Positions 1 through 64,000 of a stretch of DNA of 64,000 bases are shown here, in pieces. Positions within the stretch are counted from its first letter, which is position 1. The number at the start of each line of letters is the position of its first letter. Source of the stretch: Pristiophorus japonicus (taxonomy: Eukaryota); the NCBI RefSeq assembly GCF_044704955.1, contig NC_092010.1, positions 34,348,001-34,412,000 on the forward strand, written 5' to 3'. The notes under the pieces are model-generated. The model saw nothing but the letters and a program-made list of their open reading frames with translations, was not told the DNA's origin and ran no database searches. The translations under genes and the position numbers were made by a program.

Positions 1-453
1 CTGTTGGGTAGTTCTGCAACTGAAGTGAACTACAGGGCAGCAACACCACAATAACTGGATCACAGGAGTCACAATTCTTGGTCCATGGGTTTGAAACCTT
101 GTCCTGAACTAATTCAAATTCACCAGTCTCTTTGAATGGCAGCTCTTGATGGTTCTATGGTAGATACTGTGGAACTGTAACAATCTTGGATGTGGGTGAA
201 AGAAAAATGGAAAGAAAATAGGACCAGTCCGAGCGGGCAGATGTACCTTTCCGTCTGGGTGATGACAGAATAATAATTGACAGACTACAGTGGAAACCAT
301 CCTTCCTGCCTGGATCAGGGAGCAAATGCAACGCCATTAAGTAGAGAAAGACAAAATAAGCTTTTATTGTAAAAAAAGAGGAATCAATGCTGGTTCGGGG
401 AGTCAATGTCAATTTTGGATGGTTTGTTATTTCAGGTTTCACTGTGTCATTAT

Positions 454-3400
454 TGTTATGTATGAAGAAAGAGTCTGACTGAACACTGTGAGCTCAAAGT
501 AAAGTATGACCTTAGTCTTTTATTGCAGGTCTCCAGAGTGCCTCTCCAGCCTGTGAGGCCTTCTTGAGTACCCGTGCTCCCAACTGATTATGGGATCCCT
601 TGGGACTCCTGGGGATGAACCCTCTGGTGGCTGTACAGGGTAAATACAAGTTTACATATATAACAACACTCCCCCGCAAAGTCACCAGTGTAACTATTTA
701 CAAGGTGAGACGATCTGGGGCCCTTCTTTCCCTGGTTGATCGTCTCGGTGCAGATGCTGGTATTGGTGAACCGTCTGTTGGACCTTCGCTGGGCTGCTGT
801 GCAGCTGGCTTGCTGGGCTGTCTGGTGTGGTGAGTCCTGTTGGGCTGCTGCGGATGGTGGGTTCTGCTTCGTGGCCAACCGCGGTGTCGGTTGCCACTGG
901 TGTGTATGTTGGGGGGGTCAAAGAAGGTAGGGTCCAAAGTGGGTTGCTTAGGTTAGTCCGTGAATCTGAGTTTGATTTGGTCCAATTTTCCGGTGAATGA
1001 GTCCATTTGAAAGTTTGACCCGAAACACCCTGCTCCCCTCTTTCGCCACAACAGTGCCGGGAAGCCACTTGGGACCTTGTCCATAATTCAATACAAATAC
1101 AGGATCATTGATTTCAATTTCGCGTGACACATTTGCGCTATCATGATATGTACTTTGTTGAAGCCGCCTGCTCTCTACCTGTTCATGTAGATTAGGGTGA
1201 ACTAACGAGAACCTTGTCTTAAGTGCCCTTTTCATGAGCAGTTCAGCAGGTGGAATCCCAGTGAGTGAGTGGGGTCTCATGCGGTAACTAAGCAGGACTC
1301 GGGATAGGCGAATCTGCAGTGAGCCTTCAGTTACCCATTTCAAGCCCTGCTTGATGGTTTGCACTGCTCTCTTTGCCTGACCATTGGATGCTGGTTTGAA
1401 CGGGGCAGATGTGACATGTTTGATCCCATTGCGGGTCATGAATTCTTTGAACTCGGCACTGGTAAAACATGGCCCGTTGTCGCTCACAAGGACATGCTTG
1501 CCGATATTATCTCACATTCAATCCATGTGGAGTACGCATCTACAACCACAAGGAACATTTTACCCAAGAACGGGGCTGCATAGTCGACATGGACCCTAGA
1601 CCACAGTTTGGAGGGCCAAGACCATAAACTTAGTGGCGCCTCCCTGGGTGCATTGCTTAACTGCGAGCATGTGTTACATCTGTGCACGCAGGACTCTTAA
1701 GTCCGCATCGATACCGGGCCACCACATGTGGGATCTGGCTATCGCTTTCACCATTACAATGCCTGGGTGGGTGCTGTGGAGGTCACTGATGAAGGTGTCT
1801 CTGCCCTTCTTGGGAACCACTACCCGATTTCCCCACAGAAGGCAGTCTACCTGTATAGACATTTCATCTTTGTGCCCCTGGAACGACTTTATCTCTTCCT
1901 GCATTTCCACTGGGACACTGGACCAGCTCCCGTGAAGCACACAGTTTTTAACTAGGGACAGCAAGGGGTCTTGGCTCGTCCAGGTTCTAATCTGTCGGGC
2001 TGTGACGGGTGATTGCTCACTCTCAAATGCTTCCATAACCATGACTCGATCTGCGGGCTGCACCATTTCCACCCCCGTGGTGGGCAATGGCAGCCTGCTG
2101 AGAGCATCGGCACAGTTTTCTGTACCTGGCCTGTGGTGGTTGGCGTAGTTGTATGCGGACAACATGAGCGTCCATCTCTGGATGCGGGCCGATGCATAAG
2201 TATTTATCCCTTTACTCTCGGAAAACAGGGATATCAGTGGCTTATGGTCAGTTTCCAATTCAAATTTTAGCCCTAACAGGTATTAATGCATTTTCTTTAT
2301 CCTTCATGCTGTAGGCTCTCTCAGCCTTAGACCTGGATGCATAAGCAACCGGTTGCAATTTCCCAAAATCATTAGCTTGTTGCAATACACACCCGACGCC
2401 ATACGACAATGCATCACATGATAGCACTAAACGCTTAAATGGATCATACAACACAAGCAATTTGTTTGAGCATAACAATTTTCTAGCTTTTACAAATGCA
2501 TTTTCTTGGCTTTTGCCCCATACCCATTCGTCTCCTTTACGCAGTAAGGCGTGCAGTAGTTCTAACAGTGTGCTGAAGTAAGACGTTACCAAAATAGTTC
2601 AGGAGTCCGAGAAACGACCGCAGCTCCGTCATGTTCTGTGGCCTCGGTGCGTTCTCTATTGCCCCCGTCTTCGAATCGGTGGGCCTGATGCCATCCGCCG
2701 CGATTCTTCTTCCCAGGAACTCCACTTCAGGCGCCAGGAAAACGCACTTCGAACATTTTAACCTGAGCCCCACGCGGTTGAGTCGACTAAGAACCTATTC
2801 CAGGTTCTGCAGATGCTCGCTTGTAACCAAGATGTTGTCCTGGAAGATCACCGTGCGCGGGACCGACTTCAGTAAGCTTTCCATGTTTCTCTGGAATATC
2901 GCTGCCACTGATCGAATTCCAAACGGGCATCTGTTATAAATGAAGAGACCTTTGCGCGTGTTCATGCAGGTGAGGGCCTTCGATGATTCCTCCAGCTCCT
3001 GTGTCATGTAGGCCGAGGTCAAGTCCAGCTTCGTGATCGTCTTTCCTCCTGCCAGCGTAGCAAAAATGTCGTCAGCCTTTGGTCGTGGGTATTGGTCCTG
3101 CAGGGAGAAACGATTGATAGTTACTTTGTAATCACCACAGATTCTGACGGTGCCGTCTCCCTTGAGGACAGGAACGATCGGACTGGCTCACTCGTTGAAT
3201 TCGATCGGCGAAATGATGCCCTCTCATTGCAGCCAGTCTAGCTCGACCTCTACCCTTTCTCTCATCGTGTACAGTACAGCTCTCGCCTTGTGATGGATGG
3301 GTCACGCCCCCGGAATTAGGTGGATCTGCACTTTTACTCCTTGGAACTTCCTGATGCCTGGTTCGAACAGCGAAGAGAACTTGTTTAAGACCTGGGCACA

Positions 3401-4932
3401 TGAAGTGTTGCCAGCGGGCAAGAGCGCTCGGATGTCGTCCCAGTTCCAGCGTATCTTTCCTAGCCAGCTCCTGCCGAGCAGCGTGGGACCATCACCCGGT
3501 ACCACCCAGAGTGGTAGCTTGTGCACCGCTCCATCGTAGGAGACTTTTATAGTAGCACTGCCGATTACAGGAATCAGTTCCTTTGTGTAAGTTCTCAATT
3601 TTGTGCGAATTGGTGTCAAGACCGGCCTTGAGGCCTTGCTGCACCACAATTTTTCGAAAGCCTTTTTGCTCATAATGGACTGGCTTGCGCCCGTGTCCAA
3701 CTCCATTGACACCGCCCGTGTCCAACTCCATTGACACTGGGAGTCCATTTAGTTCAACCTTCAGCATTATCGGGGGACATTCAGTGGTAAATGTAAGCAC
3801 CCCATATACCTCTGCCTCCTCGGTCTGAGGCTCTAGTTCGTCGTGATCCGCCGGGGATCTGTCCTCCTCTGCAACATGGTGGTTTGCAGGATTAACAGGA
3901 TTAGCAGCTCGCCTGCACATACGTTAGAGGTGTCCCATTGTTCCACAGCCCTTGCAAATGTACCCTTTGAAGCTGCATGAATGGAAATGATGATCACCCC
4001 TGCAGCGCCAACAAGGTGATAATGGCCCAAGGTAATGATTCATCACCCTTGATGGTGGACTCTGAGACATCTGCAGATATGCAGCTGCAGGCATGTGGGG
4101 CCCGCCCTGTACATGGCAATTTGAAAACAACATCACTTTGTTCACAGTACTTGTAGGAGCACCCATGTGCTGAGAGATTTGCTTAGTATTGTCACTGGTG
4201 GTAATGAACGCCTGGGCTATTGCTATGACCTTACTCAAGGTTGGGGTCTCTACAGTCAAAAGTTTGCGAAGTATCATTTCATGGCCAATGCCAAGTACGA
4301 AAAAGTCACTGAGCATGTTCTCCAAATGTCCTTCAAATTCGCAATATCCTGCATGATGTCTTAGCTCGGCGACATAACTCGCCACTTCCTGGCCTTCAGA
4401 CCTTTTGTAGGTGTAGAACCGGTACCTTGCCATTAGAACGCTTTCCTTCGGGTTCAGATGCTCCCGGACCAGTGTGCACAAATCATCGTACGATCTCTCT
4501 GTGGGTTTTGCTGGAGCAAGCAGATTTTTCATGCCCCGCAGACGGTGAGGAGAATTGCCCTTCATTTGGCAGCGTTCGTTTCTCCTTCCAGCTCGTTGGC
4601 CACGAGGTATTGGTCGAGTCGCTCCACGAAGGTTTCCCAATCATCTCCCTCCGAGAATTTCTCCAGGATGCTCACTGTTCCCTGCATCGTTGGGTTTGTT
4701 ATCTGTATCTCGTCGCCAATTGTTATGTATGAAGAAAGAGTCTGACTGGATACTATGAGCTCAAAGTAAAGTATGACCTTAGTCTTTTATTGCAGGTCTC
4801 CAGAGTGCCTCTCCAGCCTGTGAAGTCTCCTTAAGTACCTGTGCTCCCAAGGGATTATGGGATCCCTTGGGACTCCAGGGTATGAGCCCTCTGGTGGCTG
4901 TACAAGGTAAATACAAGTTTACATATATAACA
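454..4932 (-). mobile_element. Full-length Ty3/Gypsy LTR retrotransposon (Mag-like), degraded
   Basis: Two 212-bp LTRs (454-665 and 4721-4932, TG...CA) with 14 mismatches by hand count. Flanks ATTAT/GTTAT (5-bp TSD, 1 mismatch). PBS TGGCGACGAG on the minus strand at about 4709-4718; polypurine tract beside the 454-665 LTR. Domain order gag-PR-RT-RH-IN. Confidence 0.95.
698..4687 (-). pseudogene. gag-pol of LTR element 1, broken by frameshifts and stops
   Basis: Gag starts MQGTVSILEKFSEGDDWETFVERLDQY at 4687. ORF fragments carry Zn knuckles (CWRCRGDHHFHSC), protease LDTGA, RT (CPFGI, FQDN), RNase H (ETDHKPL) and integrase (SDNGPCF, ASNGQA). Confidence 0.92.
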
Positions 4933-5042
4933 GTTATAATGCTGTACTCACACAAATGATGTAACCATATCATCGATGCCATTATCACACATATGTGCAT
5001 AGCTCAAAAACGATCTTAAAAACCTTACAGGAACAATGATAG

Positions 5043-5690
5043 AAAGAAAGAACTTGTATTTCTATCGCGCCTTTCATGATCTCAGGATGTCCCAAAACAC
5101 TTCAGAGCCAATGGGTACTTTGGAAATGTAGTCACAATTGAAATACAGGTTGAACCTCCTTTATCCAAAACTCCCTGATCCGGAACCACCCCTCGACCAG
5201 AACCATTCCCGGCCATCGGGTGGCACATGTGCAGAACTCTGACATTAACAAATTGAATAAACTGAAGTCCTCCATCGCTGCCGACTCCCGCAATCGCTGG
5301 CCTGACCCCGCGATCCACTGCCGCCACCCCCCGATGATCTCTCTGCCGCACCCCCAGCCCCAAGCCAGCCAGCCCCGATTTCCCCGTGCACAGTGCCTGT
5401 ACCATCCAATTTAACGTGACCACCCCTCATCTGGAAAAATCCCTTATCCAGAACAGGTCAGGTCCCGAGGGTTCCAGATAAAGGAGGTTCAACCTGTACA
5501 GGGAAAACACGGCAGCCAATTTGCACACAACAGACCAGATCATTTAGTTCTTTTAGTGATGTTGGTTGAAGGATAAATGTTGGCCAGGACACCAGGAGAA
5601 CTCTCTTGCTCTCCTTCAAATAGTGCCATGGGATCTTTTACATTCACCTCCTGACTCAGAGGCGAGAGTTACACCCAATGTAATATTCTT
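5043..5690 (-). mobile_element. Deu-type (SacSINE1-like) SINE fragment interrupted by a MITE
   Basis: Matches the reverse complement of the SINE copies at 15798-16240 and 46100-46510; split at a TA by the 5146-5496 element. Confidence 0.65.
5146..5496. mobile_element. Tc1/mariner-superfamily (Tigger/pogo-like) MITE
   Basis: TIR CAGGTTGAACCTCCYTTATC at both ends, TA TSD; second copy at 21195-21528. Confidence 0.9.
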
Positions 5691-6081
5691 TTAAGTACCT
5701 TTACAGAACACATATTAAGCAACTGAGTGATCCCATCTCTTGATCTTTGAACAGAATGGATGCATTCACTGAAGCCAATGAAAGAAGCCTTTTTTCTCGT
5801 TCATATGAAGCACTGTGTGAGTTTTTTTTCCCCTTTACTTCCCCCCCTGCTCAAATCCTGTCTCCTGAAGGTCCTAATTCATGTTTGGGTGTGTTTCCAT
5901 GAATTACAGCAGCCATCCAATGGCTCACCCAGGTGCCATGCTTCATTTGCAAACCTAGATGGTAAGTGTCAGCCAGGACGAGGAAGTGGGAGGGAGAAAG
6001 ATGGGGTTATCACAGTCACGGCCTACCCCACATTAATACATAGGTACTTTTCAGCAGGAGTCACTGGATAGTGGTCAGGAG

Positions 6082-6241
6082 CAATGTTCCCGTTAAGCTA
6101 TGTGGCCGTGCTGCGGTCTGGAAGTCCCACGCAGGCCGCTCACCGGCTTCTACAGGGAAGAAACGCGCAAGTGTGAAAATTGGAATGGGCCGTGCACCCA
6201 ATTAAAGGGACCAAGCGATAAAAGAATGAGGGGGAACGCTG
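6082..6241. mobile_element. hAT-like MITE (160 bp)
   Basis: Imperfect TIR CAATGTTCCC...GGGAACGCTG; 8-bp flanking repeat GTCAGGAG/ATCAGGAG. Confidence 0.7.
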
Positions 6242-6890
6242 ATCAGGAGCAAGGACTCTAGTGATTTTCCTCACCCTCTTCACTGCCCATGCTCAGATCA
6301 GCTAGCTCAACAAAGATGAGGGGTCAACCCTGGAACCTTCCTCGTTTATACAGCTTGGTATGAAGCTTTTTTTGGTCAGGGTGAAATCCTTTTTCTCGGT
6401 CAGGGTGAAATCCTTTTTCTCCTGGTGTCCTGGGCCAAACACTTACTGCAGCTGAGAGGGTCTGTAGGTAACCTACTCCCAAACCTCTGTCAGTGTCACT
6501 ATGAACCAATCATGAGGAGGTGCATACCTCTAGGCCATTAATGTCTTTCCCTTCAGTTTTTTCCTCACTGGCCATGGGGAAGTGCTTGTCCTTCACTCTG
6601 TTGCTCCCAATGGAAAGACGGCTAACTTGGGAACTCAGCAACACAAGCGGGTGTGAACCTGAGTCTCACAATTTGGCACTAAGCGTCAGTGCCTGTAAAG
6701 ACAAACAAATCAACATTTTACACATCGCAAGTACTTGAATCCTGCAAGGACTGAGTGTCCTTTGCAGCTTTCAAAATAAACACACCTATCACATAGCAGC
6801 TGTGAAACAGAATTCTGTGTGTACTAACCCTGTGTGTACTAACCTGGTTAATTTTTTTAAAATCGCCTAACACCGAATCGAACTGTGGTG

Positions 6891-7183
6891 TCATCATCAT
6901 CATCATAGGCGGTCCCTCATATCGAGGATGACTTGCTTCCACGCCAAAAAGGGATGAGTTCACAGATATTTCAATGAAGGACCTAATATTCCAGATCCCG
7001 AACTACATCTTGAAGGGTGGAAGATGCCTGTGCGTGGATTTTTTTAACGTGTGGTGGCCGTTGCACACCAGCCACCACACGGGCTTGACAGAGCTAGGTC
7101 TTGGTCCAGTGGCAAGGGTTAACCAAGGCGACTGGAGACCTGCTCTGCTGCACGGGCCTAGTGCGCACACATATCGCAGTGTG
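6891..7183 (-). mobile_element. Non-autonomous RTE-derived retroelement
   Basis: (GAT)n tail and GTGGAAGCAAGTCATCCTCGA 3' end resemble the RTE fragments at 28573 and 48242; body shared with 42950-43201. Confidence 0.7.
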
Positions 7184-8009
7184 TAACACTGTACTATCGG
7201 AGTCATGGCCAAGGTCCTTTTTCTCATGGGGAGAAGGTGAACAAGAAAATGAAAGAGAGAAGTGCATTGTAAAATAAGGAATGGGAGTATAAACTCAATG
7301 GAAAGACACTGAAGCGTCCCAAGGGTTCAGCCGCATGTCCAGGTAGATATAGCCATAAAAAGGCCATAGCATTTTGGGCTTTATGAATAGGGGCATAAAG
7401 TACAAAAGTAAAGAGGTAATGATAAATTTGTACAAGACAGTGGTTAGGCCAGTTACAGAGTGCCGTGTGCAGTTTTGACCACTCCATTACAGAAAGGATG
7501 TAGGCCGAGAAATTTGATGATTCTGTACCCGCTCTTTGGGCACCTAAGCCTCCAATATGGTGGCCAGGAAGTGCACGCTCATTGCGAACTGAAAGGGTGC
7601 CACTTGCTTGGTGTAGGCAAAAAAATAGGCGTCCAGGGCCTGCGGCTGAAACTGGCGTTGGGGTCTTTGCATATGCAAATAGAAGGCCTAACGCCTGTTT
7701 GAATCCCCTCTGCAATATTGGGTTGCCCTGAGGCCGACTGCACTCAGGAAAATCAGCCTAATAGGCTATCCTTAAAAGGTAAGATTTAAAAATATAACCA
7801 CCTGAATGTGAAGCTAGGAGGAGCAGGAGTGCTCCTTCTAAAACCGCGGGCTGCTGCCAATCACCGCTCCCTGATACTGCCCACTGCTCCCTCCCTCCTG
7901 ATCATCCCCTCACAATTGTACCTCTCTCTCCCGGTCCCCAGAAGAGGGCAGTGCTATTATTTTTGTATTGGTCGAGCAAAGAGCCAGCACAGACACAATG
8001 GGCCAAAGG

Positions 8010-8306
8010 GGGTCACAGTCTCATAATAAGGGGTCGGCTAATTAGGATCAAGCTGAGGAGAAATTTCTTCACTCAAAGAGTTGTGAATCTTTGGAATTCC
8101 CTATCCCAGAGGACTGGAGGCTCAGTCGTTGAGCATATTCAAGACAGAGATGAATATATTTTTGGATATTAAGGGAATCAAGAGATATGGGGATCGTGTG
8201 AGTAAGTGGAGTTGAGGTAGAAGATCAGCCATGATCTCATTGAATGGCGGAACAGGCTCGAGGGGCCGAATGGCCTACTGCTCCTAATTCTTATGTGCTT
8301 ATGTTC
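8010..8306 (+). mobile_element. CR1 LINE 3' fragment
   Basis: Encodes [16 protein letters not shown]; CR1 3' UTR ending GGCCGAATGGCCTACT...TTCTTATG. Confidence 0.85.
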
Positions 8307-8349
8307 TCAAATGGCCTCTTTCTGTGCTTAAACTTCAATGGTTCTATGA

Positions 8350-8540
8350 AATAAAGAAAGAGAGGGAGACAGAGACAGACGGAGAGAGAGAGGAACATGC
8401 AGGGAAAGCGAGACAGAAACAAAAGGAAAGAGAAGGAAAAGAGAGAGAGAAACAGCCATAGAAAAAGAGAATAAAAGAGTCAGAGATAAGAGGACAAACA
8501 AAAAAGAGAAAGAGAGACAGAAAGACGGAGAAAGAACACA
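8350..8540. repeat. GA-rich low-complexity tract upstream of PMEL
   Basis: Strongly purine-biased run on the + strand. Confidence 0.8.
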
Positions 8541-8769
8541 AAATTGCTATTACTGAATATTAACAACCATCAGGGGTGTATAGACAAATATTGGTCACTA
8601 GGTTGACAGAAACTGTGCAGCACGTAGTGAAAGATGATTGACTGTATGCAAACTAGATGAAATCACATCACTTAAAGCCAAGCTCAAAATGACAAAGTCT
8701 GGAGACAAGTATTCAGTGCCTATTCTATTTATCCAGTAGCTCTCAAAAGGTTAAATCTGTTGTAGTTTG

Positions 8770-8850
8770 CCTCACTGATGTCACAAGTAGGCTGGGTTTA
8801 CATTCATTTGATGGTCCCGACTTACTTAAAAGTGGCTTCTATATAAGATC
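8770..8850 (+). promoter_or_regulatory. Putative PMEL core promoter
   Basis: TATATAA at 8840-8846, about 55 nt before the ATG; CRE-like TGATGTCA at 8776-8783. Confidence 0.55.
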
Positions 8851-8901
8851 CGATCTCTTGGTCTCTGAATTTTGTGGAAGGAAGAAGAAAGAAAGAAGAA
8901 G

Positions 8902-8965
8902 ATGTGGAGCACTTTGCAGTTGCTCTTGATTGCTATCATTGGTGCTGCTCCTATGGTTGTCAGCT
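8902..8965 (+). CDS. PMEL: PMEL exon 1 (signal peptide)
   Basis: [21 protein letters not shown] followed by a GTGAGT donor in phase 1, matching exon 2. Confidence 0.85.
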
Positions 8966-11900
8966 GTGAGTTCAATGTGTTTGAAATAGAATGATCATCT
9001 TTAACATTTAATAATGCTAAATGTTATAGCTTCTACAAGAAATTATCTTCCTATTTGTACTGCTAATTGTCTGACATTGGGGAATTCGAAAACTCCTGTT
9101 TCCCTCTGGGGAATCAGAACAGTCTCACATTCCTGCAATAAAAGCTGTTTTCAGTTTTAATCTCTAATCACAATGCAGCTTTTTTGTTTATCTCGGTCTA
9201 GGGGAAAAGTTTATTAAAACAATGTACAAATACTGTTTTTTTGCCCCAAACCAGTATTGTAATATGCATTTATTTTTGTATATCATAGGTGGTTTAAGGA
9301 TGCTTTTAGGATTGAATGGATTGCTGATATTATCAAGAATGTTTTTTAGTTCAGGATATTCCTCCCTATTTTATAATCGTCATTAGACTTGCAAAGTGTC
9401 TTGGCAGGTGTCAGGTGAGGGAGCATTTTTAACAGCTTGGAGGTGTCGGTACTGTACTGAATTTAAACTGTCAGTTCACAGCTCCAACTGTTGAAGTCAA
9501 TTGAATTGCTTCAGTGTAAATTAGCTACAGATCAGATCATACTTACATTAACTTTAATATCGCTTTCTGGAAATTTATACTTGTCGTCTCAAGGTATAGA
9601 ATTCATGACTTAAATCTCTTCCACAGTCATTAATTTAGAGAGGCTTTCACCCTCCAAGGCTCCAGGTTCTGAAATAAAATTCTGCTTACTGTGAGCCGTC
9701 ACAATTTAGCAGGAATTTTAATCACTCCTGCCTTCCACCCTATCACAGACCTTCCCATGTGTTCCTTCCTCCTCTCCCGCCTTCCCTGCCTCTGCATTTG
9801 CTTAAAACCTGTTAGATATCTAACTTTTTCCAGTTCTGATGAAGGGTCATTGACCTGAAACGTTAACACTGTTTCTCTCTCCACAGATGCTGCCTGACCC
9901 GTTGAGTGTTTCCAGCATTTTCTGTTTTTATTAGCAGGAATTTGTTTGCCAGTTGCAATTCAGTGGTATTTGAAACTCCCAAAGAATAAAACCAGCTGGG
10001 CAAAAGAAAACTAATTATGTGCTTGTTCAAACCTAAAATATCAGTCTGTGGCAAAGAAAAAGACTTACATTTATAGAGCGCCTTTCACGCCCTCAGGACG
10101 TCCCAAAGCACGTTACAACCAATGAAGTACTTAGGAAGTGCAGTCACTGTTGTAATGTAGGAAATATAAAGAGATCACAGTAAATCTAACCTTTTGAATG
10201 TCGAAAGTTTGTGCTATTGTGCCTGTGCTCAGTAAAACTGTTGAAAGATTCTGACTTGCCTTTTCTCAGGTACAGATTGGTTTTTGGTAGCAGTAGAAAG
10301 CATGGGCTAAATTCTATTGGACGTAGCAACATTGTTACTTTGTCAAAAAAGTACTAGCTGACTAATTTAGCCCTTCGTGCAAACAGCAAAGTGAAAAGAT
10401 TTCTCTGCAAGATTAAAAAACGAGAAAGCAAGTGGAGCATGCACACCGAGCAAAAAGCCTGATGTTAAAATATAACATATTTGCTTTCTTGTGTCGCACC
10501 ATCGGACTGCTCTATCTCGGAGATGCAGTTATATGATGTGATTGGGATTACGGAGACGTGGCTCCAGGATGAGCAGGGCTGGGAACTCAACATCCAGGGG
10601 TATTCAACATTCAGGAAGGATAGAATAAAAGGAAAAGGAGGTGGGGTAGCATTGCTGGTTAAGGAGGAGATTAAGGCAATAGTTAGGAAGGACATTAGCT
10701 TGGATGATGTGGAATCTATATGGGTAGAGCTGCAGAACACCAAAGGGCAAAAAACGTTAGTGGGAGTTGTGTACAGACCTCCAAACAGTAGTAGTGATGT
10801 TGGGGAGGGCATCAAACAGGAAATTAGGGGTGCGTGCAATAAAGGTGCAGCAGTTATAATGGGTGACTTTAATATGCACATAGATTGGGCTAACCAAACT
10901 GAAAGCAATACGGTGGAGGAGGATTTTCTGGAGTGCATAAGGGATGGTTTTTTAGACCAATATGTCGAGGAACCAACTAGGGGGGAGGCCATCTTAGACT
11001 GGGTGTTATGTAATGAGAAAGGATTAATTAGCAATCTCGTTGTGCGAGGCCCCTTGGGGAAGAGTGACCATAATATGGTGGAATTCTGCATTAGGATGGA
11101 GAATGAAACAGTTAATTCAGAGACCATGGTCCAGAACTTAAAGAAGGCTAACTTTGAAGGTATGAGGCGTGAATTGGCTGAGATGGATTGGCGAATGATA
11201 CTTAAGGGGTTGACTGTGGATGGGCAATGGCAGACATTTAGAGACCGCATGGATGAACTACAACAATTGTACATTCCTGTCTGGCATAGAAATAAAAAAG
11301 GGAAGGTGGCTCAACCGTGGCTATCAAGGGAAATCAGGGATAGTATTAAAGCCAAGGAAGTGGCATACAAATTGGCCAGAAATAGCAGCGAACCTGGGGA
11401 CTGGGAGAAATTTAGAACTCAGCAGAGGAGGACAAAGGGTTTGATTAGGGCAGGGAAAATGGAGTATGAGAAGAAGCTTGCAGGGAACATTAAGACGGAT
11501 TGCAAAAGTTTCTATAGATATGTAAAGAGAAAAAGGTTAGTAAAGACAAACGTAGGTCCCCTGCAGTCAGAATCAGGGGAAGTCATAACGGGGAACAAAG
11601 AAATGGCGGACCAATTGAACAAGTACTTTGGTTCGGTATTCACGAAGGAGGACACGAACAACCTTCCGGTTATAAAAGGGGTCGGGGGGTCTAGTAAGGA
11701 GGAGGAACTGAGGGAAATCCTTATTAGCCGGGAAATTGTGTTGGGGAAATTGATGGGATTGAAGGCCGATAAATCCCCAGGGCCTGATGGACTGCATCCC
11801 AGAGTACTTAAGGAGGTGGCCTTGGAAATAGTGGATGCGTTGACAGTCATTTTCCAACATTCCATTGACTCTGGATCAGTTCCTATGGAGTGGAGGGTAG

Positions 11901-14900
11901 CCAATGTAACCCCACTTTTTAAAAAAGGAGGGAGAGAGAAAACAGGGAATTATAGACCGGTCAGCCTGACATCGGTAGTGGGTAAAATGATGGAATCAAT
12001 TATTAAGGATGTCATAGCAGTGCATTTGGAAAGAGGTGACATGATAGGTCCAAGTCAGCATGGATTTGTGAAAGGGAAATCATGCTTGACAAATCTTCTG
12101 GAATTTTTTGAGGATGTTTCCAGTAGAGTGGATAAGGGAGAACCAGTTGATGTGGTATATTTGGACTTTCAGAAGGCGTTCGACAAGGTCCCACACAAGA
12201 GATTGATGTGCAAAGTTAGAGCACATGGGATTGGGGGTAGTGTACTGACATGGATTGAGAACTGGTTGTCAGACAGGAAGCAAAGAGTAGGAGTAAATGG
12301 AGACTTTTCAGAATGGCAGGCAGTGACTAGTGGGGTACCGCAAGGTTCTGTGCTGGGGCCCCAGCTGTTTACACTGTACATTAATGATTTAGATGAGGGG
12401 ATTAAATGTAGTATCTCCAAATTTGCGGATGACACTAAGTTGGGTGGCAGTGTGAGCTGCGAGGAGGATGCTGTGAGGCTGCAGAGCGACTTGGATAGGT
12501 TAGGTGAGTGGGCAAATGCATGGCAGATGAAGTATAATGTGGATAAATGTGAGGTTATCCACTTTGGTGGTAAAAACAGAGAGACAGACTATTATCTGAA
12601 TGGTGACAGATTAGGAAAAGGGAAGGTGCAAAGAGACCTGGGTGTCATGGTACATCAGTCATTGAAGGTTGGCATGCAGGTGCAGCAGGCGGTTAAGAAA
12701 GCAAATGGCATGTTGGCCTTCATAGCAAGGGGATTTGAGTACAGGGGCAGGGAGGTGTTGCTACAGTTGTACAGGGCATTGGTGAGGCCACACCTGGAGT
12801 ATTGTGTACAGTTTTGGTCTCCTAACCTGAGGAAGGACATTCTTGCTATTGAGGGAGTGCAGCGAAGGTTCACCAGACTGATTCCCGGGATGGCGGGACT
12901 GACCTATCAAGAAAGACTGGATCAACTGGGCTTGTATTCACTGGAGTTCAGAAGAATGAGAGGGGACCTCATAGAAACATATAAAATTCTGACGGGGTTA
13001 GACAGGTTAGATGCAGGAAGAATGTTCCCAATGTTGGGGAAGTCCAGAACCAGGGGTCACAGTCTAAGGATAAGGGGTAAGCCATTTAGGACCGAGATGC
13101 GGAGGAACTTCTTCACCCAGAGAGTGGTGAACCTGTGGAATTCTCTACCACAGAAAGTTGTTGAGGCCAATTCACTAAATATATTCAAAAAGGAGTTAGA
13201 TGAAGTCCTTACTGCTAGGGGGATCAAGGGGTATGGTGAGAAAGCAGGAATGGGGTACTGAAGTTGAATGTTCAGCCATGAACTCATTGAATGGCGGTGC
13301 AGGCTAGAAGGGCCGAATGGCCTACTCCTGCACCTATTTTCTATGTTTCTATGTTTCTATATCGGGTAATGTAGAACACTGCAACATCAATGCCAGTGCG
13401 TCATGGGCTGGGAGGGTGCAAGTTTGTATTTCTTTTCCTCCTGGGGGTGGAGGGAGATGGTAACGGAAAATCATTTTCTCTGTTCGCTATTTGTAGTGAA
13501 GTCTTTTTCGTATTTCACAACAAATACTGAACAGAGAAATCTCTGCTGTCACTGAGTGGCTGCTCTGTGTGGGTAGTGTTCCATCAAGGTCATTTACATG
13601 TCCACGGGGAAGGTGAAAGTCACTCTATGTTCATTTAATGCGATTCCTAGCTGCCACTTCCCCAGCAGCATTGATACAGGCATCCCTGTCTCAGCGTTTG
13701 TGTGTGTATCTCTCCCTTTTTTGTTCTCTCTTCCCCTCCTTTTTTCTCTTTTCCCTCCCTCTTTTTTCTTCCTCCCCCCTTTTCTCTCTTGTTCTCCCCT
13801 TTACTCCCTCCTTCACCTCCCTCCATTCCCTCCTCTCTCCTGCTTTTCGCTCCCTTGCTCTCCCCTTTTTACACACTTCTTCTCTATCTTTTTCTCCCTG
13901 TCCCACTCTCTCTCCCCTTGTCTCCCTCCCTCGCTCCCCCCTTTTCACTCCTTTCTTCCCATCCTCTTTTTTTTCTCCCTCGTCCCTTTTTATCCATCCC
14001 TCACCTCCTGCTCTCCCTCTTTTACTCCCGCGATGCCCCTCTCTTTTCCTTTTTTTTCTCCCTCTCTCCTCCTCTTTCTCTCTCCAAAGCCTTCCCAATT
14101 TTCTTCTCTCTGCTGAATGTACCGACCGGCCTCTTGCTGGGTTACAGCTCCAAAAGGCACTGGCAACCCTCAACTACCCCATCCAAATGGCAACTGTTAC
14201 ATGAAAGACAGGCAAATTGTCCATTATGCGTGATTATAAATGGTCATCACATGCTAAACCAAGTTTCTTTCACTGAGGATGATAAATATAAGATGATAGA
14301 TCCAGTGAGGAGTTCAGTGGAGACTTCTTTGCCCACAGAGTGGTGGGGTTGGGGGGGGGGGGTGCTTGCTGCCACGGGGATTGGCTGAGGCGAGGGACAT
14401 GGATGCCTTTAGGGGACGCTAGATAGCTGCATGGAGGAGAAGGGAATATGCTAATAGGCTGAGATGAAGTAGGGTGGGAGTTGATGTAGAAGTTCAGCCA
14501 TGATCTTATTGAATGGCGGAGCAGGCTCGAAGGGCCATATGGTCTAATCCTGCTCCTATTTCTTATGTTCTTGACCTGGCAGCAGGGGTGGGGGGGGGGG
14601 GCGGGGGGGAGGGATGCAGTGGGGAGGTGAGGAAGAGACGTCACAGCCAAACCCAATCTGCCCTCTCCCAATGTCTACAGACATTGTTGGGTCAGGGGAG
14701 AGCGCTACAGGGTCACTGAGGGCTATTGTAGTGTGCCTATTTCCACCCTGGCTGAAAACAGATCACTCAGCACTGAACAGGGATCAAACCTGGCTGGAAC
14801 CTCGTCTGTATGAATCTCAGTACCTCACTGAGCTGGGTATCTACTCACTAAGCCATTGGGGGAGCCACTTTTGTACCCTATAGCTCCAGAGACCACAACC

Positions 14901-17900
14901 TTTTTTTTTGCAGCTATCAGAATTAAACAGCCACAAGTCTGGACTTCATAAGTTTACTGTATTAAATCATCTTGTAAGTTTGGAATGCTACTGAAGCTGA
15001 AGCGTTTAAGAGTTAAAACATGGGAATTCATTGGCGATGAGGAGTGAGGTGATAATTGGATTCAGTGTTAGAAACTACCATTAGCACATTAAAAAGGTGT
15101 GTACAGAATCAAGCTACCATCAGCGCATATAAAGAAGATGCAGAACGTCTTCAGAACCTTCTAGAAGAGCATAGTGAGAAAGAAAGTCCATATTTAGTCA
15201 ACTGCCTGTAATCTCCCTTCTTTCGGAGGCACTTCAAAAGCTGTATTTAATAACAGTAAACCAATATCAAATTTACTTGGTGTGTAACCAGTTAAACCCC
15301 GACATCTTCCTTATTTCTTCCCAAAATAGTCCCATTGCTGTCGGTATGAATGTCAATTTTAAAGCTTCATGAGTTCAAAATTGTATACACAGGTGACCGA
15401 GATCTCTCAAACAGTTTTATCAACAGACTGATCTATGTTACTAATTCAGATATAGAGATTTACAGCAGAAATACTTTAAGCCTATCTGTGAAAATGGCTC
15501 AGAGATCTAAAGCTATAACTAAATAAAAATTAAATCAATTTTGGGAGCAGCAACATATCTAACGCAATGTTCTGCCAAAATCCATCCCTCAATCAACACC
15601 TCTAAAAACAGATTACATGATCATTATCTCATCATTATTTGTGGGAGCTTGCTGTGCGCAAATTGGCTGCCGCGTTTCCCACATTACAAAAGTGACTACA
15701 CTTCAAAACCATTTCCTTGGCTGTGAAGCGCTTTGGGATAGCCTGAGGTCATGATCGACGCTATATAAATGTTCTTCTTTTTTCTTCTAAGCCCCGTCAG
15801 CCGTGGCTCAGTGGGTAGCACCCTTGTCTCTGAGTGAGAAGGTTGAAGATTTAAGTCCCACTCCAGAGGCTTGAGCACAAAAATCTAGGCTGACACTCCA
15901 GTGCAGTGCTGAGGTACTGTGGCACTGTCAGAGGTGCCGTCTTTCGGAAGAGATGTTAAACCGAGGCCCTGTCTGCTCTCTCAGGTGGGCATAAAAGATC
16001 CGATGGCACTATTTCGAAGAGCAGGAGAGTTCTCCCTGGTGTCCTGGCCAATATTTATCACTAAAACCAATTATCAGGTAATTATCACATTGCTGTTTGT
16101 AGAAGCTTGTTGTGCATAAATTGGCTACCATGTTTCCTACAGTACAGCAGTGACTACACTTAAAAAAGTATAGCGCTTTGGGACGTCCGGTGGTCGTGAA
16201 AGGCGCTATATAAATGCAAGTCTTTCTCTTCTTTTTCTTCTTTCTTTCTCACCCTAAATGTCTGCTTACTAGGGGCACCAGCTTGCACCTTGCTGGGGTA
16301 TGGGAGAATGTGCAGTGGCGTCATCAGTCAGAGTCGCCTATACTTCCAGGCAGCCAGTTATCCTTCCTGCCTTCGACTTCAAAGCTATGACATGTTTGAT
16401 TGCCTCAAAATGAAAGCATCATGCACACAGCCATGGCCGCCTGCATTGATGTGCATTATTTTCAGCTTTGGTTGCATGTCTTTTACACTTTGCTGGAATA
16501 ATAGAAAGCACATGCATATAGCACTTTTCACATCTTCAAGATGTCCCAAAGTGCTTCACAGCAAATGAATCACTTTTGAAGTGCTGTTATGCAGGTAAAT
16601 GCAGCAATCTGTACGCAGCAATACCCCACAAAAGGCAAATGAGATGAATGAGCATGTTTTTCTTGTGTGGTGCCTGAGGAAGGAATACGGGAATAGGAAG
16701 GACACCAAGTAAACACCATATATTCCTTCAAACAGTGCATCAAATATTTTACTGGCAGATAGGGCCAGTTTAACATGTGATCTGAAAGGCATCTCCAAAA
16801 ATGCAGCACCGCACTCAAATATCAACCTAGATTGAAGCTGTAGTTGGGCTTGAATCCACAACCCTCTAAGCTTAGAGGGGAGAGCATTACCGTGTGAGTC
16901 AAGCTGACACAAGCAGTAAACCTGCTGCCAGGGGGCAGGTCCTAGTGCAAATCCTATATTTTGTGTACTCCTCTCCATCTACTGTCACCACTAAAAACCT
17001 GGCATAAGCCAATGCACCCATGGAATGGGAATGAAAACTCCTCTGCTTGTATATTGATATAAAAATCTGCCTCCTTGTTAAGCCGCTTGACACTCAGCAT
17101 TATCTGCTGTTAAATACTTTTTGACAACCCAATAGTGCACGAGTTCCCCTTGATTGGCCTAGAACAAGACTTTAACAAGCGTAAAAATGCTTTCCACTGG
17201 GATGTGGTAATCAGTGGCGGCTGGTGATCTTTTTGGCAGCCGAGACACACGCTTTATGTGTCTAACCAAGCCAGCTTGTCACCATGGTTACGGACCGTTC
17301 GCATATGTGCACTGCCTTTAAACGCATGCACAGCGAAGTCGGAACGGAACTCTCGTCACCCCGAGAAGTTAAAAGGGTAAAAAAAAATCTGAAAAGCAGG
17401 CAGTTTTGCAAATGGTCTTCCGGCTGCAAATTGCAGTTTTGCGCATGGAAAATTCTGAAACAGAGATTGTTTTTTCTCCCCCCCCCAAGTGTGTGCCATT
17501 GCGCCGTGATTTGAGGTCTGACCACTCTAGGTGAAGCATCTGACCAGCCCCCTCTAGTGCAGACGTGTGTTAAATACCGGCACGTGGGAGGGTGAACTTC
17601 CGCAAGGTTCTCCCGCTTGTCTGCCCTAAATTTGGTGGCAGAGCCGCGGAAACCTCGGAAAAAGGGCATTAATGGTGTTTATGCAGTTTTTCTGGGGTTT
17701 CTGCGGCTCACAGGAGCTCACCGCCATAGTTGTTGGGTGTTTTCTGCCCAGATTCCCTCCATGCGGCAATTTCTAATAGTCCGATCTATTTATTGAACAG
17801 AAGGTTTGGCCCCAAGGTGTTAATGGAGCATCCTCAGTTTGGAGTGGTGTTGGTCGCGTTTCATTTTGTTGTTATTCAAAACAAGCTGTTTCAGGAGATT

Positions 17901-20900
17901 GGGAGAATACAAATGTCAAATTGTCCAACTTTATATGTCGGCTGTGTTCAACGTATTCAGCCCCGGTATGGAAAATAATGCTGCAGAGCAAGGAACTAAT
18001 CTGACTTTGCAGCTTTTGTGAATGATAATCTAACAGCTTTTCTAGAAACCTGTGTCTTGGAACTATGGAGTACGGCTAAGGGTGAAGTATAAATGCATAA
18101 ATGTCTAAAGAAAAAGGTACTAACATACTTGGTATTTGTTCTGATTCCCTCCTTAACCCCTCTTTAACTGGCTGGGATTAGGTTTCTCAGCTGACCGTCA
18201 CATGAAAAAGATCAGTTGAAGATTTTGGGAGGCATGTGATGTGAATGTTCTCAGCAGGGATCTCACTGCATCACAATGTGCAGAGATGGAATCCATCACA
18301 TGCCTCAACAGCCCGATGCTTCTTCAGGCAAAAGAACCTAAACACATAAACTGTGGGAATTAACGCTTTTAGAACAGAGTAAGAATGAAAATAACTTTTG
18401 AGAAAAATAATCCTTTGCTCATGCAAGACAATTTCAATTTAAAATTAACTATGGGTCAGTTCACTGAATATATTCAAAAAGGAGTTAGATGAAGTCCTTA
18501 CTACTAGGGGAATCAAGGGGTATGGTGAGAAAGCAGGAATGGGGTACTGAAGTTGCATGTTCAGCCATGAACTCATTGAATGGCGGTGCAGGCTAGAAGG
18601 GCCGAATGGCCTACTCCTGCACCTATTTTCTATGTTTCTAATTAGTCAAAAACAAACAACATTTGGGGCTGGATTTTCCGGTCCTTTGCGCTCAGGGTTT
18701 CGCTGCGGAGCGGCGTGAAAGGCGGTGGTGAGGTCTCCTGTGCTCCACTGCGATCCTCGGGTCGGATTTAGCGGAGGCGCTGAGCAGCACCGCCGGGAAG
18801 AGCTACGGCGGGTGGACAACGCCTCTGGTTGCGACACCGGCACAAGTTTTGAGTCTTGTCCGATCTGTCCGCCCGGAAGTGTGCCCGCAATGACCGCCTG
18901 GGAAACCAGAGCGGTCCAGCCATCCCGGCGGCGGAGAGGAAGGTAACGGCTCCAAAGGTAAGTGCGAGTGTTTTTTGTATTTAATTTTTGTGCGATTTGT
19001 GTTGTGGTGGCGAGGGCAATGTTTTCGGAATGTTTTGCTTTTTTTTAGGGATTCCCCCCCCCACAGGCCTCTCTCGGAGCGCACACGGGGCCCGGCACTT
19101 TAGTTGGCAAGTTTCCCATCCTCGCGCCACAAAAAGTGTACAACGCCTCCCTTTGCGCTGCGCCCCCGGACGCAGGGCCCAGATGCCCAAACTTACCTAC
19201 TTAGGCGCAAACTATTCCCGGCCGGTAACTTTCTCGCCCCGCCTCCGTTTTCGCCCCGAAAACAGAAAAGCCCAAAATCTAGCCCCTGGATTGTGTTTGG
19301 ATGGTGGTGGCCTGGCGGGGTGAATTTCGGGAGGGTTTCCCTCGCCTCTTGTCTGGGACTGTTGCCGATTCATTGATAGAGATCGAGTGCTATGATTAGT
19401 TAACAACTCGTTGTATCACATGACTACCAGGATGGGAGAAGGCGAACTAGATGGACTGTGGTCTTTTTTTCTTCGAGGTTAAATTGTTGAAGTAGAGCAG
19501 TATGCAATACTGTGGCTTTAATGTCTTTTTGTGGTTTGGCCTTTTGACAGGGTCTCCGAATGATGGACGCAGAAGGAACAAAGAGGACTCTTCTTCTAGG
19601 CGATTACCTGGCTACAAGTCCTGGAATTCAGAACGTTATCCCATTTGGAAGGCCGGGGACCCCAGGTGGCACGACTGTTGGAAAGGTGAGAATGTGAGCC
19701 TGGATTATGTTACATGTTCTGATTCTCTCTTAATTATATTGATTTGTGAAAATTAGTAGATACTAGGATGCTTGGGTGAAGCTGGCTTGAACAAATCAGA
19801 ATACAACCCTCCTCACAGGGCTACAGGTCCCTAGGATAATTCTTTTAATCCTAAATCAAGCCAAGCCTTATCAGTATGGTAGGAAATCCATTATGTAAAG
19901 TAGGCTACCCCTATTCTGCTTCATTTCTCCTTTTATACTCCTGACTGCATTTCCCATCCAAGCAGCACCCTACCCCACTGACTGTATTTCTCATACCACA
20001 ATGCCTGGCTGTTCTATGCCTCAATGCCTCCACCTTTACTAATCTGAATTCCCTTTCCTCTGTGCTCACTCCTCTCTCCCTTCTCTATCACTGTTGCTCC
20101 TTCCTGTCTCTATAACCTCCTTCAGCCCTACAACCCTCCAAGAGCTCTGTGTTCCTGCAACTGACCCCTTGTGCATCCCCCACTTCCTTTGCTCCACCAT
20201 TGGCAGCCGTGCTTTCAGCTCTGGAATTCCCTCCCTAAACCTCTCTGTCTCTCTATCTCCCTCTCCTCCTGCAAGAGGTTCTTTAAAACCTACCTTTTCT
20301 GTCCTAATATCTCTTTATGTGGCTCGATGTCAAATTTTATTTCATCACGCTCCTGTGAAAGGCCTTGGGACGTTTTACTAGGTTAAAAGCACTGTATCAA
20401 TGCAAGTTGTTGATATTTCAGGCTGCTTACACTAATAGAGCTTGGTGTTCTGATTTAGAATTTAAACAACAATGAGATAACAGCGCTTAAAAATTGTTTC
20501 CAAAACTCCAGGTGTACAACATTCAAAAGGGACAAAGCAGTGAATAAGAAGCACAAGCACAAATAAGAATTAGGTGCCTGGTTTTGCATGTAGGCCACAG
20601 TTGGTGCCCCATGTTCTCAATTTGTCACATAACGTTACATTGGCAGTAGCTTTGGAATCCTCAGACCACTCACCATTTTTAATATAACAATAGATTCCCA
20701 GAAGATTTATACAATTTTAATACTACTGTCAAGTTTCTGTTTTGGTGTCGACATTCCAAAACGTCATCTTGTAGCTAAAACATCTGAGGTCTCGTGCATC
20801 AGAGGAATAGATTCCGGGATCTGTACAAAGGAGGGTCTATTGTTGCTTTTAATAAAGAATTGATGGGGACTTAAGTTAATTTGTAAGTATGCAAACAATT

Positions 20901-23900
20901 CCAAGTTCAAGTTTGAAGTATTCTAACAATTGAATGTTGAATTTAGCACAATCCAGAATATTAGTTCTGAAGCAAATCAATATGGACACTGCTATTTTGT
21001 TAATTTCTTGAGCACTTGCTGAAATTGCCCTGAACTCACGGGTTAACAGTATTATGAAGATTAAGATTCTAATAGGATAATATTCATTCTGTTTGCAAAC
21101 AAGTGTTCCATCAGTAACTTACACAACAGCTACTTCTTGGTTTAGGGATAAGTACTGCGTACAGTTTTGATCTCCTTATTTAAGGAGGGATTTACAGGTT
21201 GAACCTCCCTTATCCGGAACCTTCGGGACCTGGCCTTTTCTGGATAAGGGATTTTTCCGGACGAGGGGTGGTCACGTTAAATTGGATGGTATAGATACTG
21301 AACAAGGGGATATCGGGGCTGGCTGGCTTGGGGCTGGGAGTACGGCAGAGAGATCGTGGGGGGGGTGGATCGCGGGGTCAGGCCAGCGATTGCGGGAGTC
21401 GGCAGCGAGGAAGGACTTCAATTTGTTCATGTCGGAGTTCTACACATACGCCACCTGATGGCCGGGAATGGTTCTGGACGAGGGGTGGTTCCAGATAAGG
21501 GAGTTCTGGATAAGGGAGGTTCAACCTGTACTTGCATTGGACGCAGTTCAGAGAGGGTTCACAAGATTGATTCCTGAGATGAAGGGGTTGTCCTATGAAT
21601 AAAGGTTCAGCAGGTTGGACCTATATTCATTGGAGTTTAGAAGAAAGAGAGGTGATCTTATTAAAGTGTATAAGATTCTCAGGGGGCTTGACAGGGTAGA
21701 TGCAGAGAGGATGTTTCACCTTGTGGGGGAATCCAGAACTAGGAGGCATAGTCTCAGAATAAGGAGTCGCCCATTTAAAACGGAAATGAGGAGGAATTTC
21801 TTCTCTCAGAGGATCGTGAGTCTTTGGAATTCTCTGCCCCAGAGAGCTGTGGAGGCTGGGCCATTGAATATATTTAAGGTGGAGATAGACGAATTTTTGA
21901 GAGAGGGGAGTCAAGGGTTATGGGGAGCGGACAGGGAAGTGGAGTTAAGGCCAAGATCAGATCAGCCATGATCTTATTGAATGGCGGAGCAGGCTCGAGG
22001 GGCCAGATGGCCTACTCCTGCTCCGATTTCTTATGTTCTTATGTAGCCAAGGCCGACTGGCTTGCCTATAAATAACCTACGTGTTTAAGTGCTGCCCGCT
22101 CAGATTGTTTTTCTCATTCACAGGAGGACCAATTTCACTTGAAGTTAACAACGATGCCCCCACCTTAATTGGTGCTAAATCCACCTTCTACATCAGCTTG
22201 AAATTCCCAAGGAATCAGACCATCCAGTCTGATGGAAAGATTGTTTGGGCTGAAAACTGTACTCTGAATGGTAAGGATGAAAAGGCTCGTAATCTTTAGC
22301 CCAATAAAGAGCTGAGGATGACCAGCAGCATTTCTAACATTGACAGGATTTTAAATGGCTTGGCCAGTCAGAATGATACCAGGGCTTAAAGGGTTAAATT
22401 ATGCGGACAGGTTGCATCGACTAGGCTTGTGTTTCCTTGAGTACAGAAGATTAACGGCTAAGACCAAAAGTGCAGGAAATCCCCAAGTTTAAATATCGTC
22501 AGTGAGATCACAAAGTGGTGATTAGTTGCCAGTTAAATTCTGAGGCCAGGTTGCGTAGACTAGGCTTGCATTCCTTTGAGTATAGAAGATTCAGGCGTGA
22601 TCTAATTGAGGTGTTTAAGGTGATTCAAGCATTTGATAGGGTGGATACAGAGAAACAATTTACTCTGGTGGGGGAGTCCAGAACAAGGGGGCATTAACTT
22701 AAAATTAGAGCTAGGCCGTTCAGGGGCAAAGTTAGGAAGCACTTCTTCCCACAAAGGGTGGTGGAAATCTGGAACTCTCTCTTTGAAAAAGCCAGGGGCC
22801 AATTGAAAATATAAAAACTGAGATTGATAGATTTTTGTTAGGCAAGGGTATTAAGGGATATGGAACCAAATGTAGTTAAAATACAGATCAGCCATGATCT
22901 CACTGAATGGCAGAACAGACACGAGGGGCTGAATGGCCTCCTCCTGTTCCTATTTGCTTTAACTTTTATCGCTCCAAGCTTCAACTTTGGGTACTTCAGC
23001 ACATGCCAGGTCTCTCTAGAAACAGGAACAAGAAGACACGATTCAGCTGTAAAACAGACGCATTGAGAGAGCTATCTGAAGTTCATACTGAAACGTTTGG
23101 ATTGCCTATCCAGTGTGCTACTGTTTTTGTTTAAAGATTTTACTCAACAATTAAATGGGAAATGAATCACGAGCAGAAGAGGCCAAGGACTAAGTTCCTA
23201 ATTTAATTGAGTTCATGGCATTCACTGTGTGCGCCAGGAGCGCTGAAGTGGAAAATCCCACTCATATGAACGTATCATATTTGGTGTTATTTTGTGTGTG
23301 GGGCATTATGAACTTGCCTGTTTATATCCTACAGATACACAGGTGACTGCTGGAGAGCCAGTGTATCCCAATGATACATTGCAGCACGCTGACGAGGTGT
23401 TTCCAGATGGAAAGCCCTTTCCAAGGCTCTCTAAGAAGAAAGGATCCAAATTTATCTTTGTGTGGCAAACACTGGGTACGAATACTTTAACTTACTTGGC
23501 TTTTTAAGAAGGAATTATGTCAGATCTCCATTTCAGCAAGGGTTGGGCAATTGAGATGAATGCCGCACGTTGTAGTGCAGCGAGGCTGAGGCTCGACTAT
23601 TCATTACAGGATTTTTAATTAATCACCAGGCTGATCACTGTTTGGCAACATAAATGCTATTTGATAAAGGACATATAAATGCATATTATACAAAAATGAT
23701 GGATTTTATTGAAGGAATGAGTTGGGAATGATTAACAAGCATTCATTGAGTGCAAGAAATGTAAGACTGTTAAAAATGAATTGAGTCCTCGGATACATGT
23801 ACAGGTCTAAAATGTGTGAAATATGCAATTCTGGGCACAATGGTTTCTAAAGGAGATGTTCAGAGAACAAAGACTGCAGGACTCACAATAATTTGAGAAC

Positions 23901-26900
23901 AGGCTATTTATACTTGCTCTTAATGAAACTTTCTTTGGTGCAGTGGGAAGAATGAACTGCTCAGGATCTTTGAAATTGATGGCTGGGAAAATGATGAATG
24001 GCTTGTCACAAGGAATTGATACATTAGTTTGTTTTGACTTGTCTTCCAGGGAAGTACCAGCAAGTAGTGGATGGTCCCTCCTCTCTGCTCGTTATTGGCA
24101 CAACAGATATCCCATTAGGTTCCTATACCATGGAGGTAGCTGTTTATCATTACCGTGGACGTGAGAAATTCATTCCAATCGGAAAAGCTACATCGCAGTT
24201 TACAATCACGGGTAAGAGGATGGATTGGATAGTGAAGCTATTTGTCAAAGTGGGTGGTTTGAAAGATGCTTGAAAGTTAGCTGTTGGAAGCTCAATCAAT
24301 GCACATGCGTCTTTGGTCATAGAAGCCTCTGGTAGCCTGTACAGACAAACTGAAGTATTCAAAGGAGTATTTGGTACAATGCGAAAGCAGTACATACCCC
24401 TAAAAGGCAAAGACTCGACTTGTGTAGTTAACCAACCATGATCCACAAGTGAGGTAGCAGACAAGGGAAAATGGAACTCTAGCAGATCCAAGCCCACAAC
24501 CTCCACCATTGAGAAGGGCAAGGGCAGCAGGTACCTGGGAAACCTCCAAGTTCCATTACAAGTCTCACACCATCTCTGCGCTCCTCCAAATCTGGCCTCT
24601 TGCGCATCCCTGATTTAAATACTGTGGCAATAAGAGCGGGTCAGAGGCTGGGTATTCTGCGGCGAGTGTCTCACCTCCTGACTCCCCAAAGCCTTTCCAC
24701 CATCTACAAGGCACCAGTCAGGAGTGTGATGGAATACTCTCCACTTGCCTGGATGAGTGCAGCTCCAACAACACTCAAGAAGCTTGACACCATCCAGGGC
24801 AAAGCAGCCCGCTTGATCAGCACCCCATCCACCACCTTCAACATTCACTCCCTCCACCACCGGCGCACCGTGGCTGCAGTGTGCACCATCTACAAGATGC
24901 ACTGCAGCAATTCGTCAAAACTTCTTCGGTAGCACCTCCTAAACCCGCGACCTCTATCACCGAGAAGGACAAGGGCAGCAGGCGCATGGGAACACCACCA
25001 TCTCCACGTTCCCCTCCAAGTCACACACCATCCTGACTTGGAAATATATCGGCTGTTCCTTCATCGTCACTGGGTCAAAATCCTGGAACTCCTTCTCTAA
25101 CAGCACTGTGGGAGCACCTTCACCACACGGACTGCAGCGATTCAAGAAGAAGGCCCATTACAACCTTCTCAAGGACAGCTAGGGATGGCCTTTCCAATGA
25201 CACCCACACCCCGAGAATAAATTAAAAAAAAACTCGGGTAGCTATAAAAATCAATAGGGATACAAAGAAAGTAATGAGGTGCAAAATGAATATAAAAACA
25301 GACTTGCAAGGAATATCAAAGCGAACAGCAAAAGTTTTTATAAATATATTAAGAGAAAGAGTGGTAAAGGGGAAGGTGGGCCCAATAAAAACAGATGCAG
25401 GCAAGACTATAATAGACAACAAGGAAATTGCAGACATGTTAAATGAGTACTTTGTATTCGCTTTCAGAGTAAAGGAAAAGAACAAAATACCAGCAGTACA
25501 AGGGAACCTACAAAGAAGTCAAGGGAAGGAACTTAGTGGATTTAATATAAATTTTTAAATGGTAATGGAGAAAATAATGGGACTTAAGATAGATAAATCT
25601 CCAAGACCTGGTAGTTTCCACCCCAGATATTATAAGAAATAGATGAGAAAATTGCAGATGCATTAATCATAATTTTGCAAAGTGCTCTAGATTCAGGAAT
25701 TACGCCTTTTGGATTGGAAAATTGCAACTGTCACTCCATTACTTAAGAAGGGAGTCAGTTTAACATCAGTTGTGGGAAAGTTACTGGAATCTATCACCAG
25801 AGACAGAGTGACCGAGCATTTGGAAAAGTATAAGCTGATCAAAGAGAGTCAGCATGGATTTGTGAAGAGTAGGTCATGTCTGACTAATCCAGTTGAATTT
25901 TTTGAGAAGGTCACTAGTATGGTGGCTAGGGGAGTGTCTATGGGAGTTTTTATATGGACTTCCAGAAGGCATTTAATAAGGTTCTGCACAAGAGATTAGC
26001 ACAAATGAGAGCGCACGGAATTGTTGGTAACTTTGTGAAATGGGTCGGTAATTGGTTGCGAGGGAGGGGACAGAGAGTAGGGATAAAGGGAATTGGTGAG
26101 ATGCAATAAGTAACGTTCCCCAGGGATTTGCACTGGGACCTCAGCTTTTCACCATGCATATTAATGACTTGCAGTTTCAGCAAAATGATACCAGGGCTTA
26201 AAAGGTCAAATTATGAGGTTAGGTCGCAGAAACTTGGTTTGTATTTCCTGGAGTTCAGAAGGTTTAGGGGTGATCTCATCGAGGTCTTTAAAATGATAAA
26301 GGAATTTGATAGGGTAGATACAGAGAAACTATGTCCTCTGGTGGATGAATCAAGAACTGGTGACAGATTAGTAAAAGGGGAGGTACAACGAGACCTGGGT
26401 GTCATGGTACATCAGTCATTGAAGGTAGGCATGCAGGTACAGCAGGCAGTAAAGAAGGCAAATGGCATGCTGGCCTTCATAACGAGGGGATTTGAGTATA
26501 GGAGCAGGGAGGTCTTACTGCAGTTGTACAGGGCCTTGGTGAGACCACACCTTGAGTATTGTGTGCAGTTTTGAGGAATCTGAGGAAGGATATTCTTACT
26601 ATTGAGGGAGTGCAGCGAAGGTTCACCAGACTGATTCCTGGAATGGCAGGAGTGACATAAGAAGAAAGACTGGATCGACTAGGCTTATATTCACTGGAAT
26701 TTAGAAGAATGAGAGGGGATCTCATAGAAACATATAAAATTCTGACAGGATTGGACAGGTTAGATGCAGGAAGAATGGTCACAGTCTTAGGATAAGGGGT
26801 AAGTCAATTAGGACCGAGATGAGGAGAAACTTCTTCACTCAGAGAATTTAGAACCTGTGGAATTGTCTACCACAGAAAGTTGTTGAGGCCAGTTCATTAG

Positions 26901-29900
26901 ATATATTCAAAAGGGAGTTAGATGTGGTCCTTACGGCTAAAGGGATCAAGGGGTATGGAGAGAAAGCAGGAATGGGGTACTGAGGTTGCATGATCAGCCA
27001 TGATGATATTGAATGGTGGTCAGGCTCAAAGGGCCGAATGGCCTGCTCCTGCACCTATTTTCTATGTTTCTATGTTTCTATATTTTATAAGTAGAGCCAG
27101 GTCATTCAGGAGTGAAATCAGGAAGCACTTTTTCACACTAAGGTCAACTGAAGTATGACCTTGTGTGCAAGGTTTTGGATAATGTGTGCTAGGTTTTGGA
27201 TAATGTGTGCTCAGAATGAACAAAAGAGCTCTTGTACTACTGATAAGCTCACTGGAAATCGAAATGGTATGAGATGCCTCCTCTGCTCCTGCTGTCTGAC
27301 TGACTAATAATATTCTGGCAGACCAGTTAGCTCACGATACAAACTAGGAATCGGGTTGGAAAATAAAATTAGAAGCAAGAGCAAACACAGCATTAGATTA
27401 CAATAATGTACTTAAACTTAGAGTGTTTCAGCACAATAAAAACATCTCCATTCTGGTTCCCATCCTATTTGCACGCCTAAATTGGACCTATGTTTGTGAC
27501 ACAGAAAGAAAGACTTGCATTTATATAGCGCCTTTCACGACCACCAAATGTCTCAAAGCGCTTTACAGCCAATGAAATACTTTTTGGAGTGCAGTCACTG
27601 TTGTAACGTGGGAAATGCAGCAGCCAATCTGCGCACAGCAAGCTCCCACAAACAGCAATGTGAAAATGACCAGATAATCTGTTTTAGTGATGTTGATTGA
27701 GGGATTAATATTGGCCAGGACACTGGGGATAACTCCCCTGCTCTTCTTGGAAATAATGCCATGGGATCTTTTACTTCCACCTGAAAGAGCAGACGGGGCC
27801 TCGGTTTTAATGTCTCATCCGAAAGACAGCACCTCCAACAATGCAGCACTCCCTCAGCACTGCACTGGCAAAAGAAAAGACTTGCATTTATATAGCACCT
27901 TTCATGTCCACCGGACGTCCCAAAGCGTTTTACAGCCGATGAAGTACTTTTTGAAGTGTAGTCACTGTTGCAATGTGGGAAACCTGGCAGCCAATTTGCG
28001 CACAGCAAGCTCCCACAAACAGCAAAGTGATAATGACCAGATAACAAAGTAGTTCATATGTGAACTTGGCTTTTCAGTGAGACTTTTACTCTGCCCCATG
28101 GCCCGACAAGAACTAAACTGCATCAAGAGCGCGCAGTTCTGAAACATATATGCCCAAGATCCCACTTTGATCTAAAAGCTGTTCCCTTTAGAAAATGCTC
28201 AGTAGACAATTCTGGTAGATTTACACGTTGAATACGCTTGCAGACCAGTCCTACAAGATGACAAGCTAGCAGCTTGTAAGATTCTTCCTTCTTTCATTTC
28301 ATTTATGCCTGCTACTTCGCTGCTCCCCCTCCCCATCTCCAATCTTGGACAAGGCTAACCAATATCTAAAATCCACTCTGAGGCCGAAACAAATACTTGT
28401 CCTCGTATGCAGCCACTTACCCGTTAAATGTGCACATCTTTATTTGTACCCACTGGCCAGATTCTCTGCTTCCTGAATTAGACTTGCTCCCTGCACAAGG
28501 CCAAAGCTACATTGTCAGCTATGAATAATTATTCAAATAAGCTGAAGTGGAAAATTAGGGATAGTCAGTGCATCATCATCATCATAGGCAGTCCCTCGAA
28601 ATCGAGGAAGACTTGCTTCCACTCTAAAAGTGAGTTCTCAGGTGACTGAACAGTCCAATGCGGGAATTACAGTCTCTGTCACAGCTGGGGCAGACAGTGG
28701 TTGAAGGAAAGGGTGGGTGGGGAGTCTGGTTTGCTGCACGCTTCTTCCGCTCCTTGTGCTTGATTTCTGCATGCTCTTGGCGATGAGACTCGAGGTGCTC
28801 AACGCCCTCCCGGATGCTCTTCCTCCACTTAGGACAGTCTTTGGCCAGGGACTCCCAGCTGTCGGTGGGGATGTTGCACTTAATCAAGGAGGCTTTGAGG
28901 GTGTCCTTGAAACGTTTCCTTTGCCCACCTGGGGCTCGCCTGCCGTGTAGGAGTTCCGAGTAGAGCGCTTGCTTTGGGAGTCAGTGCACTGTGCTGTTGG
29001 TTAACTTTGCACCAGCAATGCCGCACAAAAGCCTCAATTGTGCTGGAAGTGGAAAATCATCCCTTAAGTTCCCATCAAGAAAGTAAACCAAATTCAGTTC
29101 CTAATCGCCATAGGTATTATATCTCTTGACACTGATAGTGCTTCACTAAGAATCTCCTTAGTCTGTGTCTATGACTTCCTGTATTTCATTCAGGATGGGG
29201 GATGATGAAATTGTTACGTCCTGACTCTAATGTACTGACATACACGAGACACATGCTGCAGTCAAGGTCACTCAGGACCTGCACCTTTAATTCCAGCTCT
29301 CCAGTGCTGCACTTGCCTGAGACCTCCCTTTTTATACCACAGTGGGACAGGTATGGAGTGTCTCCTGCAAGTGCACCCCTGGTGGTAAGGTATGCTTATT
29401 GTTACAGGTCATATCCAGTTACAATCATGTATAGCATGGTAAGATACAGTTATATACAGTATTGTGAGATACATGACATCACCCTCCCCCAAGGTCTTAT
29501 TGCCTTTATAGATTCAGTCTCTCAGGTGGTCTGCGCTCTCACGTCTTAGTTGTGGTTCAGTTGTTTGCTTTGGTGCCTGTTTTTCGTTCGGTGTGATTGC
29601 TGGTATCTCGCCTGGGCTGTCTGTTTCGTTCGGTGTGATTGCTGGTATCTCGCCTGGGCTGTCTGTTGAGACTGCCCTTTCCTCAGGTTGTTCCACCTGT
29701 CTGTTCACCAGGTGTGGTGTGAGTTCCACATTGTAGTCTGCCTCTGGTTCTTTAGTGTTATCAGTGAATCTACTTTTTACTTGGTCGACATGCCTCCGGC
29801 AGGTTTGGCCATTGTCCATTTGTACAACCAGTAGCCTGTTTCCCTCTTTGTTTGTTACTGTCCCTGCAAGCCATTTGGGACCCCGGCCATAGTTTAGCAC

Positions 29901-32900
29901 AAACACTTTGTCCCCTATCTCATTCCACCTCCCCCTTGAATTTCGGTCATGGTACTCAGTTAGCTTCTGACACTTAGCCTCAACAATTTCATGCATGTCT
30001 GGGAGGATTAACGAGAGCCTAGTCTTTAAGGTTCGTTTCATCAATAGTTGCGCGGGGGGAACCCCAGTGAACGAATGCGGACCAGATCTGTATGCCAGCA
30101 GCAGTCGCGACAGGCGGCTCTGCAGCTTGGGACCTTGGATTCTGAGCATGCCTTGTTTAATGATCTGCACTGCTCGCTCCGCCTGGCCATTGGAGGCAGG
30201 CTTGAAAGGTGCCGCCTTAACGTGATTTATACCGTGGTCAACTATAAAATCGTGAAACAAATCGTGAAATTCTGCGCTGGTGAAGCACGGACCATTATCA
30301 CTGACCAATATGTCAGGAATGCCGTGCATTGCAAACATGGTTCTAAGGCTCTCCACAATGGTGGAGGTGGTGCTCGAGTTTAAAATGGTGCACTCGATCC
30401 ACTTTGAAAATGCATCGACGACTACGGGGAACATTTTGCCCATGAATGGGCCCGCATAGTCTACATGCACCTGCGACCACGGTTTGGTGGGCCAGGGCCA
30501 GGGGCTTAGGGGGGCCTCCCTGGGGGCATTACTGAATTGGGCACAAATGGTGCACCGACGGACGCAGAGCTCCAAGTCCGCGTCAATGCCAGGCCACCAG
30601 ACATGAGATCTGGCTATGGCCTTCATAAGGACGATCCCCAGGTGCTCACGATGGAGCTCCCAGACAAACGCCTCCCTGCCTCGTAAGGGCATAACTACTC
30701 GGCTGCCCCACATCAGGCAGTCTGCCTGTAGTGAGAGTCCATGCATGCGCCTATGGAAGGGTTTGACCTCCTTGGGGCAGGCATCGCGAGCCTCTGCCCA
30801 GTCACCGGTTAAAACGCATCTTTTAACTAGAGATAACGTGGGGTCGCTGGTCGTCCAGGATCTGATTTGGCAAGCCGTCATGGGCGAACCTGCGGATTCA
30901 AAGGTATTGATTGCCACGACCATCTCACAGTTCTGTTCGTTGGATCCTTCTGTGGTCGCCAGGGGTAGCCTGCTAAGCGCGTTGGCACAGTTGTCTGTGC
31001 CTGGTCTGTGCCTTATCGTAAGCCGCCAGCATGAGTGCCCACCGCTGAATGCGCGCCGAGGCGTTGGCGTTGATTGCCTTGCACTCCTCGGGTAGTAGGG
31101 ACGTGAGGGGTTTGTGGTCGGTTTCTAACGCAAACTTGGCCCCGAATAGGTATTGGTGCATCTTTTTGACACCGTACACATACGCGAGCGCCTCCTTCTC
31201 AACCATACCGTACCCACGCTCCGCCCGCGAAAGTGACCTGGAGGCATAAGCAACGGGCTGCAATTTACCCACATCATTGACGTGCTGTAAAACGCACCCG
31301 ACCCCGTACGCTGATGCATCACACGTAAGGACTAACTTTTTACCTGGGTCAAAAAAGGCTCTTGGAACATGGAAGGTTGCGTGCCTTATTGAAGGCGCGT
31401 TCTTGGGCGTCCCCCCAAAACCAATCGCACCTCTTTCTGAGTAGCACATAGAGAGGCTCCAGCAGCGTGCTCAAGTTCTGCATAAAGTTCCCAAAGTAAT
31501 TGAGTAGCCCGAGAAAGGTGCGCAGTTCCGAGACATTCCGGGGCCTGGGTGACAGGCGAATCGCTTCGGTTTTGGACTCGGTTGGGCGGATTCCATCAGC
31601 GCCAATCCTTCTGCCTCAACCTCAGGCGTGAGAAACAGACACTTAGATTTCTTAACTCTTAGCCCTACCCGATCCAATCGACTTAGTACTTCCTCAAGAT
31701 TGCGGAGATGAGAGTCGGTGTCCCTGCCCGTGATGAGTATGTCATCTTGAAACACAACCGTCCCCAGATGGACTTGAGCAGACTTTCCATGTTGCGCTGG
31801 AATATAGCAGCTGCCGACCTGATGCCGAATGGGCATCGATTGTAAACAAAAAGGCCTTGATGTGTGTTGATGGTGGTGAGTAGCTTAGACTCTTCGGTCA
31901 GTTCTTGCGTCATATACGCAGGTGTGAGGTCAAGTTTCGAGAAAACTTTTCCTCCAGCCAACGCGGCAAGTAGGTCCTCCGCTCTGGGCAACGAGTATTG
32001 GTCCTGAAGGGAGACCCTGTTTATGGTAGACTTGTAATCCCCACAGATCCATCTGGCTTCATGACGGGGACGATGGGGCTTGCCCAGTCGCTGAATTCCA
32101 CGGGAGAAATTATGCCTTCCCGCAGAAGCCGGTCCAGTTCGTTTTCAATCTTTTCCCTCATCACATAAGGCACAGCTCTAGCCTTGTGATGGACCGGTCT
32201 GGCATTCTGTGTGATGTAGATTCTAACTTTAGCCCCTTTGAAGGTGCCCACACCTGGCTGAAAGACATGTTCAAAACGGCTTAGAACTGTTGAGCAGGAG
32301 GTCCGTTTCTCCGACGACATGGCGTGAACATTATCCCATTTCCAATTAAGTTCTGCTAGCCAGTTTCTCCCCGGGGACAATCCACAGGGAAAGTCGGTTC
32401 ACCATCCCTTTGTGTGTGACTGAGAGCATGGCGCTGACAAGGACTGGGACGATTTCGTTAGTATAGGTCCTTAGTTTGGTGTCGATCTTTGTGAGTTTTG
32501 GTCTGTTGCTTTTGTGCGGCCACAGCTGTTCAAATTGTTGAACGCTCATGAGGGATTGACTGGCCCCCGTGTCCAGTTCCATGTTGACGGGTATCCCGTT
32601 GAGTAGAACCTTCATCATAATTGGAGGCGTCTTGGTGTAAGAACAGTGGACATTGATCGTGTTAACCCGCTGTACCTCGGCGTTCCGTGCACTATTCCAA
32701 CCGTCTTCTGGTCCGCTTTCCGACCCTTCCAATTCGTATGCCAGCCGAGCTGCTGTTTTTCTGCACATGCGAGCCAGATGCCCTGTGTAGTTGCAGTTTC
32801 TGCAAATGGCATGCTGAAATCGACACACCCTGGTTGAGTGCCTTCCCCCACATCTCCAACACAGACCGCTTCCATTGTTTCCGAAGGATGAGCTGCGTCT

Positions 32901-35900
32901 GGCTGATCTCTCTTGAGCTTCTCTCAGTCTGTTGTTGATTGCTCGCATTGTGGGTTGATGAGGTGTGATCGGCTGTTCATGTGGCCCTTGATTTTGATGG
33001 CTTCTGGCGCCACTGTCTGCTGTTGAAGGCCTGCTCTCCTGCCTTTGTCTGTGTGTGGGGGTAGCGGTTTGTTTCACAATGTGAACCCCTTGTTCCGATG
33101 CCTCGTTGGTTGTCGTACCCAAAGTATAGATCAGCCTCGTTTCTTCTTCGCCTGCCAAGAATGTCTGTGCGACTAGTACTGCTGCCTCTAGAGTCAAGTT
33201 CTTAGTCTCTATAAGCTTTCGGAATATGCCTGCGTGGCCTATTCCTTCAATAAAAAAGTCTCTCAGTACTTCTCTCCTTAGTTCATCGGGGAACTCACAT
33301 GAACTAGCCAGCCTCTGAAGTGCCGCCACGAAGTCGGGTATGCTTTGGCCCACGCAGCGTCTGTAGTTGTAGAACCTATGTCTGGCCATGTGTAGGCTGC
33401 TCGCTGGCTTCAGGTGATCTCTCACCAGTGTGCTCAACTCCTCAAACGACTTGCTTGCTGGTTTCTCGGGTGCCAGCAGATCTTTCATTAAAGCGTATGT
33501 TTTCGAGCCACAGCTGGTCAAGAGATGGGCTCTTCTCTTGTCTGCCTTATCGTCACCCAGCCAGTCTTTGGTCACAAAGCTTTGCTGGAGCCTTTCTATA
33601 AAGTCATCCCAATTGTCTCCAGCATTGTATTTCTCATCTGAGCTGTTGGTAGCCATTCTGTGGATTCTGTGATCCCGTAACTCGTCAACACTGTTAAGTC
33701 CTGACTTTAATGTACTGACTTACACGAGACACATGCTGAAGTCAAGGTCACTCAGGACCTGCACCTTTAATTCCAGCTCTCCAGTGCTGCACTTGCCTGA
33801 GACCTCCCTTTATATACCACAGTGGGACAGGTATGGAGTGTCTCCTGCAAGTACACCCCTGGTGGTAAGGTATGCTTATTGTTACAGGTCATATCCAGTT
33901 ACAGTCATGTATAGCATGGTAAGATACAGTTATATACAGTAATGTGAGATACATTACAGAAATATGATCCCCTCTTCCCTCCCCCCGCCCCTTATATTTT
34001 CCAGAGGTGAGGGATTGCAATTATTATAAGATGGTACTTTGACCATAATTGTTCTTGGCGTCCAGTAAAGTCTAAGTCAGTGTGGCTTGATTTAAAAGTG
34101 TGGACTTCACGTAAAAAAACTTTTAATAAAGTTTGCAAGTTGATATAGTAAGTTGATCCTTTTCTACAACATCTGACAGAATGGCTTCCATCAATGTGAT
34201 AAGTTGTTGCATCTGAGTTTTTCTGGATTGGAAACTAGAAATTCTTGTGCCTTTTTAATAACCTGGTCGCTTGGCATTCAATTTTTTTTTAACTTCTGAG
34301 TTGAATTCTGCACTAATTTGCTTTTATTTCTCCTTGCAGATCAGATTCCATTCTCTGTTGAGATTTCCCAGATTAGCGATCTCAATGATGCAGACAACAG
34401 CTTCATACAGAACCGGGCTATTCTATTTGGAATTAAACTCCACGACCCTAGTCTATATTTAAAAGATGCAGATGTCAGCTTTACCTGGGATTTTGGAGAT
34501 GAAAGTGGTATCCTCATCTCACGGCTCCACACAGTGACACACACCTACCTCTCAACAGGAGCATTCAAACCACAAGTAGCCCTACAGGCTGCCATCCCAT
34601 CAACTGTGTGCAGCACAGCCAATCCAACCACTGAGAATTCAATTCCAATGATCTCGACTATAACCTCTGACCCCACATCACCTCTACCTGTCACTGGATC
34701 CTCTGTTGTGACTCCTGGTCTGATTGTATCCCCAGTAACTAGCCAGCCTACTGCAGGGGAGGTTACTACAGGTAGGAGCAACCCAGGACAATAAACACTG
34801 GAGTAGAAGCTGAAATGGTTCATAGTTCACTTTTAGTTTTCATGTTTGCATGTTGCAGCTGAGTAAGGCAACAGTAATCTGGATCACTCTCGTGTTGGCT
34901 CAAAGGTGCAGATTCACATTCTTTCAAGGGAAAAGTATTAAGAAAAACTTGCATTTATATAGTGCCCTTAACGTAGTAAAAGTCCCAAGGCACTTCACAA
35001 GAGCGCTATCAAACAAAATCTGACACCGAGCCACAAAAGGAGATTTTAGGACAGGTGACCAAAAGCCTGGTCAAAGAGGTAGGTTTTGGAGAATCTTGCA
35101 GGAGGAAAGAGAGATAGAGAGATGGAGAGATTAACAGAGGTAATTCCAGAGCTTGGGGCCTAGGCAGCTGAAGGCATAGCCACCAATGGTAGAGAGATGA
35201 AAATCGGGGATGCAGAAGAGGCCAGAATTAGAGGAGCACAGAGATCTCGGAGGGTTGTAGGGCTGGAGGAGGACACAGAGATAGAGCGATGCCATGGAGG
35301 GATTTGAAAACAAGGATGGGAATTTTAAAATCGAGGTGTTGCTGGACCGGGAGCCAATGTAGGTCAGCGAGCACAGGGGTGATGGGCGAATGGGACTTGG
35401 TGCGAGGTAGGACACAGGGCAGCAGAGGTTTGGATGACCTCAAGTTTATGGAGGGTGCAAGATGGGAGGTCGGCCAGGAGAGCATTGGAATAATCGAGTC
35501 TAAAGGTAACCAAGGCATGGATGAAGGTTTCACCAGCAGATGGGTGGGGACGGGCGATGTTAGAGTTGGAATTGGATGGTCTTGGTGATGGAGAGGATGT
35601 GGGGAATTTATCTGTTGGAATTTTGAAGCATTATCTTTATTTATTTCTAAAACTAGCAATGTCATGTCAGTTCTGCCTATAAATGGTAAGGTCAAACTAT
35701 TCTGCACTGTGCTTGAGGGAGTAGATTAGTCTGTCGGCAGTGGTGACTTGTTTCTGGGTTTTCAATCTATCTAGCCATCTTTTTGGCTGGCTAAAGATTG
35801 TAATGTGATGTCGTCAAACTGGATACTGTTCCAATCGAGCTATTTTTGTTGAGTTTCCCCCTGCCACTAAAATTCAAGTCTTGTTATGGCGAAGAAAGCA

Positions 35901-38900
35901 CTCTAATAAATTTGACTTCTCAATAATTGCAAATAAAGTCTTTGGACAGTGGGAAGCACAATTTGAATGTGGTTTGTAACATTTTGTGTGGCTGTCTTCT
36001 TTCTTTCCTTCCTCCTCCCAAAGTAAAGGTAAATAGATCACTTTAGCTCCGTGTTCACATGGTAATTTGGTTCGGGAATGAGCTTGCTGAGTAAGAGATT
36101 TGAGTGACCTGGTAACCTTATGGTTGTTCAACATCTGAGGTACTCGTACAATCTGAGGTACTCATACCCATAAGCCATCTTTTCTTGTACCACAACAGAT
36201 AATTATCCTCTTTCCCTGGCTTTTCTGCTGCACCTCCCAAATTGTTGTAACTTCGAAAATCCAGGGTAATGGTTTATTAGCTGGTTGCAATTACGATCCT
36301 CTATAACGACACTGCAGTTTTACCTACAGATTCTAATTCAACATTTATCATTTTCCAGTTTTGCCACAAATTTGACAAACTAATACCAGTAGGTATGACT
36401 AAAATGCATACTGTAGCATATTGGAGCAGTGAATTAGGAATCATACTTAATAAATAGATTATTCACGTTTAAAATATCACTAAAATTATACCAGATGTAA
36501 TCATTGCCCAACAACAGCTATGAGATATTAAACTAAGCAAGACATTATCTCCTATATGAAAAATTCATTATCTTGTATGTTCCACACTCAAAATGGGCAG
36601 TAACAGCTTTATTTATTCAATTTCTTGCTCTCAATATCACTCATGACGGCCTAGTCTTTTTTGAAAGGGACTGGATATGGAATATTAGCAAGTTAAGGTA
36701 CATTTGTTGAATACTCAAGTAAAAAGACACTGTATTGAATTTCAAATGAACTTGGTTTCTGTCTCGTACACCTGACAAAACTTTAGAACTGCATTTTAAT
36801 TTGTTTTCATAGGAAATACAGCTCCTTCTCAGCCACCTACAGTTGAACCTGTAGCTGTATCTACTCCAATGTCTGATTCCCCAGTACCACCTTCTGAGCA
36901 GCAGCCAATCGTAATCCCCACTTCCACAGGAGGCCCTATTCCACTTCCTTCTGCCACCATCAATCCTGTAGCCCCTGCCTCTGATGATGCTATAAATGCG
37001 GCAATCGCTGTCTCAGAACAAGCTATAAATGCGGCTACCCCTGCCTCTGATGAAGCTATAAATGCGGCTACCCCTGCCTCTGATGAAGCTATAAATGCGG
37101 CTATCCCTGCCTCTGATGAAGCTATAAATGCGGCTACCCCTGCCTCTGATGAAGCTATAAATGCGGCTACCCCTGCCTCTGATGAAGCTATAAATGCGGC
37201 TACCGCTGTCTCAGAACAAGCTATAAATGCGGCTACCCCTGCCTCTGATGAAGCTATAAATGCGGCAATTGCTGTCTCAGAACAAGCTATAAATGCGGTT
37301 ACCCCTGCCTCTGATGAAGCTATAAATGCGGCTACCCCTGCCTCTGATGAAGTTATCAATGCGGCTACCCCTTCCTCTGATGAAGCTATAAATGCGGTTA
37401 CCCCTGCCTCTGATGAAGCTATAAGTGCAGCAACCCCTGCCTCTGATGAAGCTATAAATGCGGCTACCCCTGCCTCCGATGAAGCTATAAATGCGGCTAC
37501 CCCTGCCTCCGATGAAGCTATAAATGCAGCAATCGCTGTCTCAGAACAATCAACCGGTAAGTCTTCCATTTGCTATTTTTTTTGGAGACTTTATTTAAAT
37601 GCTTGGAAAAACTGCAATGCACAGTTTTGTATAAATCTGCATCTTGTGCTGCATTGGCCTGAACCAGTGCAACAAATCTGGTGAAATGCTTTTTGCTTTT
37701 GTGTAGTCTAATTGAGTGGTATGGTACAACTGGAAACTTGGAGATCTGAAATTATTGCAACAATGGGTTTCTTTCGTAAAATACACTGAAAATACCTTTT
37801 CTGAATCTACAGCTGTATCTGCCACAATGCTGATTCCAGAGGGTGAGACAACTGCTACGGGCACAAATGAGGGACTGATGCTGGTGAAACGACAGGCTGT
37901 TGAAGATCCAACGGAGAATTGCCTTATCTACCGCTATGGCACCTTCGCTACCACCATCAATATTGTCCGTGAGTAAGACCTTCAAATAGGTACCTCCACA
38001 AACAAGTAGATACCGCGTTGACCAGAATGGACAGTTAATGAGCCCTGGCTTCCAAGGCTGTCAGGTTGTTAAATTCTAAAGAAAGCCCAATGCCCTATTA
38101 CTTTGAGAGGTACACAAACTGCTCAGGGAGGACTTTCATTCACACTCCTCTTGGGAAAGTGCCGTAGCAGCTGTTTACCTCCCAACAAACTGGCTAAAAT
38201 TGGGAACATCCCATGTGGGAGTCACAGGGGCATATCCATATCTTGTCACTCTGGTGGTGTTTTGGTACATCACTGCACTGTGTTATTGGACTAGCTACGG
38301 CTACCTGGCTTTTATTTGTGGAACTTTTTGATCTGATGGCTAGTAATGACCATCATCCATCTAATTTCCACATAGTAGCAAAAGATGCAGAAATAATTCT
38401 TGCATGTAGATTCCGATCAAACGTTGACAGTTTATAGAGCAATAAAACTCGGAACTCTATGTAGTAACAAGCAGCAATATCACTTCAGTTTAAAAAAGAA
38501 ACTGGCATTAAGTTACTTGGCTACTCATCTTCGAAATAGTACCATGGGATCTTTTACGTCCATCTGAGAGGGCAGACGGGGCCTCGGTTTAACATCTCAT
38601 CCGAAATACGCCCCTCCGACAGTGCAGCACCCCCTCAGTACTGCCCTTCCGACAGTGCGGCGCTCCCTCAGCACTGCACTGGAGTGTCAACCTAGATTTT
38701 TGTGCTCAAGTCTCTGGAGTGGGAACTTGAATCCACAACCTTCTGACTCAGAGGCGAGAGTGCTACCAACAGCTATTACTGGCTGACTAGGATGAAAGGA
38801 TACTGAGGTGGTGGGCTGTTAGTGGTTTAATGGTTTGTCTTGCTTTTTTTCTCTTTCAGAGGGCATTGAAAGTGTGGAAATTGTGCAAATATCAAATGTG

Positions 38901-41900
38901 GTGCCAGGTTCTGTGGCCGAGATGCAGCAAAACGCTGTGGATTTCACGGTGACCTGTCAGGGAAGGTATGGTGTATACGAGTTTTGATTATGTTTCTCAT
39001 TCAATGTACACTAATGGCTTTGAGATATAGTTCTACTTGCATGAGTAGTGTAAACAGCTACAAGAAAAGGAGGCGCCAAATGAAAGGTTTAAGGCCAGCC
39101 TGGTAATTGACTGGAGGTCAGTGAGCTTTAAATGAGTAAAGCGTACTATATACTACAGGTATGTATTTGTTGAATTAAAATATTTAAATGGAACAGTTGG
39201 CAAGATCTACCAGCAACAATCTGTCCAATTTGAAATGGCAGTCGTGCAGTTCCTGTTATATTTGCAGAATTTCCATTTTTGCATTTGGGCAAGTTGATGG
39301 AACGCAATTGTATTCTACACCTTCTACACCTGCAGTCCGACCAAGGATGTGTGTGGCTTTGGTGGGAAAAATCTATCTTCTCAAACTCAATCTTTTTATA
39401 CCTCCTTCATGCAGAGAAGGTTGGACCTTCTCGATCCAACTCTCTGCAGAACGCACGAGGTATTCCGACAGCTGCCTTTAAAATCTGTTCTAGCTGTGTT
39501 ATTGTATTACGATGAAGGAACAGATGCACGATGAGAAGGTACAATTTTAAGTGCTGTCATTTCTTTTCCAGCTTCCCGAGTGAGATTTGCACTGTTGTCT
39601 TGGACGCAGACTGCATAAATCCTCAGCAAATGGACTGTACGGAAGTGCTGCCTGCCGATGAATGTCAGCTTATCCTTCGCCAATTTTTCAACTCCTCTGG
39701 AACTTACTGCGTAAATGTCTCTATGACAAACGCGGTCAGCTTGGCTGTTGCCAGTGCCCGTGTTAATGTGATCCCAAGTAAGTCTGTCCAAACTATATAA
39801 CAAAGTGAGTGAATATAATGCAACCCTTGGGCACATTACAGATGATGCAGTCTACCACAAACGTGACGAAGAGCGTTGGGAGTGTATCTTTATTTGCTCC
39901 AGTGCATGGATGGTCAAAATAGCTGGATAAGAAGTTACTGGGTTTGTACTATTAATATCCTGAATGTCAATGCTAATCAATCTCCTGTGGCATTGCGCAC
40001 ACAGAGTCAAGACCAAGTGATCAGGTGAACTGGGGTCAGAGGCCTGGGCAATAATCGGACCAGGGTGCACAGATGTAATTCAGTCCCCAGTTTAAAGTAA
40101 TACCCTCTACCTTTCATTTTATATTTCTATTATAAACTCCTATTTTCACATTTTCTACAAGCCTACTGAATCCTGGGCTTCATGAATAAAGGTATAGAGT
40201 ATAAAAGTGTGGAAATTATGATGAACCTTGATAAAACACTGGTTCGGCCCCAGCTGGAGTATTGTGTCCAATTTTAGGCACCGCACTTTAGGAAGGATGT
40301 GAAGGCCTTCGAGAGGGTGCAGAAAAGATTTACAAGAATGGTTCCAGGGATGAGGGACTTCAGTTACGTTGATAGACTGGAGAATCTGGGGTTGTTCTCC
40401 TTGGAGCAGAGAAAATTGAGAGGAAATTTGATCGAGGTGTTCAAAATCATGAGGGGCCTGGACAGAGTAGATAGAGAGAAACTGTTCCCATTGGCGGAAG
40501 GGTCAAGAATCAGAGGACACAGATTTAAGGTGATTGGCAAAAGAACCAAAGGCGACATAAGAAAAAACTTTTTTATGCAGCGAGTGGTTAAGATCTGGAA
40601 TACAGGCCTGAAAGGGTGGTGGAGGCAGACTCAATTTTATCTTTCAAAAGGAAATTGGATATGTATCTGAAGGAAAAAAAATTACAGGACTACGGGGAAA
40701 AGGCGGGAGAGTGGGACTAGCTGAGAGCCGACACGGGCTCGACGGGCCGGATGGCCTTCTTCCATGCTGTAACCATTCTATGATTTATGATGGAAACTGC
40801 CTGTCACATGTCACGCTGTAATTACACCCTCCTGTCAGTGGTGGCGATGTAGTGCTTCCATTGGGGGCGGGGGGGCGGGTGTAATTACAGCTTGACAAGA
40901 TCAGGCAGTTTCCATCATAAATATGGAAATAGGAATTTATAATAGAAAGTTGACAAAGCGGTAAGATTTTTAAATATGTTTGCTTATCTTCACATTGTCC
41001 CGGTTTTACCCTTTTATTGCATCAAAGCACGTGGGAAAGAATGCTTTAACGTTCAGGTTTTATTTCTGTGTAGTTTTTAGTTTCTACTGAATGATTAACT
41101 TAATTTCATTTTAATAGACAAGGTGAGCAGCTAGCTTTAAATTGATTCGAAATGGCAGGGTCAAAACTTGATCAAAGCACGTTGCTGTGTGGAAGATGGT
41201 TGAACTAACTGTAGCCAAATGCATTGTATTGTCGGTCCCAACTTCCAGACCTCGCCCGTCCCGGTCCCAACCCCTGGACCTCGCCGGTCCCGACCTCCGC
41301 TCCTCTCCGCTTCCGATCTCCACACCTCACTGGTCCTGACCTGCGGACCTCGCCCGTCCCGACCTCCGCTCCACGGCCGTCCCAACCTCCGTTCCTCGCC
41401 GCTTCCGACCTCCGCTCTTCGCCCGTCCCAACCTCCGTTCCTCGCCGCTTCCGACCTCCGCTCCTCGCCCGTCCCAACCTCCGTTCCTCGCCGCTTCCGA
41501 CCTCCGCTCTTCGCCCGTCCCAACCTCCGTTCCTCGCCGCTTCCGACCTCCGCTCTTCGCCCGTCCCAACCTCCGTTCCTCGCCGCTTCCGACCTCCGCT
41601 CCTCGCCCGTCCCAACCTCCGTTCCTCGCCGCTTCCGACCTCCGCTCCTCGCCCGTCCCAACCTCCGTTCCTCGCCGCTTCCGACCTCCGCTCTTCGCCC
41701 GTCCCAACCTCCGCTCCACGCCGCTTCCGACCTCCGCTCTTCGCCCGTCCCAACCTCCGCTCCTCGCCGCTTCCGACCTCCGCTCTTCGCCCGTCCCAAC
41801 CTCCGTTCCTCGCCGCTTCCGACCTCCGCTCTTCGCCCGTCCCAACCTCCGTTCCTCGCCGCTTCCGACCTCCGCTCCTCGCCCGTCCCGACCTCCGCTC

Positions 41901-44900
41901 CTCGCCGCTTCCGACCTCCGCTCCTCGCCCGTCCCAACCTCCGCTCCTCGCCGCTTCCGACCTCCGCTCTTCGCCCGTCCCAACCTCCGTTCCTCGCCGC
42001 TTCCGACCTCCGCTCCTCGCCCGTCCCGACCTCCGCTCCTCGCCGCTTCCGACCTCCGCTCTTCGCCCGTCCCGACCTCCGCTCCATGCCGATTCCGACC
42101 TCCGCTCCTCGCCCGTCCCGACCTCCGCTCCTCGCCGCTTCCGACCTCCGCTCCTCGCCCGTCCCGACCTCCGCTCCATGCCGATTCCGACCTCCGCTCC
42201 TCGCCCGTCCCGACCTCCGCTCCACGCCGCTTCCGACCTCGGCTCCTCGCCCGTCCCGACCTCCGCTCCTCGCCGCTTCCGACCTCCGCTCCTCGCCCGT
42301 CCCGACCTCCGCTCCATGCCGATTCCGACCTCGGCTTCACGCCACTTCTGACCTCCGCTCCTTGCCCGTCCCGACCTCCGCTCCACGCCGCTTCCGACCT
42401 CCGTTCCTCGTCGCTTCCGACCTCCGCTCCACGCCGCTTCCGACCTCAGCTCCACGCCACTTCTGACCTCCGCTCCTTGCCCGTCCCGACCTCTGCTCCA
42501 CGCCACTTCTGACCTCCGCTCCTTGCCCGTCCCGACCTCTGCTCCACGCCGCTTCCAACCTCTGCTCCACGCCGCTTCCGACCTCCGTTCCTCGTCGCTT
42601 CCGACCTCAGCTCTTCGCCCGTCCCGACCTCCGCTCCATGCCGCTTGCGATCTCCACTCCACGTTGCTTCCGACCTCTGCTCCACGCCACTTCTGACCTC
42701 CGCTCCTCGCCAGTCCCAACCTCCGTGTTGGTCATTCTGCTGTTGCGTTAGTTGGGTCTTTTTTTGATTTGCCCACAGCTCCAGCCTCGTGCTCCAAACG
42801 CTAAACTCCAAACTGCTCCTCTGACTGTCCCATGAAGTCAGGCTTTTTTTGATTTGCCCGCAGCTCCAGCCTCGTGCTCCAAACTGCTCCTCTGACTGAG
42901 GTCCTATGGGAAGGAGGAAGGAAGGAGGACAGTAGGAGTATGTTTGAGTTTGTGTGTACGTATAGGCACATGCGGCGGAGCCTGGTCTCCAGTCGCCTTG
43001 GATCCCCTTGCCACTGGACCAAGACCTTGCTCCGTCAAGCCCGTGTGGTGGCTGGTGTGCAACGGCCACCCCACGTTAAAAGAATTCACGCACAGGCATC
43101 TTCCACTGTTTAAAATGAGTTCATCAGTCACCTGAGTACTCATTTTTAGTGTGGAAGCAAGTCATCCTCGACCCTGAGGGACTGCCTGTGATGATGATGA
43201 TTGTTGGTCTATTTCCCCTCGCTGATTATCTTTCCAACCCTCCCATTTTTGCTTAAAGATTGTCATCAATATTCTGCGCATTAATGAACTGTAATTTTGA
43301 GTGATTAATGAGTCTTTTCTCTCAGCTGCAGGTGGGACACCTAATACTACTGAAGCCCTGGTAATTGTTGGGATGTTGCTCATTGCCAGTATCATTGGAG
43401 TTGTAGCCATTACCTACAGGTTAGTGTGTGCAACTATCACAATGAAAAAGGGGAACCAATTCAGAGATGACTTGCTCTTTGGAAGGTATTTGGCTTTTCC
43501 TAATGGGGCAGAAATCCCGGCCTCCCCGGGTGCGTATGGAGTGTGTACGGACCCGGGAAGGCATAGCAAAAGCTGGTTTTCAGCAGGCAAAGCTCCTTGA
43601 CAGATCCTCTGTATCTCGGGTGCGAGGACATTTGTACGGGCAAGATTGTGGTATTTACCCATACCTTGCCAGCAAATGTCCTCAAAACTATTGCGCCTGA
43701 TAAAAGCAGGCGCATCACCTACTTTTACAGGCATAAGAGTTTTAAAATACACAAAAACATTGTAAAATAAAATTTTAGAAACACATTTTATTGTTAAAAA
43801 CCCTCCCCACTACGGTAAGTTTATTTTAAACCATAATTTTAAAAACTTTTTTAAAAATCGGAAAAATCTATATTTGTTAAATACATAAATAACTTTAATT
43901 TAAATTAATAAAAATATGTTGTGCATTTTTTCTATCTTTTATTATTGGTTATGTGTGTTTTTTGGGGGGGGGGGTTTCTCATTCATAATAATGGGAATTC
44001 CAACTTACGGAGTTCCCGTTACTATGACTGAGAACATACTTTACCTGATTGGCTGTCCAGAGCCATGTGACTCCAGCTCCAGGCCTGCGCACGTCCTGAT
44101 GTGCACGCGCTGCGACGCGCAGTCAGTGGAGGCCTCAGGACCTGGAACTCGGGTGGGCGCAGCAGGAACAGGAAAGTGCGCTTCTTTTTTCTAGAATCCA
44201 GTTGAATGCCTGTGGGAAGGAGAAACCGGGATTTCTGGGCCATTGACTTCTGAACTCAGAAGCAGTACAACTTAAAAGATCTCCATATGTAGCTTACGGA
44301 TGAGGGAATGCAAGATTGTCCAGAAATGAAACCAACTGAACCTATGGTCAAGCGTAGCAGTACAAGTTTCCAACAGTGGGGTAGCCTATTTTGAAACCAA
44401 GGCCCTGAGAATGAAATAAAATGTAAAAACTCAAGGTGGTCCTAATTCAGCAACTTGTCGCTTTTTAAAAAATGTGTCTTAATTTGAACTATTTCATGTC
44501 AAAAAGGAAGCATGATTATGCGCTTCGTGGCCAGTAATCTCTTGTGGAGGGTGGCCATTAAGCATGAACATGTGTCCACCGGTTTGCTTGAAGCCTTTCG
44601 TGACTGGTGGGCATCGCAAGGAAGTCACTGCATCATAGACCCTTCCTGCACAATACAGTTTTAGGTGGGTCAACAAAACATATCTGTGGCACGCTCCCAA
44701 GAGAATGATTGGTGGCGTCCAGGAAACCAGCATCACCCTCACTGGCCCATCAAAAGTAGGGATTCTCTTCTGGAGAATTGGGGATCTTGTTTGTAATGTT
44801 AATAGAGGTGTTGAGATAGTGGCTGTGGAAAGATATATGAAGGACAAGACACCTGGGGCAAATTGCATACTTCTTAACCAGCGAAAGTGGTCATGGTGGA

Positions 44901-45865
44901 GGTCTTAAATCCAGAATTCCTTAAACTGGGAATAACTAAATTGCATATATATCACTTCCACTATCACGATGGATAAAAGTATTACAATGTGATCTTGAAA
45001 ACAGGTTACATGCCTAGTGTCTGTTAGTCTGAAGACTTGTGAATTATACTGGGATTTCATTTCATTTCGAATAACCAAACTTTTGGGGCCTTAAAACCCA
45101 AAGGGGATAAGACAGTCGGTACGGTACGTGGCTGGTTGACATTCTAAATCTGGTAGATTTTAGATTTTTTTGTGGAAGGGGGGAGAAGAAAATCACATTT
45201 TGGGTCGTCCTTTTTTTAAGAACACCTCTGAAGAATCACATTTTCTGAGAAACAGTTCATCTGGAAATGAAAATGAACATTTTAGTTTGAATATCAATAT
45301 GGGTGGCTGAATAGTCAGTGTTTCACACAGCTAACCTCCAGTTTCTAGATTGGGGCCAAATCGTTTATACAAACCTGTTCAGGATTCTTAATCGTGCTCA
45401 CTGGCCTTCCTATTAAATGAAGGATAAGAACATAAGAAATAGAAGCAGGAGTCGGCCATTTGGCCCCTCAAGCCTGCTCCGCCATTTAATATGATCATGG
45501 CAGATCCGATCATGGACTCAGCTCCACTTCCCTGCCTGCTCCCCATGATGGAGTATCATTGACATCCAGGGGCTGTTCAAATTGTCTTGTTCCCTCACAA
45601 CTGCAGGAGATTAACGGTGGTGGTGGTGGTGGTGGGGGGGCGGGGGGCGGAAAGATGCTTTCTCTTTAAAACCACTTAACTGAATTGTCTCTTATTCAAC
45701 AGGAAGTACAAGGAATATGCTCCACTGCAGCAGGACCCCTCGAGGATTCATTCCGAGTGGATCCCAGACAGAGCTGCTGTGAACATTTTCCTGAGAAATA
45801 TGTTCAAGCGACAGCACAGTAGAGTCAGTGAGGACAGCCCTCTGCTGCATGGCTGTGTCGTCTGA
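8902..45865 (+). CDS. PMEL: Premelanosome protein (PMEL/Pmel17/gp100), 12 coding exons, about 849 aa
   Basis: Exons 8902-8965, 19551-19685, 22124-22270, 23335-23475, 24050-24211, 34340-34771, 36813-37556, 37813-37968, 38860-38965, 39572-39777, 43326-43419, 45703-45865 sum to 2550 nt with GT-AG introns and matching phases. Signal peptide, NTR, PKD, RPT, KR cleavage site, kringle-like domain, TM helix and EDSPLL tail. RPT plus LVKRQ favour PMEL over GPNMB. Confidence 0.93.
9720..9932 (+). mobile_element. Penelope-like element terminal remnant
   Basis: Contains a hammerhead core followed by TTTCTCTCTCCACAGATGCTGCCTGACC, which I recall as typical of elasmobranch Penelope-type ends. Confidence 0.65.
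9833..9867 (+). ncRNA. Minimal type I hammerhead ribozyme motif
   Basis: GTT-CTGATGA-A-GGGTC(ATT)GACCT-GAAAC-GTT-AAC: both conserved core boxes, stem II, palindromic ACGT stem III and a 3-bp stem I. Confidence 0.7.
10521..13360 (+). mobile_element. Young 5'-truncated CR1 LINE in PMEL intron 1
   Basis: Intact ORF2, CR1 3' UTR, (TTTCTATG)n tail; candidate TSD TCTATCTCGG (10511-10520)/TCTATATCGG (13356-13365). Confidence 0.95.
10523..13261 (+). CDS. CR1 ORF2: AP-endonuclease plus reverse transcriptase (N-terminus truncated)
   Basis: No stops over 912 codons from ATG 10523. EN motifs ITETW, GDFN, SDH; RT motifs [30 protein letters not shown]. Confidence 0.9.
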   Translation: MQLYDVIGITETWLQDEQGWELNIQGYSTFRKDRIKGKGGGVALLVKEEIKAIVRKDISLDDVESIWVELQNTKGQKTLVGVVYRPPNSSSDVGEGIKQEIRGACNKGAAVIMGDFNMHIDWANQTESNTVEEDFLECIRDGFLDQYVEEPTRGEAILDWVLCNEKGLISNLVVRGPLGKSDHNMVEFCIRMENETVNSETMVQNLKKANFEGMRRELAEMDWRMILKGLTVDGQWQTFRDRMDELQQLYIPVWHRNKKGKVAQPWLSREIRDSIKAKEVAYKLARNSSEPGDWEKFRTQQRRTKGLIRAGKMEYEKKLAGNIKTDCKSFYRYVKRKRLVKTNVGPLQSESGEVITGNKEMADQLNKYFGSVFTKEDTNNLPVIKGVGGSSKEEELREILISREIVLGKLMGLKADKSPGPDGLHPRVLKEVALEIVDALTVIFQHSIDSGSVPMEWRVANVTPLFKKGGREKTGNYRPVSLTSVVGKMMESIIKDVIAVHLERGDMIGPSQHGFVKGKSCLTNLLEFFEDVSSRVDKGEPVDVVYLDFQKAFDKVPHKRLMCKVRAHGIGGSVLTWIENWLSDRKQRVGVNGDFSEWQAVTSGVPQGSVLGPQLFTLYINDLDEGIKCSISKFADDTKLGGSVSCEEDAVRLQSDLDRLGEWANAWQMKYNVDKCEVIHFGGKNRETDYYLNGDRLGKGKVQRDLGVMVHQSLKVGMQVQQAVKKANGMLAFIARGFEYRGREVLLQLYRALVRPHLEYCVQFWSPNLRKDILAIEGVQRRFTRLIPGMAGLTYQERLDQLGLYSLEFRRMRGDLIETYKILTGLDRLDAGRMFPMLGKSRTRGHSLRIRGKPFRTEMRRNFFTQRVVNLWNSLPQKVVEANSLNIFKKELDEVLTARGIKGYGEKAGMGY
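13700..14113. repeat. Polypyrimidine low-complexity tract (about 400 bp)
   Basis: Almost entirely C/T on the + strand. Confidence 0.9.
15798..16240 (+). mobile_element. tRNA-headed Deu-type SINE (SacSINE1-like), near full length
   Basis: A-box-like GTGGCTCAGTGGG and B-box-like head; tail GGCGCTATATAAATGCAAGTCTTT; a 3' fragment lies just upstream at about 15580-15785. Confidence 0.8.
18197..18302. promoter_or_regulatory. Candidate MITF/SOX melanocyte enhancer in PMEL intron 1
   Basis: GTCACATGA (18197-18205), CATGTGA (18233-18239), TCACATG (18296-18302) and SOX-type CACAATG (18272-18278) within 106 bp. Confidence 0.45.
18457..18640 (+). mobile_element. CR1 3' end fragment, same young subfamily as 10521-13360
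   Basis: Nearly identical to about 13170-13350. Confidence 0.9.
18665..19286. mobile_element. GC-rich non-autonomous TIR element
   Basis: Ends GGGGCTGGATTTT...AAAATCTAGCCCC are inverted; CpG-rich non-coding interior. Confidence 0.65.
19551..19685 (+). CDS. PMEL: PMEL exon 2
   Basis: [25 protein letters not shown] resembles human AWNRQLYPEW...DCWRG; 135 nt, AG/GT boundaries. Confidence 0.93.
20107..20412 (+). mobile_element. L2-type LINE 3' fragment
   Basis: Homologous to 49310-49653 and 34946-35595; tail AAATGCAAGTTGTTG. Confidence 0.7.
21150..22043 (+). mobile_element. CR1 LINE 3' fragment interrupted by a Tigger-like MITE
   Basis: Encodes [13 protein letters not shown]...[15 protein letters not shown]; TTCTTATG tail. 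Confidence 0.85.
21195..21528. mobile_element. Tc1/mariner-superfamily (Tigger/pogo-like) MITE, second copy
   Basis: TIR CAGGTTGAACCTCCCTTATCC, TA TSD; opposite orientation to 5146-5496. Confidence 0.9.
22124..22270 (+). CDS. PMEL: PMEL exon 3
   Basis: [31 protein letters not shown]...DGKIVW; 147 nt. Confidence 0.95.
22375..22955 (+). mobile_element. CR1 LINE 3' fragments
   Basis: Degraded RT C-terminus ([12 protein letters not shown]) and CR1 3' UTR. Confidence 0.75.
23335..23475 (+). CDS. PMEL: PMEL exon 4
   Basis: [12 protein letters not shown]...VFPDGKPFP...[10 protein letters not shown]; 141 nt. Confidence 0.95.
24050..24211 (+). CDS. PMEL: PMEL exon 5 (core amyloid fragment region)
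   Basis: [17 protein letters not shown]...[10 protein letters not shown]...SQFTIT; 162 nt. Confidence 0.95.
24620..25230 (+). mobile_element. CR1-group (L2/Crack-like) LINE 3' fragment
   Basis: RT C-terminus [17 protein letters not shown]...HSLHHRR; ends AATAAATTAAAAAAAA. Confidence 0.75.
25235..27140 (+). mobile_element. Old CR1 fragment with a younger CR1 3' end (about 26359-27081) inserted in it
   Basis: Degraded RT (SQHGFVK, DFQKAF); abrupt switch to sequence matching 12602-13360; old element resumes after the TTTCTATG tail. Confidence 0.8.
27505..28045 (-). mobile_element. Two adjacent Deu-type SINE 3' portions
   Basis: GACTTGCATTTATATAGCGCC block occurs twice (about 27510 and 27878). 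Confidence 0.75.
28573..28978 (-). mobile_element. RTE-clade LINE 3' fragment
   Basis: C-terminal [21 protein letters not shown], (GAT)n tail, 10-bp TSD AGTCAGTGCA. Confidence 0.85.
29212..33958 (-). mobile_element. Full-length Ty3/Gypsy LTR retrotransposon (Mag-like), antisense in PMEL intron 5
   Basis: 267-bp LTRs at 29212-29478 and 33692-33958 (9 mismatches), perfect GAAAT TSD, degenerate PBS TGTTGACGAG, polypurine tract beside the left LTR. Confidence 0.96.
29514..33656 (-). pseudogene. gag-pol of LTR element 2 (gag-PR and integrase still open; RT/RNase H frameshifted)
   Basis: 436-aa gag-PR ORF (two Zn knuckles, LDTGA); fragments with FQDD and ETDHKPL; 469-aa integrase ORF (HHCC zinc finger, D,D,E). 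Confidence 0.92.
34340..34771 (+). CDS. PMEL: PMEL exon 6 (PKD domain plus S/T/P-rich spacer)
   Basis: [11 protein letters not shown]...LHDPSLYL...FTWDFGD...VTHTYL...LQAAIP; 432 nt. Confidence 0.95.
34946..35595 (-). mobile_element. L2-type LINE 3' fragment
   Basis: [21 protein letters not shown] motif typical of the L2 ORF2 end. Confidence 0.85.
36813..37556 (+). CDS. PMEL: PMEL exon 7 (RPT repeat domain)
   Basis: TTTTCATAG acceptor, GTAAGT donor, 744 nt, open in phase 1-1. Confidence 0.9.
36968..37549 (+). repeat. Coding 33-bp tandem repeat ([11 protein letters not shown] / [11 protein letters not shown]), 17 full units plus a partial
   Basis: Read directly from the sequence and its translation. 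Confidence 0.97.
37813..37968 (+). CDS. PMEL: PMEL exon 8 (proprotein convertase site)
   Basis: [31 protein letters not shown] resembles human LRLVKRQVPLDCVLYRYGSFSVTLDIV; 156 nt. Confidence 0.92.
38860..38965 (+). CDS. PMEL: PMEL exon 9
   Basis: [10 protein letters not shown]...[11 protein letters not shown]; 106 nt. Confidence 0.93.
39572..39777 (+). CDS. PMEL: PMEL exon 10 (kringle-like domain)
   Basis: [13 protein letters not shown]...[31 protein letters not shown]; 206 nt. Confidence 0.95.
40124..40948. repeat. Palindromic element split by a CR1 3' fragment (about 40160-40782)
   Basis: 40783-40922 is an inverted repeat; 40124-40153 is the inverted complement of 40919-40948. Confidence 0.75.
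41249..42726. repeat. CpG-rich minisatellite, 23-bp monomer arranged as a 46-bp dimer
   Basis: Alternating CCGACCTCCGCTCCTCGCCCGTC and CCGACCTCCGCTCCTCGCCGCTT. Confidence 0.95.
42950..43201 (+). mobile_element. Non-autonomous RTE-derived retroelement
   Basis: Body shared with 6891-7183, joined to the RTE-like 3' end CAGTCACCTGAG...GTGGAAGCAAGTC...(GAT)n. Confidence 0.7.
43326..43419 (+). CDS. PMEL: PMEL exon 11 (transmembrane helix)
   Basis: [22 protein letters not shown]; phase 1-2; an in-frame alternative acceptor lies 6 nt downstream. Confidence 0.9.
43502..44244. mobile_element. Non-autonomous TIR element with an AT-rich core
   Basis: AATGGGGCAGAAATCCCGG...CCGGGATTTCTGGGCCATT inverted ends. 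Confidence 0.7.
45703..45865 (+). CDS. PMEL: PMEL exon 12 (cytoplasmic tail and stop)
   Basis: RKYKEYAPL...[12 protein letters not shown]; acidic dileucine motif like human ENSPLL. Confidence 0.93.
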
Positions 45866-45904
45866 GGCATTTCACATGGATTATGAAAGTGGATTCATGT
45901 TACT

Positions 45905-45910
45905 AATAAA
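45905..45910 (+). terminator. Candidate PMEL polyadenylation signal
   Basis: AATAAA 40 nt after the stop; another at about 46743. Confidence 0.4.
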
Positions 45911-46099
45911 ATGTAACCAACCCTAATTGCATATGTGGACTTTTTTTTTAAATCAAGAAGGGAAAGGGAGGAAGAAGGAAGAGGGCGACAGATGAATCCT
46001 AACACTGCGATGACAATCATATAAATAAGACTTTAAGCTACAAGGCTGCCTATCACCTTCCCATTGCTTGAATCGTGCTAGCGGCAGGTAATCATGGGT

Positions 46100-46510
46100 C
46101 TGTCATGGCTCAGTTGGTAGCACCCTCGTCTCTGAGTCAGAAGGTTGTAGGTTCAAGTCCCACTCCAGGGACTTGAGCACAAAAATCTAGGCTGACACTC
46201 CAGTGCAGTGCTGGACTGTCAGAGGTGCTGTCTTTCGGATGAGACGTTAAACCCAGGCCCCGCCTGCTCTCTCAGGTGGATGCAACAGATCCTGTGGCAC
46301 TATTTTGAAGAAGAGCAGGGGAGTTATCCTCAGTGTCCTGGCCAATATTTATCCCTCAATGAACAAAACGAAAAAGAGATTATCTGGTCATGATGTCATT
46401 GCTGTTTGTGGGAGCTTGCTGTGCGCAAATTGGTTGCTGCATTTTCAGCTGTAAAGTGCTTTGGGGCATCCTGAGGTTGTGAACGGCGCTATAAAATGTA
46501 TTTCTTTTTT
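46100..46510 (+). mobile_element. Deu-type SINE, near full length
   Basis: tRNA-like head TGGCTCAGTTGG...GGTTCAAGTCC; tail GGCGCTATAAAATG. Confidence 0.8.
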
Positions 46511-47004
46511 ATAGTCTTCCCATCTAATGGAGATGGGGATGGGGATATAGAAAGAAACTGGAAGTAAGAACAGGCATTGAGCACTTCTGGTCAGCTGCCA
46601 TTGCCACAATTGGCCTCTTGTGCCTCAACTGCTAGCCTGACTGTTTCACTCGTGTACTGTACATTGCTGCTAGTCATTTCACTTCTCACGCTCTGATCAT
46701 TTGCATTCTGAGAAGCCAATGTACAATTGGTCCAAATTGACTAATAAAAAACATTAATACCCTGGCCTTAATTCAACAGAAGCTATTTTCCTGCCTGACT
46801 CTTCACATTATTAGAAAGCCTTTATTCTGTACATTTGGTCTGGATTTGAATCCATTTGCCAAGGTGAAAGGACATGCTGCATTAACTGGTACAAATGGGC
46901 ACGCAATATTTACCACCAACTTTCTGCAATCCCTATTGAACCATCAACTCGTGTTTCATCTGGATAACTGCTCAGATATAACTCTAAAGCTACCAATTAC
47001 ATTA

Positions 47005-47475
47005 GAACATAAGAATTAGGAGCAGGAGTCGGCCATACGCCCCCTCGAGCCTGCTCCGCCATTCAATAAGATCATGGCTGATCTGACCTTGGCCTCAACT
47101 CCACTTTCCTGCCTGTTCCACATACACCTTGACTCTCCTATAGCTTAAAAAATCTGTCTATCTCAGCCATGAATCTATTCAATGACCCAGCCTCCACAGC
47201 CTTTTGGGGTAGAGAATTCCAAAGATTCACGACCCTCTAAGAGAAGAAATTCCTCCTCATCTCCGTCTTAAATGGGTGGCCCCTTATCCTGAGGCTATGC
47301 TCCCCTAGTTCTAGATTCCCCCACGGGGAGGGGGGAAACATCCTCTCGGCATTTACCCTGTCAAGCTCCCTCAGAATCTTATGTTTCAATAAGATCACCT
47401 CTTATTCTTCTAAACTCCAATGAGTACAGGCCCAATCTGCTCAATCTTTCTTCATAAGACAACCCCCTTCATCCT
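47005..47475 (-). mobile_element. CR1 LINE 3' fragment
   Basis: Reverse complement of a CR1 3' UTR and ORF2 end. Confidence 0.85.
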
Positions 47476-48241
47476 TGTGATAATCTAACACAATTTCCAA
47501 TGCTAAAAGGAAACAAAATTAAAATCAGTCAGAACACACACAGAACACTTGTCACCAGTCTTCTCATTTCTGCAATTAAAAAACTTGTAACTTTATCAAA
47601 TTTCCCTTATGCTCTACTTACTTTTTATGACTATCTAATCATCTTCAACTGGTAAACACTATTGGTTAAACTATGCTCACTTCTTCGTCTTGAGGCTTCG
47701 AAGAATTAAACGATTCCAGAGCTAACAATTTGTTAAGGAATGTAATAACGTTTCGGCACCAAAACACGAAGCATGAGTAAGTTCAAGGTAGATGGTGAAA
47801 TAAATCCCAGCTTGGTAGCATTCTTGCTTCTGAGTTTAGAAGGTCATGGGTTCAAGTCCCGCTCGAGGAGTGGAGCACAAAATCTAGACTGGCACTTCAG
47901 GAAGTGCTGTCTTTCAGATGTGATGTTAATCTGAGGCTGTATTCATCTATTCAAGTCAATGTAAAAAAATACCATGGCACTATTCGGACTGTGCCCAACA
48001 TTTATCCCCTCAACCAACACTATCAACAATCAGATTAACTGATCTCATTTGGTGTTTGTGTGGGACCTTGCTGTGCGCAAATTGGCTGCTGCATTTACCG
48101 ACAAAACAGTGACTGCACTTCAAAAGTCATTGATTGGCTGTGAAGCGTTTTGGGATGTCCTGAGGATGTGAAAGGCACTATATAAATGCAAGTTAATTCT
48201 TATGGTGTGAGAAGTTTACGGTGTCCTCGCTGTATATCTGT

Positions 48242-48571
48242 CCTTGAAGGACACCCTCCTTGATAAAATGCAACATCTCCACCGACACCTGGGAGTCCCT
48301 GGCCAAAGACCTCCGTAAGTGGAGGAAGAGCATCCGGGAGGGCGTTTAGCACCTCAAGTCTCGTTCCCGAGAGCATGCAGAAATCAAGCGCAGGCAGCGG
48401 AAGGAGCGTGCGTCAAACCAGACTCCCCACCCACCCTTTCCTTCAACGACTATCTGTCCCACCTGTGATAGAGACTCTAATTCCCGTATTGGACTGTACA
48501 GTCACCTGAGAACTCACTTTTAGAGTGGAAGCAAGTCTTCCTTGATTTCGAGGGACTGCCTATGATGATGA
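48242..48571 (+). mobile_element. RTE-clade LINE 3' fragment
   Basis: Homologous to 28573-28978; (GAT)n tail; 11-bp TSD TGTATATCTGT. Confidence 0.85.
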
Positions 48572-49309
48572 TGTATATCTGTATGTATTTGAAAGCGGCA
48601 AATGATCTTTTGAATAGAAGGATCAAAAAATAAATAGATGCTGAGCACATTATAGGCGCTGCAAATAATAAGCGAATAAGCTTACTTTGAGGACGGTATT
48701 AGATACAGAAGTCACTGGTGATTATTAATTGACTGATCAACATGGTACGCAAAACCATGGTTTCCCCTGCGTGACTCTCAACAGAACTTCCCAATTGGCT
48801 TATCTGAGAATGCACAATGTGGCCTCTGTACAATGCAACAGTGACTACACTTCAAAAGTGCTTCATTGGCTGTGAAGCGCTTTGGGAGGTCCTGAGAACA
48901 TGAAAAGGCGCTATATAAATGCAAGTCTTTCTTTTCTTTTCTCCCCTCCCTTTTTTGGCTTAGAATCACTACTTCCTGCCGCCTTCAGTCACAAAATGTG
49001 CGACATAGGGGCAGATGCTTGATTTGCTTGTTCAGGGAAGAGAGGTAACGAGCAGTTTTAGCAACGACTGTAAGTTTGAATCTTTCACTGTAATGTGACC
49101 ACTATACCAAATGACGATTAGGAGCACATGGAAGTTACAGTGGGATATCGGTCAAATTTCGTGGAAATTCTACTTCCAGTCTATGTACATAATTATGAAA
49201 TTGAGACCATCTGATGTATACAGATAATTAGTTGCCACAGGTATACATGTTCCAATCATATGCTTTCACGTGCTGTTACACATGTGCCATTTTCTTCCAC
49301 TCCAACGTC

Positions 49310-49653
49310 TTGCCCTTCCCTATCTCTGTAACCTCCTCCAGCCTGACAACCCTCCGAGATCTCTGCGCTCCTCCAATTCTGGCCTCTTGAGCATCCCGGA
49401 TTTTCATCGCTCCACCATCAGTGGCCGTGCCTTCAGCTGCCCAGGCCCTGAGCTCTGGAACTCCCTGCTTAAACCTCTCTTTCCTCCGTTCAGATGCTCC
49501 TTAAAACCTACCTCTTTGACCTAGCTTGTGATCATCGGCCCTAATTTCTCCTTATGTGGCTCAGTGTCAAATTTTGTTTTATAACACTCCTGTGAAGCAC
49601 CTTGGGATGTTTTACCCCGTTAAAGGCGCTATATAAATACAATTTGTTGTTGT
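49310..49653 (+). mobile_element. L2-type LINE 3' fragment
   Basis: PPRSLRSSNSGLL...GRAFSC...LWNSL; (TTG)n tail. Confidence 0.8.
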
Positions 49654-49974
49654 AATACAACACGTTTAAAATGTCAGTAATTCTATAAACTGGGGTTTGG
49701 GATCTGTGCAACCAAATAACTAAAGATAGTGAGGATGTAATGGGGGAGAAATTCAGTTGTGCCTCTGTTGCAGCATTAATCCAGGCAGAGCGCTACGTTT
49801 AGCACCTTGAAAAAGTTTGCGCCTCCCGCCCAGAAATTCATCAGAATCGGTCAAAGAGCTGACATGGGCGATAAATCACCCGGTGCAGCTGGGGGGGGGG
49901 GGGGGTGCAATCACAAAAGTTTGGTTGGTACATTGTGCAGACACACTGCGCATGCGCGGAACTCCGAATGAGAG

Positions 49975-50663
49975 GGGTTGAAGGATGAGGAGGAGCTGAG
50001 GGATGAGGTGAGGTTGAGGGATGAGGTGAGGTTGAGGGATGAGGAGGAGTTGAGGGATGAGGTGGGGTTGAGTGATGAGGTGGGGTTGAGGGATGAGGTG
50101 AGGTTGAGGTGAGGTTGAGGGATGAGGTGAGGTTGAGGGATGAGGAGGAGTTGAGGGATGAGGTGAGGTTGAGGGATGAGGTGAGGTTGAGGGATGAGGA
50201 GGAGTTGAGGGATGAGGTGAGGTTGAGGGATAAGGAGGAGTTGAGGGATGAGGTGAGGTTGAGGGATGAGGAGGAGCTGAGGGATGAGGAGGAGCTGAGG
50301 GATGAGGTGAGGTTGAAGGATGAGGTGGGGTTGAGGGATGAGGAGGAGTTGAGGGATGAGGTGAGGTTGAGGGATGAGGAGGAGCTGAGGGATGAGGAGG
50401 AGCTGAGGGATGAGGTGAGGTTGAAGGATGAGGTGGGGTTGAGGGATGAGGAGGAGTTGAGGGATGAGGTGAGGTTGAGGGATGAGGAGGAGCTGAGGGA
50501 TGAGGAGGAGCTGAGGGATGAGGTGAGGTTGAAGGATGAGGTGGGGTTGAGGGATGAGGAGGAGTTGAGGGATGAGGTGAGGTTGAGGGATGAGGAGGAG
50601 CTGAGGGATGAGGAGGAGCTGAGGGATGAGGTGAGGTTGAAGGATGAGGTGGGGTTGAGGTGA
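49975..50663. repeat. Purine-rich 18-bp minisatellite with a 108-bp higher-order repeat
   Basis: Units GAGGGATGAGGTGAGGTT and GAGGGATGAGGAGGAGYT; the variant GAAGGATGAGGTGGGGTT recurs every 108 bp. Confidence 0.95.
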
Positions 50664-52089
50664 GATCCTGGGAAAAGCCGAGTGTTAAAGGCGCGGCATA
50701 GTAATGCACCCATTAAAGTTTTCAAAATCACTTGTTTTCAACCTGTGCTGTTATGTCTGTCTGTATGTCAAACTGGGAGGTTTGCACACCGTGCTGTGTG
50801 TAAATATTGCACTAACTGTGACCTCCGAGGGAAGCGCTTCTTCATCCCTTCAAGTAGCCGCCAGTTAAGGACTCTGCAAGCCTGCACCCACTGTTTTTCC
50901 AGACGTTGTTATTGGCGAGAGCTCAATGAGGCGGCCGCACTGAATTTACCGACCGGGATGCAAGCGTGGGCGTTGCACTAGGAATACGTCATGATCGGAG
51001 CGATCGTCAGCAGCCGGGCGCTAATGGTTTGCACCCCCGGTGAGCCTCAAATTAATTTTCTGGCCGTTAACTGGGGTGTTAGACAACCGAAAATCCAGCA
51101 ATTCAGTCCTCACTGACCTTGCATCTGAAACAGCTCACAAACACAAATATCAAATACAGTATCATACATGGAGGATCTGTGTGAGACTGTTTTCTCTAAA
51201 GAGGTCAAGAATTCCTTAACTTGAGCACTGTAATTCAAACCCTCCTCTGCCTCAACACTTGATTATCTGATCCCTTAATAGCTTGCACTCAGAGCTCCCC
51301 AAATGGCAAGCGAATGTAAGTCACTCTGGTACTAAGACCAGTCCTGCTTACTATCCAATAACGCTTGCTGGTAAGTGCATATGTTGACACTGGATTATGA
51401 CAGGATTGGACTTGGCTGTAATATATTCTCTGTGATCCAATAGCTTGTTGTCACTCAAGCCTGGATTTTCCGATCCGTGTTAAAGTAACGGTGATTGGAA
51501 AATCTAGGCTTCATTGCGAGTCCCACATCTTAAGTATGGTCAGTTTGGTGATGGGTTGAAGGGCTGAGGTGCCTGTGAACCTAGAAAGAGTTCTCACCTT
51601 TAGGGGAGGAGGGCAGAATTTTTTTTTTAAACACGTGCACTCCCTGCAGCTGCAAGTTCACCACTTACTGTTTCTGTGCAATCTTTGTCCTGTGGTGGAA
51701 CACACATGGGCCTTTCATGGCTTATGCCACTGTTCACACCAATGATTCTTCCTGAAAATGACAGATTCTAGTCACAAATTAAATAACCTGATGTTTGGGA
51801 ATCTCTCCCCATTATAATAGAAGACAAATACCCGTGGGAGAGTCAATTCTTCCAAATACCTAATTGTGTTTTATGAAGTAAAATCGTCTTTTTGTTTTCT
51901 TTTTACTGCCGTTTACAGATATCCATTTCTCTTCTTTCTTCCCCTTCCAGCCTTCCTTGCGCTTTATTTTGTACTCCCAAAGTATCCATTTTATATATCT
52001 ATTTCTAGATTAAATATGTATTTAATATTTTGTCCCATACAAGAAACTTCAACCTGTAAATTGTCAAAGTTGCAATAAAGTTGCTCGTT

Positions 52090-52710
52090 GAAACATAGAA
52101 GATTCTGAGGGAGATTGACAGGGTAGTTGCTGGGAGGATGTTTCCCCTGGCTGGGGAGTTTAGAACCAGGGGGCAGTGTCAGGATACGGGGTCAGCCATT
52201 TAGGACTGAGATGAGGAGGAATTTCTTCACTCAGAGGGTGGTGAATCTTTGGAATTCTCTACCCCAGAGGGCTGTGGATGCTGAATTGTTGAGTATATTC
52301 AAGGCTGAGATCGATAGATTTTTGGATATTAAGGGAACCGAGGGATATGGGGATCGGGCGGGAAAGTGGAGTTAAGGTAAAAGATCAGCCATGATCTTAT
52401 TGAATGGCGGAGTAGGCTCGAGGGGCCATATGGCCTACTCCTGCTCCTCATCATCATCATAGGCAGTCCCTCGGAATCGAGGAAGACTTGCTTCCACTCT
52501 TAAAATGAGTGAACAGTCCAATATGAGAACCACAGTCCCTGTCACAGGTGGGACAGATAGTCGTTGAGGGAAAGGGTGGGTGGGACAGGTTTGCCGCACG
52601 CTCTTTCCGCTGTCTGCACTTGATTTCTGCATGATCAGCCATGATCTTATTAAATGGCGGAGTAGGCTTGAGGGGCCATACGGCCTACTCCTGCTCCTAG
52701 TTCTTATATG
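52090..52710 (+). mobile_element. CR1 3' fragment carrying an antisense RTE fragment (52449-52632)
   Basis: CR1 3' UTR duplicated on both sides of the RTE piece. Confidence 0.85.
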
Positions 52711-54591
52711 AATGGTTGTTTCTAAAGATTGATATTTTGTATTATTTCATTACTTATGAAATATGCCACCGCTTAAATGCACTATGAAATGCAACTGTAG
52801 GATTTGGCTCACATCTAATGAAAGGCTTTCATTGTGCCATCAAGAGAAGGTGCTAAATGGACACCTGTTGCTTTTACACTGGCAGCCAAGGAAAATTGGA
52901 GGCTATGTTACCCAGGGATGTCCTCATGCACCTCCTAGTGGCAAAAACAAGGACAGCACAAGTAGAATCCTGTGTACATGTAACCTGGCAATCTACTCTG
53001 GGAATGGTATAATATGAGGAGATGAAGTTGGAGTTGAATTATTTAAAAATTAGAGAAAAAAATAAAAGATTTGATCATCATTTGTTGTCCTTTACTTAAG
53101 AACTGACCTTTTCTGTGACAGCCCTAAAAGTGTCAGATCTAGTTTTGAGAGAGAACAGAATGGATTTTCTAAACAATTGCCTGAACACATCTTTATTAGG
53201 ACTGAAATAGGACTTTTCATTCGTTACATTTAAAGTTAGCGCGAGAAACTGGGAGCGTGTTTCAAGTCTTAAGGAGAAACAGTGCAACCGACATAGCCTA
53301 TAATGACATTTTACATAAAATGTCTATTATATTGGCTCAGTGTGTCAACTTGGCTCAGTTGGTCAGCTTTTTCCTCTAAATCAGAAAGGTTGTGGGTTCA
53401 AGCCTCACGCCAGTATTTGAGCACATACTCTAGCCTGACACTCATCTCATTTGTTGTTTGTGGGATCTTGCTGTGTGCAAATTGACCGACTGGATTTCAA
53501 AAGGATGTGCTTTGGAATGTCTCAGGGATGTGATATGGTGCAATATAAATGTAAATTCTTTCTTTATATCTTTTTCCTATGAAATGTTAAGACAGACCAA
53601 TATAGTGTGTGACTTTAAAGTTGACTTATAAGTAAAATATGCTAATCAGAAGTTCGTACCTAAAATCTACAAAATTTGAATTTTCCTACCTAAATCTTGC
53701 TCCTCTCTCTCATCTATCATGTACATACCAGGGAACAGGGCTTAAACATAAGAACATAAGAAATAGGAACAGGAGTAGGCCATACGGCCCCTCGAGCCCG
53801 CTCCGCCATTCAATAAGATCATGGTTGATCTGATCATGGACTCAGCTCCACTTCCCCGCCCGCTCCCCATAACCCCTTATCCCCTTATCGAGAGGGAGGT
53901 CAAAAAAACTCAAATAAAAAAAGCCAAAAATCAGATGTCCCATTCAAGCTGCATGGACAGGTCACTTAACTAATCCAAATTTCATGGCAACTTGTTTGAA
54001 AACTGAGGGAACTTTAATTGTGATCAGCAGAGCAGAGCAACAGGCAATACTGGGACACCAGCAACATAATTGTTTCGAAACCTCAGGCATTCTGCATGTG
54101 GCAAATTTCTCCAAAACATCAATAATACAAACCTGATGGGAGGCTTCACATTCATGGTCATGTTTGATATTTCCAAATCATTCTCCAGGTTTATCTGCAA
54201 TTCCAAATCTAAGGCAGCCAACTGCATCTATAGTAGAACTGTGTGTTCCTAGAAGCCGAGGACCTGTGAATGTACAAAAGTAGGGAGAAATAAATATTTT
54301 AGCGTTTAGTTTAAATTTAGAAATTCTCCAAATGGCCTATTCAAAACGTGACTATCTAGCCCAGAGCTGGACAGATGGCAACCCATTGGGAAATAACAAT
54401 ATAAAAAACAAATAATAAGCAACCACTAAAGGGTAGTCTTGAAAGAAATACAGACTTGTATTTATATGGTGCTGTTCACAACCTCAGAATGTGCTTTACA
54501 GCCAATGAAATGCTTTTGAAGCGTAATCACTGTTGTAATGTCGGAAACGTGGCAGCCAATTTACAGACTTTTTTTTTAAGGTGTTGGTTGA

Positions 54592-54797
54592 TGTCATGTA
54601 TGTATGCATGGTTTTACTAGCCACCAGGTGGCGCCACTGTCGGAGGTCATTGGGCTGTGCGCACGTGTGTGCGGCCCAGGTATAAAAGGCCAGCCATCAT
54701 GTAATGTAATCACTTTGGGTCCTAATAAAGTAGAGCCAGGTTTGTACCTGTTCGGAGTTTACAGTATTCAGTCTATTAAGTTATTGCATACACAATA
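54592..54797 (+). mobile_element. Solo LTR (206 bp)
   Basis: Perfect 5-bp TSD GTTGA, starts TG, contains TATAAAA and AATAAA, interrupts a SINE. The 3' end reads TA rather than CA. Confidence 0.85.
54619..54636 (+). promoter_or_regulatory. CTCF-like motif within the solo LTR
   Basis: AGCCACCAGGTGGCGCCA fits the consensus CCASYAGRKGGCRS. Confidence 0.55.
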
Positions 54798-54841
54798 GTT
54801 GAGGGATAGATATTGACCAGGACACCAGGGATAACTCCCCT

Positions 54842-55487
54842 GGCATGTTGGCCTTAATAGCGAGGGGATTTGAGTGCAGGGGCAGGGAGGTGTTGCTACA
54901 GTTGTACAGGGCCTTGGTGAGGCCACATCTGGAGTATTGTGTACAGTTTTGGTCTCCTAACCTGAGGAAGGACATTCTTGTTATTGAGGGAGTGCAGCGA
55001 AGGTTCACCAGACTGATTCCCGGGATGGCAGGACTGACCTATCAAGAAAGACTAAATCAACTGGGCTTGTATTCACTGGAGTTCAGAAGAATGAGAGGGG
55101 ACCTTATAGAAACATTTAAAATTCTGATGGGTTTAGACAGGTTAGATGCAGGAAGAATGTTCACCATGTTGGGGAAGTCCAGAACCAGGGGTCACAGTCT
55201 AAGGATAAGGGGTAAGCCATTTAGGACCGAGATGAGGAGAAACTTCTTCACCCAGAGAGTGGTGAACCTGTGGAATTCTCTGCCACAGAAAGTTGTTGAG
55301 GCCAATTCACTAAATATATTCAAAAAGGAGTTAGATGTAGTCCTTACAACTAAGGGGATCAAGGGTATGGCAAGAAAGCAGGAATGGGGTACTGAAGTTG
55401 CATGTTCAGCCATGAACTCATTGAATGGCGGTGCAGGCTAGAAGGGCTGAATGGCCTACTCCTGCACCTATTTTCTATGTTTCTATG
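54842..55487 (+). mobile_element. Young CR1 3' fragment
   Basis: Nearly identical to 12705-13360; interrupts the same SINE as the solo LTR. Confidence 0.92.
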
Positions 55488-56104
55488 CTCTTCTTCGAAT
55501 AGTGCTGTGGGATCTTTCACATCCACCCGAGAGGGCAGACATGGTTTAACATCTCCTCTGGAAGATGGCACCTCCAAAAGTGTAGCACTCATTCAGTGTC
55601 AGCCTGGATTTTGTGCTCAAGTCTCTCGAGTGGTGCTTGAATGCACAACCTCAGAGGCCAGAATGCTACCAACTGAGCCAAGACCGACACCTGAAGCTCT
55701 GAACCTTTGTTTAAGAAGAGTCATTAACCAGAAGACACAGATTTAAGGTGATCGGCAAAAGAACCAGAGGTAACATTTTTTTTTAATACAGCAAGTTGTA
55801 ATCTGGAATGCACTGCCAGAAAAGGCGGTGGAAGCAGATTCAATCGTAACTTTCAAAAGGGAAAACATTTACAGGGCTATGGGGAAAGAGTAGGGGAGTA
55901 GGACTAATTGGATAGCTGTATTGAAGAACTGGCACAGGCACAATGGGCCGAATGGCCTCCTTCGGTGCTGTATCATTCTATGAAGTAATCTCATATTTGA
56001 TATTTCTGAATAATAAAAGCAGATACACAACAAAACAGTATGTTCACAGTTTAAAGGGACTAAATAAAGGCTCCCAAAGTCAGTCTGAATTCATTCTGAG
56101 GCAC

Positions 56105-57018
56105 AAAATGTAATATTTCCAAGTTTGCTGACGACACAAAACTAGGTGGGATTGTGAGTTGTGAGGAGGATGCAAAGACGCTGCAAGCGATTTAGATAGG
56201 TTGAGTGAGTGGGCAAACACATGGCAGATGCAGTAAAAGGTGGATAAATATGAAGTTATCCACTTTGGTAGGAAAAACAAGGACAAAGTATTATTTAAAT
56301 GGTGATGGCTTGGGAAGTGTCGATGTACAGAGGGACCTGGGTGTCCTTGTGCACCAGTCATTGAAAACAAACATGCAGATGCAGCAAACAGTTAGGAAGA
56401 CAAATGGTATGTTGGCCTTCATTGCAAGAGGATTTGAGTACAGGAGCAAGGATGTCTTACTACAGTTATACAGGACCTTGGTGAGACCACACCTGGAATA
56501 TTGTGTGCAGTTTTGGTCTCCTTACCTAAGAAAGGATATACTTGCCATTGAGGGAGTGTAGCGAAGGTTCACCAGACTGATTCCTGGGTTGACAGGACTG
56601 TCGTATGAGGAGAGATTGGGTCGACTAGGCCTGTATTCACGAGAGTTTAGATGAATGAGAGGGGATCTCATTGAAACGTATAAAATTCTGACTGGGTTGG
56701 ATAGACCGAATGCGGGGAGGATGTTTCCCCGGGCTGGGAAGTCTAGAACAAGGGGTCACAGTCTCAGGATACGGGTTGGAAATTTAGGACCGAGATGAGG
56801 AGAAATCTCTTCACTCAGAGGGTGGTGAACCTGTGGAATTCTCTACCACAGAAGGCTGTGGAGGCCAAGTCACTGAATATATTTAAGAGCAAGATAGATA
56901 GATTTCTAGAAACAAAAGGGATATGGGGAAAAAGCAGGAATTATGGTGTTGAGATAGAGGGTCAGCCATGATCATATTGAATGGTGGTGCAGGCTCGAAG
57001 GGCCGAATGGCCGACTAC
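56105..57018 (+). mobile_element. CR1 3' fragment abutting the MCRS1 promoter
   Basis: Degraded RT ([17 protein letters not shown]) with in-frame stops. Confidence 0.88.
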
Positions 57019-57019
57019 T

Positions 57020-57450
57020 GAAACATTCGCTCCATCCGGAGGGGAAAGTTTGTGACCCGGAAATGATACATTGTGGCACGATATTTTTTTGGGGGGGGTA
57101 TATTTTAATAACTGTATAAAATATAAACTACTGAAAATGGCTGTGAGCAGATGAACATGCGTAGAATAAAAAGAGATTACTTTAAAAAAATTGCAGCAAC
57201 TCTGGTGGCGTGACCCGGAAATGTTTGTGGGCCGCAACTTGCGGTGACTTGGGGCCTACAAGCGGTGGCCGGAGCTGGGCGCGGAGTCCATGAGTTGAGC
57301 TGCCAGGTTTGGGGAAGCGGGTACGTTTGATGCATTGTGCTCGTGACGGACGGCGGCGGCGGCAAATCTGGGTAGAGTTTTATTGTATCTTTCAGTAACT
57401 TTCAGGGTCCGTATCCGCTTCCAATATCGCCCAGTGAGCGACTGCAACTG
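57020..57450 (+). promoter_or_regulatory. CpG-rich putative MCRS1 promoter and non-coding first exon
   Basis: Local CpG enrichment, two GTGACCCGGAAATG (ETS-type) motifs, candidate donor GTACGT at 57321. Confidence 0.55.
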
Positions 57451-59449
57451 GGTCTCTGCCCTGTGGGGTGTTTACAAGTCGTACACAAGGATGTTCCAGG
57501 GCCTGAAGGGTTTGGGGTTTATTGTGAGACTCCATATTGAATTTGTTGGAGGTACATTTTATTTTTGTAAATTATATGTACAGTTGTAAACATTTGTATA
57601 CTTTCTTTTCCAATTCCTGCTCTTTCGACACCCCCTTCCCACAAGGCAGAGTCCTGCTGTGTTGCAGCGTTATATAGGCAACTTCTGCAACTGTGGTCGT
57701 TTTTCATGTGTCAGCCGAAGTTCTGTGCTGTGCTATTTGACTGAGAGTGTCATCACAGTCAAGCCTGATCCTGCCCTCTCTTAATGTCTGCACACATGCA
57801 GTTTCCAGAGGAGATCACTTGATGGTCATTGAGATTGGGAACCTGGTTGATTTTTCAACCCCCAACCCAGTCCAGAAATATTCTCAATTCTGGTACCGCA
57901 CCACCGACCTGAGATCACAAGCGGAACCTTTCTGCTTTCTGGCTCAGTGTCACAGCAACTTGTGTATTTACCCATGGGCCACCCTGGTAAAATTACAGCT
58001 TGATTCTGTTGCTCTCTGCTATAAATGATTGGGCTGAATGAGTTAACCTGAATGTTTCGTGTTGCCCTTTCAGCAATAGTTTACAATTTTTTGGCTGAGT
58101 TTAAAGGTCTGTGTCGCCTTGTATTTGGAATAACTGATGCTGTTTGAATCACTACAGTTTTAATAGTGATGTCTTTGTCGTGATCTAGGCAGCAGTTCAA
58201 TACAAGTTCGTGCATAAAATAGAAAATTTGTTTGTGTCAAAAATTCTGCAATTATGTTCTCTTGTTCAGATGTTTTTCTGGGAGCAAGATGTGATCACGG
58301 GGCTTCAATGATGCTACATTTAACCAGGATCTTATATTATAACCAGGATCTTACATTAACAGACCAGAGTGTCTCCCATTGGATTTCCACATGTCCCACA
58401 CCACCCAAATAGCCCGAACCAAAGTCGCAAACAGCATTCTCTGCAATGACTTTATGATTGTGGGGCATTATCCTTTGTTGTCCTCCTCAACTTCTCTGCA
58501 GCCTTTGAGACAGTCGACCAAACTATCCTCCTCCAACAGCTCTCCGTTGTCCAGCTCGGTGGGACTGCCCTCTCTTGGTTCCGCTCTTGCCTATCTGATC
58601 AGAGCCAGAGCATCTGCAGCAATGGCCTCTCTTCCAGCCCTCGCACCATTACCTCCAAGTCCAGCAAGGATTTATCCTTGGTCTCCTCTTCCTCATGGGG
58701 GTCATCTTCCACATTACACTGACCATACCTAGGTCTACCTCTCCATCACCTCTCTTGATCCATCTACTGTCTCTGTTGTCAGGTTGCCATAGTGGATTGT
58801 CGGGGTGCAGTACAACTCTAGAGTCAGGTTAAAGGTCATGGATGGTCCCGTGCATACTGAGGTATAAGGTGGCTTCCAGCACGTGGTCACACACTGCTTG
58901 CAGGTTGCACTTGATGCTGTAAAACTCCAATCCCTTGCAAAGTGCTAGGCACTTCTGGACAATTGTGCCTCTTGGGGAATTTTCTCAACTTTTCAACATT
59001 GTTAAAATGAAGACTCCTGGTCACTGTTCTAATATTAAAAATGAGATGCCTAGTGGGGAGGAGCTCTGCGGAGGTATCTTAAGCATAGCTACACAGAGCA
59101 TCTTGCCAGATTTAGTGTAGTGCAGAGCACAGCTAACAGTATAACTCCAGTCTGCTGACTGGTATCTGTAGCGTAGCTGCTGTATAAAATGTAGGAAACA
59201 GGTGTAAAGTGCTGTATATAATGGAGGTTATTTTAGTTGGATGTTTGAAAAGGTATTCGTAGAACAAAAGAGTTGAGTCAGGCAGAACTCCAAAATGGAA
59301 GGGAAAGCAAAGGAATGTGAACTTGCTGGAGACATTGATTTCAAGTTTTCTTTGTTGAATTTGTTTTACAGATCTACAAACTCTTGATCAATAAGACAAT
59401 TTTGAACAGAAAGCTTCATACTGTGACCGATCGTATCACGCTGCCAAGG

Positions 59450-59516
59450 ATGATGAATAATTCTGTTTTGGTTGGTCAGAATTGCTCTCTTCTGGAGGGC
59501 AGAAGTTTAGATAAAG
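59450..59516 (+). CDS. MCRS1: MCRS1 first coding exon (exon about 59372-59516)
   Basis: MMNNSVLVGQNCSLLEGRSLDK with a phase-1 donor; ends in DK as in human MDK. Confidence 0.65.
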
Positions 59517-62500
59517 GTATTGTATGCTCTGGTGCTGGGGTGGTGGGGGGGGAACTGTTTGATGTAGCTCAGGGGTGTCCAAACAATGGCCCCAGGGCCT
59601 ACATTCAACCCCTGATCCCTGGTAATCTGGTCCATTGCTTCTAAATCCTTATCCTGCTGGTTTGCCCTGTTAGAATTTTGTGGACCTGGAGATTTGGAAA
59701 GGGCTGGTTTTAGCACTGGTGGATAAATCTTAAATCAGAACACCAAGATCTGTTGGTATTAACAATGTAAGATCTCTGCAAATTAATGGGAACCTGGATT
59801 CAAACTTTATACTTGGCCCCGAAACTCCATGCACACTGAAGTGGTTAATTAAGACAAAAATGCTTGGATGCCCCTGATGTTATAGCCGTTGCCATTTTGG
59901 TCATTACAACTTTCGTTCAGTGGTCCATGATCCATTTAATGCTGCTAGCCACGTAGATTGAGCATATAGAATCATAGAATGATACAGCACAGAAGGAGGC
60001 CACTCGGCCCATTGTGCTTGTTCCAGCTCTTGGAGCTATCCAATTAATACCACTCCCTTACTCTTTCCCCCTGGGCCTGTAATTTTTTTCTCCAAGTATT
60101 TATCCAATTCTCTCTTGAAAGTTACTACAGTATAGAATCTGCTTCCACCACCCTTTCAGGCAGTGCATTCCAGATCGCAACAACTCGCTGCGTTTAAAAA
60201 AAAAAAAGAAGTTTCCTCGTGTCATCTGTGGTTCTTTTGTCAATCATCTTTAAATCTGTGTTCTCTGGTTACTGCCCCTTCTGCCAATGGGAACAGTTTC
60301 TCTCTACTGTATTTTGAACACCTCTATCAAATCTCTTAACCTTTTCTGCTCTAAGGAGAACAATCCCAGCTTCTCCAGTCTCTCCACATAACTGAAGTCC
60401 CTCATCCCTGGTATAATTCTAGTAAATCTCTTCTGCACCCTCTCCAAGGCAGGGAAAAGTACGTCTCTTGCCACCCCCAGCTCCACTATGATTGCAATAA
60501 TTGATATGAGTGAGCTGCCAGGATATAGCAAATTAAGCGATTAAGTGACAATCTAAACTGAGAGTGAATCTCACCCTTGTGTGCTATTGAAGACCAACAA
60601 ATAGGTTCTTGTGTGCATTATTGAAGATTGCATTTATATAGTATCTTTCATGATCACCGGTCGTCCCTTACAGGGCTTGACAGGGTAGATGCAGAAAGGA
60701 TGTTTCCACTGGCTGGGGAGTCTAGAACCAGGGGTCACAGTCTCAGAATGTTGGCCATTTAGGACTGAGATGAGGAGAAATTTGTTTGCTCAGAGGGTGG
60801 TGAATCTTTGGAATTCTCTACCCAGAGGGCTGTGGAGGCTCAGTCTTTGAGTATATTCAAGACCGAGATGGTAGATTTTTGGATAATAAGGGAATCAAGG
60901 GATATGGGGATAGTGCAGGAAAGTGGAGTTGAGGTAGACGATCAGCCATGATTTCATTGAATGACGGAGCAGGCTTGAAGGGGTCAAATGTCCAACTCCT
61001 GCTCCTATTTCTTGTGTTCTTCCTATGTTCTTATGTCCCAAAGCATTTTATAGCCAATGAAGTACTTTTTTGTTTGTACTGGAGTCACTGTTGTAATGTA
61101 GGAAATGCAGCAGCCAATTTGCACACAGCAAGATCCCACAAACAGCAATGTGGCGATGACCAGATAATCTGTTTTAGTGATGTTGATTGGGGGATAAACA
61201 TTGGCCAGGACACCTGCTCTACCCCAGCAATGGTCAGCTTTCAGGAGATGAGGAGGGGAAAGGAGGGGTGGGGGGTGGGGGGTGGGGTGGTGAGAGGTTT
61301 GGCAAAACAAACCTGTTGTAATTGGAAGGCTAAAGTCGCTCCAGTTAACAGGCTTGAATACAATAAGTGTAAATCGATAGTGTGTACTTCAGAGCAATAC
61401 AGAAGTCATGTCGAGTCACAGCATTAAACTGAGTCTTTTCTGGAATCTGGTTGCCGAGCTGTATATTGGACCACGTGGTAAAGCTCGTCTGTGTTTAAAT
61501 GAAATAATAAGCAACGCTTTCTCCTTTTTTTGAAGCTGAGCAGCAGTGTACACTGGGTACTATTGGGACAAGGCTTATGTCGACTGGGCCTGTGGGGAGA
61601 TCTGATGGGGACCAGTCCCCCTCGGCGCTGAAACGCACCGCAACTCAAGCCTTCAGCCTACTTCCCAAACGCAGGAGCTCCTCCAGGTAACGCAGGGGTG
61701 CAAATGCTCTGCCTCTTCAGCTAGCCCACGGGTTCTTGTTTATATTACAGTGCCACTTCTTCTTGAAACGGTTCTACATTATGTATTGCTGCTGGCCCCC
61801 CCCCCCCCCCCCCCACCCGATGCTCTGAATTCTATCTACGCTGTGGGGTGGAGTTCTAAGTACTGCCGCTGGCGAAGAAACGAGATTGTGCACACATGGT
61901 TGCTTCCAAGTTGCAATTGACGTGTGGCAACAAACAGCAGCTAGAAGCGGCAGTGATGGCCTTTTCTGCTTGCCTTCAGTTCCACTTCGCCTCCCAAAGG
62001 CAGGTAAGTGAATCCACCTCTGGAGATGGTGTGTGCACCTAGTGAGCTGTGCGCAACACTATAGAAGTGCCCGCGACAAGAGCATTTGCCAGGAAGACCG
62101 TTTCCTATTATAAATGGAGTATGGAACTCAGATCCATAATGTACCAGCGAGCCTCCACAGGTAGATACGATGGTAAGTACTGCAGGGAATCGAATACAGC
62201 CAGGGTGATCTCCTGGACTAGTTTCGATCGCCTGGATAGGTCGGAGAGGAATTTTCCCAGATTTTTTTTCCCATGGGTTTTTATCTGGTTTTTGCCTCTC
62301 CCAGGAGATCACATGGCTCCGGTTGGGGTGAAGTGTAGAATGTTTCGGTGTAAGGGATGTCGCAGTTGTGTGGAGCAGACTGGTTGGGCTGGGTGCTCTT
62401 TGCCTTTCCGCCATTGTTCATTGTTCATAGGTTTATGTGTAACCTTCAGGGCTGCTGACCGAGGGCCGTGCGGTTCTTTGTCGGCCGGCGCGGACACGAT

Positions 62501-63223
62501 AGGCCGGAATGGCCTCCTTCTGCGTTGTAAATTTCTATGTTTCTATGTCCTTTGATGCAGCACTGACAGGGTTCACCTGAACAAAGTCTGCACACTGCAA
62601 ATGGAGTTGTTTATTGGAGGATTTAACTTAACAAGAATATGTGAAGAGCTTCAAACTCCCGGAAGCTCTGTCTACGCCTGCATTTGAAAGCTTGTTGCTA
62701 TGTGTTTCTGCCTCTCCCTCCCCCATATTGCCATGCACACTTGGCTGTTGATGGAATGATCTGAAATGAGAGTATGAAACGAGGATCCATAATGTACCAG
62801 CGATCAGCCATGATCTTATTGAATGGCGGAGCAGGCTCAAGGGGTCGAATGGCCGACTCCTGCTCCTAATTCTAATGTTGTTCTGAAATTTGTTGCTTTT
62901 GTTTTATTTTCTCTCTTGCATCGGCAGTAATTCTACTAACTGGAGCAGCTAGGCCAGGCTTCCTATTCCTACAGTGCCACATTATTCTGTCATTTTCGTT
63001 CGCATCACTGACGGACCATTCTTGCATTGTTCATTCTTTCAGATCCATAAAACGCAAGAAATTTGACGATGAGCTAGTTGAAAGCAGCCTGGCTAAATCT
63101 TCCACTCGGGCAAAGGGCCCAACGGGGATGGAACCTGGCCGATACTCTGGCAGTGAACCATCGTCTAATGAGAAGAAAAAAGTATGTATTATATACACAC
63201 CCTTGCCCCCCCTCCCCCCCCTG

Positions 63224-63259
<36 letters not shown>

Positions 63260-63954
63260 CCCCCCCCCCCCCCTTCCACGCGCACGCACACACACACACA
63301 CCCCTCCCTCCCCCCTCCGCGCGCACACACACACATGCCCCTCCTCCCCACACACACACATGCCCCTCCTCCCCACACACACACACGCACCCCCCCACAC
63401 ACACATGCCCCTCCTCCACACACACACACACACACACATACACACACACACACCCCCCCATACACACACACACACACATTTTAAATGGGCGATCCCTTAT
63501 TCTGAAATTATGCCATCAAGCCCCCACAGAATCTTTTATGTTTCAATAAGATCAGCTCTCATTCTTCTAAACTCCAATCCATTGAGATTTCCTTTTTAAC
63601 TTTTATATATCTGTTCCTTATCCACTGAAGTGGCAAGTGTATTCTCTGAAATTTATTATGAAACCTACATGTTAGATGAAAACTTTAATCTGGTAACTAA
63701 ATAATTTGTGCAGGAATGGATTGTTCAAGCACTGGGCCAGTTGTAGAAGTATCGTGTGCAGGCCACGTGTCTGGTTAGGATTTAATACAGCCCTCTGTTT
63801 CTTTTATCAGATATCAAAGTCCACCACAGTGCCATCAGCTCCCAGCAGCATCGCCAAGCGGCTGAAGAAAAGCAAGCAGCCACTTCAAGTCACAAAGGAC
63901 CTTGGACGATGGAAACCAACAGATGACTTGCTGTTAATAAACGCAGTCTTACAG
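59450..63954 (+). CDS. MCRS1: Microspherule protein 1, 5' coding exons (partial; continues past the window)
   Basis: Exons 59450-59516, 61536-61686, 63043-63181 and 63811-63954 splice in frame to give PKRRSSSRSIKRKKFDDELVESSLAKS...SEPSSNEKKK...KKSKQPLQVTKDLGRWKPTDDLLLINAVLQ, close to recalled human MCRS1. Confidence 0.93.
61536..61686 (+). CDS. MCRS1: MCRS1 coding exon 2
   Basis: LMSTGPVGRSDGDQ...LKRTATQAFSLLPKRRSSS; 151 nt. Confidence 0.88.
63043..63181 (+). CDS. MCRS1: MCRS1 coding exon 3
   Basis: IKRKKFDDELVESSLAKSSTRAKG; 139 nt. Confidence 0.95.
63195..63478. repeat. Compound (CA)n / poly-C microsatellite
   Basis: Direct observation. Confidence 0.95.
63811..63954 (+). CDS. MCRS1: MCRS1 coding exon 4
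   Basis: KKSKQPLQVTKDLGRWKPTDDLLLINAVLQ; 144 nt. Confidence 0.95.
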
Positions 63955-64000
63955 GTAAAGTGGGAGGAAGGGTGGGGTGTGGGGGAGAGATTCTAGTTTT

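Follow-up and report, generated by a model that had tools for sequence, protein, structure and literature searches.

Human PMEL fibrils and the residues they depend on

In the native fibril lamella of human PMEL (PDB 9LIP; PMC12639109), Ma et al. assign Trp160, Leu170 and Ile172 to a single hydrophobic core, and the contacts between units (Tyr189, Asp255, Ser257, Arg272 and Tyr480) lie away from position 160. A second set of structures, the cross-beta fibrils of the core amyloid fragment (CAF; PDB 9JST, 9JSV), has Trp160 in the inner core in all three cases (PMC12219675). Ma et al. take native fibrils to consist of folded domains and suggest that the cross-beta form may come from harsh extraction (PMC12639109). 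The two 2025 cryo-EM studies assign Trp160 different roles (PMC12639109, PMC12219675). It may be noted that human W160A gives zero fibrils, poor ER exit and no rescue in trans, that even W160F is strongly impaired (PMC5341037, PMC3608505), and that papers describe Trp160 as absolutely conserved. L170A, like W160A, is a complete null. On the other side, human Y151F retains full function in cells (PMC5341037) and W156A still makes fibrils (PMC3608505). In mice without Pmel the melanosomes are invariably spherical (PMC3174228); the effect of the loss is mild.

The sawshark PMEL gene

The window, a stretch of 64,000 nucleotides from the sawshark Pristiophorus japonicus, carries an intact PMEL orthologue of 12 exons with an open frame of 849 aa and GT-AG ends in 11 of 11 introns. 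The protein has a signal peptide, CAF, PKD, RPT, a conserved Lys-Arg dibasic convertase site, KLD and a predicted TM helix. From exon 2 on, the gene is identical to the public sawshark record, whose model (P0001) starts at 18101 and lacks exon 1; tblastn located this exon, at 62-76% identity to the N-termini of PMELs from rays and other sharks. The features are as follows.

8902..8965, + strand: exon 1, with signal peptide (tblastn; GT donor, open frame)
19551..19685, + strand: exon 2
22124..22270, + strand: exon 3, N-terminal fragment (spliced in relatives' contigs)
22153-55, 22159-61 and 22186-88, + strand: equivalents of Asp73, Pro75 and Phe84 in exon 3, all kept
23335..23475, + strand: exon 4, IDR1 and start of the CAF; Phe149 at 23451-53
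23457..23459, + strand: Phe (TTT) at human Tyr151, a tolerated change
23463..23465, + strand: Trp153 (TGG), essential in human PMEL, kept
23472..23474, + strand: Leu (CTG) at human Trp156, widespread and possibly ancestral
23476..24049, + strand: intron 4, 574 nt, GT-AG (spliced out of the contigs from runs X1, X2, X5, X6 and X8)
24050..24211, + strand: exon 5, remainder of the CAF
24058..24060, + strand: Gln (CAG) at human Trp160, the substitution derived in sharks
24088-90, 24094-96 and 24145-47, + strand: Leu170, Ile172 and Tyr189 in exon 5, kept together with Phe207 and Ile209
34340..34771, + strand: exon 6, PKD domain
34471-73, 34477-79 and 34522-24, + strand: equivalents of Asp255, Ser257 and Arg272 in exon 6, kept
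36813..37556, + strand: exon 7, RPT domain
37813..37968, + strand: exon 8, Lys-Arg convertase site (Lys 37887-89) and chain-delta strand
37935-37, + strand: Tyr480 equivalent in the chain-delta strand of exon 8
38860..38965, + strand: exon 9
39572..39777, + strand: exon 10, kringle-like domain (PF20433)
43326..43419, + strand: exon 11, predicted transmembrane helix
45703..45865, + strand: exon 12, cytoplasmic tail and stop

A sequence-only reading of the window had drawn attention to the exon 4/exon 5 junction, which codes [14 protein letters not shown] at 23451-24066, and this is borne out by splicing over the 574-nt intron: spliced contigs from the 5 runs examined, out of 8 from three related organisms that match a small share of the stretch, use the same junction, and bear on the junction rather than on codon 160. 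The codons were as claimed (TTT 23457-59, CTG 23472-74, CAG 24058-60), those at 156 and 160 are each two letters away from TGG, and the human sequence and numbering of the segment agree with PDB 9LIP chain R. Sequencing error had been called unlikely, and since Gln160 is found in 11 other shark species an assembly error is excluded. The statement that the amyloid core lacks its tryptophans is correct for 156 and 160 but not for Trp153, and of the Trp columns other than 156 and 160 that at least 75% of bony vertebrates share, all 6 of 6 are kept. Outside the gene, a weak MCRS_N match was seen at 63697-63993 (E 0.004, below the cut-off); MCRS1 and PMEL are presumably linked on human chromosome 12.

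Comparison with the human fibril and with GPNMB

The sawshark protein has the same domain order as the human lamella, with 54% identity in the CAF and 61% in the PKD, and shares all five of its inter-unit residues. It is identical at seven of the nine named lamella core residues, Tyr151 being replaced by Phe; core Trp160 is Gln and Trp156 is Leu, and Ser482/Ser484 are Thr/Ala. The segment homologous to the cross-beta fibrils (residues 149-181) is present, with Gln at their inner-core position. The RPT differs from that of human PMEL in being built from a 33-nt (11-aa) unit in about 17 copies (16.8 at 36972-37527). An AlphaFold2 model, whose alignment input was mostly Trp rows and which cannot score a point change, superposes on the human lamella CAF chain with TM 0.90 and rmsd 1.6 A over 74 columns, and on the PKD chain with TM 0.94 and rmsd 0.6 A.

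GPNMB, a PKAT family paralogue (PMC8273697), has homologous CAF and PKD, and Leu156 occurs in 4 of 10 GPNMBs as it does here. Yet GPNMB forms a separate clade and a separate locus in the sawshark genome, has Tyr or Phe at 160 in 10/10 proteins (the sawshark genome's own copy included) where sawshark PMEL has Gln, and lacks in 10/10 the Arg272 that the sawshark keeps. In a quick tree of 49 of the 61 aligned rows, 12 being left out, the gene falls among elasmobranch PMELs and the PMEL/GPNMB split has SH-aLRT 100. The gene does not group with GPNMB, and with GPNMB aromatic at position 160 the suggested likeness to it is not supported. The matches listed in the genome searches fall at this PMEL gene and at a GPNMB-like locus on contig C5, and no second, Trp-bearing PMEL copy is among them.

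Distribution and origin of Gln160

Of 13 shark species in the comparison, 12 have Gln at 160, the sawshark among them, so W160Q is not specific to this genome; we take the 12 species to span five orders, across which the residue is unchanged. Trp160 was found in the remaining shark, Heptranchias, in 9/9 batoids, the chimaera and 28/28 bony vertebrates, and in PMEL-named proteins of lamprey and hagfish. Because all these groups have Trp, Gln160 is derived within sharks, and the proposal of an ancestral state fails for it. Heptranchias perlo and batoid PMELs are 82-88% identical to the sawshark over residues 40-300; together with Callorhinchus, whose model is unreliable beyond the CAF, they share its Phe151 and, Narcine aside, its Leu156, while having Trp160 in 11/11. 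Leu156 also occurs in lamprey, coelacanth and some amphibians, and is the only one of the changes that may be ancestral. Phe is found at 151 in 9 of the 28 bony vertebrates, which together with the functional human Y151F (PMC5341037) leaves that change no weight as evidence; nor does the loss of Trp156 serve as such, this residue being non-essential (PMC3608505). W160Q is therefore the real finding among the three, Y151F and W156L being unremarkable; Trp160 is indeed needed in human PMEL, and its loss in the sawshark is both real and surprising. At the level of sequence the finding amounts to one residue changed in a gene already known, and we found no published report of W160Q in shark PMEL.

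Of the residues essential in fibril-forming PMEL, the sawshark has Asp73, Pro75, Leu77, Phe84, Phe149, an aromatic at 151, Trp153, Leu170, Ile172, Tyr189, Phe207 and Ile209, and lacks Trp160 (CAG). All 12 Gln sharks keep Asp73, Pro75, Leu77, Phe84, Phe149, Trp153, Tyr189, Phe207 and Ile209, as well as the five lamella contacts. Of 99 columns that do not vary among the 28 bony vertebrates, the sawshark departs at 2, the other Gln sharks at 3-4, Heptranchias at 4 and rays at 3-5; general decay is absent. Most sharks have smaller residues at 170 (L170V/A/M) and 172 (I172V), and Rhincodon and Stegostoma (whale and zebra sharks) have both Gln160 and Ala170; at either position, alanine leaves the human protein without fibrils. 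A Trp gained in IDR1 (P0001 position 115) is present in 11/11 galeomorphs and not in the sawshark.

Melanosome shape

Published aspect ratios (PMC13714305 Suppl. Table 6), in which a lower value is more elongate, come from SEM of extracted melanosomes and describe outlines, not fibrils; of all the species measured, S. canicula alone has a PMEL sequence in the comparison. For skin the values are 0.70 in Scyliorhinus canicula (Gln160) and 0.64 in Galeus. Two skates have 0.66-0.68, a chimaera 0.72 and five teleosts 0.73-0.80, so the catsharks equal the skates in the oblong shape of their skin melanosomes. Eye melanosomes of the two catsharks (0.82, 0.84) are slightly rounder than those of skates and chimaera (0.77, 0.77, 0.79), a difference within SDs of 0.10-0.15. 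Crown chondrichthyans have spheroidal eye melanosomes only (PMC13714305). As skates and chimaera, whose sequenced relatives have Trp160, are also without cylindrical melanosomes, Gln160 was rejected as the cause of this trait. In the skin of spiny dogfish, a shark outside the 13 compared, pmel marks a melanocyte cluster (PMC13558645). No data on shark PMEL fibrils or stage II melanosome fibrils were found in the literature.

Possible explanations of the substitution

We consider it probable, with some reserve, that the N-terminal beta-sandwich core has undergone a tolerated repacking and that shark PMEL still builds fibril sheets. The sequence-only reading proposed that shark PMEL builds fibrils differently or weakly, which it may; the indirect evidence favours a working scaffold. 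In favour of the repacking count the open frame with its full set of domains, the few departures at invariant columns, the residues kept by all 12 Gln sharks, the persistence of Gln in 12 species, the single core of Trp160, Leu170 and Ile172 in the human lamella, the match of the predicted model to that lamella, the oblong skin melanosomes of catsharks as set against the spherical ones of Pmel-null mice, and the pmel-marked melanocyte cluster of the dogfish. Going by the human structure, Gln160 would lie within the hydrophobic core shared with residues 170 and 172, the fibril contacts being elsewhere; as most sharks have smaller residues at 170 and 172 too, they may have remodelled this corner of the core. 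Sharks would tolerate the lower stability or compensate for it, which may have become easier once cartilaginous fishes had ceased making cylindrical eye melanosomes, and Trp160 would then be a stability requirement of the human context, not a universal amyloid nucleator. Against such a repacking stand the human W160A and W160F phenotypes, the slightly rounder eye melanosomes of catsharks (within SDs), and the aligned PMELs, which reveal no compensating residue that every Gln shark has; since the sawshark keeps Leu170 and Ile172, it would have repacked without a visible partner. The main rival, which we hold to be unlikely, is that shark PMEL is a hypomorph: selection on fibril yield was relaxed after cylindrical eye melanosomes were lost, and W160Q, then L170V/A/M, weakened or thinned the scaffold. 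The human nulls at both positions, the pairing of Gln160 with Ala170 in Rhincodon and Stegostoma, the mild effect of Pmel loss in mice and the spheroidal eye melanosomes, roundest in catsharks, agree with it. But skates and chimaera, which have sequenced relatives with Trp160, are also without cylindrical melanosomes, there is no excess decay at invariant columns, the protein retains its lattice contacts and a long RPT, and catshark skin melanosomes are oblong. A broader version, possible though on balance doubtful, is a stepwise dismantling of the fibril core (W160Q in most sharks, with L170A added in whale and zebra sharks) after cylindrical eye melanosomes were given up, leaving a weak or chemically different scaffold.

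A changed core chemistry, in which a Gln160-Gln161 amide ladder replaces the aromatic stack of the cross-beta form (residues 148-183), strikes us as improbable. Glutamine ladders are a general amyloid feature. Trp160 does fill the cross-beta inner core (PMC12219675); yet that form is suspected of being an extraction product (PMC12639109), the predicted sawshark model fits the folded form, and fibril data from sharks were not found. Very improbable indeed are an ancestral state, a likeness to GPNMB, and artefacts such as a wrong paralogue, an error of assembly, a second copy with Trp, or CAG-to-UGG RNA editing. Leu156 is common to lamprey and 4/10 GPNMBs and codon 160 was read in no transcript, but Gln160 occurs in 12 species, only two loci are among the genome matches listed, and editing requires two different reactions in one codon; the ancestry and paralogy readings are refuted by Trp160 in all outgroups and by the grouping with PMEL.

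A pigmented vertebrate clade without Trp160 offers ready-made reagents to choose between the two roles given to this residue. If the core has been dismantled, shark PMEL is a natural experiment on a folding residue (lamella model) versus an amyloid nucleator (cross-beta model). If the protein works, whether a residue is essential to a functional amyloid depends on context, and if it is weak, it gives the reduced elongation of shark melanosomes a molecular correlate. The sawshark gene is the cleanest case, because Gln160 is nearly its only departure at invariant positions.

Phylogenetic signal

If Gln160 is general in squalomorphs and Trp in hexanchiforms, position 160 would be a two-step rare character at the disputed shark root. 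Over 418 PMEL columns, 1 unites the sawshark with galeomorphs (position 160, the only column to do so against Heptranchias and rays), 3 unite Heptranchias with galeomorphs and 1 the sawshark with Heptranchias. With column 160 dropped, both a Gln clade (p 0.085) and a grouping of the sawshark with Heptranchias (p 0.275) survive AU tests; by these tests and the column counts, PMEL by itself does not settle the root of sharks. On the free tree, column 160 takes 2 changes.

Codons and gene structure

The exons on either side of the exon 4/5 junction of sawshark PMEL were joined, translated and compared with human PMEL (PDB 9LIP), whose numbering is used for the named residues. Three exons of the forward strand are needed here:

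8902-8965, + strand: PMEL exon 1, homologous to the signal-peptide exon of other sharks, with an in-frame splice
23335-23475, + strand: PMEL exon 4, encoding the start of the 14-residue stretch singled out in the sequence-only reading
24050-24211, + strand: PMEL exon 5, encoding the remainder of that stretch

The coordinates which that reading gave for the junction codons are right, the codons being TTT (Phe151), TGG (Trp153), CTG (Leu156) and CAG (Gln160). Its headline, that the amyloid core lacks the tryptophans, is wrong because one of the three, Trp153, is kept. The intervening intron is 574 nt long (GT-AG), and exactly this intron is skipped in contigs of 5 runs from 3 related organisms. 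The whole gene has 12 exons (8902-45865) with an open frame of 849 aa and GT-AG ends at all 11 introns. From exon 2 onward it is identical to the UniRef entry "premelanosome protein a" of Pristiophorus japonicus (P0001), which has no signal peptide and starts with an exon of 6 residues at 18101 (18101-18118). The protein has PKD and kringle-like domains, a repeat domain of 16.8 units of 33 nt and a dibasic site, and a membrane helix is predicted. In a quick tree of 49 proteins, out of 61 in the alignment, PMEL and its paralogue GPNMB split with a support of 100 and the gene falls among elasmobranch PMELs. Among the matches listed, genome searches gave no locus other than this one and a GPNMB-like one on contig G000:C5 (about 128,862,000-128,882,000; L002, L004), which has the equivalents of Trp153, Gln156 and Tyr160.

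Roles and distribution of residues 151, 156 and 160

Human Y151F has full function (PMC5341037) and W156A still makes fibrils, in normal as well as aberrant organelles, while W160F is strongly impaired and W160A shows weak exit from the ER (PMC3608505). The complete nulls, nine in all, include W160A and L170A, and Trp160 and Leu170 are labelled "absolutely conserved" (PMC5341037). In the native lamella, Trp160 packs in the N-terminal beta-sandwich core against Phe84, Phe149, Tyr151, Trp153, Leu170, Ile172, Phe207 and Ile209 (PMC12639109), and in cross-beta structures it forms the inner core (PMC12219675). Therefore, of the three sawshark changes only W160Q is at odds with the known human data.

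Residues were scored in one sequence per species, for 28 bony vertebrates and 23 chondrichthyans (13 sharks, 9 batoids and Callorhinchus), the sharks including Heptranchias as sole hexanchiform and neither squaliforms nor squatiniforms. Phe151 is found in all 23 chondrichthyans and 9 of the 28 bony vertebrates, and Leu156 in 22 and 5, respectively, as well as in lamprey. Gln160 is present in 12 of the 13 sharks; Heptranchias, all batoids, Callorhinchus and all 28 bony vertebrates have Trp160, as do PMEL-named proteins of lamprey and two hagfish, the lamprey names in this family being uncertain (PMC8273697). GPNMB has Tyr or Phe here (10 of 10). In a wider set of 210 proteins, position 160 is Gln in 26, Trp in 146 and Tyr/Phe in 31, with 7 misfitting the pattern; all 26 Gln proteins are shark records, judged by their names. 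Gln160 is absent from all 58 segments that could be aligned out of 140 further representatives. With Trp160 in rays, Heptranchias, chimaera, bony vertebrates and cyclostomes, comparison of these sequences thus places Gln160 as derived within sharks.

The number of events depends on the shark tree, and the PMEL sequence itself does not decide it. Two are required under the traditional tree and one under one UCE topology, in which Hexanchiformes branch first and the remaining sharks are monophyletic (10.64898/2026.02.13.705779), a topology contradicted elsewhere (10.1101/2025.08.19.671162). Shark Gln160 is a real, derived exception to an essential-residue rule in a known protein, and apparently an unreported one. 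No report of it was found in a search that left subscription journals mostly outside, and alignment figures or supplements of PMC5341037 ("seven fish"), PMC12639109 and PMC8273697 may include a shark. The skate and chimaera sampled in an evolutionary study of the family (PMC8273697) both keep Trp160.

Changes elsewhere in the core

Of 99 columns invariant in the bony vertebrates, the sawshark departs at 2 and rays at 3-5. The residues joining lamella units, Tyr189, Asp255, Ser257, Arg272 and Tyr480 (PMC12639109), are all kept in the 12 Gln sharks. Judged from the alignment, sawshark PMEL does not look like a decaying protein. Further shark departures lie in the same core as position 160. The sawshark has Leu170 (24088-24090), as do the 28 bony vertebrates and every ray; the 11 galeomorphs have Val (8), Ala (2) or Met (1), and Heptranchias has Val. 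Ala170, a null in human, occurs together with Gln160 in whale and zebra sharks (P0002, P0006). Val172, common in bony vertebrates too, is seen in 8 of the 12 Gln sharks. The alignment columns showed no partner change that the Gln sharks all share. At position 115 of P0001 (exon 4, IDR1) all 11 galeomorphs have gained a Trp where the sawshark and Heptranchias have Leu, a possible secondary compensation. White and basking sharks (P0011, P0019) have Leu in place of the Pro that ends the core amyloid fragment (human 214) and is invariant elsewhere. The AlphaFold2 model (66 sequences; pLDDT 85-88 over residues 141-160) fits the 9LIP chains with TM 0.90 and 0.94, though such a model is unable to judge a point change.

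Possible explanations and melanosome shape

In the account that we consider the most probable, and somewhat better than even, we infer folding, fibril formation and compensation: shark PMEL would fold, be cleaved and assemble as the human protein does, and would differ in having one corner of its N-terminal core repacked. A less likely but serious alternative, at perhaps one chance in four, is that the scaffold is weakened, as the human position 160 mutants might suggest. Mouse Pmel-null melanosomes are spherical (PMC3174228), and catshark skin melanosomes equal those of skates, chimaera and teleosts in elongation, with aspect ratios of 0.70 and 0.64 against 0.68 and 0.66, 0.72, and 0.73-0.80 in five teleosts; in the eye, catsharks are slightly rounder (0.82, 0.84) than skates and chimaera (0.77, 0.77, 0.79) (PMC13714305). 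These shapes weakly favour a working scaffold, in a comparison of few species by differing methods in which S. canicula alone also has a PMEL sequence here. Chondrichthyan eye melanosomes are solely spheroidal (PMC13714305), and since catsharks, skates and chimaera share this, Gln160 is not the cause of the loss of non-spheroidal ones; that loss may have relaxed selection on PMEL.

A core rebuilt around a glutamine ladder appears improbable to us. That Gln160 is an artefact or ancestral is very improbable.

Other features of the window

PMEL intron 1 holds a LINE-like open frame of 930 aa with endonuclease and reverse transcriptase (10469-13258, + strand), and intron 3 a highly repeated element (about 22316-22963) matched by thousands of contigs of relatives. 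Broken frames on the - strand, upstream of PMEL (about 900-4700) and in intron 5 (29500-33700), are presumably gag-pol remains of gypsy-type retrotransposons. Tandem arrays occupy 41279-42725 in intron 10 (a 46-nt unit in 31.5 copies) and 49968-50660 downstream of the gene (an 18/54-nt unit). At about 63000-64000 (+ strand) there is a weak Pfam MCRS_N match (E 0.004), in exons that we take to resemble MCRS1, a possible syntenic neighbour.
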